DNA of 64,000 nucleotides from the NCBI GenBank assembly GCA_963752285.1, contig CAVVXN010000004.1, forward strand, positions 64,001 through 128,000, read 5' to 3'. The number at the start of each line of letters is the position of its first letter. The stretch's first letter is position 1. The stretch comes from an uncultured Planctomycetota bacterium. GTDB lineage: Bacteria > Planctomycetota > PLA2 > JAEUHO01. A program made the translations under genes and the position numbers. Of this stretch, positions 1-64,000 are shown one piece after another. Below the pieces are notes generated by a model that did not search any database, was not told the DNA's origin, and saw nothing but the letters and a program-made list of their open reading frames with translations.

Positions 1-1
1 G

Positions 2-385
2 ATCGACGCGCGGTACGCCGGCCAGGCCTTCGAGGTGACCGTGCCCCTCGGCGCGCGCTGGCGGGCCGCGTTCGACGCCGCCCACGCCGCGCGCTACGGC
101 TTCGAGGACCCCGCCCGACCCGTCGAGGTCGTGCGTCTCCGCGTCCGCGGAACCGGCCACGAGGACGGGCCGGTCCGGCCCGCCGCGCGTCGCGCGGTCC
201 ACGCGGCGTCGCGTCCGATCGTGCCCCGCGCGGGCCACCCGGTCCCGCGTGCGGACCTCGCGCCCGGCGCGCGCGTCGTAGGCCCCGCCGTGATCGTGGA
301 GACGACCGCGACGACCTGGGTCCCGCGTGGCTGGCGGGCGACCGTCGGCGCGGCGGGCGACCTCGTCTTGGAGCGAAGCCGATGA
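2..385 (+). CDS. Hydantoinase A/oxoprolinase family protein, C-terminal part (5' end outside window)
   Basis: Frame from base 2 reads IDARYAGQAFEVTVP...FDAAHAARYGF...GPAVIVETTATTWVPRGW, typical HyuA C-terminus; stop overlaps start of the B subunit. Confidence 0.88.
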   Translation: MDARYAGQAFEVTVPLGARWRAAFDAAHAARYGFEDPARPVEVVRLRVRGTGHEDGPVRPAARRAVHAASRPIVPRAGHPVPRADLAPGARVVGPAVIVETTATTWVPRGWRATVGAAGDLVLERSR

Positions 386-1991
386 GCGAGGCCACGGGAC
401 GCGCGGTGCAGCTCGGGCTCCTTCGCGAGCTCCTCGAGAGCGTGGCGGAGGAGATGGCCGAGGTCGCCGTCCGCACCGCGGTGTCGTCGAACATCAAGGA
501 GCGGCGGGACCTCAGCGCCGCGGTGTTCGACGGGCACGGCACGATGGTCGCCCACGCCGCGCACATCCCCGTACACCTCGGCGCGATGCCGCTCTCCGTC
601 CGGGCCGTTCTCGACCGCGTGCCGCTCGCGCGGGGCGACGTGGCGCTCGTGAACGACCCCTACGCGGGGGGACGCACCTCCCCGACGTGACCGCGGTCGC
701 GCCCGTCTTCGCCCGCGGCGGTCGGAAGCCCGCGTTCGCGGTGGCCGTGCGCGCCCACCACGCCGACATCGGAGGCGCCGCGCCCGGCTCGATGGCGCCG
801 CAGTCGGACGTCTTCGCGGAGGGGCTGCGGATCCCGCCGGTCCGCTGGATCCGCGGCGGCGTCGAGGACCCCGACCTGACGCGCCTCCTCCTCGCGAACG
901 TGCGCGACGAGGCGGAGCGCCGCGCGGACCTCGCGGCGCAGGTGGGCGCGCTCGCGTGCGGCGTCCGGCGTCTCGACGCCCTCGGCCGGCGCGAGGGCGG
1001 GCTCGGCGTCCTCGCGCGCCGCGCCCGTTCGCTCGTGCACTACGCGCGGAAGATGGCCGGCCACGCGCTCTCGGCGCTCCCCGACGGCGCGGCGCGCGTG
1101 CGCCTCCGGCTCGAGGTCGAGACCCTCGAAGGCGGGCCGGCCGGGCTCAAGCTCGCGCTCTCGAAGCGGGGCGACCGCCTCCACGTGGACTTCGCGGGCA
1201 CGTCGGGGCCCGTGCGAGACGGCCTGAACGCACCGGCCGCCGTCACGCGAAGCGCCGTGTACTACCTGCTCGGCTGCCTCGCCCCGCCCGACACGCCCGC
1301 GAACGACGGTCTCCTCGCGTGCGCGACGATCGCGATCCCCGGGGGCTCGTTCCTCGACGCGCGGCCGCCGCTGGCCGTCGCGGGTGGCAACGTCGAGACG
1401 AGCCAGCGCGTCGTGGACGCGCTCTGGCTCGCCGCGGGCCGGCTCTGGCCCGACCGCGTGCCTGCGCCGGGCGCGGGCACCATGTCGAACTGGACGTTCG
1501 GTCCGGTGCCCGGCGGCCCCGTGTTCCCGTCGTACTACGAGACGGTGCCGGCCGGCGCGGGCGGCGGTCCGGCGGGACCGGGCGCGGACGCGATCCAGCA
1601 GCACATGACCAACACGCGTTCGACGCCGGTCGAGGTGCTCGAGTCGCGCTGGCCGGTGCGTGTCGAGCGCCACGCGATCCGCGCCGTGAGCGGCGGGCTC
1701 GGCCGCGCGCGGGGGGGCGACGGCGTCTCGAAGAGTGTGCGTTTCCTCGCGCCGGCCGTGGTGTCGCTCCTGATGACGCGGCACGAGGAGCCGCCGCCCG
1801 GCGCGGCGGGCGGCCGCGCGGGACAGCCGGGACGGGCTACCCTCACGTCGGGGGGACGGACCCGGGTGCTCGAACCGCGCGGACGGGTCGTCGTCGAGGC
1901 CGGCGACGTGCTGACGGTCGAGACGCCCGGTGGCGGCGGATGGGGGCGGCTGGGGGCGCGCCGCGTTGGAGACGCCGCCGACGGCCGGTAA
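382..1991 (+). CDS. Hydantoinase B/oxoprolinase family protein (frameshift at ~666-671)
   Basis: SSNIKERRDLS, HIPVHLG, NDPY-GG-THLPD, HHADIGG, GGNVETSQR, MTNT motifs; ORFs 382..690 and 327..1991 join if one G is added to the G-run at 666-671. Confidence 0.88.
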
Positions 1992-2011
1992 CCTTGGCGG
2001 TTTCCGAGGCG

Positions 2012-2836
2012 ATGGGAGGCTCCGTGGGCATCCGACCCGAGTTCCGTTGGTGGCTGCTCACCCTGGCCATCGTGGCGGTGCTGCTCGGGATCTCGGCCCT
2101 CGCCCTCCAGCACCCCGACGTGGTGTGGACCGGGGGGGCCCCGCACTGCCCGCAGTGCCGTGCCGAGGTGCCCTTCTACGCCACCCGCTGTCCGACCTGC
2201 CGCGAGCAGTTCGACTGGGCCGTCGCGCCGGAGGAGACGAGCCCGCTCTCGCCGTTCAGCCTCTCGCCCCTCGAGGCCACGGCCGTGCGGGTCCGCATCA
2301 AGGCCCTCGGCGAGCCGGAGGCCGCGCGGCGCGTGGCGAAGGCGCTCGACATCACGTCGCCGGCGGCGGAGCGCTACCTGCAGGCGCTCGGTACGGGGCG
2401 GTGCGGGTGGTGCGGGGGGACCGGCACCGACCCGGCGACCGCGACCGGCGAGTCGGCGCGCCCCTGCCCCGTGTGCCTCGGCCGCGGCTACTGCATCGCC
2501 TGCAACGGCGACCGGCGGGTCCGGATGGGCGATCCCGGAGCGGGTGCGGCCTTCCGCGCCTACGCGACGGCGCTGCAGGACGTCGCGCCCTGGCTGCCCC
2601 TCGAGGACCAGCGCGCCGAGGCCCGGCGCCTCGGCGAGCTCTTCGTGCGCCGGTGGTCGGGGACCGTCGAGGCGACGTACGTGGTGTTCTGGCCGACGTG
2701 GGAGGTGGGGAAGACCCCCTGGCTCGATCACCCCGACAGCCTGTCCGAGAAGTTGGCCCCCGTGGAGCCCACGACCGCGGTGGGGATGGCCCGGCGTAGG
2801 CTGGACGAGGTGGTGGCGGCGCTGGAGGCCGAGTGA
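2012..2836 (+). CDS. Membrane-anchored zinc-ribbon / DnaJ-type Zn-finger protein
   Basis: 3' part of ORF 956..2836: TM helix (WWLLTLAIVAVLLGISALAL), CPQC..CPTC, CGWCGGTG, CPVCLGRG, CIACNG; start ATG 2012 or GTG 2024. Confidence 0.75.
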   Translation: MGGSVGIRPEFRWWLLTLAIVAVLLGISALALQHPDVVWTGGAPHCPQCRAEVPFYATRCPTCREQFDWAVAPEETSPLSPFSLSPLEATAVRVRIKALGEPEAARRVAKALDITSPAAERYLQALGTGRCGWCGGTGTDPATATGESARPCPVCLGRGYCIACNGDRRVRMGDPGAGAAFRAYATALQDVAPWLPLEDQRAEARRLGELFVRRWSGTVEATYVVFWPTWEVGKTPWLDHPDSLSEKLAPVEPTTAVGMARRRLDEVVAALEAE

Positions 2837-4371
2837 GCTCCGACTCCCCCTTCGTCCGACGATCCGCGACCCGGCTCGCGGCCCGGGCTCCGCGTGCGCC
2901 GCGTCGTCGATCGCTTCACGCCGTGCGGGTCGCGGGACTCGTCGCCGGGATCGTCGCGGGGCTCCTCGCCACCCGGCCCGCGCGGGCCGACGAGGGGGAG
3001 GCGGCCACGCCCGAGAACCCCCTCGCGGCGGCGTACGAGGCGGCGCGCTCCGGCGACCTGGACCGCGCGCTCGACCTCACCGAGCCCGTCGCGGCCACGG
3101 ACGACGCGTCCGCGTACGCGCTGACGGTCCGAGGCTGGGTGCTGTCGAAGGCGGGGCGGAAGGAGGAGGCGGAGGCGGCCTACCGACGCGCGCTCGCGCT
3201 CCAGCCCGACGATCCCGTCGTGATGAACAACCTCGGCGCCGTCCTCCTCGACCTCGGGCGCGCCGACGAGGCGGAGTCCCAGTTCCGTCGCGCCCTCGCC
3301 ATCCGTCCCGGGTACGCGGACGCCGAGAACAACCTCGGGGCCGCGCTCGAGCGTCGCGGTCGGACCGAGGAGGCGGAGCGCGCGTATCGACGCGCCACGG
3401 CCGCCGACCCCGGCAGCGCGACCGCGCTCAACAACCTCGGCGCACTCGCCCTGAAGCAGGGCAAGGACGACGAGGCGCGCCGCGCGCTCGCCAAGGCTCA
3501 CGACCTCGACCCGAAGCTCGGCGCCCCCGTGCTGAACCTCCTGCTCCTCGGGGGTCAGGACCTGAAGGCGGGCGAGGCGTTCGAACGCCTGCAGGCCGCC
3601 GCCAACGAACCGGGCGCGCCCGCGTCGGTCCGCGCGCGGGCGTTCGCGGCGCTGGCGGGACGCGCGGCCTCGGGTCGTCGCTTCGAGGAGGCGCTGGACC
3701 TGTACGGGAGGGCCCTCGCGCTCGCGCCCGACGACGCCGCGCTCCTGAACAACATGGCGGTCGTAGAGGACCAGCTCGGCATGGAGCGCGAAGCGATGCT
3801 CCATCTCGACTCCGCGATGCGTGCGAACCCCCAAAGCCTCGTCTCCCGGAACAACATCGGCATCGTCCAGGTGCATCGCGGCAACCTGGACCTCGCCGAG
3901 GACACGTTTCGCCAGATTCTCGCCGGCGATCCCGACTTCCACCGCGCTCACTACAACCTCGGCGTCGTCCTCGCCGCGGCGGGTCGCCAGCGCGAGGCGC
4001 TTCAGTCGTTCGAGCGCGCGGCGAAGCTCGCGCCGAAGGACGCCGAGGTCCGCTACGACCTGGGACTGCTCCGGCGCAGCCTCGGCGGCTCGCAGGCGTC
4101 CGAGAAGGCGGCCTACGAGGAAGCCCTGGCCCTCGACCCGGACCTCGCCGAGGCGCACCTCTCCCTCGGCTGCCTCCTCGCCGACCCGCAGACCGAGACC
4201 TCCCTCCGCGACGAAGCCGAGGCGCGAAGGCACCTGGTCCGCTTCCTGGAGCTCTCCCTCCCGAGCGACGGCGCCGGCCGCCAGGAGGCCGAGTCCTGGC
4301 TCCACTGGCTCGAGGGGCGCGCCGACGCGTCCGACGGAGGGCCCCGGGGGCTAGAATCTCCCCGGAGGTGA
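2833..4371 (+). CDS. Secreted tetratricopeptide-repeat protein
   Basis: Signal-like hydrophobic stretch ending ARA-D; many TPR units (NNLGA..., YNLG, AL.L.P). Confidence 0.85.
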   Translation: MSSDSPFVRRSATRLAARAPRAPRRRSLHAVRVAGLVAGIVAGLLATRPARADEGEAATPENPLAAAYEAARSGDLDRALDLTEPVAATDDASAYALTVRGWVLSKAGRKEEAEAAYRRALALQPDDPVVMNNLGAVLLDLGRADEAESQFRRALAIRPGYADAENNLGAALERRGRTEEAERAYRRATAADPGSATALNNLGALALKQGKDDEARRALAKAHDLDPKLGAPVLNLLLLGGQDLKAGEAFERLQAAANEPGAPASVRARAFAALAGRAASGRRFEEALDLYGRALALAPDDAALLNNMAVVEDQLGMEREAMLHLDSAMRANPQSLVSRNNIGIVQVHRGNLDLAEDTFRQILAGDPDFHRAHYNLGVVLAAAGRQREALQSFERAAKLAPKDAEVRYDLGLLRRSLGGSQASEKAAYEEALALDPDLAEAHLSLGCLLADPQTETSLRDEAEARRHLVRFLELSLPSDGAGRQEAESWLHWLEGRADASDGGPRGLESPRR

Positions 4372-4375
4372 CGTC

Positions 4376-5403
4376 ATGCGTCGTGCCTCGTGGGGAACGG
4401 GCCTGCTCGCGTCGAGCCTGGCCCTGGCGCTCTGGGGAGGCGCGGCGCACGCGAACACCACGCCGCCAGGCACCCCGCTCGCCGCGCAGGTGATCGTGCG
4501 GAGCAAGAAGGACCTCGCGGACGCCATGCTCGTGGCGCTGCAGGGCTCGAACACGGGAGGGCTCGAGGGTCGGCCGGTGCTCGTCGTGGTGGACGTCACG
4601 CCGAACACCGAGCGCGCGGCCCCGAAGATCCGCGAGGCGTTCTCTACGCTCGCGGGCTCGGCCGCCGACGCGGCCTCCTGGTCGGTCGCGGCGCTCGGCG
4701 GGAAGCCGTCGGACGCGGTGCCCACCGCCGCCGAGCTCTCGCCGCTGCTCGCGGTCGTGCTGGCGAAGGAGACGGACGTCCCCTCGACGTTCACGGCGCT
4801 CTCGAAGACGATTCGGGGGTGGCGTACGGAAGGCGGCGTCGTCCTCTACCTGGCCGACTGGCGGTTCGAGGACGACATCGACCTCGAGAGCGTCATCGAC
4901 AGGCTCCGGGACAAGCGGACGACGCTCTCCGTGGTCGGGACGGAGGCCGCGTTCGGCCGCGCCTGGAACGACGGGTTCCGCGAGGGAACCGACCGGTTCA
5001 CGGACGACGTCCGAGGGATCTCGACGACGCCGTACTGGGACGGCATCGGTCGCGATCCCTTCGGCGGGAAGGACGAGAAGGCCCCGTGGCACGGCGGGGA
5101 CGCCGCGTACCCGCTCGCGGCCTACCGCTGGGACATGTTCCTGTGGCAGACGCAGTTCTCGCAAGCCGACTGGGAACTCGCCCGTCTCGACGACGAGACC
5201 TCGCCCGGTTCCGGGGCACGCCCTTCGGCGAGGAGATCGCGATGAACGAGATCAAGACGGCGCGGCCCACGCACTGGGAGCGCGTGGACCAGGTCCCGGG
5301 CACCGGACGGTCGCCGAGCGAGTCCACCGACACGCCGCATCCGACGCCGAAGCCCCCGGCGGGCGGCTCGGCCGGCGGCGGACCGACGACGGGCGGCGGA
5401 TAG
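4376..5403 (+). pseudogene. Secreted vWA-like hypothetical protein, frame-broken near 5200 (possibly internally deleted)
   Basis: Signal peptide (AHA-N), SD GGAGGTGA, VVVDVT vWA-like strand; protein-like sequence switches from frame 4376..5245 to frame 4390..5403 (DLARFRGTPFGEEIA...GPTTGGG) at ~5195-5210. Confidence 0.5.
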
Positions 5404-5504
5404 GAGCCGGCCCGCCGGGCCGCCCGCACCGAGGGCGACCGGCAGTCCGCGCCTCGACGCTCCGCCCGAACGAGCGGCCGAGCAAGCGGCCGACGACTGC
5501 CGCG

Positions 5505-6664
5505 TCACGGCGGCGCGCGCGGCCGCCCGGCCTGCCCGTCCCGCGCCCGTCGTGCGGCGGGCTCACCGCGCGCTCCTCCTGCGGCGCGCTCGCCGCGCGC
5601 CCGCCCTGCGGCGGGCTCACCACGCGCCCGTCCTGCGGCGCGCTCGCGCCGCCGCCGCCGCGGCGTCTTCCCGACCGCCCGGAGCAGCCACGCCGGCCGC
5701 TCGGGCGGCTCGCGATCCTCGGGGAGGGGCTTGGGCGCGAGGAACGCGCCCGTCGCCGCGATCACGAACAGCGGTCGCCCGTCCGTGGACCAGCACCGAA
5801 GCGCGATCATCCCCAGCGTCGTAGTTCTTGTGGTGGACCACGCAGCCGTCGAAGAGGTCCTTCGCCTCCCGACCGCTCCCGTCCGCGTGCGGCCTCACGT
5901 GGCACAGCTCCGCCGCTACGCGCGTGCAGAGCCCGACCTCGCACAGGCCTCCCGAACGCCGACGGATCGCCCGGACCACCTCCGCCGGGACCTCCCGGTC
6001 CCCGGGGCGCTCTTCGGTCGGCGGAAGACGCCGCGGCCTGGGCTCCTTCCGCGTCGGGTCCCACCGTGCCCGGTACGCGTACGCGAGCACCGCCAGGAGC
6101 TGGCCGTTGTCGATCGCGCACTCGGCCTTCTTCTTCGCGATCCTGCGGCACGCCCGCAGGTCGTCCGCGGCGTCGGGTCCCACGTGCGCGACGAAGGTCG
6201 TGACGTCGGACTCCGGCGCGACGTGACGTCGCGCGGCCAGGCGGCGTCCCACGCGACGGCGGAGCGCGCCGACGCGCAAGGACCTGGCGAGGTCGAGCCA
6301 GTCGTCGCCCGCCTCGAGGTAGCGCTCCGGGTCTACGAAGACGTCGCCGAGCAGGATGGCCGCCGCGAAGGAGATCCCGCCCGCGCGGACCTCCTCCTCC
6401 AGGCCGGGCAGGCGCTCCAAGGCGTAGCCGAGCATCAGGAGCTGACGCCCCCGCGCGCCGTCGAACCCGTAGCGCTCGGAGAGCTCCCAGGTCGAGGCGG
6501 CGCTCTCCCACACGCAGGAGCCCTGCTCGTGGAGGCGGACCATCAGCTTCGCGTAGGCGATCTCGGCGTCGCCGAGCGCGCGGCTCCGGGCCCGCAGGAG
6601 CGCGATCCCCTCGGGGTCCTCTCTCCGCGGAGGGTCGCCGGTCGATGCGCCGTACTCGGAGCAT
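5505..6664 (-). CDS. DUF222-like / HNH endonuclease domain protein (frameshifts at ~5811 and probably ~6660)
   Basis: Helical N-terminal region then VPAEVVRAIRRRSGGLCEVGLC..ELCH..P...GSG..KDLFDGCVVHH; extra G at 5811-5814 joins it to ORF 5505..5810; start uncertain. Confidence 0.7.
5551..5655. repeat. 27-bp imperfect tandem repeat (~4 copies)
   Basis: Units such as cctgcggcgcgctcgccgcgcgcccgc / cctgcggcgggctcaccacgcgcccgt in the 3' end of the HNH gene. Confidence 0.75.
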
Positions 6665-6872
6665 GCCGCCCTCGGAGACTCCGCGCTCGGAGGGGCAGCC
6701 CTCGGAGGGGCGGCGACTCGGGGTCGCTTCGTTCGTGGAGTTCGCGTTCCGACAGCGCGAACGAAACGATAACGAATCGGGGGGGACAGTCCCGGAGAGC
6801 CCGGGAATGGGGGTCCGGAGCCGGGCGGCGTGGGAACCGGCGGCGGCCGCGAGGGGTCGCGGCGCCCCCGCG

Positions 6873-8780
6873 TCAGCGGGCGGGCGCCTCCGCCCGCGCG
6901 GTGCCGGCGCCGGCGCGCCGGTGCGCAGCCCATCGCGTGGCCGGCACCGACTCGAAACGGCGGTCGCGCTTCGGGTCCGGGCCGGGCGGGATGTCGTGCG
7001 GCGCGGGACCGCCGTCCGGCGACATCATCAGAACGCGCGTGTGCGGCACGTCCGACGCGCGCACGACCGGTCCCCGGAGGAGCTTCCACATCCACCACGG
7101 CGTGCGCCGCAGGTTCCACAAGAGGCCGCACATTCCGAACACCTGGTAGAAGGCGTCGTACAGGCCGTGCTTGCGGTTCTTCGGCCACACGAGGGCCTTC
7201 ACGAACCGGAGCGGGTTGTAGAACCACGCGTAGGCGAGGACCCCGTTCAGCTGGCGCTGCCAGGGACGGGGATGACGCGACGCCACGACGTAGTTCCCGC
7301 CGAGCATCGACTCGTCCACGTCGTGGTCGCCGACGCGCGCGTACGCGAGACCGCTCTCGTAGGTCTCGTTGAAGAGCTTGGATCCGTGCGCGGGACCGAG
7401 GTAGAGAACCTGAAACGTCATCGCGCCCGCGTTGCGGAGCAGCTGCGTCTGGTTGATCAGCCCGCGGGCGTTCTTGAGCGATACGAGCGGCTGTCCGTCG
7501 TCGTGCATCATCATGGGCATCGGGTGGATGCGGGCGTCGCGCAACGCCCGGAAGACCTCGCGGGTCTTGTCGATCGACTGGCCCTTCTTGACCAGCGTCG
7601 CCGTCATGTCCTCCACACCGAGCCACAACGCCCGCGCGCCCGCGCGTCGCACGAGGCCCAGGTGCTCGCGCATCTCGTACGTGTCGTGAACCGTGACCTC
7701 GGTGCCCCAGCGCACGCGCTTCGCGAGAGGCGTTCCGTCGGAGAGCCGCGCCCGCGCGAGCGCCTCGACGATCGACAGGGTCCGCTCCTTGCGGTTGAAG
7801 AAGTTGTCGTCCGTGCCGAAGAACCAGGGAATGCCGTACGTCTCGCGGAGCGACCGGAACTCGTGCACGAGCCGTTCGGGGCTCTTCTGACGATCCTGGT
7901 GCTGGTTGTAGGCGGGGATCGGACAGTAGGGGCACCGGAACTTGCAGCCGTACGTCATCTCGAGCGAGGCGACGGGCGTGTACCGCCGGACCCGCTCGGG
8001 CAAGAGCGGGCGCGGCGCGAGCTCGCTGCGCCGGCTCGGGGCCTCGAGACACGAGTACCCGAGGACCGGGTCGGGCAGCTCGTCGAGGTCCTGTAGCAGT
8101 CGCTGCATCCCCGTGTCCACGAGCGTCTCCGCGACCCCGTCCTCGGGGCCGCGCGCGTACACGAGGCCCGGTACGTGATCGAGCCACCCGCGGTCCCGGC
8201 AACGAAGGAAGGTCTGGCGCAGGGTCTCCCTAGGCGACCGCTCCTCGAGGAGGACCTCGAGAAGAGAGAGGAGCACGAAGACCTCACCGGTCGAAGCGAC
8301 GTCCGCACCCCACGGGTCCCCAGGGTCGCTCCCGAACACGCGCCAGGGCTCGTAGTTCGTTCGTGGCCCGCCGGCGATCACGAGCGGCCGATGGGCGGCG
8401 GGGATCTGGTTCGCCCGGCGGATCAGGCGGTCCATCTCGCGACCGTGGAGCCCCATGCTGCTCACGCAGAAGAGGTCCGGTCGCCGGCCGTCGATCTGCA
8501 TCGCCGCGGGATCGAAGCGACGGTTCCACTGCTGGAGGACGACCCGGGTGCGCGCGACGCCCGCGTCGAGCAGCGCCGCGGCGACGGCGCGCGGACCCCC
8601 CGGCGCCATGCGCCGGTCGATGAAGATGAAGGGCAGCACGCGCGTCCGATGGTCGAAGGCGTAGGCCACGACGGCGGAGAGGTCGCGACCCGAGGCGAGC
8701 GCACGGACGCGCTCGCGGAGCGCACGCATCGCCCCGGGAGGCAAGAGCTCGTCGCCTGCGGCGCGGAACGGCAGCTCCAT
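6873..8780 (-). CDS. B12-binding-domain radical SAM protein
   Basis: YGCKFRCPYC CxxxCxxC motif, IAGGP, GTDDNFF, WLGVE; ATG 8780 has GGAG SD (GTG 8804 alternative). Confidence 0.9.
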   Translation of the reverse strand: MELPFRAAGDELLPPGAMRALRERVRALASGRDLSAVVAYAFDHRTRVLPFIFIDRRMAPGGPRAVAAALLDAGVARTRVVLQQWNRRFDPAAMQIDGRRPDLFCVSSMGLHGREMDRLIRRANQIPAAHRPLVIAGGPRTNYEPWRVFGSDPGDPWGADVASTGEVFVLLSLLEVLLEERSPRETLRQTFLRCRDRGWLDHVPGLVYARGPEDGVAETLVDTGMQRLLQDLDELPDPVLGYSCLEAPSRRSELAPRPLLPERVRRYTPVASLEMTYGCKFRCPYCPIPAYNQHQDRQKSPERLVHEFRSLRETYGIPWFFGTDDNFFNRKERTLSIVEALARARLSDGTPLAKRVRWGTEVTVHDTYEMREHLGLVRRAGARALWLGVEDMTATLVKKGQSIDKTREVFRALRDARIHPMPMMMHDDGQPLVSLKNARGLINQTQLLRNAGAMTFQVLYLGPAHGSKLFNETYESGLAYARVGDHDVDESMLGGNYVVASRHPRPWQRQLNGVLAYAWFYNPLRFVKALVWPKNRKHGLYDAFYQVFGMCGLLWNLRRTPWWMWKLLRGPVVRASDVPHTRVLMMSPDGGPAPHDIPPGPDPKRDRRFESVPATRWAAHRRAGAGTARAEAPAR

Positions 8781-9228
8781 CCCGGACTCTCCTCGCGTCC
8801 CCACGGCGCGAACAGAGGGTACCGGCCCGCCTGGCGGACGCGGGCGAGAGAAACACAGGGGGCTCGTGGACCGCGCGCTGCGTGTTCGGGGGCCGAAAGA
8901 CCTCGGAGGCCGATCCGGGCGGGATCTCGCACGTGCGCTCGGGCTCCCCGGTCGTGACGCTCCCGGGCCCCACCCAGCGCCAGCCGGCGACGCGCTCGGT
9001 CGAAACCCCGCCGCCGACGGAGTCCACGGCCGGTTCTGCCGATCCCTGGGTGGTGCGGGGCCGCGGGCCCGGAGAAACCGACCGCGTGGCGTCCGAACCC
9101 ACGCCGCCTTCGCCCTCCGGGCGCGGACCTCGCGCGCTCTTCGCGGTCGCCGCCGACCTCGATGGAGACGTCCTCCGAGCGACGCTCGCCGGTCACGACG
9201 CCTGCGGGTTCACACCCACCGACCCGCC

Positions 9229-10464
9229 TCACTCGTAGCGGAGCGCGTCGATCGGGTCGAGGCGGCTCGCGCGGTAGGCGGGGTAGAAGCCGAAGAGAAT
9301 GCCCACGGCGGCCGAAAAGACGACGGCGACCACGATCGCGGCGGGGGAGACCATCGCGGGCCAGTGCGCGTAGTGCGACACGGTCAGCGCGCCGCCGACG
9401 CCGAGGCCGATGCCGAGGAGGCCTCCGATCCCGGAGAGCACCACGGACTCGACGAGGAACTGGGCGAGGACGTCGCGGCTCCGCGCGCCGACGGCCATGC
9501 GGAGGCCGATCTCGCGGGTCCGCTCGGTCACCGAGACGAGCATGATGTTCATGATCCCGATGCCGCCGACGAGCAACGACACGGAGGCGATCGCCGCGAG
9601 GAGCGAGGTCATCACGCCCGTGGCGGCGGTCATCGCGCCGAGGATCTCGGTGAGGTTCCGGATCGTGAAGTCGTCGGGCAGGGGGGGGCCGCCGTTGCGG
9701 AAGAGGTGGTGGCTCGCCCGCAGCGCGTCGCCGATCTCCTTCTCGAGCTCGGGCAGCACGGCCGACGAATGCGCACCGACGAGGATCTGGTCCACGGTGT
9801 TGAACGGTGAGCCCTGGAGCTTCTTCTTGACCGTCGTGTAGGGCATGAACACGGCGTCGTCCTGGTCGGAGCCGAACGTGTTCGCGCCCTTCTTCGCGAG
9901 GAGGCCGACGACGCGGAAGGGGAGGCCCTTGATGCGCACGCGCTTGTCCACGGGGCTGTCGCCGGGGAAGAGGTTGTCGGCAACGGTCTGTCCCACGAGG
10001 CAGACCTGGGCGGCGACCTTCACGTCCTGGTCGGTGAAGAGCTGGCCATCGACGACGTTCCAGTCGCGCACGCGGAAGAAGTCCGGATTGCATCCCTGCA
10101 CGGTCGAGGGCGCCCAGTTCATGTCCTGGTACACGACCTGCGCCCGCGTCCGGACGACCACCGCGACGCCGTCGGCCGACGGCGCGTCGCGTTCGATGGC
10201 CACCGCGTCCTGGGGCGTGAGCGTCTGCTGGGTCCCCGCCCCGAACATGACCGCGCCCGAGGAGGACGACCCCGGAAACACGATGAGCTGGTTCTGGCCC
10301 ATGCTCGAGATCTGCTGCTGGACCGACTGGGTCGCGCCCTGGCCGATGGCGACCATCGCGATGACCGCCGCGACGCCGATGATCACGCCGAGCATCGTCA
10401 GCGCGGAGCGCACGCGGTTTCGCATGAGGGCCCGGATCGCGATGCGGAGCGCCATGAACCTCAC
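9229..10464 (-). CDS. MacB/FtsX-family ABC transporter permease
   Basis: [58 protein letters not shown]. Confidence 0.95.
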
Positions 10465-11192
10465 GGCGTGGGCTCCGTTCCCGACGCCGGACCGGCGATG
10501 AGGCGGTCCAGGATCGGCTCGTCGGCCTGGACTTGCCCGTCGCGCAACACGATGCGGCGCTTCGCGTGCTGGGCGATGTCGAGCTCGTGCGTGACGTACA
10601 CGATCGTGTTGCCCGCGTCGTTGAGCGCCTGGAAGAGCGCCATGATCTCGGTCGAGACGCGGGAGTCGAGGTTGCCGGTCGGCTCGTCGGCGAGGAGGAT
10701 CGTCGGTTCCGTCACGAGCGCGCGGGCGATCGCGACGCGTTGCTGCTGGCCGCCGGAAAGCTGGTTCGGACGGTGCCCCTCGCGGTCGGCGAGGCCCACC
10801 CGCGCGAGGGCCGCGCGCGCCCGGGAGCGCTGCTCGCGCGCCGGGATGTGCTTGGCGTAGAGGAGCGGCAGCTCCACGTTCTCGATCGCCGAGGTGCGCG
10901 AGAGGAGGTTGAACGACTGGAAGACGAACCCGATGCGTCGGTTGCGGAGCGCCGCCAGGCGGTCGCGCGAGAGCGTCGCGACGTCCGTGCCGTCGAGCAC
11001 GTACCGGCCGCGGGTGGGGCGGTCGAGACCGCCCAGGATCGCCATCAGCGTGGACTTGCCAGAGCCGGACGAGCCCATGATCGCCACGAACTCGCCGCGG
11101 TCCACGGAGAGGGTGACGCCGCGGAGCGCGGCGACCTCCATCTCGCCCATGCGGTAGACCTTCCAGACGTCCTGGACCTCGAGGACGGGCAC
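10461..11192 (-). CDS. ABC transporter ATP-binding protein (MacB/LolD type)
   Basis: [32 protein letters not shown]. Confidence 0.95.
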
Positions 11193-11201
11193 GGGCCTCC
11201 T

Positions 11202-12827
11202 TCAGCGACGGCCACGACCGCGCATGGGCGTCGGTGCGAAGGGATTGGTCGTGGTCGACGTCGTCGCATTCCTGAGGATCGCGGTGACGACCTCGGTCCC
11301 GGGCGGGAGGGCCGAGGGGTCAAGAGGCTCGACGACGGTCACGGACCCGTCGGAGATGCCCGCGCGTACGCGAACGGCCTTGAGGAGCCCGTTCGGCAGC
11401 GGGACGAACACGTGGACCGCGCGCTCCGTGTTCGATGTGCGCGCGCCGGCCCGGCGACCGCGGCCGGGGCGTGCGGTGGTGCTGGCGCTCTCGCCGCCGT
11501 CCGGGCCCTCGGTCGCGTCCTTGCGCTCTCCGTCCTCCGTGCCGGCGCCGCTTCGTTCCCCGGGGACGCGGTGGACCGCGCCGCCCGGGCGCGGCACGGT
11601 CTCCGCGACGAGATCGGCGTCGGGCTGGACCCGGAGCGCGGCGGCGGGCACGTGCAGCGCGTCGCGGGCGCTCCGGGCGATCTCGAACGTGACGTTCGCG
11701 GTCATGCCGGGAAAGAGGTGGCCGTCGGGGTTCGACGCCGCGATCACGACCGTGTACGTCACCACGTTGGAGACGGTCGTCGGCGCAAGGCGCACCTGCG
11801 AGACGACGCCCTCGAACGTCTGGTCGGGGTACGCGTCCACCATGAACGAGGCGCGCTGCGTCTCCTTGATCCGGCCAATGTCGGCCTCGGGCACGGAGGC
11901 CTCGATCTGCACCTTCGTCAGGTCGCGCGCGATCTCGAAGAGCGTGGGCGCCGAGAGGCTCGCGGCCACGGTCTGGCCCACGTCCACGTTGCGCGAGACC
12001 ACCGTGCCATCCACCGGCGAGACGATCGTGGCGTAGCCGAGGTTCACCTTGTCGCTCTCGAGCTGCGCCTCGCTCTGCTTGATCGAGGCCCGAGAGACCT
12101 GGACCTGGGCCTCCGCGGCCTTGACCGCGGCGTCGGCCGACGAGCGCTGGACCTGGTCCTGCCGGAACGCGGCCTCGGCCGACGAGATCTGTGCCTCGCC
12201 CTGCGTCACCGCGGCTTCGGCCACCGCCACCTGCGCGGCGAGCGACGCTTCGGAAGCCACGGCGGCGTCGAGGTCCGACGGCGAGACGAGTCGCTTCTCG
12301 ACGAGCTGGCGCTGGCGAGCGAGGTCGGCCCGCGCCTGGACATGCAGGGCGCGGGCGCGATCGACCTCGGCCTTCGACTGCACGAGCGCAGCCTTCGCGC
12401 GTTCGACGTCCGCCTTCCCCTGCGCGATTTGCGCGTCGGCCTTGTCCACCTCGATCTTCGTCTGGTCCAGGAGCGCCTCGACGCGGGTGGCGTCGGCCTC
12501 CGCGCGGGCCTTCGCTGCCTCGTCCTGCAGGACCTGCGCGGCCAGACGACGGGCGTCGAGGATGGCGATGGTCTCGCCCTGTGTGACGTGGCCGTTGAAG
12601 TCCACGAGGAGCTTCTCGATCGTACCGGAGATCTGCGTGCCCACCTCGACGAGCTCGACTGGCTGCACGGTTCCGCTGGCCTCGATGCCCTCGACGACCT
12701 CGCCGCGCTCGGCCGGTCCCGTGCGGTACTGGATGCCGCGGAGCGCCGAGTCGCGGTCCCGGAGGACGAAGAACCAGAGCGCGCCGCCGAGCAGCACGAT
12801 CACGAGCACGACGACGAACGCCTTCAT
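11202..12827 (-). CDS. Efflux periplasmic adaptor (MacA/HlyD-like membrane fusion protein) with long coiled coil
   Basis: 3' part of ORF 11202..15557 from MKAFVVVL: TM anchor, VGTQISG, SPVDGTVVSRNVDVGQTVAASL, PGMTANV; ATG overlaps TolC stop. Confidence 0.93.
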   Translation of the reverse strand: MKAFVVVLVIVLLGGALWFFVLRDRDSALRGIQYRTGPAERGEVVEGIEASGTVQPVELVEVGTQISGTIEKLLVDFNGHVTQGETIAILDARRLAAQVLQDEAAKARAEADATRVEALLDQTKIEVDKADAQIAQGKADVERAKAALVQSKAEVDRARALHVQARADLARQRQLVEKRLVSPSDLDAAVASEASLAAQVAVAEAAVTQGEAQISSAEAAFRQDQVQRSSADAAVKAAEAQVQVSRASIKQSEAQLESDKVNLGYATIVSPVDGTVVSRNVDVGQTVAASLSAPTLFEIARDLTKVQIEASVPEADIGRIKETQRASFMVDAYPDQTFEGVVSQVRLAPTTVSNVVTYTVVIAASNPDGHLFPGMTANVTFEIARSARDALHVPAAALRVQPDADLVAETVPRPGGAVHRVPGERSGAGTEDGERKDATEGPDGGESASTTARPGRGRRAGARTSNTERAVHVFVPLPNGLLKAVRVRAGISDGSVTVVEPLDPSALPPGTEVVTAILRNATTSTTTNPFAPTPMRGRGRR

Positions 12828-14269
12828 CAGGGTGCTCCCGCGCCCGACGGCGCCCCGGGTCGCTCGACCACGCCCATGGACCGCGCGACCGCCGCGCGCG
12901 CGGCGGCGAGGTCCGCCACCGCCTGCACGGCGGCGCCGCGCGCGGCCGCGAGGCTCTGCAGCGCGTCGGCGAGCTCGACCGACGTCGCCTTGCCGACCTG
13001 GAACCGCTCCTGGGCGAGGTCCAGGGTGTCCCTGGCGCTCACGACGGCGCTGCGGGTCAGCTCGACCCGCTGGCGGGCGTCCTCGATCCCGAGCCACGCC
13101 GCGCGGAGGTCGCGCCAGGCGCCCTGCTCGGTCTGGGCGCGCGAGGCCCGCGCGGCGCGCAGGGTCGCGACGGCCTCCTCGACGGAGCACACGTTCGCGA
13201 AGCCGTCGAACGGCGTCCAGGACACGCGCGGGCCGACGCTCCAGTCCCAGGGGAAGGGCAGGTCCGATCCGCTCGCGCCGTAGCCGAAGCCGACGGACAC
13301 GCTCGGGTAGAGCCGCGCCACCTGCGCATCGACGATGGCGGACGCAGCCCTCTCGCGGGCGGCCACCGCGGCGAGAGAGGGCTGGTGCTCGCGGGCCGAG
13401 GTCCACGCCGTGTCCATCGTGTCGGGGACCGCGAGGCCGTCGTCGCCCACGCGCGTGGTCCACGCGAGCGACTCCGCGAGGCCCACGGCGGAGGCGAGGT
13501 TCGCCTGCGCGAGGCGCAACGCGTCGTGGGTCTCGACCTCGGCGACCTGGGCGTTCAGGAGGTCCACCTTCGCCTTCGTCTCGTCGTAGGGGATGCGCGT
13601 CCCGGCTTCCACGAAGCCCTGGACCTGCTCGAGCCGCGCCTCGTACTGCTTGACCGTCTCCTCGGCGACCCTCTCGAGCTGGATCTGCTTCGAGAGCTCG
13701 TAGTACGCGCTCCGGACCGCGAAGGCCGTGTCCACCTCGGCCTGCTGCTCGTCCTCCTGCGCGGCGAGCCACGCCTCGCCCGCGTTCCGTACGAGCGCGT
13801 TCGTGCGACCGAAGTCGAAGAGGAGCCAGCTCACGTCGAAGCCGTACGCGCCGAAGCGGTGGGCGCTCGACCCCGAACGCGAGCTCTGGTCGCGGTACGA
13901 CCCGGAGGCGGAGGCGGTCACCTGGGGCAGCCGATCGGCCTCGGCCTCGCAACATCGGGCGCGCGCCGCTTCGGCGTTTCGCCGCGCGCGCACCACGGCA
14001 GGCTGAATGCGGACGGCCGTGCGGACGAGCTGGTCGAGGCCCACCTCGCCTTCCTCGGGCAGCCCGACCTCTCGGGCCGTGGGGGTGCGTTCGCCCGGGA
14101 CGGCGGTGCGGAAGTCGGTCGCCGCGCGGGCCTGCGCCGCGACGGAGCAGCCGGGGAGCCCGAGCGCGAGCGTCAGCGCCGCGCCGAGGACGAGAATGGC
14201 GCACACGGGCACGAACCGACCCACTCGGCGCCCGACGGGCGCTCGCTCCGCACGCGGCCGATCCTGCAT
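12827..14269 (-). CDS. TolC-family outer membrane efflux lipoprotein
   Basis: Lipobox-like LALGLPGC, WLLFDFG, AQERFQVGKATSVEL; heads the MFP-ABC operon. Confidence 0.9.
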   Translation of the reverse strand: MQDRPRAERAPVGRRVGRFVPVCAILVLGAALTLALGLPGCSVAAQARAATDFRTAVPGERTPTAREVGLPEEGEVGLDQLVRTAVRIQPAVVRARRNAEAARARCCEAEADRLPQVTASASGSYRDQSSRSGSSAHRFGAYGFDVSWLLFDFGRTNALVRNAGEAWLAAQEDEQQAEVDTAFAVRSAYYELSKQIQLERVAEETVKQYEARLEQVQGFVEAGTRIPYDETKAKVDLLNAQVAEVETHDALRLAQANLASAVGLAESLAWTTRVGDDGLAVPDTMDTAWTSAREHQPSLAAVAARERAASAIVDAQVARLYPSVSVGFGYGASGSDLPFPWDWSVGPRVSWTPFDGFANVCSVEEAVATLRAARASRAQTEQGAWRDLRAAWLGIEDARQRVELTRSAVVSARDTLDLAQERFQVGKATSVELADALQSLAAARGAAVQAVADLAAARAAVARSMGVVERPGAPSGAGAP

Positions 14270-14954
14270 GGCGCGCCCCCAGACCGGCGTCGCCGGTCGG
14301 CCGATTGAACCCGGGCCGGAGCGCAGGAGTCGTGCGAAATCGACACCGGGGCTCACGGCGACGGAGGGGGCGCCTCGTGCGGGGGGGCGAAGGCACGGGC
14401 TCTACGTTCCCGACCCCGTTCGGCCTTCGGGGCCGGAGCGCGTCCGTTCCCGTCGCCCGGTGGGGCGTCGTCTCGACGGGTGGGGGGCGACCGGCCGCCC
14501 ACCGTCCCGAGCGTAGCCACGGAGTGCTCGATCGCGTGGGTCGCACCCGGTGCGCGTCCCCGCCCGCCGTGCACCCGAGGCCGGTCAGGACGCCGCCGAC
14601 CCCGGGCTCTGAAGAATCCGACCGCTCGACATGAACGGACCGAGCGGGCGGAAGAAGATCGTGCAGCACCCGACCGCCCCACGAACACGAAGAGCGCGAG
14701 CCCGGCGGAGCGGTTCCGGAGCGCGCCCCCCCCGACGTGCCGTGCGACGCCTCCTCCGGTCGGTGGGGGACGCCACGTTTCCGCGCCCACGGACCGCGGC
14801 CAGGACCCCGGTCGGGGGTCGGGAGGCTCGGGTCCGGCTCGGGCGGCACCCGCGCGGGGCCGGTCGGAGGCGGCCTTCCGGCGCGCCGGCACGAACGCTG
14901 CGGGGCGACGGCGCTCGTGGAAGGCGTCTCGTCTGCCCCCCTACGGAGGATGTC

Positions 14955-15269
14955 ATGCCCAAGCTCATTCCGATTCTCTGCTGCGTCGTTGCCGTCGTCG
15001 CCTGGACCACCGTGCCCGCGCTCGCGTGCCCGGACCTCCACGTCGGCGCCGGCGTCGCGACGCACCCGTCCCCGACGTACTACGCCCCGCGCAGCACCCG
15101 GCCCTATCCGAGCAGCGGGTACGACTACGCCGCGCCGGCCTACTATTCGTATCCACGGACGTACTACGCGCCGGGCTACTACGGCTCGTACGGCGCGTAC
15201 GGCTACCCGGGCTCCTACTACGGGCCTCGCGCCGGCGTGGGCCTCGGCATCGGCATCGGCATTCGTTGA
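14955..15269 (+). CDS. Small secreted Tyr/Gly/Pro-rich protein
   Basis: GGAGG SD, signal peptide (VPALA-C), YYAP/YGAYGY low-complexity body, C-terminal GVGLGIGIGIR. Confidence 0.75.
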   Translation: MPKLIPILCCVVAVVAWTTVPALACPDLHVGAGVATHPSPTYYAPRSTRPYPSSGYDYAAPAYYSYPRTYYAPGYYGSYGAYGYPGSYYGPRAGVGLGIGIGIR

Positions 15270-15370
15270 CTCGCCTGGCCGGCCGGGACCCGCTTCGCGG
15301 ATCCCGGTCCCTGCGGGCCGGCTCGCGCGTCGCGGGCCGGCCCGCTCTTCGGTGGGGTCGGCGCTCGCGG

Positions 15371-21717
<6,347 letters not shown>

Positions 21718-24251
21718 CGGATTCCCTCCGCAGCGCGCGCCGCAGGTCGTGCGGCGACGCCGGCTTGATCAGGTAGTGATCGAATCCCGCCGCGGATCCC
21801 TCGCGGCGGTCCTCCTCGCGGCCGTATCCCGTGAGCGCCACGAGCCGGGGCGCGTCGTCTCCCAGGAGCTCGTGCACACGGCGGGCGACGGCGAAGCCGT
21901 CCATCTCGGGCATCGAGATGTCCACGAGGGCCACGTCCGGTCGCTGCTCCTGGATGAGCGCCACGCCCTCCGCGCCGTTCGAGGCGACGCGGACGTCCAC
22001 GCCCCATTCCTGCAGGAGGACGGTCGTGGACAGCCGGACGTCGTTCTCGTCCTCGACGAGGACGACGCGCAGGCCCGGCTCCAGGGGAATGTCCGTATCC
22101 ACGGGGGCGGGCGCGACCTCCGCCGCCGCGGGCGCGAGGGGGAGTCGGACGACGAACTCGCTGCCGAGGTCCTCTCCCGGGCTCGCCGCCCGGACGGTCC
22201 CGCCATGCAGGGTCACGAGCTGACGGACGAGCGTGAGGCCGATTCCGAGGCCGCGCCCGTCTCCCCGCTGCTGGACGAAGATGTCGAAGACCCGCTCCAG
22301 GAGGTCGGCAGGGATCCCGCGGCCGTTGTCCGCCACGCGCACGACCGCGTCGGAGGCCTCGCGCTCGAGCACGAGGTGGATCCGGCCGCCATGCGGCGTG
22401 TAGCGCACCGCGTTGTTGAGGAGGTTGCTGACGATCTGGACCAGGCGGACCGCGTCCCCGTCCACGACGAGGGGCTCCGGCGCCACGTCCACCGCGAGCA
22501 CGTGCCGGCGTTCGTCCACGAGGTTTCGCACGCTCTCCACGGCCTGGGTCAGCGTGTTCCGCAGCTCGACCCGCTCCTTGCGGAGCACGATCTTCCCCTG
22601 GGAGATGCGCGAGACGTCGAGCAGGTCGTCCACGAGACGGACGAGGTGGCGCACCTGTCGGTCCATGCAGTCGCACAAATGCCGCTGCGAGTCCGGAGGC
22701 AGCGAGCGCCCGCGGAGGACGGCGACGCCGGTGAGGATAGGGGAGAGGGGGTTCCGCAGCTCGTGCGCGAGGACCGCGAGGAACCGGTCCTTGCGCTGGC
22801 TCTCCTCGCGAAGCGCGTCGGCCTCCCAGCGCTGGCGCTCCTCGGTCATCCTGCGCTCGAGCTCCCGCCGCTCGAGCTCGCGCAGGCGGTTGGCCTGCCG
22901 CTGGACCTCGGCGGTGCGCTCCTGGAGCTGGACGAAGACCGAAACCTTCGCGCGGAGCACCTCCGGCACGATCGGCTTGAACAGAAAGTCCACGGCGCCG
23001 AGGCGGTACCCGTGGAGGATCTCCGCGTCCTCCTGGGGATAGGCCGAGACGAAGATGATGGGAACATGGCGCGATCGGGGTCGCGAGCGGATGAGCCGGG
23101 CCGTCTCGAACCCGTCGAGCCCCGGCATGCGCACGTCGAGGAGGATCAGCGCGAAATCCCGCTGGAGCAGGGCCCGAAGCGCCGCCCGTCCCGAGTCCAC
23201 GAGCACGAGCTCTCTTCCGAGGTCTTCGAGCGTCGCCTCGATCGCCGCGAGGTTGGCCGGGTCGTCATCGACGACGAGGATGTCGCCCGATCGAGCATCG
23301 GCGCACATCTCCGCGGGGTCATAGACCCCCGGCGTCTCGCCGGTGGGCTCGGTCAAAGGCGGATCCTCCCCGGTCTGGCTCCGTCGCGGCGCGCGGCCAC
23401 GACACGCGACCGGCAGCCGCAATTCTGGTACCGGGCCGAGGGCCCGCACAATCGCGCGGCTCCGGGCCGAAAGCCCGGCAATTCGTGCCGCGTCCACGCG
23501 CACGCGGGGCGCACCGCGTGCACGACGTGCGATCGGGGAGGGGGCGCCGGCGCGGTCCCGCGGGATGTGGTGGGCCCAATGACCCGGCCGTCATCGACCT
23601 CCGCCCGGCTCACGGGTTCCGATCGCTCGGGCCGCCCCGTCCGGAGGCGTGCGTCGCCCGGCGCGGCGCCGCGCGGCCGCCGAGGAAGGTGCGGTCGGGT
23701 CCCGGCGGACCCGACCGCGGCGCAGCATCTTCGAACTCCACACCGACTCACTGACATCGGTCATCGGACATCCATTTCATCTTCGCGTCGTTCACCCCGC
23801 GTCCGGTGACGCACAGTACGGATCCATCTCCACCCAACGCGCACGAACGACCTCACTTCGGTTGCTGTGGCCGACGCTCGGGGGTCGATCCCAGGTTCGG
23901 CCCTTTACCGACGAGAGCCCCGCCCAAGCAACGTCCGGGCCAATGGCGTCCGCCCCGCCCGCGCCGCGAGCTCACGCGAGGACGCGGGGGGCCCGCGCCC
24001 GCCCGGAACCCCCGGGAGAGCACGATGCGCATCGGCGGCTGCACCCTTCGTGCAGTCGCTGCACGCGCGCTTCAAGTCGCGGAGGCGGGTCGATGGCCCC
24101 CGAAGCCGAGAGCGGGGGCCGGTCTCCGCGCCGTGCGCACGTCGAGGCACGCACCTTGCGGTTGCCGGCCGACCGCATCGGCGCCGAGCGTAGTCGTTGG
24201 GCCGGGGAGCGTTCCGATGCCGCATCCTCCCGGCGTGCTGGAGCGTGAATC

Positions 24252-25907
24252 ATGAGATGTCGAACTGGATGGATGATCTTCGCCGCGTCGCTGCTCACAT
24301 GGGCGGCGGTCCCGGCGTTCGCGGACGACGCGCCCGCGGGACCGAACCCCGCCGCGACGGCAGGGCCGGCTTCGGTCTCGACGACGGTCGATGCGAACGA
24401 CCAGATCGGTCCGCCCCCTGCCGTGCCCTCGCAGCCGTTCGAGGACTCGGGGGCGTCGCGGAGCCCCAACCCCGCCGCGGCCGAGGACGAGCCGTCCTCG
24501 GAGAACCTGCCCGGCGACGACCAGGGCGAGAACCCGAACGAAGGCCGGCTGCCCGAGGGTCAGGAACCCGAAAGGGAGCAGCCCGCGGACCAGACGCCGC
24601 AGGGCCAGGCCGGGACGGGTGAGGTCCCGCTCTGCGGTGGGTGCATGTCCCGGCAGCCCGTGGGGGGATGCGCGTCCGTCACGTGCGCGCCCACGTGCAG
24701 CCAGCCGCGCTGCGCCTACGTACCCTGTCACTACGAGACCCGGAGCCGCGAGGTGACGTGCCCGGCCGTGACGTGCCAGCGTCGCGTCCCCGAGTACGAG
24801 AACGTCGAGGTGCCCGTCTACCAGAAGGTCTGCACACCCTGCTACCAGAACGTGGAGATCCCCGTGTACGCCACGCGGGAGGTTCCCGTCTACACGACGC
24901 GCAAGGTGCCGGAGTACGAGAACGTGGAGGTCGCGTGCTACGCGACGCGCCAGGTTCCCGTCTACACCACGCGGAAGGTGCCGGAGTACGAGAACGTGGA
25001 GGTCGCGTGCTACGCGACGCGCCAGGTTCCCATCTACACCACGCGGAAGGTGCCGGAATTCCAGAACGTGGAGATCCCCGTCTACGCGACGCGTTGCATC
25101 CCCGAGTACGAGAACGTCGAGGTCCCCGTCTACGCGACGCGGTGCGTCCCGACCTACTGCGACGTCGAGGTGCCCGAGTACGACACGCGGCAGGTGCCGA
25201 TCACCCGCGCCGTCTGCGATCCCTGCACGGGCCAGACGAGCGAGGTGGCGTGCGGCATGCGGACCGAGACGTACCAGTGCGGCACGCACACCGAGAAGCG
25301 GGTGTCCGGTCAGCGCACGGAGACCTTTACGTGTTCGACGAGGACGGAGCGTCGCCTCAAGGGGCAGCGCACCGAGACGTACCAGTGCGGCACGCGGACG
25401 GAGCGTCGCTGCTCGGGCTACCGTGACGAGCAGGTCCTTTGCGGATACCGCCCCGAGCGCTACCAGTCCGGCACGCGTACCGAACAGCGCTTCAAGGACT
25501 ACCGGTCCGAGCAGGTCCTCTGCGGCTACCGGCCCGAGCAGTACCAGTCGGGCACGCGCACCGAGAAGCGCCTCACGGGCTACCGCTCGGAGCAGGTCCA
25601 GTGCGGCACGCGCCGGGAGTGCTACCAGAACGGAACCCGCACGGAGCAGCGCCAGGTCGGCACCCGGACTGAGGTCGTGTGCACCGGCTCCCGCACCGAA
25701 CGCCGCCTGTCGGGCTACCGGACCGAGGAGGTGACCGTGCGCCCCGCGTCCACGCGGACCGTCCAGGAGCCGGTGATGGTCGCCGGCGGCTGGGTCACGG
25801 TCGTCCCCGAGGGACGGACCGACGGCGTGAGCCCGCTCCCCGGCACCCGGAAGGTCCTCTCCCAGACCGAGTTCGAGCAGGTGACCCTTAGCGTTCCGGC
25901 GCGGTAG
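24252..25907 (+). CDS. Secreted Cys/Tyr/Thr/Val-rich repeat protein (YTV-like), predicted giant beta-hairpin
   Basis: Signal peptide (AFA-DD), acidic linker, 8-aa PxYxxxxV repeats, CDPCTG turn, 9-aa GxRxExxxx repeats. Confidence 0.85.
   Translation: MRCRTGWMIFAASLLTWAAVPAFADDAPAGPNPAATAGPASVSTTVDANDQIGPPPAVPSQPFEDSGASRSPNPAAAEDEPSSENLPGDDQGENPNEGRLPEGQEPEREQPADQTPQGQAGTGEVPLCGGCMSRQPVGGCASVTCAPTCSQPRCAYVPCHYETRSREVTCPAVTCQRRVPEYENVEVPVYQKVCTPCYQNVEIPVYATREVPVYTTRKVPEYENVEVACYATRQVPVYTTRKVPEYENVEVACYATRQVPIYTTRKVPEFQNVEIPVYATRCIPEYENVEVPVYATRCVPTYCDVEVPEYDTRQVPITRAVCDPCTGQTSEVACGMRTETYQCGTHTEKRVSGQRTETFTCSTRTERRLKGQRTETYQCGTRTERRCSGYRDEQVLCGYRPERYQSGTRTEQRFKDYRSEQVLCGYRPEQYQSGTRTEKRLTGYRSEQVQCGTRRECYQNGTRTEQRQVGTRTEVVCTGSRTERRLSGYRTEEVTVRPASTRTVQEPVMVAGGWVTVVPEGRTDGVSPLPGTRKVLSQTEFEQVTLSVPAR
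24880..25600. repeat. Intragenic tandem duplications (72-bp units in outgoing arm, 81-bp units in returning arm)
   Basis: gttcccgtctacac..aaggtgccggagtacgagaacgtggaggtcgcgtgctacgcgacgcgccag twice; gagcaggtcct..tgcgg.taccg.cccgag..taccagtc.ggcacgcg.accga twice. Confidence 0.8.
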
Positions 25908-25993
25908 GGATGCCTTCCCGAAGGTGAGAGCGGGCCGCGGGCCTGTGGCTCGCGGCCCGCTCTCCTGCCCGCACCCGCTTTCCGGAGGTTTCC

Positions 25994-26485
25994 ATGCGCA
26001 TTCTCCAGAGACACTCGCCCCGAGACCGAAGCGCGGGCGACCGCGCCGCGAGCCGAGACTGGTGCGAGTGCCTCGAGGGCGTCGTGCACGCGAGCCTCGA
26101 GATCTCCCAGGCCCGGGTCCTCCTCGCCGCGGGCGAGTCCGACGAGGACCTCCGCGGCACGACGATGCGCAGGGCGCTCGAGGAGCGAGGCTGGGCCGAG
26201 GCGCTCCACCGCGAGGCGGGGGCGTTCCTCGCGCGCGGACCCCGCGCGGTCCGCCCGCTCGCCGTGCGACCCAGCGCCCGCCGGATGCGACGTGCCCTGC
26301 TCGCCGGGGACCCCATCCTGCTCGAGCGTGCGCTCGCGGTCGACGTGCGACGACTCGCGCACGGCTGCCGCCGATTGCTCCGGAGGCTCGACACCCCGGA
26401 GTCCGTCCGGCGTCTCCTCGCGCAGCGCGTCGCCGACCTCGACGACCTGGAGACCGGCCGACTGCCACCGTCCCGGGCGGGATGA
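25994..26485 (+). CDS. Hypothetical helical protein, possibly a degenerate ferritin-like (DUF2383-like) four-helix bundle
   Basis: GGAGG SD; amphipathic helices (RRALEERGWAEAL, PESVRRLLAQRVADL); family call weak. Confidence 0.5.
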   Translation: MRILQRHSPRDRSAGDRAASRDWCECLEGVVHASLEISQARVLLAAGESDEDLRGTTMRRALEERGWAEALHREAGAFLARGPRAVRPLAVRPSARRMRRALLAGDPILLERALAVDVRRLAHGCRRLLRRLDTPESVRRLLAQRVADLDDLETGRLPPSRAG

Positions 26486-26530
26486 CGGGCGCGCGGGCAC
26501 ACGACCCGGCGCCGCCGAGCGGACGCCTCC

Positions 26531-26797
26531 TCAGAACCGGAAGCGCCCCCAGCGCCAGGATCCCAGGTCGAGGACGACCGCGAGGACCATCACGAGCAGC
26601 CAGAAGCTCCCGTGGACCCCGCCGGCGGTATTGACGGCCACCGCGTACGCGAGCGTCGTGGTCGGCGCGACGACGAACCCGACGAGCGGGAGGAGCAGGC
26701 CCGTGTAGACGCGCGCCAGGTAGCTCGTGAACAACGCGAGCACGATCAGCACCGCGCGCGGGGCCAGGAGTCCGATGATCGCGAGGAGAATGGGCAT
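26531..26797 (-). CDS. Small integral membrane hypothetical protein
   Basis: 88 aa, three hydrophobic helices, P-R..L and GF..P.TTL.Y pattern; GGAG SD. Confidence 0.75.
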   Translation of the reverse strand: MPILLAIIGLLAPRAVLIVLALFTSYLARVYTGLLLPLVGFVVAPTTTLAYAVAVNTAGGVHGSFWLLVMVLAVVLDLGSWRWGRFRF

Positions 26798-27140
26798 GTG
26801 CGCTCCGGCTGGGGATTGCCCGACTGCGGCGAGCCGCGTGCCACGTCCGGCCGCGACCGAGGAGCCTGGAGGACAAAGGTCGCGCGGGAGCGCAGGACCC
26901 TAGTCCCCCAGCGCCCCGAGACCCATCCTCCGTTCCCAGGCCCGGAACGCGTTCCCGTTCGGACGGCGCGCTCGGCGGTGGGGAGTCGTCCGGTTCCCGA
27001 CGGTTCGCGTCCCGGCTAGGATTCCGGTGCCGGGAGTTCGGTTTGGCACCCGCCTCGCTCGTGGCCGATCGCTCGGGGGCGAGGCAGGACGCCGTAGCGT
27101 CCCGGCGAGAAAATGACACCCGCGAACGGAGCGGGTGACG

Positions 27141-29114
27141 ATGTCACCCGAGGAGAGGCCCATCGAACCCGGAGCGTCGCTCCCGCTGGACGCCCACGCG
27201 TGGCACGTGGTGGAGGCGGTCGTCGCTTCGGTGACCGACTACGCGGTGTTCGTGCTCGACCCTCAAGGCCACGTGCTCACGTGGAACGCCGGCGCGGAAC
27301 GAATGAAGGGATACACGCGGTCCGAGATCCTCGGGTCCCACTTCTCGCGCTTCTACCCGCCGCCGGAGAAGGCGCGCCGCGTCCCCGACCACGAGCTCGA
27401 GGTCGCAGCCCGCGAGGGCCGGTTCGAGGACGAGGGCTGGCGGCTCCGCAAGGACGGGTCGGCCTTCTGGGCGAGCGTCGTCATCACCGCGATCCGCGAC
27501 GAACGCGGCGCGCTCGCGGGGTACCTGAAGATCACTCGGGACCTCACGGCTCGTCGCGCCCAGGAACAGGCCCTCGCGGAGAGCGAGGAGCGGTTCCGGC
27601 TCCTCCTCGAGGGCGTGGCCGACTACGCGATCTACATGATCGACGTGGACGGTCGCGTGATGAGCTGGAACTCCGGGGCGGAGCGCATCAAGGGCTACTC
27701 CGCCCACGAGGTCCTCGGCCGCAACTGGTCGATGTTTCATCCGCCCGAGGCGGTGGAGGCCGGCCAGCCGGAGGACATCGTCGAGCAGGCGCGGGTGGTC
27801 GGGCGGGCTGAGGACGAGGGCTGGCGCATGCGCCGCGACGGCACGCGGTTCTGGGCGAGCTCCATCCTGACGCGACTCCTCGACGGGGGCGGCCGGCTCC
27901 GCGGGTTCGCCGAGGTCACGCGCGATTTGACCGAGCGGCGGCGGGCGAAGGCCCTCGAGGAATCCGGTCGCCGCACGAACGAGTTCCTCGCCATGCTGTC
28001 GCACGAGCTCCGAAACCCGATGGCGCCCATCCGAAACGCCGTGGCGCTGATGGCCGAGCGGGAGGTCTCCGACCCCATGATCGCGTGGGCGTGCGAGGTG
28101 ATCGAGCGACAGACGCAACTCCTCGGCCGGCTCGTGGACGACCTGCTGGACATCAGCCGCGTGACGCTCGGGAAGATCCGGCTGGAACGCGTCGGGCTCG
28201 ACCTCGTCGAGGTCGCGAGGAGCGCGGTGGAGACGGTACGCCCCCTCGTCGAGACGCACCGCCACCGGCTGGAGGTGATCCTGCCCCCCGAACCCCTCTT
28301 CGTGCTCGGGGACGGGACCCGGCTCGTCCAGGCGGTGGTGAACCTGCTCACGAACGCCGCGAAGTACACGCCCGACGGCGGAGAGGTCCGCCTGACGGTG
28401 GCGCAGGAGGGGAGCGACGCGGTGCTGCGCGTGCGGGACACGGGTGTCGGGATGTCCCGCGACCAGATCGCGCGCGCGTTCGACCTCTTCGTGCAGGGGG
28501 ACCGGAGCCTCGACCGGACCGACGGCGGCCTCGGGGTCGGCCTCACGCTGTCGCGCCGACTGGTCGAGATGCATGGTGGCACCCTGCTCGCCTCGAGCGA
28601 CGGGCCCGGCACGGGGACGGAGTTCACGATTTGGCTTCCGCTTGCCGAAGTCGAGGCGTCCACGTCCGGCGCTTCGGCGGCCGGCGCCGGGGCGCCGGCC
28701 GCCGACAGCCCGGCGGGTGGTGGTGCGTGCGCGCTCTCCGGGCGTGTGCTCGTCGTGGACGACAACGAGGACGCCGCCGAGAGCACGGCGATGCTGCTCC
28801 GCATGTGGGGCCTCGAGGTCGAGACCGCGCACGACGGGGTCCAGGGACTCCAGCTCGCCGCGAGCTTCAAACCGCGATACGTGATGCTCGACCTGGGCCT
28901 GCCGCGTATGGACGGCTACGAGGTCGCACGTCGCATTCGGCAGACGCCCGGGCTCGGGGAGAACGTCCTGCTCGTCGCGCTGACGGGCTACGGCCAGCCC
29001 GAGGACCTCGAAGGCACGCGCCGGGCGGGGTTCGACCACCATCTCACGAAGCCGGTGGACCCGGAGCTTCTCCAGCGGCTGCTGCTCGACGCGGGCGGCG
29101 TGCCGACCGCGTGA
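27141..29114 (+). CDS. PAS-PAS hybrid sensor histidine kinase / response regulator
   Basis: Two DYA..D..G....WN.GAER.KGY PAS units with EDEGWR.R.DG..FWA, SHELRNP, GGLGVGL, C-terminal receiver. Confidence 0.93.
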   Translation: MSPEERPIEPGASLPLDAHAWHVVEAVVASVTDYAVFVLDPQGHVLTWNAGAERMKGYTRSEILGSHFSRFYPPPEKARRVPDHELEVAAREGRFEDEGWRLRKDGSAFWASVVITAIRDERGALAGYLKITRDLTARRAQEQALAESEERFRLLLEGVADYAIYMIDVDGRVMSWNSGAERIKGYSAHEVLGRNWSMFHPPEAVEAGQPEDIVEQARVVGRAEDEGWRMRRDGTRFWASSILTRLLDGGGRLRGFAEVTRDLTERRRAKALEESGRRTNEFLAMLSHELRNPMAPIRNAVALMAEREVSDPMIAWACEVIERQTQLLGRLVDDLLDISRVTLGKIRLERVGLDLVEVARSAVETVRPLVETHRHRLEVILPPEPLFVLGDGTRLVQAVVNLLTNAAKYTPDGGEVRLTVAQEGSDAVLRVRDTGVGMSRDQIARAFDLFVQGDRSLDRTDGGLGVGLTLSRRLVEMHGGTLLASSDGPGTGTEFTIWLPLAEVEASTSGASAAGAGAPAADSPAGGGACALSGRVLVVDDNEDAAESTAMLLRMWGLEVETAHDGVQGLQLAASFKPRYVMLDLGLPRMDGYEVARRIRQTPGLGENVLLVALTGYGQPEDLEGTRRAGFDHHLTKPVDPELLQRLLLDAGGVPTA

Positions 29115-29290
29115 CCCGTGCGCCGCGGCGTCGCGGATCCGCCCGCTTCACCCGTCGCGCGACGTGCGGAGCCAGCCCACCCCGAGCGCGAGCAACGCGA
29201 GCGCGAGGGCCAAGGCGCCTGAGAACGCGAGGTACACCAGCGCGTTCGGCCGGATGGCGTCGGGGCTCGGGACCGAGAGGAGGTCGCGAC

Positions 29291-29995
29291 GTGGTGCTCG
29301 TGGGGACGACGATTGGGCCCGGCGCGCTCGAGGGTGCGCCCACGCTCTGGTACGAGGCCGACGTCGCGTCGGCGCCCGCGCTCCTGCTCTTCCTCGACGG
29401 GGAGCTCTACCGCGACCGAGTCGGAGCCGAGGCCAGCGTGGACCGCGCGCGCGCCGATCGAACCCTCGGGGCGCACGCCGACGCGCGGTGCGCGTTCGTC
29501 GCGCACGGGGGGCCCGAGGCGAGGCACGCCGACTTCACGTGTCGCTCCGCGTACAACCGGTTCCTCCTCGAGGAGGTCCTGCCGCGGCTCGGGCGCGCGC
29601 CCAGGACACGGCGGACGGTGCTCGTGGGGCTCAGCCTCTCGGGGCTCGCCGCGGCGTACGCCCATCTCTCGCACCCGGACGCGTTCTCGTGCGCCGTCTC
29701 GCAGTCGCCCTCCGCGTGGTGGGACGATGGATGGTTCGCCCGCCACCTCGTGGACCTCGCCCCGTCGCGCGCGCGCCTCTACCTCTCGGTGGAGAGGCAG
29801 GAGACGGAGCGCGACGTGCGCCATCCGCCGACGGCCCTGCACCAGGCGACGGGCCAGCTCGACTCGGTCACGCACCTCGCCGAGGTGCTCCCGTCCGAGG
29901 GCGCGAGTGTCTCGTTCTCGACGTTCGACGGCGGGCACGACCCGGCGTGCTGGGCTGCACAGCTCCCCGCGGCCCTCGCGTGGGCCGGTGCTTGA
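29291..29995 (+). CDS. Alpha/beta hydrolase (enterochelin esterase-like)
   Basis: LFLDGE, GLSLSG nucleophile motif, SQSPSAWW, FDGGHD; GAGGAGG SD before GTG 29291. Confidence 0.85.
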   Translation: MVLVGTTIGPGALEGAPTLWYEADVASAPALLLFLDGELYRDRVGAEASVDRARADRTLGAHADARCAFVAHGGPEARHADFTCRSAYNRFLLEEVLPRLGRAPRTRRTVLVGLSLSGLAAAYAHLSHPDAFSCAVSQSPSAWWDDGWFARHLVDLAPSRARLYLSVERQETERDVRHPPTALHQATGQLDSVTHLAEVLPSEGASVSFSTFDGGHDPACWAAQLPAALAWAGA

Positions 29996-30003
29996 AACAC
30001 GGT

Positions 30004-30486
30004 TCAGCCGAACCAGCGCTTCCGCATCTCGCGTCCGATTGGAGCCGCGTTCGCGACGTTCGCCGCCGTCATCCCGTCCGCGCCGCGGGGCGCCGACGCG
30101 CCGCCACCCCCCCGCGGCTCGTCGGCCGCGGGGGGAAGGGGCTCGGGTGAGGGCCGCCCGCGGACGAGGGAGATCACCAAGTGTCCGGTGTAGCCGAGCG
30201 CGAGCACGAGGCCGCTCGTCACGAGCACGCAGAGGGTGGGGCGGTACAGGAAGCCGGCGACCGCCGCGATGATCATCGTCGGGAAGTAGCCTGGCCACGT
30301 GCGGCGCCCGGCGAGGAGCCCCGCGAAGATCGCCGGGAGCGGGGAGAGAAGCAGGTCCGACCCTGCGCGCTCGCGCGGAGGCGCCTCGCGCGGGGGGAGA
30401 GAGGGCGCGCCCGGGGTCCGCGCCGGCGGTGCCCTCGGGGCCGGTCCGCGGCGCGGCGTGAACCTCCGTGCCGGCGCCGGTGCCAC
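30004..30486 (-). CDS. Hypothetical membrane protein (start uncertain, may be 5'-truncated)
   Basis: Three hydrophobic segments between ~30180 and 30360; upstream part low-complexity. Confidence 0.4.
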   Translation of the reverse strand: MAPAPARRFTPRRGPAPRAPPARTPGAPSLPPREAPPRERAGSDLLLSPLPAIFAGLLAGRRTWPGYFPTMIIAAVAGFLYRPTLCVLVTSGLVLALGYTGHLVISLVRGRPSPEPLPPAADEPRGGGGASAPRGADGMTAANVANAAPIGREMRKRWFG

Positions 30487-30505
30487 GGTGGGTGACGGAG
30501 GGTCG

Positions 30506-31324
30506 ATGCCGACGGATCCGGAGCTCCTCTACCGGCTCGCCCCGCGGGACGAGTCCGCCTTCGACGCGCTCGTCGCGCGTCACGCCGGGGCGGCCCGGCG
30601 ACGCGCGGAGGAGCTGCGCCTCTCGCTCGCGGGGCACGTCGCGCGCGATCCGTCGGTGCTGACGCGCGTCCTGGCGCACGCCCCGGTCTTCGGTCTCGCG
30701 CTCCTGTCGCGGTCCAAGGCCGGGCGGCAGGAGGTCGAGCGTCTGGCCGAGGGACGGGTGGACGCGCCCGACGGGTTCGTCACGAAGGCGGGCCTCGGCC
30801 GTGCGCTCTTGGCCCTCGCCCAGCGGGCCGGCGCGCGCGCGGCGCTGGACGCCGCGGACCGGCTGCTCGCGCCGGGCCTCGAGGTCGCGCGGGGCTCCGG
30901 GGCGTCGATCTCGCCCTTCGCCGACGCGTGGCTCGACGCGCCGGAGGACGAGGGCGAGGCGTCACTCCTGGAACGGATCGAGTCCTCGCGCGCGTTCGAG
31001 GACGACCTACTCGGTCCCCAGCTCCTGGCGGTCCTGAGCGGCGCGCGAGGGACCCCCGGGTGGCTGCTCGGGTTCCTCCGGCCGCCCGTGGACCGGCTCC
31101 TCGCCGCGGGTTCGATGCGCGCGGCCTTGGCCGAGGTCGCGTGGGAGCTCGCCGAGCGCACCTACGAGGCGAAGCGCGCCGCGCTCCCGACGAGCTACGG
31201 AGTGCGGTCGCGAGCCGCGCGCTCGAGGCGACCCGGCGTCGTGTTCGCGCAGGCGGCCTCGTCCGGCGAGTCCGACCCGCTCCGGGACCCCTGGACCCGG
31301 CTCTTCGTCGGGCTCCCCGAGTGA
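30506..31324 (+). CDS. Hypothetical protein with ECF sigma-like N-terminal fragment
   Basis: GGAGGG SD; MPTDPELL...DESAFDALVARH resembles the start of ECF sigma region 2, but the rest is unrelated helical sequence. Confidence 0.55.
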   Translation: MPTDPELLYRLAPRDESAFDALVARHAGAARRRAEELRLSLAGHVARDPSVLTRVLAHAPVFGLALLSRSKAGRQEVERLAEGRVDAPDGFVTKAGLGRALLALAQRAGARAALDAADRLLAPGLEVARGSGASISPFADAWLDAPEDEGEASLLERIESSRAFEDDLLGPQLLAVLSGARGTPGWLLGFLRPPVDRLLAAGSMRAALAEVAWELAERTYEAKRAALPTSYGVRSRAARSRRPGVVFAQAASSGESDPLRDPWTRLFVGLPE

Positions 31325-31341
31325 GCGGTATGGTCCATGCC

Positions 31342-32748
31342 GTGGGAAGGAAGTCGAATCGCCGGCTCGCCGTGATCGTCCTCGCGCTGATCGGCGTGGG
31401 CTTGATCGCCCTGGACCCGTTCGGCCTCCGGTCCGGGCCCGCCGTCCGCGGCGCCGACCCGGCGCGCCAGGCCCGGGCGGGGACCCGGGACCCCTCGCTC
31501 GTCGGGCAGGGCGAGACGGTCGTGCGTCCCGGCCCCGAAACGCCGCACGCGCCCTCGGCTCCCTCCAGAGCCGCCGACCCGACTCCGCACGCGGCCGACG
31601 CGCCGCCGCTCGCGGATCGGCGCAACGCGCCCGGCGCCGACGCGACGACGCCGCCCGACGTGCTCGAAGGGACGCTCTTCGACGGGGACGCGCCGATCGG
31701 CGAGGGGACGGGGCTCCTCTGGCGCGGCCAAAACGCGACCACCGCCGGGAGCATCCCGGTGGGCGACGAGCCCCAAGAGCGCGCGCTCGTCACGCGGGAC
31801 GGGCTCATCCGGTTCGCCGGCCTCGAGGCCGGGCCCTGGTACCTCGGCGTGGACCTCGGCGACGGCGTCCAGCGGCTCGCCTACCTCCAGCGAACGACCG
31901 GGGTGACCGACAACCCGCGGATCCTCCTCGGCCTCGGGCACGCGGCGGTCGCCGGCACGGTGTGGGGCGAGGACGGCGCGCCCGTCGTTGGCGCGGTCGT
32001 CCGGGTCGGTCCCGCCGTCGCGTCCGTCCGCGGCGTGCTCCTCGCCCAGACGAAGACGGACCGCGACGGGGTGTACGAGATCCGCCGGCTCTCCGCGGGC
32101 CCCGCCTGGGTCACCTTCGCGCTGACGGGCGACCTCGACGACGAGACGACGACCCACCACCGCCGCGTCGCGCTGGAGGAGGGACGCGTCACGACGCTCG
32201 ACTTCGGGACGGCCCGAGGTCTCGTGGCGTTCCAGGGGACGGTCCGGTGCGAGGACGGGACCGCCGTGACGGGCGGGGGGCAGATCATCCTCTCGACGAA
32301 GCAGCCGAGCGGGTTCCTGATCGTCCGCTTCGACGCGGAGGGCCACTACGTGCAGCGGGTCGCCGAGGGGGTCTACGACGTGTCGATCTGGCCGCCTGGC
32401 GCCTCCGGCCTCGAGGCCTACCGTCGCGAGACGCCGCTCTCCCTCTCGGGCACGCAGGTGAACGAGGACCTCGTGCTGCCCGGCGCCCGGATCGTCGGAG
32501 CCCTCGACCCCGTGCCCGCCGGTCCGGCCACGACGTACCTCCGGGTCCAGCGGAAGGCCGACGCCGCGGGAGCGGTCCGGCCGGGGTCGGGTCGCTCGGT
32601 GGCCGTGGGCGAGGACGGCCGCTACGCCGTGTTCGGCCTCGCGCCCGGGACGTACGTGGTCGAGACCGGTCCGCGCCGCGCCGAGCCCGCGAACGTCGAG
32701 ATCGTGGAGGGGCAGGCGGAGGCGCGGGTGGACCTCCGACTCGAATAG
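31342..32748 (+). CDS. Membrane-anchored carboxypeptidase-regulatory-like (beta-sandwich) domain protein
   Basis: N-terminal TM, Pro-rich linker, repeated G.V..EDG.PV.GA.V / TD.DG.Y....L..G.Y units; start 31321, 31330 or 31342. Confidence 0.8.
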   Translation: MGRKSNRRLAVIVLALIGVGLIALDPFGLRSGPAVRGADPARQARAGTRDPSLVGQGETVVRPGPETPHAPSAPSRAADPTPHAADAPPLADRRNAPGADATTPPDVLEGTLFDGDAPIGEGTGLLWRGQNATTAGSIPVGDEPQERALVTRDGLIRFAGLEAGPWYLGVDLGDGVQRLAYLQRTTGVTDNPRILLGLGHAAVAGTVWGEDGAPVVGAVVRVGPAVASVRGVLLAQTKTDRDGVYEIRRLSAGPAWVTFALTGDLDDETTTHHRRVALEEGRVTTLDFGTARGLVAFQGTVRCEDGTAVTGGGQIILSTKQPSGFLIVRFDAEGHYVQRVAEGVYDVSIWPPGASGLEAYRRETPLSLSGTQVNEDLVLPGARIVGALDPVPAGPATTYLRVQRKADAAGAVRPGSGRSVAVGEDGRYAVFGLAPGTYVVETGPRRAEPANVEIVEGQAEARVDLRLE

Positions 32749-32861
32749 GCGCCGCGCGGTCCACGATAGGCTCGGTGGTCGCCCCGGAGAAGCGCCATGG
32801 CTCGTGCGGCGTCTCCAGGGAGCGCGGGGCCGGCACGTCCGGTAGGAGATAGAGTCGCGGG

Positions 32862-34598
32862 GTGAGCTCGACGGGAGGGCGGATGCGGCGTCGGCGGGCC
32901 TGGGGACGGCCTCTCTTCCTCGTCCTCGGCGTCGGCGTGGCCCTCGCATCGACGAGCGGGCGGACGGCGTGCGCCGAGGACTCCGTGGACGCGGCCTACC
33001 GGGCGCTGCTCGACGCCTGGAAGCAGAAGCGATACGGCGAGGTCGCCCGGGACGCGCACCGCTTCCTCGAAGCGCATCCCGACTTCCGGTACGCGGCCGC
33101 CGTCGAGTACCTGGGGGGGAACGCGGCCCTCGAGGTCCAGTCGTGGGAGGTCGCCGAGCGGTTCTACCGCCGGCTGGTCCGGGAACATCCCGACGACAAG
33201 AGGGCCGGCGAGGCGCGGAACGAGCTCGTGACGGTCTTCGATCGCACGGGCCGGTACGAGGCGTGCCTCGCGCAGTGTCGGGAGAACCTGGCTCTCTACC
33301 CAGGCTCGCCACGCACGCGGCGCTGGCGGTTCGAGGCGGGCCGGTCGCTGTTCCGGCTCTGGCGATTCGACGAGGCGAAGCGTGAGATCGAGGCGCTCCT
33401 CGCGGAGCATCCCGGTAGACCCTGGGAAGAGCGGGCCCGAGCGCTCCTCGACCGCATCGAGCCCGTGCTCGACGCCGACGACAGCGGGGCCGTGGGCGGG
33501 TACGACGGCAAGTACGTGGAAGACGTGCGGTTCCAGAGAGAGGCCGCGCGCCTGCCCGATCTCGTGGACGAGGCCTGGAAGCGACTCGACGTGGCGCTCG
33601 GGCTCCGGCCGGGCGTTCGACCTCGCGTGCTCTTCACCTTCGAGGACGCGCGTCCAGGCGCGGGCGGCGGGGTCGAGGGACGAACCGACACCGTGGCGAT
33701 CGAGGGCAAGCCGGCGGTGCGGATCCACCTCGTCACGGAGTACGTGGTGCTCTCGCCCGAGGACTACGAGACCCGTGTGTGCCACGAGATGACGCATGCC
33801 GCGCTGCGGGCCGCGATGGGACGCTCGTACGACGCCCTGCCCGCCTGGGTGCGCGAAGGACTCGCGGTCTACGCCGCCGGGCAGATGGACGACCGCGTCG
33901 CGGCGATCGTGAGCAACCAGGTCTTCACGGGGAAGCCCCTCGCCGGACTCGTGAACGGCCTGGAGACGCGGCGGCACGACTTCGTCGACTACCTGGAGGA
34001 CGTCCTCGCGTTCGACTGGCTGGAGGGCCGAAGGCGGGGCGCCGTCCGCGACTTCACCGCGCGGCTGCTCGGCGGCGAGGACCACCAGGCGGCGTTCTCG
34101 GCCGCGTCGGACCTGCCCTTCGACGAGGCGGTGCGTGCGGCGGAACAGCACGCCCGCGAACGGGTGAACGAGGTGGTTGGAGACGACGGCCGCGCGTACG
34201 AGAGGATCCGCGCCCGCCTGTTCGCCGCCGCGAAGGCGGGGCGCCTCGTGGCCTGGCTCCAGGGCCCCGACGCCGTGTGGCTCCGCTCGTTCGTCGTGGC
34301 CCGGCCGCGCCACGCGCTCGCGCCGAACGCGCGGTACCGCCTCGGTCGCGCCCTCGTGGAGACGGGACACGGCGCCGAGGGGCGGCCCATGCTCCAGCAC
34401 GTCGTGGACGTGGACCTCGCGCGAACCTCGATCGCGGACGACGCGGCCTACTGGATCGCCCGGTCGTACGAGAAGGACGGCGACGCGACGAAGGCGCGCG
34501 AGGCCTGGTCCGTGTTCCTTCGCGATTTCGCGTGGGCGCGCCAGACCAAGGAGGCGCCGCCCGACGTGAAGCCCGCCGGCCCGCTCCGCGCGCCCTGA
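32862..34598 (+). CDS. Secreted TPR + gluzincin (peptidase MA-like) protein
   Basis: Signal peptide, BamD-like TPRs (F...HP, LVREHP), HEMTH plus PAWVREGLA third-ligand motif, C-terminal TPR. Confidence 0.8.
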   Translation: MSSTGGRMRRRRAWGRPLFLVLGVGVALASTSGRTACAEDSVDAAYRALLDAWKQKRYGEVARDAHRFLEAHPDFRYAAAVEYLGGNAALEVQSWEVAERFYRRLVREHPDDKRAGEARNELVTVFDRTGRYEACLAQCRENLALYPGSPRTRRWRFEAGRSLFRLWRFDEAKREIEALLAEHPGRPWEERARALLDRIEPVLDADDSGAVGGYDGKYVEDVRFQREAARLPDLVDEAWKRLDVALGLRPGVRPRVLFTFEDARPGAGGGVEGRTDTVAIEGKPAVRIHLVTEYVVLSPEDYETRVCHEMTHAALRAAMGRSYDALPAWVREGLAVYAAGQMDDRVAAIVSNQVFTGKPLAGLVNGLETRRHDFVDYLEDVLAFDWLEGRRRGAVRDFTARLLGGEDHQAAFSAASDLPFDEAVRAAEQHARERVNEVVGDDGRAYERIRARLFAAAKAGRLVAWLQGPDAVWLRSFVVARPRHALAPNARYRLGRALVETGHGAEGRPMLQHVVDVDLARTSIADDAAYWIARSYEKDGDATKAREAWSVFLRDFAWARQTKEAPPDVKPAGPLRAP

Positions 34599-34773
34599 GG
34601 CCGACCGGGCGGCGAAGCCGGCGCGGTCGCACACCTCGCCTCGGCCTCCCGGGTCCGCGAGAGGGCCGCGCCGAGCGAACCGACGTCTCCCGGACGGCGC
34701 CCGGACCGCCGACACGTCGCCAACGCGTACGCCCCCGGGCGGTACGATGGGCGGGTCGATCCCGGGGGAGGAG

Positions 34774-35763
34774 ATGGACCGCGGCGCCGCGCGCTCGAAT
34801 CGTCGGGGATGGCCGCCCGCCGTGGGGGGCGCTCTCCTGCTGGCGCTCGTAGTCGTCGGCGGCCGGGCGGTCGCGCACCAGGACGCCGTCGAGGCGCCTC
34901 GCGTTCGGGGATGGCGCACGCCGGCCCCCCCCGAGCACGCGGTGGACGTCGTGTTCGTGGGCGACGGATACCAGAAGAAGCATCTGTCGCCGAGCGGGAA
35001 GTACTGGACCGACGTCAATCGCTACGCGAAGCGGTTCCTCGAGGAGCCGCCGATGTCCTGGTACCGCGACTCCATCAACGTGTGGGCGGTGTTCCTGGAG
35101 TCGAAGGACGCCGGCGTGGACGGCGACACGGCGCTCGGGTGTCACTTCATCGACGACCGTCGCGTCGTGTTCCGGAACGAGAAGGCGGTCCGCGCGGCCG
35201 TGTCCCTCGTCCCGAGCGCCGACATCGCCCTCGTCATGGTCAACGTCGAGCGCTCGGGCGGCTGCGGCACCGTCCTCTCGCCCCTCGATCGCGGCGACCC
35301 GTACTTTCCCGCGCCGACCTTCTCCGCGCAGGACACGTCGTCGTTCGACATCGCGCTCCACGAGCTCGGCCACAGCTTCGCGGGGCTGGCCGACGAGTAC
35401 GCCGACTCGACCGTCGCGGACGAGTTCCCGCTACCGAAGGACGGGAAGGATCTCGACTTCCCGAACGTGACCCTGGCGTCCGTCCTCGACGCGACCAGCC
35501 CCGAGACGATCCGCAAGACCGCGAAGTGGGCCCGCTTCCTCGACTGGAAGGGTGCCGACCACTGGACGTGGGCGTACGAGGGGGGGTACTTCCGCGAGCA
35601 CGGGGTGTACCGGCCGTTCCCACGCTGCAAGATGCGGGACCGTGGCGAGCCGTTCTGCCCCCTCTGTTGCGCAACGTTCGCGCAGGCCATCTGCAAGACC
35701 GCCGGCATCGACTTCGACGAGGCGGGGTACGCGCGGAAGCACCCGCTGCAGCTCTGGCGATAG
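34774..35763 (+). CDS. Peptidase M64 (IgA peptidase-like) family protein
   Basis: VFVGDGY, HELGHSFAGLADEY, YEGG, YRP...CKM....FCPLC; GGAGG SD. Confidence 0.88.
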   Translation: MDRGAARSNRRGWPPAVGGALLLALVVVGGRAVAHQDAVEAPRVRGWRTPAPPEHAVDVVFVGDGYQKKHLSPSGKYWTDVNRYAKRFLEEPPMSWYRDSINVWAVFLESKDAGVDGDTALGCHFIDDRRVVFRNEKAVRAAVSLVPSADIALVMVNVERSGGCGTVLSPLDRGDPYFPAPTFSAQDTSSFDIALHELGHSFAGLADEYADSTVADEFPLPKDGKDLDFPNVTLASVLDATSPETIRKTAKWARFLDWKGADHWTWAYEGGYFREHGVYRPFPRCKMRDRGEPFCPLCCATFAQAICKTAGIDFDEAGYARKHPLQLWR

Positions 35764-35859
35764 CGAGACCCCACAAGCGGGGCCGTCCCACGGCCGTGCG
35801 TTCGTGAGGACCCTCGGCAGGCACCGCCCCGGAACGGGCGGCGGACCGTTCGCCGGGCG

Positions 35860-36307
35860 CGACCGTCGCGCCGCTGCGACGACTGCCGGCCCGAGCGGAC
35901 GGCGGCGAGCTGGTACTGGGGATGGGGCTATCGCGGGATGGGGGGCGTCGTCACCACCGCTACGGATCTCCTCCGATGGGACCGCGCGGCGCATCGCGGG
36001 CGAGCTCGACCGGGCCGCGGCGGCACACGAGACAGACGTTGGGCCCGGGAGCGGCGCGGAGGGCGCAGCCGCCTTCCAAGGCGGCCTGTACCTGCTCGCG
36101 TACGGCGCCGACACGCGCCTCCACCTCTCGGTCCCCGTCCAGGCCGAGTCCCGCGGCATCGACGAGAAGTGCCTGGCGCTCGAGGACCCCCGCACGCTCC
36201 TCCTCCTCGAAGACGGACCACGAGGCATGTGGCCGATGCTGGTCAAGATGAACGTCCCCGCTGCCCGCGGACTGGCCGAGGCCTTCGGGAAGTCGTCCGC
36301 GCGCTGA
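35860..36307 (+). pseudogene. Serine hydrolase (beta-lactamase family) remnant fused out of frame to a C-terminal fragment
   Basis: WYWGWGYRGMGGVVTTATDLLRWDRA at 35911-35988 with no N-terminus or SxxK; protein-like sequence continues in another frame to stop 36307. Confidence 0.55.
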
Positions 36308-36459
36308 CGCAGGACGGGCGAGGCGGGGCTTGGCCGCCGCGCGCTCGGGCATCCGCCCCGTCCGCCCCGGCGCCACCGGCTCGCGGCCGATGCGGTGACC
36401 CGCACGCAGCGTGCGGGACCGGCCCCCCGCCGCCGCGGCGGCGCTCACCGCCGCGCGCC

Positions 36460-37401
36460 TCAGGTGAGCCGGCGCAGGACCAGACGCGCGACGCCGAGGA
36501 GCACGAGCGCGTTCGCCGCGATCCGGAGCGGGGGGATCTCGGGCCGCGGGAACGACAGGCGTACCCAGTCGGCCTGACGGTGCCAGACGCCGAGCCGCAG
36601 TCTCGCCTCGTGGCGGAGGAGGACGAGGTCGCCGTCCTCGGGCTCCCGCTCGGGATCGATCCCCACCAGGTCGCCCGCCTCGACGCGGGGATGGCCGTCG
36701 TCGCACGTCGCGCGCCAGAGCCAACGCGCGCCGTCCAGGACTGCGCGGTCCACGTGGACCACCTCGCCCGCGCCCGACCGGTCGGGATCGTCCACGACGG
36801 GGAGCGCGACGTCGGCGCGCGCGACCGGAGCCGGGGCTCCGTCGTGGGCCGTCGCCGGCGCTGGCGAGGGCGCGTGCGCGAGCACGCTCGGCAGCACGCG
36901 GACGAGCGCGTTTCGCTCGGCGGGCGTCGTGCCTTCGAGGAGCGTCTCCGAGCGCGCCTCCGCCTCGTCCACGTTCTTGACGCCGCCCAGCCGGCCGAGG
37001 AGTCGCGCGACCAGGGCCTGCTGGCCGGGACCGAGGTCGAGGAAGTGGCTCAGCGGCTCGACGACGCGCGGGCCGCGGGCGAGGTGGAACAGGGTGGTGG
37101 CGAGGATCCGGTCGCGGCTCCTCTGGACCTGCCCGCTCTCGCGCTGCATCCGTTCGAGGTGCCGGCGGACGGGGGCGGGGGAGCGCTCGAGGGCGGCCGC
37201 CTCCTGGAGGGGGCCGTCCTCGATCCCGAGCGCCCGGCAGAGCGCCCGGATCACGCGCGGGCTCGGCGGGCGCCGGCGCCGGGACTCGAGGACGCTGATG
37301 TAGGAGCCCGTGAGACCGGCCCGCCGGGCGAGCGCGGACTGGGAGAGCCCGGAGAGGCGGCGGGCCTCCTTCAGCTTCTCGGCGAAGGTCTTCTCGGTCA
37401 C
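36460..37401 (-). CDS. XRE-family HTH regulator with C-terminal S24/LexA-like domain (catalytic residues absent)
   Basis: LKEARRLSGLSQSALARRAGLTGSYISVLES HTH; P.VEAGDLV.IDP.....DGDLVL S24-like fold; GTG 37401 is 7 nt after TAGGAT (ATG 37410 alternative). Confidence 0.85.
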   Translation of the reverse strand: MTEKTFAEKLKEARRLSGLSQSALARRAGLTGSYISVLESRRRRPPSPRVIRALCRALGIEDGPLQEAAALERSPAPVRRHLERMQRESGQVQRSRDRILATTLFHLARGPRVVEPLSHFLDLGPGQQALVARLLGRLGGVKNVDEAEARSETLLEGTTPAERNALVRVLPSVLAHAPSPAPATAHDGAPAPVARADVALPVVDDPDRSGAGEVVHVDRAVLDGARWLWRATCDDGHPRVEAGDLVGIDPEREPEDGDLVLLRHEARLRLGVWHRQADWVRLSFPRPEIPPLRIAANALVLLGVARLVLRRLT

Positions 37402-37438
37402 GGTCGTCATCCTACGGGTCCGGGGCCCTGTCCATGCC

Positions 37439-37478
37439 TGACAAGTCATCGAGGGAATGTCGTTGACTAACCAGTTAG
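37439..37478. promoter_or_regulatory. Two palindromic operator-like sites TRAC-NN-GTYA
   Basis: TGACaaGTCA at 37439-37448 and cTAACcaGTTAg at 37467-37478. Confidence 0.6.
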
Positions 37479-37490
37479 AGATGGTAGCCT
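37463..37490 (+). promoter_or_regulatory. Sigma70-type promoter
   Basis: TTGACT (37463-37468), 16-nt spacer ending TGG (extended -10), TAGCCT (37485-37490) in an AT-rich patch. Confidence 0.6.
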
Positions 37491-37496
37491 CCCCCT

Positions 37497-37702
37497 GTCG
37501 GTGGCGGCCCGGGTGGTCCGGGCCGGGCCGACCGGAAAGGGTTCGGTGGGTCCCGAGACAACGCACGGTCGACGGACGCGAGCGAGGCGGGGGCTGAGGC
37601 CGAACACAAGGAACGGGTCGGACGGGCTCGAAATCCCCAAGTCGCGCCGGACGCCTTTCACGGGGCGCCCGCTCCTACGGGGGCGGGCGCCCCCCTTCGT
37701 TT
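37497..37702 (+). ncRNA. Candidate structured small RNA (~200 nt)
   Basis: Bounded by promoter and terminator, no ATG, several hairpins; family not recognised. Confidence 0.45.
37662..37702 (+). terminator. Rho-independent terminator
   Basis: 14-bp GC stem ggggcgcccgctcc / ggggcgggcgcccc with UACG tetraloop, followed by ccttcgttt. Confidence 0.7.
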
Positions 37703-37842
37703 CGGGGGCGCAGCGGCGAGGAACGCCCGGCGCGAAGCGGCGCGCGGCCGAATCTGGCCAATTCGCCACCGCCTCGTGCGCGCCCTTCTCGACTCCTTCA
37801 CGTGGTGCAGGCGGACGCGCCCGCGAACGGCGCGGATTCGGC

Positions 37843-37870
37843 AAAAGATTCGCGACTCCTATGCCGATCG
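37843..37870 (+). promoter_or_regulatory. Possible sigma28-like promoter
   Basis: AAAAG-attcgcgactcctat-GCCGATCG resembles TAAAG..GCCGATAA; spacing about one base longer than consensus. Confidence 0.3.
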
Positions 37871-37949
37871 AAACCCTGCACGGGGGAGGGCCGGCACGGC
37901 GTTTGGTCGAAGCATCGATCGAGGGACCGCGTCGGAGGTCGGGATCGTC

Positions 37950-38450
37950 ATGATGCGAGCGAACGTCCGCCGAACCGAGGGGGCAGTCATCGCGAGAGGA
38001 GGGGCCCCGCGCTTCGCGCCGCGTCCGGTTGGACCGTACGCCGCGCATCCGACGCGACACGTGCTCCCGAGGCTCGGCGCCTTCCTCGCGCTGGCCGTTC
38101 TCGCGTCCAGCGCATGGGCAGCCATCGGCGAGTATCGCTGCACGGACCCGGCGCGTGTCTATCACGGCAACCCGCGCCTCATCCGCAAGCCCGCGGTCAT
38201 CTCCGCCGACCGCGTGTACGAGAGGATCCCCGAGTACAAGCAGATCGTGGACGAGGGTCTCTCGGACAAGGACGTCCGCTACCACTTCCTCATGAAGAAG
38301 GCGTCCGAGCGCTTCGCGAAGGCGGTGAAGTCGATGGCCGGCGCGCTCGGCTACGACTTCGTGGCCGAGATCGGGACGATCAAGAGGGAGAAGCAGGATG
38401 CCGACGCCCCGCCCGATCGCACGGACGACGTGATCGAGCGTCTCGGCTGA
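37950..38450 (+). CDS. Secreted short Skp/OmpH-like protein
   Basis: Signal peptide (SAWA-A), PAVISADRVY..IPEY, AVKSMA...GYDFV, DRTDDVIERL; start could be GTG 38061. Confidence 0.6.
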   Translation: MMRANVRRTEGAVIARGGAPRFAPRPVGPYAAHPTRHVLPRLGAFLALAVLASSAWAAIGEYRCTDPARVYHGNPRLIRKPAVISADRVYERIPEYKQIVDEGLSDKDVRYHFLMKKASERFAKAVKSMAGALGYDFVAEIGTIKREKQDADAPPDRTDDVIERLG

Positions 38451-38452
38451 CC

Positions 38453-39628
38453 GTGCGCCGCGCCTGGCTCGGCGCGCTCCTCGTCGTCGCTTCGCTTTCC
38501 CGTGCCCGGGCCGAGGACGAGCCGCGAAGGAGCCCCTTCCTCGGGCCCGGCGGCGAGGTGCGGACGATCTTCCGTCCGGAGTTCCGGGACGCGCCGGGCC
38601 TCCTCGATGACCTCGCCCGGTTCGGCGTCGAGGGCCTCCAGGCGTCCGTCGTCGGTCCCGAGGTCGCCGTGCCCGGGCCCAACAAGCCGCCCGTGGGCGC
38701 GCGTCTCCTGCTCCGGGGCGACGCCGAGGTGGTGGCGCGCGCGCGCGAGGTGCTGGTCTACCTCGACGTGCCGCGCCCGAGCGTCGTCGTGTCGCTGCTC
38801 GTGTGCGAGGTGCGCGCGACGGGACGGTCGGAGCGCGGCGGGCACGTGTTCCTGGATCGCGTCCAGCCGAGCGGGGCGCCCGACTCGATCGTTCGGGGCG
38901 CGTTCGCCGACTTCGAGCCCGAGTCCTACCTGCGGTCGGCCTTGACCGGCGTCGCCCCGTTCCAGGGGACGAGTCTCACGTTCGGTACCTCGCCCAGCGA
39001 CGTGGCGGAGAACGGGGCGTTCGAGTACGTCCTCCGCCTCCTGGCCGAGGAGGGCGAGGCCGAGTTCCTCGCGTGGCCCACGGTCGTGGTCTCGGAGGGG
39101 TCACCGGGCGTCATCGAGAGCCACACGCGTCTGCCCGACGTCGTCCTCTCCGGGGCGGGGCCGAACGCCGTGGCCCTCGGCCGCGCGATCGAGACCGGCC
39201 TGGTCCTGACCGTCACGCCCCAGCGCGTCTCGCGCGACGCCGCGGTGCTCGGACTCGTCGTGGACCTCGCGTACGCCGAACCCGAGTCGCCTTCGGCCGG
39301 CAGCGCCTCGCCGTGGATCCTGCGCAAGCGGCGCGTCCAGACCCTGGTGAGCGTTCGCGACCAGGAGCCCGTGCTCCTCGGCGGCCTCTACCTGAGGCGC
39401 CACATTCGAAACCGATACGGCGTGCCCTGGATCTCCAGCACGCCGGGCCTGGAGGAGGTGGGCTCCGCCGAGTCGCTCGACTGCGTCACGACGGAACTCC
39501 TGCTCTCGATCCGGGCCCGGGTGCGTGTGGCGGCATCCGACTCGGGGCGCTTCGTGGCGCCGGGCGTGGCGCGACGGATGGAGCGCCGGTCCCGCGCGGC
39601 GGACCCCGGCGCCCCTCGTCCTCGCTGA
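38453..39628 (+). CDS. Secretin (type II/III secretion GspD-like), single N-domain
   Basis: LLLRG..VV..AREVL..LDVPRPSV.V, P.VVV..G..G.I, TGLVLTVTP, T.V.VRD...V.LGGL, GVPWI...PGL, ELLLSI. Confidence 0.75.
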   Translation: MRRAWLGALLVVASLSRARAEDEPRRSPFLGPGGEVRTIFRPEFRDAPGLLDDLARFGVEGLQASVVGPEVAVPGPNKPPVGARLLLRGDAEVVARAREVLVYLDVPRPSVVVSLLVCEVRATGRSERGGHVFLDRVQPSGAPDSIVRGAFADFEPESYLRSALTGVAPFQGTSLTFGTSPSDVAENGAFEYVLRLLAEEGEAEFLAWPTVVVSEGSPGVIESHTRLPDVVLSGAGPNAVALGRAIETGLVLTVTPQRVSRDAAVLGLVVDLAYAEPESPSAGSASPWILRKRRVQTLVSVRDQEPVLLGGLYLRRHIRNRYGVPWISSTPGLEEVGSAESLDCVTTELLLSIRARVRVAASDSGRFVAPGVARRMERRSRAADPGAPRPR

Positions 39629-39637
39629 CCGGCGCGC

Positions 39638-41890
39638 TCAGTGCCGGCGGCGACGGCGGTCGCCGCCGCCTCCGCTGCCGCCCCGGCCGCCGCGGTCGCC
39701 GCGGTCGCCGCGGTCGCCCCGGTCGCCCTGCTCTCCGCGGGGCGGCGGGGGGCCGCTGCCCTCGGGGGCCTGGGCCTCCTCCGCGCGACCGAGCTCGTGC
39801 AGCGCCTGGCGGCGCGAGAGCTTCACGCGACCGGAGTCGTCGATCAGGATGACCTTCACCGGCGTGATGTCGCCCAGCGAGAGCACGTCGGTCACGCGGC
39901 CGACGTAGCCGTCGGCGAGCTCGCTCACGTGGCAGAGTCCCTCGACGCCCGGGATGATCTCGAGGAACGCGCCGAAGTCCTTCACGGACGTGACCTTGCC
40001 CTCGTAGATCTTGCCGAGGGTCGCTTCCTCGGACATCGCCTCGATGTGGTGCCGCGCCGCGATCGCGCCGTCGGCCTTCGTGCAGAAGATCTTGACGAGC
40101 CCGGTGTCGTCGACTTCGATCGTGGTCCCGGTCTCCTCCTGGAGACGCCGGATGTTCTTTCCGCCGGGGCCGATCAGGGCGCCGATCTTGTCGGGCGGGA
40201 TCTGCACCGTCTCCACGCGCGGCGCGTAACGGTTGTACTCCTCGCGCGGACGCGGCAGGGCCTGGAGCATCCGCTTGAGGATGTGGATCCGGCCCTCCTT
40301 CGCCTGCTCGAGGGCGCGGCGGAGGATCTCGGTCGAGATCCCCTTCATCTTGATGTCCATCTGGAGCGCGGTGATGCCCCGCTGGGAGCCCGCGACCTTG
40401 AAGTCCATGTCTCCGGCGTGGTCCTCGTCGCCGAGGATGTCGGAGAGCACGACCACGTCGTCGCCCTCCTTCACGAGCCCCATCGCGATGCCGGCGACCG
40501 GCCGGGCGATTTGAATGCCCGCGTCCATCATGGCGAGCGTCGTGCCGCAGACGGACGCCATGCTCGACGAGCCGTTCGACATGAGGATGTCGGAGACCAC
40601 GCGGATCGTGTAGGGGAACGTGTCCATCGGAGGCAGCACCGGCAGGAGCGAGCGCTCCGCCAGCGCGCCGTGCCCGATCTCGCGCCGGGAGGGGCCCCGG
40701 ATGGGCCGCGTCTCGCCGACGCAGAGCGGGGGGAAGTTGTAGTGCAGGTAGTACTTGCGCGTGAAGGACTGCGCTTGCAGTCCGTCCACGAGCTTCTCGT
40801 CGAGCCCCGTGCCGAGCGTCGCGGTGACCAGAGCCTGGGTCTCGCCGCGCGTGAAGAGCGCGGAGCCGTGGGCGCGGGGGAGCAAGCCGATCTCGATGTC
40901 GATCGGACGGACCTCGTCGGTCGCGCGGCCGTCGATGCGGCGCCCGGACAGGGCCGCGGCGCGCAAGATCTTCTTCTCGATGGCCCCCGTGGCCGCATCG
41001 ACCTCGGCGGGGGTGAACCGGCCCTCGGCCGGGACCTCGTTCTGCGTGTCGGCGAGCTCCTCCCGGATCTCGGCCCGGAGCGCGGTGAGGGACGCGATCC
41101 GCTCGAGCTTCGAGGTCTTGTGCATCGCCGTGCGGATCGCGTCCTCGAACTTCTCGCGCACCGCGGTGACGGCCGTGTCGGACACCGGGGCGGGGACGAA
41201 CGCCGGAGCCTCCCAGCCCACCTTGCGGCGGAGCTCCTCCATCGCCTCGCAGATCTGGCGGATGATCTCGTGGCCGAACTCGATGGCGCCGAGGACGACG
41301 TCCTCGGGCAGCTCGTTCGCGCCGCCCTCGACCATCGTGACCGCGTCGCGCGTGCCCGCGACCACCAGGTCGAGGGGAGAGCTCTGCAGCACCTGCGCGT
41401 CGGGGAACGCGACGTAGTCGTCGCCGGACATGCCGACCCGCACGCCGCCGATCGGCCCGAGGAACGGTACGGCGGCGATCGCCAGGGCGCCGCCGGCGCC
41501 GATGATCGAGAGCACGTCCGGGTCGTTCAGCTGGTCGTACGAGATGACGAAGCTCTGGACCTGCGTGTCCATCTTGTAGCCCTTCGGCCAGAGGGGCCGA
41601 ATCGGGCGATCCGTCATCCGCATCGTGAGGATCTCCTTCGGCGAAGGCGGACCCTCTCTCTTCAGGAACCCTCCGGGGATCTTCCCGGCGCTGTAGTTCT
41701 TCTCGCGGTAGTCGATCGTGAGCGGGAAGAAGTCGAGATGGGGGCGAGGCGGGGAGACGCTCGCGGCGCTGAGCACCATCGTCTCGCCGTATCTCACCAT
41801 CACGCTGCCCGCGGCCAGGCGGGCCATGCGACCGGTCTCGATCGTCAGGGGCTTCCCCCCGACGTCGATCGTCACGCTGTGAATGGGCAA
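39638..41890 (-). CDS. pnp: Polyribonucleotide nucleotidyltransferase
   Basis: FFPLTIDYRE, RREIGHG, SNGSSSMAS, GDMDFKVAG, KH and S1 domains; TTG start. Confidence 0.98.
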   Translation of the reverse strand: MPIHSVTIDVGGKPLTIETGRMARLAAGSVMVRYGETMVLSAASVSPPRPHLDFFPLTIDYREKNYSAGKIPGGFLKREGPPSPKEILTMRMTDRPIRPLWPKGYKMDTQVQSFVISYDQLNDPDVLSIIGAGGALAIAAVPFLGPIGGVRVGMSGDDYVAFPDAQVLQSSPLDLVVAGTRDAVTMVEGGANELPEDVVLGAIEFGHEIIRQICEAMEELRRKVGWEAPAFVPAPVSDTAVTAVREKFEDAIRTAMHKTSKLERIASLTALRAEIREELADTQNEVPAEGRFTPAEVDAATGAIEKKILRAAALSGRRIDGRATDEVRPIDIEIGLLPRAHGSALFTRGETQALVTATLGTGLDEKLVDGLQAQSFTRKYYLHYNFPPLCVGETRPIRGPSRREIGHGALAERSLLPVLPPMDTFPYTIRVVSDILMSNGSSSMASVCGTTLAMMDAGIQIARPVAGIAMGLVKEGDDVVVLSDILGDEDHAGDMDFKVAGSQRGITALQMDIKMKGISTEILRRALEQAKEGRIHILKRMLQALPRPREEYNRYAPRVETVQIPPDKIGALIGPGGKNIRRLQEETGTTIEVDDTGLVKIFCTKADGAIAARHHIEAMSEEATLGKIYEGKVTSVKDFGAFLEIIPGVEGLCHVSELADGYVGRVTDVLSLGDITPVKVILIDDSGRVKLSRRQALHELGRAEEAQAPEGSGPPPPRGEQGDRGDRGDRGDRGGRGGSGGGGDRRRRRH

Positions 41891-41898
41891 TTCTGCTC

Positions 41899-42168
41899 CT
41901 ACCGACGGAGCCCCAGTCGCCCGATCAGGTCCTGGTAGCCGGTGGGGTCGGTCCGCGCGAAGTAGCGCAGCAGAGCCGTCCGCCTACCGACCATCCGAAG
42001 CAGGCCGCGCCGCGTGGCGTGGTCCTTCGGGAACTTCTTGAGGTGCTCCGTCAGGTGGCGGATCCGGCCGGTAAGGATGGCGACCTGCACCGGGGTGGAG
42101 CCGCTGTCCTTCTCGTGCCGCCGATACGCTTCGATGCGTCCGGTCTTCTCGGGATCCTTGACGGCCAT
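41899..42168 (-). CDS. rpsO: 30S ribosomal protein S15
   Basis: DSGSTPVQVAILT..I..LTEHL...PKDHATRRGLLRMVGRR; 89 aa; upstream of pnp. Confidence 0.97.
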   Translation of the reverse strand: MAVKDPEKTGRIEAYRRHEKDSGSTPVQVAILTGRIRHLTEHLKKFPKDHATRRGLLRMVGRRTALLRYFARTDPTGYQDLIGRLGLRR

Positions 42169-42383
42169 CTCGACCTCCGTCACCGCCGACCAGGTCGGCC
42201 GGGGGCGCCTCGGCGTCCCGGCCCCGGGTCGGGGTCCAGTCGGGGAGTCCTGGGGACTCTCGTGCTTCCTGTTGCTTGTTTGTTCTCTTGGGTAAGCCGA
42301 ACAAGGTACCGGGCCCGACGGGGAGGGCCAGGATTCCCCCGGCCCCGCGTCCCGGTCGCGGACTGGCTGCGCGCCGGCTCGTC

Positions 42384-42851
42384 CTACCCCGCGAGGTAGG
42401 AGCGGAGGAGGGCGACCGCGGCGCGCCGGTCCACGTCGCCCTCCCGGCGGGCGCGGCCGAGCGAGCGCCCCGCGGCCTTCACGTCCTCCTCGGCGGCCCA
42501 CGAGGTGAGACCCTCGTCGTGGTAGACGACGGGGACGCCGAGCGCGTGCGCGAGGGCCCCGCCGAACCGGCGGGCCTCGCGGCTCATGTCGCTCTCCTCC
42601 CCGCTCATGTGGAGCGGGAGGCCGACCACGACCCGCGCCGGGGCCTCGTCGCGGAGCCGTTCCGCCACGAGCGTCGCGGCGCGGTCGGGATCCGGCGGGC
42701 CCGATCGGGTCGGCTCGAGGCGGATCGTGTCGAGGCCGCGCACCGTGATCCGGAGCGCGTCGGAGAGGGCGATCCCGATCCGCCGGCGGCCGTAGTCCAC
42801 CGCCGCGACGCGGCCGGGCGGGTCGGGGGGCGAGCGGGAGGCCTCGCTCAC
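42384..42851 (-). CDS. ruvX: Holliday junction resolvase-like protein RuvX/YqgF
   Basis: AVDYGRRRIGIALSD, VVGLP, DEGLTS, VDRRAA. Confidence 0.93.
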   Translation of the reverse strand: MSEASRSPPDPPGRVAAVDYGRRRIGIALSDALRITVRGLDTIRLEPTRSGPPDPDRAATLVAERLRDEAPARVVVGLPLHMSGEESDMSREARRFGGALAHALGVPVVYHDEGLTSWAAEEDVKAAGRSLGRARREGDVDRRAAVALLRSYLAG

Positions 42852-45800
42852 CTACCGGAACCAGCGGGGGAGGCGGCGCGCGGGCGGGTCGGGGAGCGCG
42901 ATGCCGCCGGCCGGCTCCTCGCGCCGGATCCCGAGGCCCGGCAGCGGGACGAGCTTCGGCTCCGCGGTCTCCAGATCACCCTGGACCCGGACCACGTAGA
43001 GCACCCGCTCGGGAAGGAGGGCGCCGAGCGCGCGGCCCACCCCGGGGAGCTGGAGCGCCCCGGGGAGGAGCAGGCTCTTCAGGAAGTCGGGCGTGAACTC
43101 GAGGTCGGCCGTGCCCGACAGGTCCACCGTCCCGTGGCCGGGCATGTCGAAGAGCGGGCCCGCGAGATCGAGGTGGGAGAACGTGAGGCGGCGGTCGCGC
43201 AGCGAGAACACGGCGTGGGCGCGCTCGAACCGCGGCGGGTTCGGCGCCGCGAGGAGCTGGTGCGCCAGCGCCTCCAGGTTCGCGACGCCCGGCAGCTTCC
43301 CGAGGTCGCCCTGTCGCACGTTCAGCTCGCCCTCGGCGAGGAGGTCCTCGGCGCGGCCGCCGCGGTTCTCGAACCGCACCCAGAGGGTGCCGAGGCCCGT
43401 GTACGGCGGACCGGTGGGGGCGAGGTCCTCCCGCACGCGTCCGACCTGGAAGTCGTCGAGCGCGAGGCGTCCCTCGTACGCGCGCGGCTCGATCGTGTGC
43501 GCGACCATCTCGCCGCCGAGCCGGCCTTCCGCGAGAGCGCCGCGGATCGGACCGGCGCGCAGGATGCCCGCGTGCCAGCGCAGTGGTACGACGAGGTCGC
43601 GCCCGCCGATGCCGAGGAGCTGCATGCCGCGGGCGCGCAGCGTGACCACGCCCTCGGTCGTGTCGCCGAGCACGAGCCGTTCGATCTGCGCCTCGCCGTC
43701 GAGGTGCGAGACGGGCGCCTCGTCGCCGAGGTCCAGACCCTCGAGACGGACGAGCCCGCTCAGGACCGAGGCGTTCGTCTCGGCGTCCGGCCGGACGAGG
43801 AGCGGCGCGAGGTCGAGCCGGCCGCGCGGCGTGGTCCCGATCGGCCCGCCCTTCGGCGCCATCACGACGAGGTCGCCCTCGATCCGCACGCTTCCGTCGG
43901 GCGCCGCCTGCACGCGGAGGCCCTGGCTCGAGAGCGCACGGCCCTGGAGGACCTTCGCGAGCACGTCCCGCGCGGCTTCGGGGGCGAGCACGAGCAGGTC
44001 CTCTGGCGCCTCGAACGCGTCGAGGTGGAGGAGGAAGCCCCCTTCCAAGCGGCCGTCGCCGACGGTGACGCGTCGCACGTCGATCGCCACCCCGCGCGCC
44101 TCGCCCCGCAGGTCCTCGAGCGTCACGTGGCGGTTCTCGACGGCGAGCCGCCGCCCGCGCACCGCGAGCACGCTGCCGCCCGGCAGTCGGAGGCGCGCGT
44201 CCACCTCGTGCGTGTCCACCGAGGCTTCCAGATGCCCGTCGGGACCGGGCGCGCGGACGAGGTGGAGGGTGAAGGCGACGTGCCCGCCGGGCTCGATCGA
44301 GAGGCCCCCGGGGAGCAGGGTGGACTCGCCCTCGTAGTAGGGGAGGGCGGAGAGCAGGTCCTCGTCGAGACGGAGCCGGTCCGTGTCCACCACGAGGTCC
44401 CACCGGCCTTCGGGCCCGCCCTCGATGCGGCCGTCTACGCGCACCGGGGTCTCGCCGAGCCGGCCGGCCACCTTCTCGATGGTCGCGACGTCGCCGTCCA
44501 CGCGGAGCCGGCCCGTCAGGTCTTCGAACGCGAGCGGGTGCGGCGCGTGCTCGGCGTCGAGGCGGATCGAGGCGCCGTGGAGCGTGACGTCGAACCGGAG
44601 CGGCGCCGGGTCGTCGGCGAGCGGGAGGTCCGCCACGACGTCCGCGCGTCCTCGCGGCGCGAGGTAGCGCCACACGGTGGAGAGGCCGCCGTGCGTGACG
44701 GGCGCCGAGAGGACCGTGTCGGCGACCGCGCCGTCCAACGCCACGCCCTGACCGTGCACCGCGATGCGGCCGTGCTTCGCGGCGAGGTCGGCGTGCACCT
44801 CGATCGAGACGGGCGCCTGCTCGAGGTGCCCCGTGACCCTCACGGCGAGGGTGCGCCCGCGACTGCCGTCGGGCTGGAGCGGGCGGCGGAGCTGCGCCTC
44901 GCCCGACACGCCCTCGAGCGGGAGGGGGAAGTCGGCGTACTGGAACTTCTCGTCCTCGAAGCGCACGCGGACCTCGGTCTGCGCGCGTTCGTCCACGCCG
45001 GGGATGGAGATCACGTCCACGTCGATCTCCTCGATCGTCCCATCGACGTGGAAACGGTCGAGGAAGCCGCGGAGCTCGCCGGCCTCGATCGCGCGGGCCA
45101 GGGTCTCGTCCACCGGCACGTCGGTCGCCTGGATGGTCAGACGGATGTCGGCGCCCTTGTCGGTCAGGAGGATCCGCCCGGTCTCGCCGCCGGTCCACGC
45201 GCGCCGGTGGTCGCCGAGGATGCGGACCGTCGCGCTGCCGTTGAACCCGACGATGTCGTCGAATCGGACCTCGCCGGGCGCGAAGTGGATGCGGCCGGTG
45301 GCCTGCTCCATCGCGTAGGGGAAGCCCACCGGCTCGCCGTCGGGCGAGGGCGTCCCCTTGTAGCGGAACGACGCGTCCTCGAGCGTGACGTCCGCCTCCC
45401 ATGTCGGCTCGGAGCCGGGCTCCTTCAGGAAACGGAGGTCGGCCGAGATCTCGCCGGTGGGTTCGAACTGGTCGAACACGGCGCGTCCCTCGGGCCCGAG
45501 CGCCTGGCGCAGCGCGGGATCCTCGAAGCGCACGCCGCGGACCTCGACGAGCAGGCGTACCTCCTGTCCGTCCTCCGAGATGAACCCGCGTGCCTTCACG
45601 CGCCCCTGCCCGATCGACGACACGAGGCGCCGGACGTCGATGCCGCGCGCGCTCACGCCCACGTCGAGCTCGGCGCGCCGGAACAGGGCCTCGAGCTGCT
45701 CGCGCGTCCGCGCGTCGATCATCTCGCCGCCGGGCACCGACTCGAGCGACATCTGGACCGCGCCCTCCCAGAGCGCGTCCACTTCCAGCGTCCCCTTCCG

Positions 45801-46586
45801 GACGTGCGGGTCGCGGTGGAGCGATACGGTCAGACGTCCGGCCTCGAACCCGCGGTTCGCGAGCTTCTCGGCGAGGTCCGGCGCCAGGATCTGCAGGAGG
45901 GGCTTCTCCAGACGGAGCGGGTTCCAGGCGGCTCCGAGGTCCAGGCGGTCGGCGTCGGGGTCGGCCCAGCCGCTGATGCGGACGCGCACGTCGTCGTGGC
46001 CGAGGTCCTTCGGGGTGAAGCTGCCCTCCACGCGCAGCCGTCCGTCCGCGTGGGGTACGACGGCCAGATCGATGTCGGCGAGCCGGATCACGGCGTTCGC
46101 GCGGAGCCGCGTGGAGCCGGGGCGCGCGCGGCAGAGCAGCTCGGCGCCGTCCACGCGGATCTCGGGGATGCGCCCGCCCGACCCCTTGGTGTCGAGGTGG
46201 AAGGGGAAGTCGAGCTCCACGCCGTCCACGGTCTCGTGCATGATCCACCGTGCGCCCCGGATGTCGAGACGCACGGGTACGTACGAGCCCGAAGCGAGCG
46301 ACACGAGGTCGTGCTGGACGGACACGAAGTCCGCGACGAGCGTCGGCTGCTGGGTCGCGGTCGTCCGCACCTCGAGACCGTGAATGGTCACGCCGTGCAC
46401 GAGGTCGATGTCCACGCGCTCGTACGTCACGCCGTCGCCGAAGATCGCCTTGAGGCGCTGGTCGGCGTACCGCGCGAGGAGCGTGCGATCGGGGCGCACG
46501 ACGCGCCCGTAACCCCAGACCCCGAGCCCCACGACTACGGCGAGGACCGCGGCCTGCGTCAGTCGCTGTCGGGTCCCGGGCGTCAC
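42852..46586 (-). CDS. Large AsmA-like / TamB-like beta-taco protein
   Basis: N-terminal TM anchor, ~1240 aa of repeating beta segments (F.Y..FP.P.E...G), AsmA-like C-terminus; GTG overlaps alr stop. Confidence 0.75.
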   Translation of the reverse strand: MTPGTRQRLTQAAVLAVVVGLGVWGYGRVVRPDRTLLARYADQRLKAIFGDGVTYERVDIDLVHGVTIHGLEVRTTATQQPTLVADFVSVQHDLVSLASGSYVPVRLDIRGARWIMHETVDGVELDFPFHLDTKGSGGRIPEIRVDGAELLCRARPGSTRLRANAVIRLADIDLAVVPHADGRLRVEGSFTPKDLGHDDVRVRISGWADPDADRLDLGAAWNPLRLEKPLLQILAPDLAEKLANRGFEAGRLTVSLHRDPHVRKGTLEVDALWEGAVQMSLESVPGGEMIDARTREQLEALFRRAELDVGVSARGIDVRRLVSSIGQGRVKARGFISEDGQEVRLLVEVRGVRFEDPALRQALGPEGRAVFDQFEPTGEISADLRFLKEPGSEPTWEADVTLEDASFRYKGTPSPDGEPVGFPYAMEQATGRIHFAPGEVRFDDIVGFNGSATVRILGDHRRAWTGGETGRILLTDKGADIRLTIQATDVPVDETLARAIEAGELRGFLDRFHVDGTIEEIDVDVISIPGVDERAQTEVRVRFEDEKFQYADFPLPLEGVSGEAQLRRPLQPDGSRGRTLAVRVTGHLEQAPVSIEVHADLAAKHGRIAVHGQGVALDGAVADTVLSAPVTHGGLSTVWRYLAPRGRADVVADLPLADDPAPLRFDVTLHGASIRLDAEHAPHPLAFEDLTGRLRVDGDVATIEKVAGRLGETPVRVDGRIEGGPEGRWDLVVDTDRLRLDEDLLSALPYYEGESTLLPGGLSIEPGGHVAFTLHLVRAPGPDGHLEASVDTHEVDARLRLPGGSVLAVRGRRLAVENRHVTLEDLRGEARGVAIDVRRVTVGDGRLEGGFLLHLDAFEAPEDLLVLAPEAARDVLAKVLQGRALSSQGLRVQAAPDGSVRIEGDLVVMAPKGGPIGTTPRGRLDLAPLLVRPDAETNASVLSGLVRLEGLDLGDEAPVSHLDGEAQIERLVLGDTTEGVVTLRARGMQLLGIGGRDLVVPLRWHAGILRAGPIRGALAEGRLGGEMVAHTIEPRAYEGRLALDDFQVGRVREDLAPTGPPYTGLGTLWVRFENRGGRAEDLLAEGELNVRQGDLGKLPGVANLEALAHQLLAAPNPPRFERAHAVFSLRDRRLTFSHLDLAGPLFDMPGHGTVDLSGTADLEFTPDFLKSLLLPGALQLPGVGRALGALLPERVLYVVRVQGDLETAEPKLVPLPGLGIRREEPAGGIALPDPPARRLPRWFR

Positions 46587-47743
46587 GCGGTCCCGTCCGC
46601 CGCGGCCGGCGCGGGCGCGCCGTTCGCGCCCACGTAGCACCGCTTGACGCGCCGGCCGATCCCGCAGAACACCTCGTAGGGGATCGTGTCCGCCCAACGG
46701 GCGAGCTCGAGGACGCCGATTCGCTCGTCGCCGTCCCGGCCGAGCAGTGTCACGGGGTCGCCCACGGAGGCGCCCGGCACCTTCGTAACGTCCACGCAGA
46801 CGTAGTCCATCGACACCCGTCCCACCACCGGACACCTCTTGCCCCGGACGAGAACGTGCGCCCGGTTGGAGAACGCGAAACGATATCCGTCGTCGTAGCC
46901 CACCGGGAGCGTGGCGATGCGGCTGCGCCGCGGCGCCCGCCAGGTCCCGTGGTATCCGATCGGCGAGCCGCGGCGGTGGTCCTTCAGGAACACGATCTGC
47001 GTCCGCCACGCGAGGACCGGCTCGAGGTCGAGCCCGTCTCGGCCGTGCGGATCGATCCCGTAGAGCGCCATGCCGGGCCGGATCAGGTTGAACAGCCGCG
47101 GGAGGCGCGACAGCACCGCGCCGCTCGCGTATGCATGGCGCCAGCGCGGCGCGAAGCCTTCCTTCTCGAGCGTCTCGAGCACGCGGCAGAACCGTCGGAC
47201 CTGTTTCTCGGCGTCGGCGCCGCCGTCCGGCGTCGCCTGCGCGAGGTGCGTGGCGACGCCCTCGAGGAGGAGGCCCCGCGAGCGCGCGATCTCGCGTGCG
47301 ATGCCGACGGCGCGTTCGGGCCGACAGCCGAGCCGGCCCATCCCGGTGTCCACCTTCAGGTGGAGGCGCACGCCGCCGGCCCCGTTGTGATTCACGACGC
47401 GTCGGAGCGTCCGTACGCGGTCGCCGGCGTGGACCGTGACCGCGATGCGTCCGCGAATCACGTCCTCCATCTCGCCCTCGACGACCGCGCCGAGCACGAG
47501 GATCGGCGTCGTGACGCCGGCGTCGCGGAGCTCCAGCGCCTCGGTCGAGTCGCCGACGCCGAGGTACGCGACGTCGCCCGAGCGCGTGAGGTGCCACGCG
47601 ACGGGGACGGCGCCGTGGCCGTACGCGTCCGCCTTGAGGACGACCATCACGCCGACGTCGGGGCCGGCGTGCCGGCGCACGCGGTCCAGATTGCGCCCCA
47701 GGGCGCCGAGGTCGATCTCCGCCCAGGTCCGAAGATGGAGCAT
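46583..47743 (-). CDS. alr: Alanine racemase
   Basis: VLKADAYGHGA, HLKVDTGMGRLG, PVGYDDG, GRVSMD, TIPYE. Confidence 0.97.
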   Translation of the reverse strand: MLHLRTWAEIDLGALGRNLDRVRRHAGPDVGVMVVLKADAYGHGAVPVAWHLTRSGDVAYLGVGDSTEALELRDAGVTTPILVLGAVVEGEMEDVIRGRIAVTVHAGDRVRTLRRVVNHNGAGGVRLHLKVDTGMGRLGCRPERAVGIAREIARSRGLLLEGVATHLAQATPDGGADAEKQVRRFCRVLETLEKEGFAPRWRHAYASGAVLSRLPRLFNLIRPGMALYGIDPHGRDGLDLEPVLAWRTQIVFLKDHRRGSPIGYHGTWRAPRRSRIATLPVGYDDGYRFAFSNRAHVLVRGKRCPVVGRVSMDYVCVDVTKVPGASVGDPVTLLGRDGDERIGVLELARWADTIPYEVFCGIGRRVKRCYVGANGAPAPAAADGTA

Positions 47744-47774
47744 CACGCAGCCGACGAAGAGGTCCGGGGCATGG

Positions 47775-48521
47775 TCACGCGCCCTCCTCCACGGAGGTTC
47801 GGTCGCCCGGCGCCCCGTCCGAAGCGTGGCGACGGGGCGCGCGCGACGCGTCGCCGCCCTCGCCGGCCCGTTGGCGCTCGGGAGCCGACGCCTGGAGATA
47901 GAGGGGGACCAGCGCGTGGGGCGGGACGACGTCTCCCGCCCGAAGCCGCGCCTCGCCCACGCGGAGGAACGCCCGTGCGTCGGCGACCACCTCGAGCGCC
48001 ACCGATTCGGGCGCGAAGCCGCGGGCCAGGGCCGGCGCGTCCTCCCCGACCACGACGGCGCCCGAGGCGAGGTCGTGCGCCTCGGCGGGGCCCAGTCGGA
48101 GGGGCCCCCGGACGAGCCGGGGCGGGTCTCCCCGCGACCGCGCGTACCGCGCGAGGTAGAGGGTGCCCCGGCCCGCGTCCCGGACCGCGAGGACGTCGCC
48201 CGTGTCCCCGGGAGCCCCCGCCGCGAGCGCTTCGAGGCTCGAGACGCGCGCGAGCGGCGTCCCGAGGGAGAAGGCGATCGTCTTCGCGGCCGTGACTCCG
48301 ACCCGGACCCCCGTGAAGGAGCCGGGGCCGACGTCCGCCACGATGCCGGAGAGGTCGGTCGGGGTGAGCCCGGCCGCGCGGACGAGGTCGCGTACGGCGG
48401 GCAGGAGGCCCCGGCCCCGCGCGGCCCCGGATCCGAGGGGCACGACCCGGAGGTCCGAGCCGTGCGCGGCCACGCCGACCTCGGCGCGGGGACCGCTCGT
48501 CGCGAGCACGAGGATCGACAT
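47775..48521 (-). CDS. tsaB: tRNA t6A biosynthesis protein TsaB
   Basis: GPGSFTGVRVGVTAAK, VSSLEALA, DAGRG, PLY. Confidence 0.93.
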   Translation of the reverse strand: MSILVLATSGPRAEVGVAAHGSDLRVVPLGSGAARGRGLLPAVRDLVRAAGLTPTDLSGIVADVGPGSFTGVRVGVTAAKTIAFSLGTPLARVSSLEALAAGAPGDTGDVLAVRDAGRGTLYLARYARSRGDPPRLVRGPLRLGPAEAHDLASGAVVVGEDAPALARGFAPESVALEVVADARAFLRVGEARLRAGDVVPPHALVPLYLQASAPERQRAGEGGDASRAPRRHASDGAPGDRTSVEEGA

Positions 48522-48628
48522 GGGGCTCCGCGATGGACCGTCGCGCGAAACGTTCGCGCGGGGTCCGAAGGTACGGCCGACCGCCCCCCCGGGGGGCAGA
48601 ATGCCCCGCACTGGACCGTGGAGGGCGG

Positions 48629-50014
48629 ATGCGGCGCTTCGGGACCGACGGGATCCGCGACGTGGCGGGGCAAGGGCGCCTCGCCCCGGGCGAGGTGGCC
48701 CGGGTGGGGCGCGCGCTCGCCCGCTTCGCGGTCCAGCTCGCGTCGCCGGGCGCGCGGGTCCGGGTCGCCGTCGGCCGGGACCCGCGGCCGAGCGGCCGCG
48801 ATCTCTCGGACCGTCTCGGCGCGGCCCTCCTCGCCGGCGGGGTCGAGGTCCTGGACCTCGGGATGGTCCCGACCCCGGTCGTGGCGTGGACCGTCGCGAG
48901 CCGCGGGCTGTCGTTCGGCGTCGCGGTCAGCGCGAGCCACAACCCGCCGGCGTTCAACGGTCTGAAGCCGTTCGCGCCCGGTGGCCGCAAGCTCGACCCC
49001 GACGAGGAGGACCTCCTCGAGACGTGGATCGACGAGGCGGACCCGAGCCCGCTCCCGGTGCGTCCGCTCCCCAAGGACCCCGCGCTCGGCCGGTACGTGG
49101 ACGAGACCACGCGCTGGCTCTCGCACGAGGGCGGGCTCTCGGGGGAGCGCCTCGTCGTGGACCTCGCGGCCGGCGCCGCGAGCGCGACCGCCGTCCAGGT
49201 CCTGTCGCGGCTGGGCGCGGAGGTGATCCCGCTCCACGAGGCCGGGACCCGGCCGATCAACGAGGGCTGCGGGACGGAGCACCCCGAGGCCTGGCTCCGC
49301 GCGGTCCGCGAGGCGGGGGGCGCGATCGGGATGGCGTTCGACGGCGACGCCGACCGCGTGCTCCTCGCGGACCGGGAAGGCGAGGTCCTCGACGGCGACG
49401 ACGCGCTCGCGATCCTCGCCGAGGACGCGCTCCGCGCGGGGCCCGACGGCCTGCCCGCGCGGCGCGTCGTGGGCACGGTCATGACGAATCTCGGCCTGGA
49501 GGAGCGGCTCCGGGAGCTCGGCGCGGCGCTCGACCGGACGGCGGTGGGGGACCGCAACGTCGCCCGCCGGATGCGCGAGACGGGCGCGGCCTTCGGCGGC
49601 GAGCCGTCGGGTCACGTCGTGCTCGCGCGGGACGGAGCGCTGATCGGCGACGGGCTCGTGGCCGGCGTGCGGATCCTCCAGGCCGCACGGCGGCTCGGTC
49701 GTCCGCTCGCCGAGGCGCGACGGAGGACGCCCCGGTACCCGCAGGTCCTCCTGAACGTCCGGGTCGGAGACCGCCGCGCGCTCGAGGACGACCCCGTCCT
49801 CGCCGAGGCGCTCCGGGCGGCCGAGGCGCGCCTCGACGGGAGCGGTCGGCTCGTCGTCCGGTACAGCGGGACGGAGCCGGTGCTCCGCGTGATGGCCGAG
49901 GGCCACGACCGGAGCGTCGTCGAGGAGGTCGCCGGGAGCCTCGCGGCGCTCGCCGCGCGCCAAAACCCCGCCCCGTCCCCGGAGCGCGGGGGGGCGCCTA
50001 CTCCTTCACCTTGA
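48629..50014 (+). CDS. glmM: Phosphoglucosamine mutase
   Basis: FGTDGIR, SASHNP, FDGDADR, GTVMTN, GGEPSGH, RYSGTEP. Confidence 0.93.
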   Translation: MRRFGTDGIRDVAGQGRLAPGEVARVGRALARFAVQLASPGARVRVAVGRDPRPSGRDLSDRLGAALLAGGVEVLDLGMVPTPVVAWTVASRGLSFGVAVSASHNPPAFNGLKPFAPGGRKLDPDEEDLLETWIDEADPSPLPVRPLPKDPALGRYVDETTRWLSHEGGLSGERLVVDLAAGAASATAVQVLSRLGAEVIPLHEAGTRPINEGCGTEHPEAWLRAVREAGGAIGMAFDGDADRVLLADREGEVLDGDDALAILAEDALRAGPDGLPARRVVGTVMTNLGLEERLRELGAALDRTAVGDRNVARRMRETGAAFGGEPSGHVVLARDGALIGDGLVAGVRILQAARRLGRPLAEARRRTPRYPQVLLNVRVGDRRALEDDPVLAEALRAAEARLDGSGRLVVRYSGTEPVLRVMAEGHDRSVVEEVAGSLAALAARQNPAPSPERGGAPTPSP

Positions 50015-51071
50015 GGGTCACGGTGAGGATCGGGGAGCCGAGGGGGCGCACGTGGAGCGGTCGCTCCCGCCACACCATCACGAACTCGACGGGAACGTTC
50101 AGCGGGACCGGCGCGTCCCCGGTGGGGAGCTTCCCGGGCGGGATCCGGACCACGAACCACCAGGACTTGTCCTGCAGCTTCAGCTCGTCGAGGTCCTGCT
50201 TCCAACCCTCGAACCTCTGCTTCCAGCGACCTTCCTCCACTTCGGGGTTCTCGTTGGAGACCGAGACGTCGTAGCCCTCCGCTCCCTCGTAGACGAGGCG
50301 ACCCGTGAGGTCGTCCTGGGCGACCACGTGGAACGTGAGGGTCGCCTGGACCACGGGGAGCTCCACGCGGCGGCGCAGCTCGGCGTACGGGGCCTCGTTG
50401 CGCCACGTTTCGAAGGTGATCCTCACCGTCTGGGGCGGCGGCACGAGATCCGCGGCGCCGCGGGGGAAGAAGCCGTCCACGTTCACGGGATCGGGGCGGA
50501 TCGTGGCCCCGACGATTCCCTTGGGGCACCGGACCGTGGCCGTCAGGGGCGTCACGGCGATCTCGGCCTCGACGCCCTCGGGAAGGCCCCGCGCGGCGCC
50601 CTCGACCTTCAGGATCCCCGGCTCGAGGAAGCTCACCTGTTCCTCGGTCAGTCGGTACTCGTGCGCGTAGCCCGCCTTGAGCTCCCGTTCCAGCCGCTTG
50701 GGGAACGGGAACGCGGCCATCTCGTCCGTGATCGGGAAGTCGTGGTTCGACTCCGTCGGCAGGAGGTCGGGGACCGCGACGACGAGCGTCGGCGGCGCGC
50801 CGAGCGCCTCGCGCGCGGACTCGACCTCGCCTTGCGGACCCGCGAGCTCGAGGGTGGCGGGGCCGTCGGCGTACACCGCGAACGCCTTGGAGCAACGGAG
50901 GTCGAGACGCACCTCGACCTTCACGATGGGGCCCCAGATGCTCCGCCAGACGACCACCCAGGCAAGGACGGCCAAGATCAGCGCCAGGGCGAGCAGGCCG
51001 CCCTCGGACGCGAGCCGGCCGCCGCGACGCGACGGGGACGCGCTCGCGGAGAACGAGGGGCGGGCGCTCAC
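49998..51071 (-). CDS. CdaR/YbbR-like membrane-anchored protein
   Basis: LALALILAVLAWVVV TM then beta-rich domains; GTG overlaps cdaA stop; position matches cdaR. Confidence 0.6.
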   Translation of the reverse strand: MSARPSFSASASPSRRGGRLASEGGLLALALILAVLAWVVVWRSIWGPIVKVEVRLDLRCSKAFAVYADGPATLELAGPQGEVESAREALGAPPTLVVAVPDLLPTESNHDFPITDEMAAFPFPKRLERELKAGYAHEYRLTEEQVSFLEPGILKVEGAARGLPEGVEAEIAVTPLTATVRCPKGIVGATIRPDPVNVDGFFPRGAADLVPPPQTVRITFETWRNEAPYAELRRRVELPVVQATLTFHVVAQDDLTGRLVYEGAEGYDVSVSNENPEVEEGRWKQRFEGWKQDLDELKLQDKSWWFVVRIPPGKLPTGDAPVPLNVPVEFVMVWRERPLHVRPLGSPILTVTLKVKE

Positions 51072-51916
51072 GAGGTCGCCTCCACGGACCCGACGTCCTC
51101 CTCGGGGGGCATGAGGCCCTGCTGCTCCGCGAAGATCACGTTCAGGTACGCCGCGAGCCACTCCGGGTCCTTGTAGGGCTGGAGCTCTCCGCGCTCGGCG
51201 ATCGCGATCTGTCCGGTCTCCTCCGAGACGACGATCACCGTCGCGTCCGACTGCTCGGACAGGCCGATGGCCGCGCGGTGCCGCGTCCCGTACCGGCGTG
51301 CGAGCTGGGGACGCTCCGTCAGCGGGAGCAGACAGCCCGCGGCCGCGACGCGCCCCCGACGGAGGATCACCGCGCCGTCGTGGAGCACCGTCTCGGTGCT
51401 GAAGATCGTGTCGAGCGTCTCCGCGCGGATCTGCGCATCGAGCGGCACGCCCGTGTCGATGTAGGGCGTGAGGTCGATGTTGCGCTCGATCGCGACGAGG
51501 GCGCCGACCTTGCGTTCGGCGAAAGCCGTCACGGCGCGCACGACCTCGTCCACCGCACGGATCTCCACGGCGCGGCGCCCGTTCTTGCCGAGGATGCCGT
51601 GGAACAGCCGGCTGTGGCCGAGACGTGCGAGACCGTGGCGCAGCTCGGGCTGGAAGAGCACGACCAACGACAGGACGAAGACCGGGAACGCGCTGGCCAG
51701 GATGGCGCTCAGCACCTCCAGGTGGAGGGCCGGCAGGATCAGGAAGAACGCGAGCAGCACGACCCACGAGAGCGTCGCGGGACCCTGGAACATGCGTCCC
51801 GCGATCGTGCGACGGAGGAAACGAAGGAACAGGTAGAGGACGACCCAGAGGAGCGCGATCTCCACGAGGTCTCGCATCTCCAGCCGGGGAATGAGCGCGG
51901 CGATCCTCGGGTTCAT
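51068..51916 (-). CDS. cdaA: Diadenylate cyclase CdaA
   Basis: Three TM helices, FQPELR, HDGA and GTRHRAA catalytic motifs, VSEETG. Confidence 0.95.
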   Translation of the reverse strand: MNPRIAALIPRLEMRDLVEIALLWVVLYLFLRFLRRTIAGRMFQGPATLSWVVLLAFFLILPALHLEVLSAILASAFPVFVLSLVVLFQPELRHGLARLGHSRLFHGILGKNGRRAVEIRAVDEVVRAVTAFAERKVGALVAIERNIDLTPYIDTGVPLDAQIRAETLDTIFSTETVLHDGAVILRRGRVAAAGCLLPLTERPQLARRYGTRHRAAIGLSEQSDATVIVVSEETGQIAIAERGELQPYKDPEWLAAYLNVIFAEQQGLMPPEEDVGSVEATS

Positions 51917-51988
51917 CCGCGGACATCCTACCGGCGGGGTCCGCCGCCGCATCGCACCGTGCGCGGCCTCGGCCCGCTCTCCCGACGG

Positions 51989-52810
51989 TCACGCGCGCGA
52001 CGTTCGCGTGGCGCCGCGTATCCTCCCGAGGACGTCCAGGAGGTCCCGCGTCGGCCCGACGTCGTGGACGCGGACCGCGCCGACGCCCGCCTCGAACGCC
52101 CGGGCGACGCAGGCGAGGCTCCCGCCCAGCCGGCCCCCGGGCCCGCGCCCGGTGATCCTCCCGAGGAACGACTTCCGGGACGCGCCGAGCATCACGGGTA
52201 CGCCGTCTTGGACCAACGTCTCGAGCCGCTGGAGGATCTGCAGGTTGTGCTCGGCGGTCTTCCCGAAGCCGAGGCCCGGGTCCACCAGGATCCGGTCGGA
52301 CGCGATGCCCGACGCGCGGGCCGCCTCGACCCGGCTCGCGAGCCACGCCCGGACCTCCGCGACGACGTCGTCGTAGTGCGGGTCGGCCTGCATCGTCCGG
52401 GGGCGCCCGCGCATGTGCATGAGCACGATCCCGGCGCCGCGCTCCGCGACGAGCGGCAGCATCGCGTCGTCGTCCCGCCCGGCGCTGACGTCGTTCACGT
52501 ACGACGCGCCGAGGTCCAGGGCCCGGGCCGCGAGCCCCGCGCGGCGCGTGTCCACGCTCACGGGAAGGCCGGGGTGCCGGCGTCGGATCGCCTCGACCAC
52601 GGGGAGGACGCGGCGCGCCTCCTCCTCGGGCGGGACCTCCTCGGCGCCGGGCCGCGTGCTCTCGCCCCCGACGTCGAGGACGTCCGCCCCCTCCTCGACG
52701 AGGCGCGTGGCGTGGGCGAGGGCCGCGTCGAGGTCGTGGAAGCGGCCGCCGTCGCTGAACGAGTCGGGCGTGACGTTCAGGATGCCCCAGACGGCGGGCG
52801 CGCGGTCCAT
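51989..52810 (-). CDS. folP: Dihydropteroate synthase
   Basis: GILNVTPDSFSDGG, GGESTRPG, DPGLGFGK, SRKSF, RVHDV. Confidence 0.97.
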   Translation of the reverse strand: MDRAPAVWGILNVTPDSFSDGGRFHDLDAALAHATRLVEEGADVLDVGGESTRPGAEEVPPEEEARRVLPVVEAIRRRHPGLPVSVDTRRAGLAARALDLGASYVNDVSAGRDDDAMLPLVAERGAGIVLMHMRGRPRTMQADPHYDDVVAEVRAWLASRVEAARASGIASDRILVDPGLGFGKTAEHNLQILQRLETLVQDGVPVMLGASRKSFLGRITGRGPGGRLGGSLACVARAFEAGVGAVRVHDVGPTRDLLDVLGRIRGATRTSRA

Positions 52811-52820
52811 CAGGGCGCGG

Positions 52821-54859
52821 TCAGTACGCGAAGCCCTCGAGCGGCTTCTTCCCCTCGTGACCGGGGCCCTCGTCGGGCGAGAGGGAGGCGCCCTTCGGAG
52901 GCGTCACCTCGATCGCGCGGCCGCGGGGGGACTCGCCGTCCGAGGACGACCGGAGGTGGTGGATGTCCTCGCCGCGGAGGATCGCGCCGACCTCCTCGCC
53001 GGAGAGCGTCTCGAATTTGAGGAGCGCGTCCGCGATCTTCTCGAGATCGTCGCGGCGCTCCTTCAGGAGCTGTCGGGTGCTCGCCAGGGCCTCCGAGATC
53101 AGACGCTTGATCTCGCTGTCGATGACGACCGCTGTGGCCTCGCTGTGATCGACGCGCCGCGCGACCTCTCGGCCGAGGAAGAGGTGCTCCTCGCCCTCCA
53201 CGAGCGAGATCGGTCCGACCTCCTCGCTCATGCCCCAGCGCGTGACCATGAGCCGGGCGACCTCGGTCGCCTGCTCGATGTCGTTCTGCGCGCCGCTGGA
53301 GATGTCGTCGCAGGCCAGCTCCTCGGCGACCCGTCCGCCGAAGCAGACACGGAGCCGCGAGAGGAGCTCGTTTCGCGTGGCGCCGTAGCGGTCCCGCTCG
53401 GGCAGCGACATGGTCGCGCCGAGGGCCATGCCCCGCGGGATGATCGTGACCTTGTGCAGCGGGTCGGCGTGCGGGGAGAGGACCGTCACGATGGCGTGGC
53501 CCGCCTCGTGGTACGCCGTCCGGCGGCGTTCCTGGTCGGTCATGTACATGCTGCGGCGGGAGCGTCCGAACCGGATCTTGTCGCGGGCCTCCTCGAGGTC
53601 CTGGGGCTCCACGCGCTCCCGGTCGGCGGTGACCGCCATCAGCGCGGCCTCGTTGACGAGCGCCTCGAGGTCGGCGCCGCTGAACCCCGGGGTCGCGCGC
53701 GCGACGCGCTCGAGGTCCACCCGCGGCGAGAGCTTCACCTTGCGGCCGTGGATGCGGAGGATCTGCTCGCGGCCCTTGAGGTCCGGCAGGTTGATCACGA
53801 TCTGACGGTCGAATCGGCCGGGCCGGAGGAGGGCGGGGTCGAGGACGTCCGGGCGGTTCGTGGCCGCCAGGAGGATGATCCCCTGGTCGGTGTCGAAGCC
53901 GTCCATCTCGACCAGGATCTGGTTGAGCGTCTGCTCGCGCTCGTCGTGCCCGCCCCCGAGTCCGGTGCCGCGACGGCGGCCCACGGCGTCGATCTCGTCG
54001 AGAAAGACGATGCACGGAGCGTTCTCGCGCGCCTGCTTGAACAGGTCGCGGACGCGGCTGGCGCCGACCCCGACGAACATCTCGACGAAGTCCGATCCGG
54101 AGACGGAGAAGAACGGGACGCCCGCCTCGCCGGCGATCGCCTTCGCGAGGAGCGTCTTGCCGCACCCGGGGGGACCCACCAGGAGCACGCCGCGCGGGAT
54201 GCGAGCGCCGATCCGTCGGAACCGCTGCGGCGAACGTAGGAACGCCACGATCTCGCCGACCTCGTCCTTGGCCTCCTCGATGCCGGCGACGTCCTCGAAC
54301 GTCACCTGTGTGCGCTCCTTGAAGTGCAGCCGCGCGCGGGAGCGGCCGAACTGCATCACGCCGGAGCCGCCGACGGCCCGCATCTGGCGCAAGATCAGCA
54401 GCCAGACGAGGACGAAGAGGATCAGCCACGGCAGGAACGAGACCATCTGCTTCCAGAACCCGCCGCTGCTCTCCTTCATCTCGAGCCGCCCGCCCGTCTT
54501 CGCGAGCTCCTGCTGCCACACGACCTGCATGTCGGCCGTGAGCGGGTTGTTGGGCGCCCCGATGGGGCCGGTGTACGGGACCTCGAACTTGAGGTTGGTG
54601 TAGCCGTGGTCGGCCTTCGGGTCGTACGCCCCCTCGATGTGGTTCCCGTCGTAGATCGTGACGTCCTTGACGTACCCCTTCTGGATGTCGCTGCCGAGCT
54701 CCTCGAGGGTCGTCTCGCGGCGGTTCTCCCGCTGCTGGGTCACGAGCAGGATCACGATCGTGATCAGCCCGAGCATGAGCAGGAGGAGAGGCGCGTTCCG
54801 GCGCGAGGCGGGGGGACGCGGGCCGCTGGAGGGCGGCGTGGGGGGGGGCGTTCGTCCAT
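52821..54859 (-). CDS. ftsH: ATP-dependent zinc metalloprotease FtsH (5' frameshift in G-run 54840-54848)
   Basis: Two TMs, [34 protein letters not shown] 54859 is one base out of frame across a homopolymer. Confidence 0.95.
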
Positions 54860-54974
54860 CGGGAGCGAGTCTACCGGGGGGGGTCGGGGCGCCTCCGACC
54901 GGGACCGCCCCCGGGACCCGCCGTCGCCCCGGGACGGGACCCGGGGTCGTGGACCCCAGCCCCGTGCGGCCACA

Positions 54975-55487
54975 TCAGAGGTCCGCCTCGAGCCCCTGGA
55001 CGACCCGCACGGCCACGCGACGGGTCCACTCGTCGTACCCGAAGCCCTCGAGGGTCTCCCCGAATCGATCCGGCACGTAGTCCGTCGTGTCGTCGGCCCG
55101 GTACGTCTTCAGCACGCGGCCGGACCGGCGATCGCGGACGCGGACGCGGACCCCGCCTTGCACGCGCTTCTCGACCGCGCGCCGCTCGGCGTTCTCGAGG
55201 GTGACGGCCTCGGACACGTCCATCGTCCCGTCGAGGAGCAGGTCGGCGGTCTCGGGCGACGCGAAGCCATACGAGGTGCGCGCGCGGATCTCGCGCACCA
55301 CCGCCTGCATGAGCCTCAGGTCCACGTCGCGGCGGTATCCCGGATACGTGAACGGCAGGACCGCGACCGTGCGCGCGCTCGGGAACTGGTCGAGCGGCCG
55401 GGTCGTGTACCCGCACGCCCCGAGGGCGAGGAGCGCGAGCGCCGCCGCCCCTCCGAGACGGACCGCCGGGAGACCCGCACGCGTCAC
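54975..55487 (-). CDS. lptE: LPS assembly lipoprotein LptE-like
   Basis: Lipobox LGAC-GY, TVAV.PF, L.L..AV.REI..RT, AD..L.G; follows bamD. Confidence 0.75.
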   Translation of the reverse strand: MTRAGLPAVRLGGAAALALLALGACGYTTRPLDQFPSARTVAVLPFTYPGYRRDVDLRLMQAVVREIRARTSYGFASPETADLLLDGTMDVSEAVTLENAERRAVEKRVQGGVRVRVRDRRSGRVLKTYRADDTTDYVPDRFGETLEGFGYDEWTRRVAVRVVQGLEADL

Positions 55488-56853
55488 GGGAGCGTGCGCA
55501 CCCGGGGGGCGGAAGGGGCTCGCCCGGCGGCGGTGGAGGCGCCGGCCCCGGCGGGGGCGTCGCGGCGGACGGCGCGGTTCCCGCGGGACCCGACGGCGCG
55601 GCGACGGGCGACGGCGGCGCGAGCGGGGGCGGCGGAGGGGACGGGGCGGGGACCGCGGTCGAAGGCGCGGGGCCGGGGACGACCCGCGCGCCGGCGGGCG
55701 GCGCCGGGACGACGCGCGGACCCGACGCGGCGACCTGGACCGACCGCGCCTCGATGCGTCGCAGCGCCTCGCGGCCTGCGGTCGTGGACGGCCAGGAGGC
55801 GGCGGTCCGCTCGAACACCTCGGCGCTCGCCAGATCTCCGGTCCGCCGGTACCAGTCGGCGCGCGCGAGGGCCTTCGCGGCGAGTCGGCTTCGCGCCTCC
55901 TCGGCGCGGGCGGTCGCGTACTGGATCTCGCGCCGGTACTCGACCGCACGGCCCGGGTCCTGTCGCATGCGCGCGAGGAACGCCTCGTACTGCTCGAGTG
56001 CGAGGGCCACGGCGCTGTCCACCGGACCGGCCATGATCGCCGCGTCGCCCTCGACCGGCTCGCGTGGGTCCACGCGCACGAAACCGGCCTCGTACGGCGC
56101 GCCCTGGTCGCGGGCCATGTACGTGTCGGCGAGCTCGATCCGCGCGCGGAAGCTCCATTCGCTGTCGGGGTAGCGCGTCAGGAGCTCGCGGTAGTGCAGC
56201 GCGGCGGACGCGTAGTCGCGATCCTTGGCGTAGTACTGCCCGAGGCGGAGCAGCGCGTCGTCGGGGTACGAGCCGGCCGGGAACGTCTCGGCGACGAACT
56301 TGAGCCCGTCGATCGCCGCGTCGTCGGTCCTGAGGAAACCGAGGAGGCCCGACCCCCCGTCCAGCGCGTGCACGGACGACTCGTAGATCTCCTCCTCGAC
56401 CTCGGCGAGGTGCGGGTTCACGGGCGCGATCTGCATGTAGCCCTTGAGTGCGCGGATCGCGTCGCGATACGCCCGCGCGCGGTACAGGGCGTGGCCCTGA
56501 CGGAATCTCGCCTCCGCGGCGTACTCGTACTCGGGATAGTGCTCGACCACCGACTGGAAGAGCGGCGCCGCGGCCGCCGGGTTCGTCGCGTCGAGCCGGA
56601 CCGCCTGCTCCCAACGCGCGCGCGCCTCGGCGAGCCGGCGGCTGGCCACCTGCCGGAGCGCTTCGGGGTCGGCCGCCGCCTTCTTCGGCGAGGATCCCGC
56701 CACGCCGCGCGCGCGGTTGTCGCCCGCGACGGCGTTCGGGATGAAGACGGCGGTCGCGGACGACGAGCCCTTGTGGGGGAGCTCGTCGAACGGGGTCTTG
56801 GTGCCCGCGCATCCGGCGACGAGGAGGCAGCCGACGAGGACGGCGTTCCGCAT
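55484..56853 (-). CDS. bamD: Outer membrane assembly lipoprotein BamD (frameshift in Pro-rich tail at ~55505)
   Basis: Lipobox VAGC, TPRs (HYPEYEYAAEA, RYPDSEW), RLAAKAL..ADWY; one extra base in the homopolymer gives stop 55484 coupled to lptE. Confidence 0.8.
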
Positions 56854-56934
56854 CGCCCCAAGATATCCGCGCGTACGGAGGCGGGGCAAAATCCACCGCG
56901 GCACGCGGGCGCGTGGTCGCTCTCGTGCCCCGGG

Positions 56935-57702
56935 TCACCGTGGGAGCGCGGCCAGCGACGCGGGACGACGCTCCAAGAGGTGGGGCAGCAGGAGGTCGTG
57001 GAGCCGGCGGAGCGCGCGCACCTCGGCGGACGCCAGCGGTTCTCGCGCGAGCTCGTCGATGCGCGCGGTGTAGAGCCGCACGAGGGCCTGGCGGAGCGCG
57101 GGCGAGAGCGACGCGCGGGGTCCGTCTGGCGCGCACCGCGCGTGCACGAGACCGCCCGCCGCCGGCGAGAACGCCGCGCCTCCGCCCACCGCGCGCTCGC
57201 ACACCGCGCAGGCGTCCAGCCGCGGACGCAGCCCGACCGCCGCCACGGCGCGCGCCTCGAACCAGCACACCCACGCCGCGCGCGCCACCGTCTCGGCGAG
57301 GCCGAGCGCGCCGAGCGCGGTGCGCGCGGCGCCGTAGAGGGCGGGGTTCGGCAGCGCGGGTCGGAGCCACGCGCGCAGGATCTCGACCACGTAGGAGGCG
57401 GCCAGGTACGCGCCGAGGTCGCGGCCGAGCCCGGGGAAGGCGCGACCGTGTCGGAAGCGCAGGAGAAGCTCGAGTTCCGCGCCGGCTCGCCGCGAGAGCT
57501 CCGCCTCGCCCCGTTCGAGGAGCGACAGTCCGCCCTCGAACGCCGCCCCGGGCCGGCGTGCGCCTTTCGCGAGCGCGGCGACGAGACCCTGTTCTGGCGT
57601 CGCGAGGTGCACGACCTGGCTCGTCTCGGCGAATGGGATCTGCCGGATCACGATCGCTTCGGTCGTGTACCGCGCACCCCCTCGCCGTCCGGGGCGCGGC
57701 AC
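56935..57702 (-). CDS. recO: DNA repair protein RecO
   Basis: TEAIVIR...FAETSQVV.L.T...G...A.AKGARR, P.LDACAVC, FSP..GGL. Confidence 0.9.
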   Translation of the reverse strand: MPRPGRRGGARYTTEAIVIRQIPFAETSQVVHLATPEQGLVAALAKGARRPGAAFEGGLSLLERGEAELSRRAGAELELLLRFRHGRAFPGLGRDLGAYLAASYVVEILRAWLRPALPNPALYGAARTALGALGLAETVARAAWVCWFEARAVAAVGLRPRLDACAVCERAVGGGAAFSPAAGGLVHARCAPDGPRASLSPALRQALVRLYTARIDELAREPLASAEVRALRRLHDLLLPHLLERRPASLAALPR

Positions 57703-57755
57703 CCCCCCGGCCGTGGACCGCGCGGACGTCTGGCGGGCCGACCGCGCCACGAGGC

Positions 57756-59063
57756 TCACGCGCCGTGGGGCGTGGAGAGGACCTCGACCCGCACGCGTTT
57801 CACGGTTCGTTCGTCCGCGTCGGTCACGGTGAGCGCGACGTTCTCGACGGTCACGCGGTCGCCCGCGCGCGGCACCTTGCCCATACGGTGGAAGACGAGC
57901 CCGCCCACGGTCTCGTAGTCCTGATCGACCGGCAGTGAGAGGGAGAGCATCTCGTTCAGCTCCTCGAGCGACGTGCGTCCCTCGACGAGCAGCGTGCCGT
58001 CCTTCCCCGGCGTCGGCGGCGGCTCCTCCGCCAGGTCGTGCTCGTCCTCGATCTCGCCGACGATCTCCTCGAGCACGTCCGCGATGGTCACGAGTCCCGC
58101 GACGCCGCCGTACTCGTTCATCACGATCGCCATGCTCACGCGGCGGTCGCGCATCTCGTTCAGGAGGTCGTTCAGCGGCTTTCCCTCGGGCACGAAGTAC
58201 GGGGGGCGCATGATCTCGCGGACCCGCGCGCGCGGGCGTGCCTGCGAGAGCTCTCTCAGGATGTCGAACGCGTGGATCACCCCGACCACGTCGTCGCGGT
58301 CGCGCCCGTACACGGGGAGGCGGCGGTGGCCGTGTTCGAGCACGTAGCGGACGGCGTCGTGGAGCGTCGCGTCCGCCCGGATGGTCGCGACCTCCCCGCG
58401 CGGCGTGAGCACGTCGTCCACGGTGAGCTCGCCGAGATCGATGATCGACTCGATCATGTCGGCCTCGTGCGCGCTGAGGCTGCCCTCGCGCTCGCCCTCT
58501 TCGACGCTCTCGAGCACCTCCTCGCGCGCGCTCGGCGCCGGCTCCTCGAGGCGCACGCGCAGGATCCAGCGGAAGAGCCGCGCGAGGGGCCACCGGATCG
58601 GTGCGGTCACGACCGTGAGCGCCGAGAGCCACGGGAGCGCGCGCAGGAGGAAGCGGTTGGGTCGGCGCGAGGCCAGGTGGCGGACCAGGAGGTCGTTCAC
58701 GAGGAAGCTCACGAGGAAGGTGATCGCCAGCGTCAGGCCGAGAGGCCCCCAGGGGAACGCCGCGCTCGACCCGCTCGCGCCGAGCTTGTCGTGGAGGGTC
58801 AGGAGCGCGATGCCGGCGACGAGCAGCGCGCTCCCGACGAACCTCGCGATGCGCACCGAGAGCTGGTACACGCCGGAGCGGTCGAGCCGGGCCTCGACGC
58901 GCGGTCGGGCGGCGGGCGGCGTGAGCTCGAGGAGTCGCGAGCGGCTGTAGAGGTCGAGGGCGACCTGGGACCAGGTGCTGAACACCACCAGCATCTCGGC
59001 GAAGAGGAAGCAGGCGGCGAACGTCAGGTCCGACGCGAGGGAGGCGAGCATCACCGATCCCAT
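57756..59063 (-). CDS. Hemolysin-family CNNM-CBS-CorC protein
   Basis: TM region, V.DV.TPR, R.PVY..D.D.VVG, PYFVPE, NEYGG.AGLVT..D.LEEIVGEIEDE, ETVGG. Confidence 0.92.
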   Translation of the reverse strand: MGSVMLASLASDLTFAACFLFAEMLVVFSTWSQVALDLYSRSRLLELTPPAARPRVEARLDRSGVYQLSVRIARFVGSALLVAGIALLTLHDKLGASGSSAAFPWGPLGLTLAITFLVSFLVNDLLVRHLASRRPNRFLLRALPWLSALTVVTAPIRWPLARLFRWILRVRLEEPAPSAREEVLESVEEGEREGSLSAHEADMIESIIDLGELTVDDVLTPRGEVATIRADATLHDAVRYVLEHGHRRLPVYGRDRDDVVGVIHAFDILRELSQARPRARVREIMRPPYFVPEGKPLNDLLNEMRDRRVSMAIVMNEYGGVAGLVTIADVLEEIVGEIEDEHDLAEEPPPTPGKDGTLLVEGRTSLEELNEMLSLSLPVDQDYETVGGLVFHRMGKVPRAGDRVTVENVALTVTDADERTVKRVRVEVLSTPHGA

Positions 59064-59146
59064 GCGGGCGACGTCGCCTGGTGGAAAGAAGGGCAAGGGC
59101 TGGGCTCCGAGGGCGAGGCGATCGGGGGGACCCGACCGGGCGTAGG

Positions 59147-59743
59147 TTACGGGCGCCGGGCGAGGCTGTCCCTGGGTTTCGTCCTCACGGCCCGCTCGGC
59201 CCTGCGGATCGCCTCCCGGATCCGCGCGGACGGCCCGTCCACGCCGCGGCCCGCGTCGCCTCGGCCGAGGAGGTGGCAGATCGCCAGCGCGAGGGCGTCG
59301 GAGGCGTCCAGCGCCTCGGGCGCGGTCCGAAGTCCCAGGAGACGCACCACCATGGCCTGCACCTGCTCCTTCGTCGCGCGACCCGCGCCGGCGACCGCTC
59401 GCTTGACGACGTTGTTCGCGTAGCCCGTGGCCTCGACGCCCGCTTCGGCGACGACGACGAGCGCCGCGCCGCGCGCCTCCCCGAGCTTCAACGCCGCGCG
59501 GGCGTCGCGGCCGTGGAACGCCTCCTCGATGGCCGCCTCCGTCGGCGCGTATTCCCGGACGACCTCGCGCAGGCCGGCGGCGATCCGGGCGAGTCGCGTC
59601 GCGAGCGGCGCCTTCGCGTGCGGCGCGAGGACGCCGTGCCCGAGCGCGACGAAGGCGCGACCCCGCCGCTCGACGACGCCCCACCCGAGGAAGCGCGTAC
59701 CGGGATCGATGCCGAGGACGCGTACGATCTCCGATCGCGCCAT
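59147..59743 (-). CDS. ruvC: Crossover junction endodeoxyribonuclease RuvC
   Basis: LGIDPG, AIEE.F, LGEARG, VK..V.G.GRA.KEQV, DASDALA. Confidence 0.96.
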   Translation of the reverse strand: MARSEIVRVLGIDPGTRFLGWGVVERRGRAFVALGHGVLAPHAKAPLATRLARIAAGLREVVREYAPTEAAIEEAFHGRDARAALKLGEARGAALVVVAEAGVEATGYANNVVKRAVAGAGRATKEQVQAMVVRLLGLRTAPEALDASDALALAICHLLGRGDAGRGVDGPSARIREAIRRAERAVRTKPRDSLARRP

Positions 59744-59761
59744 ACCACCATGCTAGTCCGC

Positions 59762-59980
59762 GTACGGAGCCAGAGCAATTCGTCCGAATCACGCTCCGCG
59801 GAACCGGTGTACGGAGCCAGAGCAATTTGTCCGAATCAGGCTCCGCGGAACGGCCGCTGTCTCGCGAGGGATCCGGTCGGGTCCCGACGAATGGCTCTCG
59901 CGGCCCGCCCGGCCGGCCAGCCGCTGCCCTTCTCGTGCCTGCGGGAGCCGTGGCGAGTCGGACAAATTGCTCTGGCTCCG
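59762..59980. repeat. Direct + inverted repeat cluster (MITE/REP-like)
   Basis: 43-bp direct repeat at 59762-59804 and 59809-59851 (2 mismatches); exact 23-bp inverted copy of 59812-59834 at 59958-59980. Confidence 0.85.
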
Positions 59981-59998
59981 CATGTACTGGCTGGGGGA

Positions 59999-60691
59999 TT
60001 ACTCTTGTTGGAAGAGGCCCTCCGCGAGGCGTAGGTCGTCCGGCTCTGCGATTCGGAGGTTTGTGATCTCGCCGCGTACCGCGGTCACGGGGATGCCCGC
60101 CTGGAGCAGGAGCTCCGCCTCGTCGTCGAGGTCGGGACTCGGGCCGAAGAGTCCCGGCTCGCGTCGCCGGGCGAGTGCGCGGCGGAGCAGGTCGAGGCGC
60201 GCGGCCTGCGGCGACTGCGCGAGGCCCAGACGGGACCGGTCGAGGCTGCCCTCGAGACGGCTCGGGTGCGCGTCGTCGGCCGGGCTCACGGGGTGGACCG
60301 CGTCGCGGACGGGCGCGACCGGCGCGGCGGCGCCGTCGCGTCGTGCCGTGGCGAGCACGCGACGTACGAGGTCGGCGGTCGCGAGCGGGCGCGACGCGTC
60401 GTGCACGAGTACCACCTCGATGGTGTCGGGCAGCTGGGCGAGGCCGCGCTCCAGGCTCTCCACCCGCGTCGCGCCGCCCTCGACCTGGCGCGCGTGCGGC
60501 AGCAGCCGCTGGACCGCGCGCTGGTCCTCCTTCCGCGTCACGACGACCAGGGCGAGGCTCCGGACCGCGACCAGGAAGGGCGCGAGCGCGCGCACGATCA
60601 CGGGCTTGCCCGCGAGCGGCCGGAGCACCTTCGAGACCGGGCCTCCGAACCGGGCCGAAGGGCCGGCGGCGAGGAGCACGAGACCGTCCAC
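59999..60691 (-). CDS. ispD: 2-C-methyl-D-erythritol 4-phosphate cytidylyltransferase (divergent)
   Basis: LLAAG...RFG....K, GGATR.ES, VHDASRP, AQSPQ, NLRI..PDDL. Confidence 0.85.
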   Translation of the reverse strand: MDGLVLLAAGPSARFGGPVSKVLRPLAGKPVIVRALAPFLVAVRSLALVVVTRKEDQRAVQRLLPHARQVEGGATRVESLERGLAQLPDTIEVVLVHDASRPLATADLVRRVLATARRDGAAAPVAPVRDAVHPVSPADDAHPSRLEGSLDRSRLGLAQSPQAARLDLLRRALARRREPGLFGPSPDLDDEAELLLQAGIPVTAVRGEITNLRIAEPDDLRLAEGLFQQE

Positions 60692-60758
60692 GCCGGGATG
60701 GTACCGGAGGCGGCCCGCGGCGGCCGCATCCGAGGTGGCCGGACCGTACAATCCGCCG

Positions 60759-61262
60759 GTGCGCGTCGGGATCGGCTCCTACCTGCGTCCTCTCGAGCCC
60801 GGGCGCGTGCTCGTCCTGGGCGGCGTGAAGATCGAAGGCGCCTGGGGTTGTCGCGGACCGGGCGACGGCGACGTCCTCCTGCTCGCCGTCACCGACGCGC
60901 TCCTCGGCGCCGCGGGCCTCGGCGACCTCGAGGACCACCTCCCCGAGGAGGCGCGCGAGGTCCCGAGGCCGGGCGTACCCTCCGTCGCGACGCCGAGCGC
61001 CGTCCGGCTCGCGGAGGCGGGCGTCAAGGCGCGTGCCCGAGGGCTCGTCCCGGCGAACGTGGACGCCACCGTGGTCCTCGACCGGCCCGACGTCCGCCCC
61101 CACCGCCCGCGCATGGCTGCGCGGATCGCAGAGGTGCTCGGCGTGGACCCGAGCGCCGTGAACGTGAAGGCGGTCGCGCCGGGCGGCATCGGCGTGCCGG
61201 GGCGAGGCGAGGGGATCCTGGCCCACGCGGTGGTCCTCCTCGAGGACGTGGGGGGCCGGTGA
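60759..61262 (+). CDS. ispF: IspF-fold protein lacking Zn ligands
   Basis: RVGIG..., LVLGGV.I, DGDVL..A.TDALLGAAGLGD, NVDATV, VNVKA, GRGEGI. Confidence 0.8.
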   Translation: MRVGIGSYLRPLEPGRVLVLGGVKIEGAWGCRGPGDGDVLLLAVTDALLGAAGLGDLEDHLPEEAREVPRPGVPSVATPSAVRLAEAGVKARARGLVPANVDATVVLDRPDVRPHRPRMAARIAEVLGVDPSAVNVKAVAPGGIGVPGRGEGILAHAVVLLEDVGGR

Positions 61263-61828
61263 GGGGCGTTCGACGCGCCGCCGTCCTCCTCCTCGCGCCG
61301 CTCCTCGGCGCGTGTACGACGAACCCCTCGGAGCCGAGCAGCGCCTCGTCCAAGGCCGACACCGTTCGTTCAATGGCCGTGAACGTGCTCACGCTCCGGC
61401 AGGGCACGGTGAGCGACCTCCGAGACCTCCGCGGGACGGGGCCGTTCCGCCGCTACGACGTGTCACCGGACCACCTGCTTCACGTCGTCGAGACCGCGGC
61501 GCACGAGGCGCGCGGCGCCGGCGGCCACCGCGTCGAGGGGGTCTGGGCCTCCGAGCGGCGCCTGGAGGTCATCGCGAAGGAGCGCGCCCCCGAGGACCAG
61601 GCGCGGACGTCCTACGACCTGCCCTGGCGCTCCGCGATGGTCGCGACGATCCACCGGGTCCCCGGCGAGCCGGGCGCGAGCCTCCTCGAGGTCCACGCGA
61701 AGGACCGCGGGCCGTTCGACCAGGGCGTGGTGCGGTGGGAGCGGGACCTCCCGCGCTGGATCGACGAGGTCCTCGACCGCGGGCGCCGCGGGGACGACGG
61801 CGAGAACGGGGTGCGGCCGCTGCGGTAG
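61259..61828 (+). CDS. Hypothetical lipoprotein
   Basis: Lipobox LLGAC; GTG overlaps ispF stop. Confidence 0.7.
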   Translation: MRGVRRAAVLLLAPLLGACTTNPSEPSSASSKADTVRSMAVNVLTLRQGTVSDLRDLRGTGPFRRYDVSPDHLLHVVETAAHEARGAGGHRVEGVWASERRLEVIAKERAPEDQARTSYDLPWRSAMVATIHRVPGEPGASLLEVHAKDRGPFDQGVVRWERDLPRWIDEVLDRGRRGDDGENGVRPLR

Positions 61829-61847
61829 CGGTGGACCGCGCGGGGCC

Positions 61848-63041
61848 CTACCGCTCGGCGTGGTCGGCGGCCGCCTGCTCGAGGCGCGCGGCGCGCTGCT
61901 CCATCAGGCGCTTCTCGTTCTCCTTCCACCACCGGTGCCACGCGCCGACGTCCTTTCCGAAGTCCTCTCCCGAGAGCTTCGCCATGGCGTTCGCGTACGC
62001 CGGGACCTCCAGCGCGTAGAAGGTCTGCTCGGTCGCGACCACCTTGACGGCCTGGACCGCGCCCTCCTGGAGGGTCCCGACGATCGGGTCGGCGATGAAC
62101 GAGGTCTGCGCCACCTCCACGTCGAAGTCCTGGATGTACGAGATCTGCCGGATCGACGCGAAATAGGCCCGCGGGAAGTCGCCGCTCCGCTTCTCCCACT
62201 TGACCAGGACGTACCCCATGCCGAGCTCGTCGCCGAGGGTCGCGATGGCTTCCGCCGCGTGCGCGCGGACCTCGGCGTATCGACTGTCGAGCGCGCGCCC
62301 CAGGGGGTAGATCGTAGACGGCGCGCCGATCTCGCGCAGCGCGAGCGCGCACTCGTGGCGCACGTCCGCGTCGGGGTCCTCCACCGCGCGCTTCAGGAGC
62401 GCGGGGACGGCCAGCGGGTCCGCGAGTCGAGCGAGCGTGCGCGCGGCGAACACCCGGAGCGACGCGGGCTTGCACCGGAGGGCCTTGGCGAGGGGCGCGA
62501 GTAGGAACCGCGCGTCCTCGAGGCCGATCTGCCGGGCCGCCTCGCGCACGCGCTCCGGCCGCTCGGACGAGATCATCCCGAGGAGACCCATCACGTGCTC
62601 CTCGCCGGCGCGCTGCGCCGCGGCCTCGCGTTCGGGACGTGTGGCGGCCGCGAACTCCTCGGCCGTCAGCCACCGGCCCGCATGGTGCACGAAGCCCTTC
62701 GCGCGCCAGAGGTCGTCGCCCTCCAGCCACCGCCCGTCCACCTGCTCGAAGCCCAGCGCGCGCCGCGCGGCGGGGTGGTCGGGGTCGGCCTCGATCACCC
62801 GGGCGAACGCCTTCTTGGCGAGATCGTCGAGACCCGCGGCCTGCGCCTCGAGCGCCAGCCGGTACGCGGAAGGCGCGACCTCGGCGTCCGCGACGTCGTC
62901 CAGGGCCTGGAGACGCTGCTCGATCGACGCGCGCGCGGCGGTCGGCGTGTCGGTCGGGGGCGTCGCGTCGCCCGCCAAGGCGACGACGGGGAGGAGGAGG
63001 AGGAGCAGGAGCGAGGCGAGGAGGCAGGCGCGGCGGACCAT
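61848..63041 (-). CDS. Secreted HEAT-repeat protein with secretin-like beta-hairpin
   Basis: Signal peptide, DPDH..ARRALGF...DGRW motif, HEAT repeats (VR..AA..L), QISYIQDFDVEVAQ..IADP insert, W..WW tail; GGAGG SD at ATG 63041. Confidence 0.8.
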   Translation of the reverse strand: MVRRACLLASLLLLLLLPVVALAGDATPPTDTPTAARASIEQRLQALDDVADAEVAPSAYRLALEAQAAGLDDLAKKAFARVIEADPDHPAARRALGFEQVDGRWLEGDDLWRAKGFVHHAGRWLTAEEFAAATRPEREAAAQRAGEEHVMGLLGMISSERPERVREAARQIGLEDARFLLAPLAKALRCKPASLRVFAARTLARLADPLAVPALLKRAVEDPDADVRHECALALREIGAPSTIYPLGRALDSRYAEVRAHAAEAIATLGDELGMGYVLVKWEKRSGDFPRAYFASIRQISYIQDFDVEVAQTSFIADPIVGTLQEGAVQAVKVVATEQTFYALEVPAYANAMAKLSGEDFGKDVGAWHRWWKENEKRLMEQRAARLEQAAADHAER

Positions 63042-63142
63042 CTCGAACCTCCGGCGGGGCATCTTCGCCCCGAGGTGAGAACGCGTGCGCGGCGGGGTCG
63101 GAATCCGCGCGGACCGTCCCCCGCCGGGCGGGGCGCGCCGGG

Positions 63143-63973
63143 TCAGTCCTTGAGCGAGAAGTCGCGGCGCGCGGTCCGCCAGGCGCCGAGCGAGAGGGCC
63201 ACGGCCGCGATCACGAGCAGCGTCACCACGGACTCGCCGGGGCTGGACGCGGTGACCCCGATCGGCACGAGTTCCACCGACGCCTGGGGGCCGTGCACCA
63301 CCGGGAGGACGCCCGCCGTCAGATGGTCGTGGACCGCGCGGACGTGGAACATCACGGAGTACTTCTGCATCGCCCCCGGAACGCTGGAGAGGAGCGTCTC
63401 GATCACGAAGGTGTACACGAGCCCCGCGATCAACCCGTGCTTGAAGAGCGCGCCGAGCGCGTAGTAGATCGAGCCGAGCGCGAGGCTCGCGAGGACGGCC
63501 GTGACGGGGATCGACCACGCCGCAGTGCCCGTCGGCGCGACGCCGCTCGCGAGCCACAGGACGAGGAGCACGGCCACCGACACCACCGCGGCGGGGATCC
63601 AGCCGGCCAGGAACCGCACGACGAAGAACGTCGCCCGGCGGACGGGCCGCGCGAGGACGTAGACCAGCGTCCGCCCGTGGACCTCCATCGCGTACCCCTC
63701 GCTCGCCAGGAAGAGCGCGACGAGGGGGAGCCCGAACGTGAGGATCGCCCGGTCGAGCACGCGGGCGAGCTCGCGGGCCGGGTGGTGCGCGCGCGCGACC
63801 TGGCCGCCGAGCAGGAGCGCGAGCCCGCAGGCGACGCCTCCGAAGATCAGGACGCGGCGCCAGCGCACTACGCGCACCAGGCCCCAGCCGAAGGCCGGCG
63901 CGAAGCCCGCGAGCGGACCGAAGCGCCGACGACGTTCGGGCAGGAGGTCGGGATGGGCCGGGGCGTCGTTCAT
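63143..63973 (-). CDS. ABC-2 type transporter permease
   Basis: Six TM helices, E...RTLVYVL.RPV.R motif. Confidence 0.85.
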   Translation of the reverse strand: MNDAPAHPDLLPERRRRFGPLAGFAPAFGWGLVRVVRWRRVLIFGGVACGLALLLGGQVARAHHPARELARVLDRAILTFGLPLVALFLASEGYAMEVHGRTLVYVLARPVRRATFFVVRFLAGWIPAAVVSVAVLLVLWLASGVAPTGTAAWSIPVTAVLASLALGSIYYALGALFKHGLIAGLVYTFVIETLLSSVPGAMQKYSVMFHVRAVHDHLTAGVLPVVHGPQASVELVPIGVTASSPGESVVTLLVIAAVALSLGAWRTARRDFSLKD

Positions 63974-63999
63974 CGGGTGAGGTAGCGGAAGACCGCCTC
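63970..63999 (-). CDS. 3' end of probable ABC ATP-binding protein (partial)
   Basis: EAVFRYLTR-stop overlapping the permease start; typical LE.VF.YL ending. Confidence 0.6.
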   Translation of the reverse strand, partial: EAVFRYLTR

Positions 64000-64000
64000 C

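What the first reader, a model, noticed from the sequence alone, without database searches (positions are those of the whole stretch)
24252..25907. Mirror-image repeat protein predicting a single giant secreted beta-hairpin
Seen: 17 eight-residue units (P/A-x-Y-x-x-x-x-V, from 24789) and PITRAV lead to a CDPCTG turn (25215), followed by 18 nine-residue units (G-x-R-x-E-x-x-x-x, to ~25739). Counting outward from the turn, the units match one-to-one. Every acidic PEYENVEV-type unit faces a basic GTRTE(R/K/Q)R-type unit, every PxYTTRKV faces a G/DYRxEQVxC, and both ACYATRQV face GYRPExYQS. Two-unit periodicity near the turn (16 vs 18 aa) and three-unit periodicity farther out (24 vs 27 aa; 72 vs 81 bp duplications) are mirrored in both arms, so the arms expanded in concert. 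Known: DPxTG is a common hairpin turn; Cys-rich YTV proteins are reported from planctomycete envelopes; VPV repeats typify articulins/alveolins. Inference: an antiparallel two-stranded ribbon with one Gly bulge per unit, roughly 50 nm if straight, probably Cys cross-linked into an envelope mesh, filament or ruler.
Basis: partly seen in the sequence, partly recalled or inferred. Interest (0 to 1): 0.85.

Follow-up and report, generated by a model that had tools for sequence, protein, structure and literature searches.

The report
Giant two-armed beta-hairpin rod protein
A secreted bacterial protein whose two different repeat arrays appear to zip together into one very long two-stranded beta-hairpin rod, a building principle that protein-family and structure databases do not yet describe.

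Summary
ORF 24252-25907 (+, 551 aa) has 17 eight-residue units, then PITRAV, a CDPCTG turn, and 18 nine-residue units at the stated coordinates.

The mirror match of unit types is far beyond chance: Mantel r 0.64, best of 32 registers and orientations, reached by 0 of 20000 shuffles.

Four lines of evidence support one long antiparallel hairpin:
- AlphaFold2 of homolog P0002 (pLDDT 83) gives a 94-residue strand, the loop DPCTGE and a 106-residue strand. The ratio is 0.887, close to 8/9.
- In the window protein the seven unit pairs at the base are confident. The middle, where the alignment has gaps, is not.
- In-phase unit counts from the turn are equal in 18 of 24 relatives (5/5 up to 18/18).
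- The arms also occur in reversed order, or flanking a whole inserted domain (VWA, PgrA-like).

There is no Pfam or NCBIfam family, no YTV relationship, and no similar solved structure.

Best reading: a new hetero-repeat beta-hairpin stalk or rod module of extracytoplasmic proteins, here a bare rod of roughly 50 nm. Disulfide meshing, oligomeric state and cellular role remain untested. The matched duplications in the two arms are not equally old at the DNA level.

The parts
24240..24243 (+). GGAG, a possible ribosome-binding site 8 nt before the ATG
   Evidence: Read from the sequence; inference only. No sigma-70-like promoter or intrinsic terminator was found in 23400-26600.
24252..25907 (+). 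Coding sequence, 551 aa plus stop (P0001)
   Evidence: GC3 is 0.92. 340 library proteins match at E<=1e-3.
24252..24323 (+). Predicted signal peptide, aa 1-24 (MRCRTGW / hydrophobic core / AFA|DD)
   Evidence: Judged by eye; no signal-peptide program was run. Homologs likewise begin with signal-like or transmembrane segments. P0026 hits the YSIRK signal model TIGR01168 at 25.4 bits against a cut-off of 20.2.
24324..24617 (+). Acidic Pro/Glu/Gln/Gly-rich linker, aa 25-122 (net charge -16, no Cys)
   Evidence: Composition. Not part of the folded model: started at aa 120, and aa 120-148 had pLDDT below 50.
24618..24764 (+). Cys/Pro-rich base segment, aa 123-171 (8 Cys in aa 123-172). Its last ~20 residues form short strands at the base.
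   Evidence: for composition., 81 show strands at aa 153-157 and 160-170 with block pLDDT 88-91.
24765..25214 (+). Arm A, aa 172-321: degenerate unit A0 (AVTCQRRV), 17 units of 8 aa (from nt 24789), and the PITRAV half-unit
   Evidence: Family consensus P-V-Y-E-T-R-E-V from 905 units. AF2 strand aa 173-229 has pLDDT 84-91.
24843..25093 (+). 72-nt (three-unit) tandem array inside arm A, 3.5 copies, 90% matches
   Evidence: Copies A5-7 and A8-10 differ at 2 of 72 nt.
25215..25253 (+). Turn region, aa 322-334 (CDPCTGQTSEVAC, 3 Cys). With PITRAV it makes a 19-aa tip segment conserved in the subfamily.
   Evidence: In the homolog model the loop is DPCTGE between strands ending at C176 and starting at T183. 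In the window model the strands are aa 316-322 and 329-336.
25254..25739 (+). Arm B, aa 335-496: 18 units of 9 aa, net charge +12
   Evidence: Family consensus G-T-R-T-E-R-V-Q-V from 832 units. AF2 strand aa 434-497 has pLDDT 84-93.
25368..25652 (+). 81-nt (three-unit) tandem array inside arm B, 3.5 copies, 76% matches
   Evidence: Copies B11-13 and B8-10 differ at 15 of 81 nt.
25740..25904 (+). Conserved C-terminal base domain, aa 497-551 (RPAxTRxV...VTVV...PLPGT...TExE)
   Evidence: Consensus of alignment A1/A2. AF2 gives strands aa 500-510 and 513-518 and a helix at aa 538-547, with pLDDT 88-93.

Best explanation
The gene encodes an exported protein of a Planctomycetota bacterium.

The two unlike repeat arrays pair with each other, antiparallel and unit for unit, to form one very long two-stranded beta-hairpin. 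Arm A (8-aa units, consensus PVYETREV) runs out to a disulfide-capable tight turn (C-DPCTG-...C). Arm B (9-aa units, consensus GTRTERVQV) runs back. Eight residues of A face nine of B, so one residue per B unit, presumably the Gly, is bulged out.

Both chain ends therefore lie at one end, the base. The base consists of the Cys/Pro-rich segment, the conserved C-terminal domain and an acidic flexible linker. The turn lies at the far tip, about 150 residues or roughly 50 nm away if the ribbon is straight.

The hairpin is a modular stalk. In relatives the same two arms occur in either order, and they carry nothing, a small domain, a VWA domain or a PgrA-like surface-exclusion domain at the tip.

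In this protein the tip is bare. I therefore read it as a rigid extracytoplasmic rod or spacer anchored at its base in the envelope. Paralogs in the same genome (13, about 8 and about 5 unit pairs) would give rods of other lengths.

Shown here: the repeat anatomy, the mirror statistics, length co-variation, and the domain insertions.
Predicted: the hairpin fold.
Inferred: the bulge, the length in nm, the anchoring, and the spacer role.
For: (1) Mirror order of unit types. r=0.644, best of 32 mappings, reached by 0 of 20000 permutations.

(2) AlphaFold2 of homolog P0002 with a 64-row alignment. Mean pLDDT is 83.0, and arm blocks score 84-93. The model has strand 83-176 (94 residues), loop DPCTGE, and strand 183-288 (106 residues). 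94/106 = 0.887 against 8/9 = 0.889.

(3) AlphaFold2 of the window protein aa 120-551. Strand aa 173-229 (57 residues, units A0-A6) and strand aa 434-497 (64 residues, units B12-B18) have pLDDT 84-93. These are exactly the units the rule A_i<->B_(18-i) pairs. The tip strands 316-322 and 329-336 flank DPCTGQ.

(4) Arm lengths co-vary.
- With the canonical 19-aa turn as anchor, in-phase unit counts are equal in 18 of 24 proteins (5/5, 6/6, 11/11, 13/13, 14/14, 18/18). Four differ by 1 and two differ by 4. One of the 24 appears to duplicate another.
- By automated tiling of all 180 proteins examined, 105 have both arms.
- A-then-B order: n=82, Pearson r=0.80.
- B-then-A order: n=22, r=0.72 after dropping P0046; n=23, r=-0.07 with it.
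- Mean |nB-nA| is 2.0 against 3.95 in permutations, reached by 0 of 10000.

(5) Architecture variants.
- B arm first with a 7-aa link (P0104: 9 and 10 units; P0153: 6 and 6).
- 23 Bacillota-like proteins with the B arm, a 50-100-aa insert, then the A arm.
- P0115: A arm (10 units), a complete VWA domain (PF00092, 54.7 bits, residues 192-376), then the B arm (9 in-phase units).
- P0026: B arm (~12 units), a 349-aa insert that hits TIGR04320 SEC10/PgrA at 66.8 bits (cut-off 70), then the A arm (~12-13 units).
- An inserted globular domain between matched arms is what a stalk requires.

(6) Export. The N-terminus is signal-like, and relatives have transmembrane or YSIRK N-termini.
Against: - The window protein's own model is weak in the middle. 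144 of 432 residues have pLDDT below 50 (aa 247-301, 340-373, 405-430), mean pLDDT is 66.9 and pTM 0.31. I attribute this to alignment gaps, because relatives have fewer units, but that was not tested.
- No coordinates or contact maps were available. Strand pairing is inferred from DSSP strand lengths, not seen directly.
- No solved structure shows an isolated hairpin of this length. The only faint structural neighbours are hairpins inside oligomeric barrels: lysenin, anthrax PA and iota-toxin pores, at Z 2.9-3.2.
- Automated unit counts differ by more than 2 in 22 of 104 proteins.
- The matched triple-unit duplications differ in DNA divergence, 2 of 72 nt against 15 of 81 nt.
- Cysteines of the two arms are not opposite each other in the simple register.
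- The position-by-position covariation test was confounded by shared ancestry.
- Nothing here bears on the cellular role. Neighbouring genes are two-component sensors with no evident link.
Confidence: 0.7

Rival explanations
1. The hairpin is real but is only a protomer. Several hairpins assemble edge to edge or face to face into a long beta-barrel tube, multi-stranded sheet or fibre, possibly locked by inter-chain disulfides. The functional object would then be an oligomeric filament or mesh, not a single ribbon.
For: - The only solved proteins that faintly resemble the model are hairpins within oligomeric barrels.
- Both faces of the ribbon carry conserved Val/Tyr stripes as well as charges (consensus).
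- The mature protein has 28 Cys. Those in the arms do not pair across the ladder, which leaves them free for inter-chain bonds.
- An isolated two-stranded ribbon of 150 residues per strand has no precedent that I found.
Against: - Every A unit has a Pro and every B unit a Gly bulge. Both are classical devices that block edge-to-edge strand association (recalled from Richardson & Richardson 2002; no call).
- The arms are highly charged, -4 and +12.
- There is no amphipathic alternation typical of barrel stems.
Confidence: 0.3
2. The arms pair between molecules rather than within one. Arm A of one chain would zip onto arm B of the next, giving domain-swapped dimers or head-to-tail polymers.
For: The same A:B interface could form in trans. 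Equal arm lengths would also be selected under this model.
Against: - The tight 6-residue turn flanked by Cys is conserved.
- AF2 closes the hairpin within one chain.
- Some variants insert a VWA domain between the arms, and VWA domains have adjacent termini (established knowledge of the VWA fold; domain call in 45). This favours intramolecular return.
Confidence: 0.1
3. It is a low-complexity repeat protein that is disordered or adopts some other fold, and the hairpin is an AlphaFold artefact of repetitive sequence.
For: pTM is only 0.31-0.33, and the middle of the window model is below pLDDT 50. Repetitive sequences can mislead predictors (general knowledge).
Against: - The mirror order of unit types, the equal in-phase counts over 5 to 18 units, the 8/9 ratio of strand lengths, and the order-swapped and domain-inserted variants do not depend on AlphaFold.
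- Low pTM is expected for a rod.
Confidence: 0.07
4. It is a divergent member of the planctomycete YTV cysteine-rich cell-wall protein family.
For: - The ESM Atlas feature search puts YTV clusters nearest, at scores 0.84-0.85, below the tool's 0.9 'lead only' line.
- Both groups are Cys-rich exported proteins of Planctomycetota. Passages of PMC8567305 read describe YTV proteins in cell-wall preparations.
- YTV proteins fetched here also have two unlike repeat halves.
Against: - There is no PF07639 hit at E<=10.
- There is no YTV match in this genome, which is 89% complete.
- In a sample of 81 genomes of the phylum, YTV was found in 3, all in family f5. This family was found in 2, both in f1.
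- hhalign of the two family alignments gives probability 6%.
Confidence: 0.05

Closest known systems
PrgA / Sec10 surface-exclusion proteins of enterococcal conjugative plasmids (NCBIfam TIGR04320)
   Same: A globular domain is held far from the cell on a long two-armed antiparallel stalk, so both chain ends are at the base (PrgA structure recalled; no call). Homolog P0026 carries a PgrA-like domain (66.8 bits, cut-off 70) exactly between the B and A arms.
   Different: The PrgA stalk is an alpha-helical coiled coil (recalled), whereas here the arms are predicted beta strands of two different repeat types. The window protein has no tip domain and no TIGR04320 hit.
Antigen I/II (SpaP, SspB, AspA) adhesins of streptococci
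   Same: Two unlike repeat regions far apart in sequence (A and P) pair one to one into a long stalk with a domain at the tip, and repeat numbers are matched (recalled; no call). This is the nearest precedent for a hetero-repeat stalk.
   Different: There the pairing is an alpha helix against a polyproline-II helix with 82- and 39-residue repeats (recalled). Here it is strand against strand with 8- and 9-residue units. No Pfam family of that group was hit.
YTV cysteine-rich cell-wall proteins of Planctomycetales (Pfam PF07639)
   Same: Exported, Cys-rich, repeat-built proteins of the same phylum. They are the nearest clusters by language-model features, at 0.84-0.85.
   Different: No sequence or profile similarity. 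Different repeat periods. Found in a different family of the phylum sample.
Single-layer beta-sheet rods of staphylococcal SasG/Aap (G5-E repeats)
   Same: Rod-like surface proteins about 50 nm long, built from beta sheet without a hydrophobic core, and variable in length through repeat number (recalled). There is a faint structural match to Aap, 8deo_B, at Z 2.3.
   Different: Those are tandem three-stranded modules arranged head to tail, with the termini at opposite ends (recalled). Here there is one continuous two-stranded hairpin with both termini at one end.
Stem hairpins of beta-pore-forming toxins (lysenin, aerolysin, anthrax PA, iota Ib)
   Same: These are the only long beta hairpins among the weak structural neighbours: Foldseek E 0.0078-1, VIA Z 2.9-3.2.
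   Different: Those hairpins exist only inside heptameric to nonameric barrels, are 20-50 residues per strand and have an amphipathic membrane-spanning part (recalled). Here the strands are 94-150 residues, charged throughout and built of repeats.
Articulins / alveolins (VPV-type repeats of protist cortical skeletons)
   Same: Val-Pro containing short repeats. The library search pulled eukaryote-like proteins with 8-residue VEVPRIQT-type arrays (P0058).
   Different: Those hits have one array only and no partner arm. No related Pfam family appears among the window protein's hits. I treat them as compositional look-alikes.

Membership tests
Pfam YTV (PF07639) | Match to the 43-position YTV repeat model at or above 21 bits | tested here: not met
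   No PF07639 row at E<=10 for the window protein. 0 matches in the window's genome, which is 89% complete. The model does ring in 3 of 81 genomes of the phylum, so the search works.
Pfam YTV (PF07639) | Profile-level homology to bona fide YTV proteins | tested here: not met
   hhalign of family alignment A2 against an alignment of 4 YTV proteins (A3): probability 6%, 5 aligned columns.
Pfam YTV (PF07639) | Exported, cysteine-rich protein of Planctomycetota | tested here: met
   28 Cys in the mature chain and a signal-like N-terminus. A homolog that appears identical to a gene of a same-family genome is labelled Planctomycetota bacterium.
SEC10/PgrA surface exclusion proteins (TIGR04320) | Surface-exclusion (CAP-like) domain matching the model at 70 bits or more | tested here: not met
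   No NCBIfam hit for the window protein at E<=10. Homolog P0026 reaches 66.8 bits, below the cut-off.
SEC10/PgrA surface exclusion proteins (TIGR04320) | Antiparallel alpha-helical coiled-coil stalk | tested here: not met
   The AF2 models show the arms as beta strands. The only helices are a short C-terminal one and the signal peptide.
Antigen I/II adhesins | Alanine-rich and proline-rich repeat regions and a V domain recognised by their Pfam models | tested here: not met
   The Pfam scan at E<=10 lists only OB_MalK, Transposase_20 and PSI_PsaF, all below their cut-offs.
Antigen I/II adhesins | Two unlike repeat arrays paired one to one into a stalk | tested here: met
   Mirror unit order, equal in-phase counts in 18 of 24 proteins, and the AF2 hairpin. 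This is a functional likeness only.
Beta-pore-forming toxin stems | Significant structural match to a pore protomer | tested here: inconclusive
   Foldseek gives no match at E<=0.001; lysenin scores E 0.067 with TM 0.08. VIA gives Z 3.2 for lysenin, 3.1 for PA and 2.9 for Ib.
Beta-pore-forming toxin stems | Amphipathic hairpin with a membrane-spanning hydrophobic face | tested here: not met
   Both alternating faces of the consensus units carry charged residues (A: E4, R6, E7; B: R3, E5, R6). The arm net charges are -4 and +12.
SasG/Aap single-layer beta-sheet rods | G5 and E repeat modules | tested here: inconclusive
   No G5 Pfam hit. VIA gives Z 2.3 over 50 residues to 8deo_B.
Articulin/alveolin repeats | Cytoskeletal protein with a single VPV-type array, no signal peptide, eukaryotic | tested here: not met
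   The window protein has a signal-like N-terminus and two partnered arrays. The eukaryote-like hits lack the second arm.

The most novel reading that the evidence does not exclude
This may be the longest single beta-hairpin known: a monomeric, two-stranded, core-less beta ribbon of about 150 residues per strand (~50 nm). It would be stabilised only by cross-strand pairs between an 8-residue and a 9-residue repeat, with a Pro on one edge and a Gly bulge on the other keeping it from aggregating.

It would define a previously unrecognised stalk module shared by Planctomycetota and Bacillota. The module is used in both chain orders, with or without tip domains. Its length would evolve by compensatory duplications at mirror-image positions in two separate repeat arrays of one gene, a form of intramolecular co-evolution of repeat number.
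Probability: 0.45. Interest if true: 0.88.

Novelty: new variant of a known kind. Interest (0 to 1): 0.8.

Why it matters
If the prediction holds, this is a new way to build a long rigid protein rod. It would be neither a coiled coil, nor tandem globular domains, nor a helix/polyproline hybrid. It would be one beta hairpin tens of nanometres long, whose length is set digitally by the number of unit pairs.

It would interest four fields:
- Structural biology: how a two-stranded sheet without a core stays folded and soluble.
- Protein design: a programmable ruler or spacer of about 2.7 nm per unit.
- Molecular evolution: two repeat arrays in one gene that must change copy number together, at mirrored positions. 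Here there is a visible discrepancy in the age of the paired duplications.
- Envelope biology of poorly known Planctomycetota, where four paralogs of different length sit in one genome.

The family has no Pfam or NCBIfam model. I found no paper on it in five full-text searches.

Tried and rejected
- The search for related loci in genome contigs. The single protein gave 55 pattern matches but no relative. I used the genome search instead.
- Complex prediction, two copies of P0002 residues 60-344. No verdict, score 0.00 in both runs, controls not run. This says nothing for or against self-association.
- The look-up of sequencing runs. No RNA holder is listed. There are four partial DNA holders from one soil-metagenome study.
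- Read laying. Only short contigs of 102-427 nt covered parts of the gene. There were no indels or joints, so nothing was learned about length polymorphism or expression.
- Position-by-position mutual information between paired units. The true register scored highest at equal n (15.5 against 9.6 for parallel, and 7.6 +/- 0.25 for within-protein shuffles). Shifted registers also scored 13-14 because orthologous positions are shared, so I do not count it.
- Cysteine pairing. No cross-strand Cys-Cys pattern fits the simple register. The only enriched pair (A-unit Cys2 with the previous B-unit's Cys9; 9 both, 6 A only, 36 B only) lies about 7 residues apart and is not independent across duplicated units.
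- ESM Atlas lead to YTV proteins. Rejected.
- A-only and B-only hits that seemed to contradict pairing (14 and 10 of the 180 proteins examined). I read four of the long ones (P0038, P0058, P0154, P0167); all are unrelated low-complexity repeat proteins. Most of the rest are fragments of 98-262 aa, judged by length only. Six further long ones (P0045, P0091, P0098, P0127, P0151, P0164) were not read.
- The listing of cluster members. Only one named member, 'hypothetical protein, Planctomycetota bacterium'.
- The search of earlier findings by sequence. Nothing returned.
- The search of solved structures with the family profile. Four chance-level hits, E 0.019-0.61.
- Promoter and terminator scan. 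None found.
- Literature. YTV/planctomycete (passages of PMC8567305 read), stalk/ribbon terms, long-hairpin terms, motif strings (0 papers) and envelope/AlphaFold terms. For all but PMC8567305 I saw listings only. None describes this family.
Full report
**1. What is there**

The window has an open reading frame at 24252-25907 on the + strand (551 aa). GC3 is 0.92, and a GGAG lies 8 nt before the ATG.

By inspection the product has these parts:
- a signal-like N-terminus, aa 1-24, ending AFA|DD;
- an acidic Pro/Glu/Gln-rich linker, aa 25-122, net charge -16, no Cys;
- a Cys/Pro-rich segment (8 Cys in aa 123-172);
- a degenerate unit AVTCQRRV followed by 17 in-phase 8-residue units, aa 180-315, from nt 24789;
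- PITRAV;
- CDPCTG at aa 322, nt 25215, within a 13-residue segment with three Cys;
- 18 in-phase 9-residue units, aa 335-496, ending at nt 25739;
- a 55-residue C-terminal domain.

**2. Is the mirror correspondence real?**

- 7 of 7 acidic NVEV/DVEV-type units face GTRTE(R/K/Q)R-type units;
- 3 of 3 PxYTTRKV units face G/DYRxEQVxC;
- 2 of 2 ACYATRQV units face GYRPExYQS.

A period-3 array can be matched to another period-3 array in many registers. I therefore compared the unit-similarity matrices of the two arms under 16 antiparallel and 16 parallel mappings. The runners-up are a parallel mapping at 0.52 and the neighbouring antiparallel registers at 0.34. None of 20000 random orders of the B units reached 0.644 (maximum 0.49).

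At the DNA level, tandem arrays of 72 nt (24843-25093, 90%), 48 nt (25063-25190, 81%) and 81 nt (25368-25652, 76%) are present. There is no inverted DNA repeat between the arms. The symmetry is therefore a property of the protein, not of the DNA.

**3. Relatives**

Neither Pfam nor NCBIfam recognises the protein. Pfam lists three sub-threshold chance hits and no YTV.

The word-indexed search found 36 relatives. The exhaustive phmmer search found 340 at E<=1e-3, 87 at E<=1e-10 and 13 at E<=1e-30.

The only name attached to any relative is 'hypothetical protein, Planctomycetota bacterium'.

The window's own genome (4.64 Mb, 5 contigs, 89% complete) has three paralogs:
- one with 13/13 in-phase units (contig 2);
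- one with about 8/8-9 units and a larger turn (contig 1);
- a small diverged one with about 5/5 (contig 5).

Genome distribution:
- Among 30 related genomes, 15 of 18 of the same family have a match. None of 11 of the sister family and none of 1 other do.
- In an even sample of 81 genomes of the phylum, only 2 match at E<=1e-8. These are this genome and one of the same family.

**4. Fold prediction**

*Homolog P0002* (344 aa, 64-row alignment). AlphaFold2 gives mean pLDDT 83.0, with arm blocks at 84-93. The model is one uninterrupted strand 83-176 (94 residues), the loop DPCTGE, and one uninterrupted strand 183-288 (106 residues). Short strands and a helix from the N- and C-terminal flanks form the base. 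94/106 is 0.887, and 8/9 is 0.889.

*Window protein* (aa 120-551, 64 rows). Mean pLDDT is 66.9.
- Confident: the base, with strands aa 173-229 and aa 434-497 (57 and 64 residues, ratio 0.89, pLDDT 84-93). These are units A0-A6 and B12-B18, which are exactly the partners under the mirror rule.
- Moderately confident: the tip, with strands 316-322 and 329-336 around DPCTGQ.
- Below pLDDT 50: the middle, aa 247-301, 340-373 and 405-430.

The relatives in the alignment have 5-14 unit pairs, so the middle of this 18-pair protein faces alignment gaps.

pTM is low in both models (0.31, 0.33), as expected for a rod.

No coordinates are returned by the tool. Pairing is therefore inferred from the DSSP strands, their lengths and the absence of any other partner strand.

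**5. Do the arms co-vary?**

I built position-specific matrices for the two unit types and tiled all 180 proteins in hand: 177 library proteins plus the 3 paralogs.
- 105 have both arms: 82 with A first and 23 with B first.
- 14 have A only and 10 have B only.
- 51 have neither. Those are low-identity compositional hits.

I read four of the long A-only or B-only proteins. They are unrelated repeat proteins: VEVPRIQT, GTRHDMVQA, PEFEVPEI and GEFPVFPS arrays. Most of the others are fragments, judged by length only, and six long ones were not read.

Arm lengths correlate:
- A-first: n=82, r=0.80, slope 0.97 residue per residue.
- B-first: n=23, r=-0.07. This becomes r=0.72 (n=22) when the 4166-aa P0046, which has a 39-unit A array, is dropped.
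- Together without P0046: n=104, r=0.79.
- Unit numbers range from 3 to 20 and agree within 1 in 54 of 104 and within 2 in 82 of 104.
- Mean |nB-nA| is 2.0 against 3.95 in permutations, and 0 of 10000 permutations reach it.

The tiling is noisy at array ends. A stricter count steps out in exact phase from the conserved 19-residue turn. It gives equal numbers in 18 of 24 proteins (5/5, 6/6, 11/11, 13/13, 14/14, 18/18), a difference of 1 in four, and a difference of 4 in two where an indel breaks phase. One of the 24 appears to be the same protein as another. Relatives are not independent, but six different length classes each show equality.

**6. Architecture variants**

These are the strongest evidence independent of AlphaFold.
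- Bacillota-like membrane-anchored proteins have the 9-residue arm first, then 50-100 residues, then the 8-residue arm. Their phylum comes from Atlas clusters, with taxa known for only a few members.
- P0104 and P0153 join B to A with only 7 residues (9/10 and 6/6 units).
- P0108 has 5/5 units with an 18-residue link.
- P0115 has 10 A units, a complete VWA domain (PF00092, E 1.9e-14, residues 192-376), then 9 in-phase B units.
- P0026 has a YSIRK-type signal, about 12 B units, and a 349-residue insert matching the SEC10/PgrA surface-exclusion model (E 2.1e-18, 66.8 bits, just under the 70-bit cut-off), then about 12-13 A units.

Two matched arms that tolerate either order, and either a tight turn or a whole domain between them, are what one expects of a stalk whose arms pair with each other.

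**7. Comparison with known structures and families**

- Foldseek against the PDB finds nothing at E<=0.001.
- The Foldseek-independent VIA search of 48161 representative chains finds no Z>=5; the best is 3.4.
- The faint neighbours are long hairpins in oligomeric pores (lysenin, anthrax PA, iota Ib), phage tail parts, HU-like arms and Aap B-repeats.
- A profile search of PDB sequences gives only chance hits.

YTV proteins are the nearest clusters by language-model features, at 0.84-0.85, below the tool's 0.9 line. The YTV model does not hit this protein or this genome. It rings only in 3 of 81 sampled genomes, all of another family. Profile-profile comparison with four YTV proteins gives 6% probability.

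The passages I read in PMC8567305 say that YTV proteins occur in cell-wall preparations and are confined to Planctomycetales. That fits the non-overlap seen here.

Functionally the closest systems are stalks made of two paired arms. I recall these from the literature and did not test them here:
- the PrgA coiled-coil stalk with a tip domain;
- the AgI/II stalk, made of an alanine-rich helix and a proline-rich helix with matched repeat numbers;
- the single-layer beta-sheet rods of SasG/Aap.

**8. How it most likely works**

The chain leaves the base and runs about 150 residues as strand A. It reverses at a Cys-flanked DPxTG turn and returns as strand B.

With the AF2 turn (C|DPCTGx|T) the simple register puts A position a opposite B position 10-a, with the Gly extra. 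This would pair:
- A7 (E/R/K/Q) with B3 (R/K);
- A4 (E/G/A/R) with B6 (R/K/Q);
- A3 (Tyr) with B7 (V/Y/R);
- A8 (Val) with B2 (T/Y/W).

The consensus comes from 905 and 832 units. The register itself is my inference.

The Pro in each A unit and the bulge in each B unit are classical edge-protecting features (recalled). That is an argument for a free ribbon, but it is no proof.

At about 0.33 nm per residue the ribbon would be roughly 50 nm if straight. Twist or coiling could shorten it.

Both termini, the Cys/Pro-rich segment and the conserved C-terminal domain sit at one end. I infer that this end is fixed in the envelope and that the bare tip projects. The role I commit to is a rigid spacer or rod, at perhaps 40% given the hairpin.

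Flanking genes give no clue: a hybrid sensor kinase, a PAS sensor kinase and a multi-HAMP protein. No promoter or terminator consensus was found.

**9. What does not fit**

- The youngest triple-unit copies in arm A differ at 2 of 72 nt, both synonymous. Their mirror partners in arm B differ at 15 of 81 nt (7 synonymous and 6 non-synonymous codons). Either the compensating duplications happened at different times, or arm A has been homogenised since.
- Cysteines of the two arms are not opposite one another in the simple register.
- A homodimer prediction gave no verdict (listed under Tried and rejected).
- No RNA data were found.

**10. Verdict**

The structural interpretation is well supported by prediction and by comparative evidence. 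The YTV, articulin and disulfide-mesh parts are not supported.

The family is undescribed in the libraries and papers searched, and it lacks a solved analogue. I rate it a new variant of a known kind, namely two-armed stalks or rods of bacterial surface proteins. The bolder reading is that it is a new class of fold and of repeat co-evolution.

Noticed in passing
Own genome, outside the window: L002 1489-2679 (-), L005 865-1857 (+), L007 1372-1923 (+): Three paralogs of the hairpin protein with different lengths. One has 13/13 in-phase units with the same CDPCTG turn. One has about 8/8-9 units with a larger ~27-aa turn (PVEIDLWNPFGCDD...). One is a small diverged ~5/5 form. Together they make a length series within one genome.
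   Followed up: partly
Related genomes: G004:C220 2549-7398, G015:C3 60950-63840, G016:C6 95705-98339: Several family members lie in tandem clusters of 3-4 genes in related genomes. One match in G016:C6 contains 2 in-frame TAG stops.
   Followed up: no
window 25830-25850 (about aa 528-532); conserved in alignments A1/A2: A conserved PLPGT motif lies in the C-terminal base domain. It resembles a sorting motif but is not LPXTG. Its role is unknown.
   Followed up: no
L017-L020 (YTV proteins of three genomes of another family): The YTV cell-wall proteins also consist of two unlike repeat halves: an N-terminal YTV/RPV-type half and a C-terminal KVP/CRMV-type half, separated by a Cys/Pro-rich middle. 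They might be built on a similar two-arm principle despite having no sequence similarity.
   Followed up: no
window 19060-21717 (-): An 884-aa protein with seven to eight consecutive HAMP domains (HAMP_2 250 bits, 8 stretches), beside a small HAMP protein at 18160-18774 (-). Hybrid sensor kinases at 21578-23503 (-) and 27135-29114 (+) flank the hairpin gene.
   Followed up: partly
window 24072-27119 (-): A 1015-aa antisense ORF covers the whole gene. It is not among the ORFs with GC3 >= 0.85 and is most likely a high-GC artefact.
   Followed up: partly
P0058, P0038, P0154, P0167 (library hits): Unrelated proteins, some eukaryote-like, with long single arrays of 8- or 9-residue repeats (VEVPRIQT, GTRHDMVQA, PEFEVPEI, GEFPVFPS) are pulled in by the repeat composition. 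They are a warning for any future family model.
   Followed up: partly
window 30928-35763 (+): Downstream genes for a CarboxypepD_reg-domain protein, a TPR/Peptidase_MA_2-like protein and an M64-family peptidase. An outer-membrane efflux protein (OEP) gene lies at 12827-14356 (-).
   Followed up: no

Follow-up and report, generated by a model that had tools for sequence, protein, structure and literature searches.

On comparative evidence, an undescribed small non-coding RNA (sRNA) is a real element of the repressor locus described here, and its likely target, overlooked by the first-pass annotation of this DNA, is the set of exbD leaders in a distant motor operon. The best reading of the locus, which is held with good though not full confidence, is that of a repressor-gated base-pairing sRNA that sets the supply of ExbD. 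The window, that is, the whole stretch of 64,000 nucleotides that was analysed (G000:C4:64001-128000), belongs to a genome (G000) of 4.64 Mb that is 89% complete. Its closest protein clusters, together with one named record that has the gene order of this locus, place it in Planctomycetota. It was studied together with its own family (f1, 29 genomes) and a sister family (f2, 11 genomes), within the 40 genomes of the order, and a wider sample of 401 genomes of the phylum served for relatives of the repressor and for the operator pattern. The evidence is comparative throughout, and the genomes are incomplete and the organisms related.

Organisation of the locus

The RNA locus sits between a minus-strand XRE-family gene and a plus-strand pair of Skp-like and secretin genes, and its DNA resembles that of relatives from the -35 hexamer through the terminator. 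The features of the window are the following:

36460..37401, minus strand: XRE (HTH_3) repressor gene, coding for a helical domain in the middle and, at the C terminus, a non-catalytic S24 (LexA/CI-like) domain (Pfam, alignment, fold search)
37409..37414, minus strand: -10 hexamer that probably serves the repressor gene, 6-7 nt ahead of the start codon (deduced, uncounted)
37437..37450, no strand: weak second operator, the upstream palindrome of the first-pass annotation (5.4 bits with the operator matrix)
37463..37490, plus strand: sigma-70-type promoter of the sRNA, -35 at 37463-37468 and -10 at 37485-37490 (kept in homologous loci)
37466..37479, no strand: main operator, a palindrome of 14 bp lying across the -35 hexamer and spacer (top hit of the genome with the matrix)
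37497..37702, plus strand: small non-coding RNA, about 205 nt with its terminator (5' end deduced from the -10 hexamer)
37497..37532, plus strand: 5' hairpin P1, with a conserved RWGGU loop at 37513-37517 (covariation helices 1 and 2)
37535..37659, plus strand: main domain, with the closing helix P2 (37535-37546 with 37647-37659), a variable side hairpin and a long stem bearing the seed loop (helices 3-5)
37610..37626, plus strand: seed, complementary to exbD leaders (37613-37624 invariant in 22/22 aligned RNAs)
37662..37702, plus strand: intrinsic terminator, with a 14-pair stem, UACG loop and U-rich tail (stem-loop 37662-37693)
37746..37763, plus strand: conserved upstream motif outside the RNA, a probable site for an enhancer-binding protein (26/35 loci)
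37892..37906, plus strand: sigma-54-like -24/-12 promoter serving the Skp-like and secretin genes (19/35 loci)
37950-38450, plus strand: Skp/OmpH-like gene (syntenic, separately promoted)
about 38453-39628, plus strand: short secretin gene (syntenic, separately promoted)

The promoter from which the sRNA would be transcribed had been read as TTGACT-N16-TAGCCT, and the two hexamers and the 16-nt spacer are indeed found, with both hexamers present at the equivalent place in homologues; a strict sigma-70 scan did not call it (0 found). The two palindromes sharing TRAC-NN-GTYA that had been proposed as operators likewise exist (37439-37448 and 37468-37477), although the true element is the 14-bp palindrome at 37466-37479, with the consensus ACWAAC-NN-GTTWGT, and its 22.8 bits, against no more than 5.4 for the upstream copy, are the top score of the whole genome with a matrix built with this very site included. 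The 10-mer TRACNNGTYA, suggested for a genome scan, occurs 19 times in the genome. The main operator is kept beside the repressor gene in several families, and a second copy of at least 15 bits is found in 6 of 35 loci. Its position and its co-conservation with the repressor suggest that the XRE/S24 protein binds the palindrome and represses the sRNA promoter.

A wider regulon is not apparent from the operator matrix in this genome or from the operator pattern in the 401 genomes. The matrix yields six hits of at least 13 bits, of which those other than the top two are AT-rich patches, and the pattern matched in 22 of the 401 genomes, mostly at the repressor locus. The second-best hit, a perfect 14-bp palindrome at G000:C1:858927, precedes a TetR-like gene (called by eye from the N-terminal sequence), and a low-GC island at C5:2180115-2180253 yields spurious hits. 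Operator-plus-promoter matches off known repressor loci occur at L241, L245, L258, L259, L238, L239 and L249, and a perfect copy in G128 is among the matches of this kind.

The repressor and its relatives

Repressor orthologues are present in 33 of the 40 genomes of the order, with one each in 24 of the 29 f1 genomes. Translation probably starts at a GTG at 37401 on a leaderless mRNA (an ATG at 37410 is the alternative), and a TAGGAT-like hexamer is equally spaced in most orthologues of the family, as read, uncounted, from their upstream sequences. According to the structural model and a fold search, the C-terminal domain has the LexA/CI fold, LexA and the lambda repressor being the best solved matches. 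The protein thus shares the S24 fold of the self-cleaving LexA/CI class and lacks its catalytic dyad and cleavage site: the catalytic Ser and Lys and the Ala-Gly site, at what we take to be the positions of the Ser-Lys dyad and the Ala/Cys-Gly motif in S24 repressors, are absent in 29/29 aligned f1/f2 orthologues. The earlier proposal of a non-cleavable CI-like protein opposite an undescribed sRNA therefore stands. One orthologue (L229, in G264) contains a single in-frame TAG near the start of the match.

An alignment search found relatives of the repressor in 38 of the 401 sampled genomes, and the unit that diverges from the repressor gene differs among families. It is a shorter RNA with a different core in f2 (nine loci), a shorter RNA that shares the 5' loop and has a related core in f35 (four loci), an RNA-like leader that continues into exbD genes in f96 (three loci), an exbD pair without leader in f17 (one locus) and a small Cro-like gene, opposite a catalytically intact repressor, in f45/f89 (three loci); no such unit lies beside the repressor gene in the three loci of f58 and f62. 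Four relatives (L234-L237) keep Ala-Gly, Ser and Lys; three of them (L234-L236) face a Cro-like gene of 64-73 aa, with the operator described above also present in L234 and L235, an arrangement that is possibly the ancestral cI/cro form. The f51/f67 orthologues (L223, L224, L227) stand opposite another kind of RNA, a long hairpin that contains U-rich runs and, within the transcript, an operator-like sequence.

Distribution and structure of the RNA

The RNA lies in full before the repressor gene in 22 of 24 f1 loci, the other two being one cut by a contig end and one without upstream DNA. A covariance model (R1) finds one copy in 23/29 f1 genomes, 22 of which supplied the training sequences, and in 0/11 f2 genomes; the copy adjoins the XRE/S24 gene in 22 of the 23 genomes, the exception being a locus split over contig ends. 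In a scan of a sequence collection with a 17-nt core pattern, among the matches listed, one of 80 flanked loci (L098, in a Planctomycetota record) shows the repressor-RNA-Skp-secretin arrangement and the remaining 79 are chance-like.

The fold comprises a 5' hairpin, a closing helix of 12 pairs, a side hairpin, a long stem with a loop of about 20 nt that holds a 12-nt invariant core, and the terminator. A check for covariation in the regions upstream of XRE orthologues had been suggested: across the alignment, 93% of 690 cells are paired, and both sides have changed in 24 of 32 pairs. None of 500 shuffles matches the real score, and slid controls pair at 33-58%, a comparison in which the tested structure is favoured, as it came from the same sequences. 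The folding energy without the terminator is unremarkable (z = -0.58). Of the elements drawn in the first-pass annotation, the hairpin at 37506-37524 and the 14-bp UACG terminator at 37662-37693 with its short U tract are present, a GC-rich hairpin occurring at the place of the latter in 22/22 aligned family loci. A second hairpin at 37525-37554 conflicts with the covarying fold, in which 37535-37546 pairs with 37647-37659, and a pairing of the 5' and 3' ends finds no support, the 5' end pairing instead with 37527-37532. The purine-rich stretch does exist; it is the 5' part of the invariant loop and not a CsrA site. Hairpin loops of the RWGGU type are shared by f1, f35 and two f96 RNAs (L228-L230, L233; L218, L219). 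A pseudoknot joining the seed to the 5' hairpin, possible in f1, is by eye not kept in f35 and was dropped. The seed may bear some likeness to 23S rRNA.

With a conserved promoter, a terminator and no conserved reading frame, the element has, computationally, the properties of a stand-alone non-coding unit. There is no ATG in 37491-37702, as had been noticed, and the GTG-start open reading frame that had been named as a possible refutation exists (37501-37953); the distances between conserved blocks spread over the three frames (10/7/5 and 7/11/4 of 22), and a start led by a Shine-Dalgarno sequence (SD) and open to the core is found in at most 4 of 22 RNAs in any frame. Nothing comes near an Rfam gathering score in positions 35000-40000 of the window, and nothing was matched in eight homologous loci. 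The stated unlikeness to SRP, tmRNA and RNase P RNA holds, each of these being found elsewhere in the genome.

The predicted target

The exbD operon of this genome was examined because the f96 and f17 repressor and operator drive exbD genes directly, so that the target had been picked ahead of seeing any complement. The cluster lies at about 1.220-1.231 Mb of C5 and consists of a secretin gene, two TPR-type genes, tolQ/exbB, exbD1, exbD2 and exbD3. Its principal site is the following:

G000:C5:1228809-1228822: seed complement before exbD1, 14 bp, ending 17 nt before the exbD1 start

Shorter complements precede exbB, exbD2 and exbD3, and the 26 of 1582 rough gene leaders of the genome with a complement of at least 9 nt include those of exbB, exbD1, exbD2 and exbD3. 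When up to two mismatches were allowed in a scan of the same genome, the matches were too numerous for ranking. A 12-nt seed complement also precedes an iron-sulphur protein gene (G000:C1:539376).

Within the order, exbB has an orthologue in 34 of 40 genomes, and a usable exbB-exbD1 spacer is available for 22 f1 and 11 f2 operons. The exact 9-mer complement is found in this spacer in 17/22 f1, 0/11 f2 and 0/9 other genomes, with a chance expectation of about 0.002 per 130 nt, and the site is the most shared 8-mer among the f1 spacers (shuffles: mean 0.23, maximum 3). A relaxed pattern finds it in 21 of the 22 f1 spacers; in the exception, G006, the repressor and RNA were not found. The spacer of that genome (93% complete; L351) has no f1 site, yet contains blocks that resemble the f2-type target. 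In G021 (94% complete) and G024 (88%), the site or a variant is kept and the RNA was not found. One-mismatch variants of the f1 site are compatible with G-U pairing in 4 of 14 cases. The orientation is strict, with 25 exact sites on the mRNA strand of f1 exbD leaders and 0 on the opposite strand.

Among downstream exbD genes, blocks complementary to the seed also precede 18 of 20 that have a long spacer against 1 of 17 that are coupled, in a comparison in which the long-spacer genes had longer windows and the pattern was fixed after the data were seen. The extra exbD paralogues are scattered over a quick version of the ExbD tree, as if by several duplications. The sites in exbB leaders are weaker (10/22, against 2.7 in shuffles). 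A search of the order for a site followed by SD and ATG gave 39 hits in f1, 6 in f2 and, for the reversed control, 9 in f1; 17 of the 39 lie in the motor operon and 2 before ExbD-like proteins at another locus. The f1 sites end 12-23 nt and the f2 sites 10-15 nt ahead of the start codon, and the mean cost of opening the seed is 5.0 kcal/mol, set against a duplex energy of -19.8.

The sRNA thus has a well-supported predicted target in the exbD leaders, with which it would pair in vivo: an accessible conserved seed is accompanied by a co-varying complement in an unlinked mRNA, as expected of a trans-acting sRNA. Other possible targets (L313, L314, L316, L318) are ExbD-domain fusion genes in G025 and G016 and a phosphate-porin-like gene in G024 and G007. 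A -10-like motif about 70-95 nt before exbB in 16 of 22 f1 loci (L263-L284) suggests an internal exbB-exbD promoter, and the exbB of G335 (L293) carries one in-frame TAG near the start of the match, which, like that in the repressor L229, may reflect an assembly error, an offset start or read-through.

Co-variation of seed and target between families

The f2 RNAs carry another core, and the f2 spacers hold two or three blocks complementary to that core. The f2-type two-block complements occur in 8/11 and 7/11 f2 spacers, against 1/22 and 0/22 in f1; a looser f2 target pattern matched in 40/40 genomes and is therefore non-discriminating. Within f2, matched changes in RNA and leader are seen in G029 and G039, private pairing extensions in G038 and G030, and the loss of one block from both RNA and leader in G031. 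Own RNA-leader pairs beat swapped ones (p = 0.008 over nine genomes and 0.0014 over seven genera), figures inflated by relatedness, as kin are not independent, and the own target ranks first among partners in only three of seven f2 genera. The whole-leader duplex energy with the own against the foreign family is -31.9 against -27.9 in f1, a modest difference, and -40.3 against -32.2 in f2. In f35 and f96 the evidence is patchy: only 4 of 23 leaders beat at least 98 of 100 shuffles, one of them with a 12-bp site ahead of exbD2 in G293. The f2, f35 and f96 RNAs escape detection by model R1, and their kinship with the RNA described here is therefore read from position and a loose likeness of the core; the position suggests common descent of the f1, f2, f35 and f96 RNAs.

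Proposed mechanism and sign of regulation

Under the preferred reading, the XRE/S24 protein would keep the sRNA promoter off by occupying the palindrome over the -35 hexamer, and the weak upstream operator probably limits the synthesis of the repressor itself. Repression would be lifted by a signal other than RecA-driven self-cleavage, whereupon the RNA would be made and would end at its own terminator. Its G-rich loop could then pair with the C-rich site upstream of the ribosome-binding site (RBS) of exbD1 in the distant secretin-TPR-TPR-tolQ/exbB-exbD1-exbD2 mRNA, and with like sites before further exbD paralogues, and pairing would reset the output of ExbD relative to ExbB. Hfq (PF17209) was not found in this genome, at its 89% completeness.

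Given pairing, activation is the sign that is slightly preferred, repression is an appreciable second, and an effect on stability or termination has a small share. Activation is favoured because the extra paralogues of five genomes (G009, G011, G028, G016, G025) have strong hairpins in which the site itself locks the RBS, because the cis arrangement of f17 and f96 would yield more ExbD on de-repression, and because the seed resembles an RBS yet never covers one, lying over neither SD nor start codon in any of the 38 leaders examined. The same observations weigh against the variant of this explanation in which the same RNA, on the same target, blocks entry of the 30S subunit, shuts exbD translation and lowers motor assembly. 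A duplex that abuts the SD usually inhibits translation, and such a duplex is predicted in the analysed f2 leaders and several f1 ones, the gap between site and SD being 0-2 nt in many leaders and the sites lying close to the start codon. There is, moreover, no specific anti-SD signal: sequestration of the SD by the site is greater in real than in shuffled sequences in only 17 of 38 leaders, and blocking the site before exbD1 gains 1.1 kcal/mol, where a control block gains 0.7. As a complete account, repression is considered possible and rather unlikely.

Alternative readings

A second alternative, which is improbable, dispenses with pairing: the matches would be binding sites of a single protein that recognises DNA or RNA, or would merely follow from C-rich leaders, with the RNA acting through a protein. 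The conserved 5' loop does suggest protein contact, and complements of 9 nt are common in coding sequence because the genomes have about 73% G+C. Against it stand the strict complementary orientation, two families with different seeds that each match their own leaders only, and the split blocks and compensatory changes of f2.

Still less probable is the earlier suggestion that the RNA is an attenuator, or a riboswitch leader, of the downstream Skp-like and secretin genes. The Skp-like gene is syntenic in f1, f2 and f35, which would agree with it, as would f96, where the 5' leader of an exbD gene holds a related core and no clear terminator. Attenuation is disfavoured because the downstream genes carry, beyond the terminator, their own motif (26/35 loci, with a pattern drawn from the same 35 loci) and their own sigma-54-like promoter (19/35 loci, against 0.02 expected per 900 nt, with the -24/-12 consensus that we assume), rpoN being present in the genome. 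The 18-nt motif occurs once in the genome, about 145 nt before that promoter. In addition, the predicted folds of the 22 RNAs include the terminator hairpin, and a distant target accounts for the invariant loop.

A stand-in for 6S RNA that binds RNA polymerase is very unlikely. The size of about 200 nt would fit, and Rfam detects 6S RNA in only one of 29 f1 genomes; however, the fold is branched, with no rod containing a central bubble, and has no match to RF00013, and f2 has a canonical 6S RNA (10/11) alongside the repressor-linked RNA. Furthermore, this genome has a diverged 6S-like rod at the syntenic position following pheT (L383:186-375, G000:C5 about 585385-585574; a minus-strand match of 10.4 bits against a cut-off of 46.4), and the 6S RNA of f1 may be too diverged for detection by Rfam. 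Finally, an RNA that sequesters CsrA/RsmA, or a short translated reading frame, can hardly be entertained: the five GGA triplets in 165 nt and the GTG-start frame speak for them, but the hinted CsrA binding is unsupported because CsrA was found in 0/40 genomes of the order (by a search whose control was positive in 3/14), the conserved GGA motifs are few and not in repeated hairpin loops as in CsrB/RsmZ, and the block distances and starts reported above agree with no frame.

Comparison with known systems and significance

The gcvA-gcvB, sgrR-sgrS and oxyR-oxyS loci encode trans-acting base-pairing sRNAs with a divergent regulator. The base-pairing sRNA proposed here resembles them in the divergent regulator gene, in its own sigma-70 promoter and terminator, in the conserved single-stranded seed and in the location of its sites in the leaders of an unlinked operon, several per polycistronic message. 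It differs in that the regulator is CI-like and placed as a repressor, in having no Rfam family, in that Hfq was not found in its genome nor CsrA in the order, and in a G-rich seed that varies between families while the target gene is constant. Activation through anti-antisense pairing is known from DsrA and RprA on rpoS, and the likeness, a pairing upstream of the SD with a stretch that pairs to the RBS, is clearest before the extra exbD paralogues, whereas here the site is very near the SD and the inhibitory hairpin is not conserved for exbD1.

With lambda cI/cro and LexA, the repressor shares the HTH and S24 fold, the operator over a divergent promoter and a probably leaderless mRNA; it differs in the loss of the catalytic Ser, Lys and Ala-Gly, in about 100 extra residues forming a helical domain, in being a single chromosomal copy and in facing an sRNA or exbD genes. 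A tentative extension, considered doubtful, is that several planctomycete lineages have domesticated a phage-type cI/cro switch to control an envelope proton motor and nothing else, the cro slot being taken by spare exbD genes or by an sRNA that activates otherwise silent exbD paralogues, with the seed rewritten along with its targets and without Hfq. If this were true, one signal would retool the two-subunit core of the motor.

The target operon resembles loci for a poorly understood type of machine, a proton-driven motor of the cell envelope. In the PVC group, loci that combine TPR genes with a gene resembling tolQ and a tolR-like pair encode motors with vWA force transducers whose function is called unknown in the accessible part of PMC12204202. 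The operon described here is like them in its TPR genes, one MotA/TolQ/ExbB gene and heterologous ExbD/TolR pair; it is different in that a secretin precedes the TPR genes, extra exbD paralogues are frequent and no vWA gene is adjacent, a sulfatase following instead (by Pfam in this genome, most others looking alike). An RNA regulator of such loci is not mentioned in that part of PMC12204202. The literature that was searched, mostly abstracts, with subscription papers and supplements outside reach, yielded neither a planctomycete sRNA acting on exbD/tolR nor the present repressor.

The element would accordingly represent, in Planctomycetota, a base-pairing sRNA whose target is defined and co-evolving, of which the literature search found no report. 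It offers a clean example of a seed that changes along with its target from family to family, and of one circuit that some lineages wire in cis and others in trans, and the seed, the sites and the compensatory variants can be tested without culturing the hosts. It also points at an unsolved machine, the TPR-TolQ-TolR-TolR motor of the PVC group (as described in the accessible part of PMC12204202), for which the signal that lifts repression would reveal when cells need more, fewer or different ExbD subunits.
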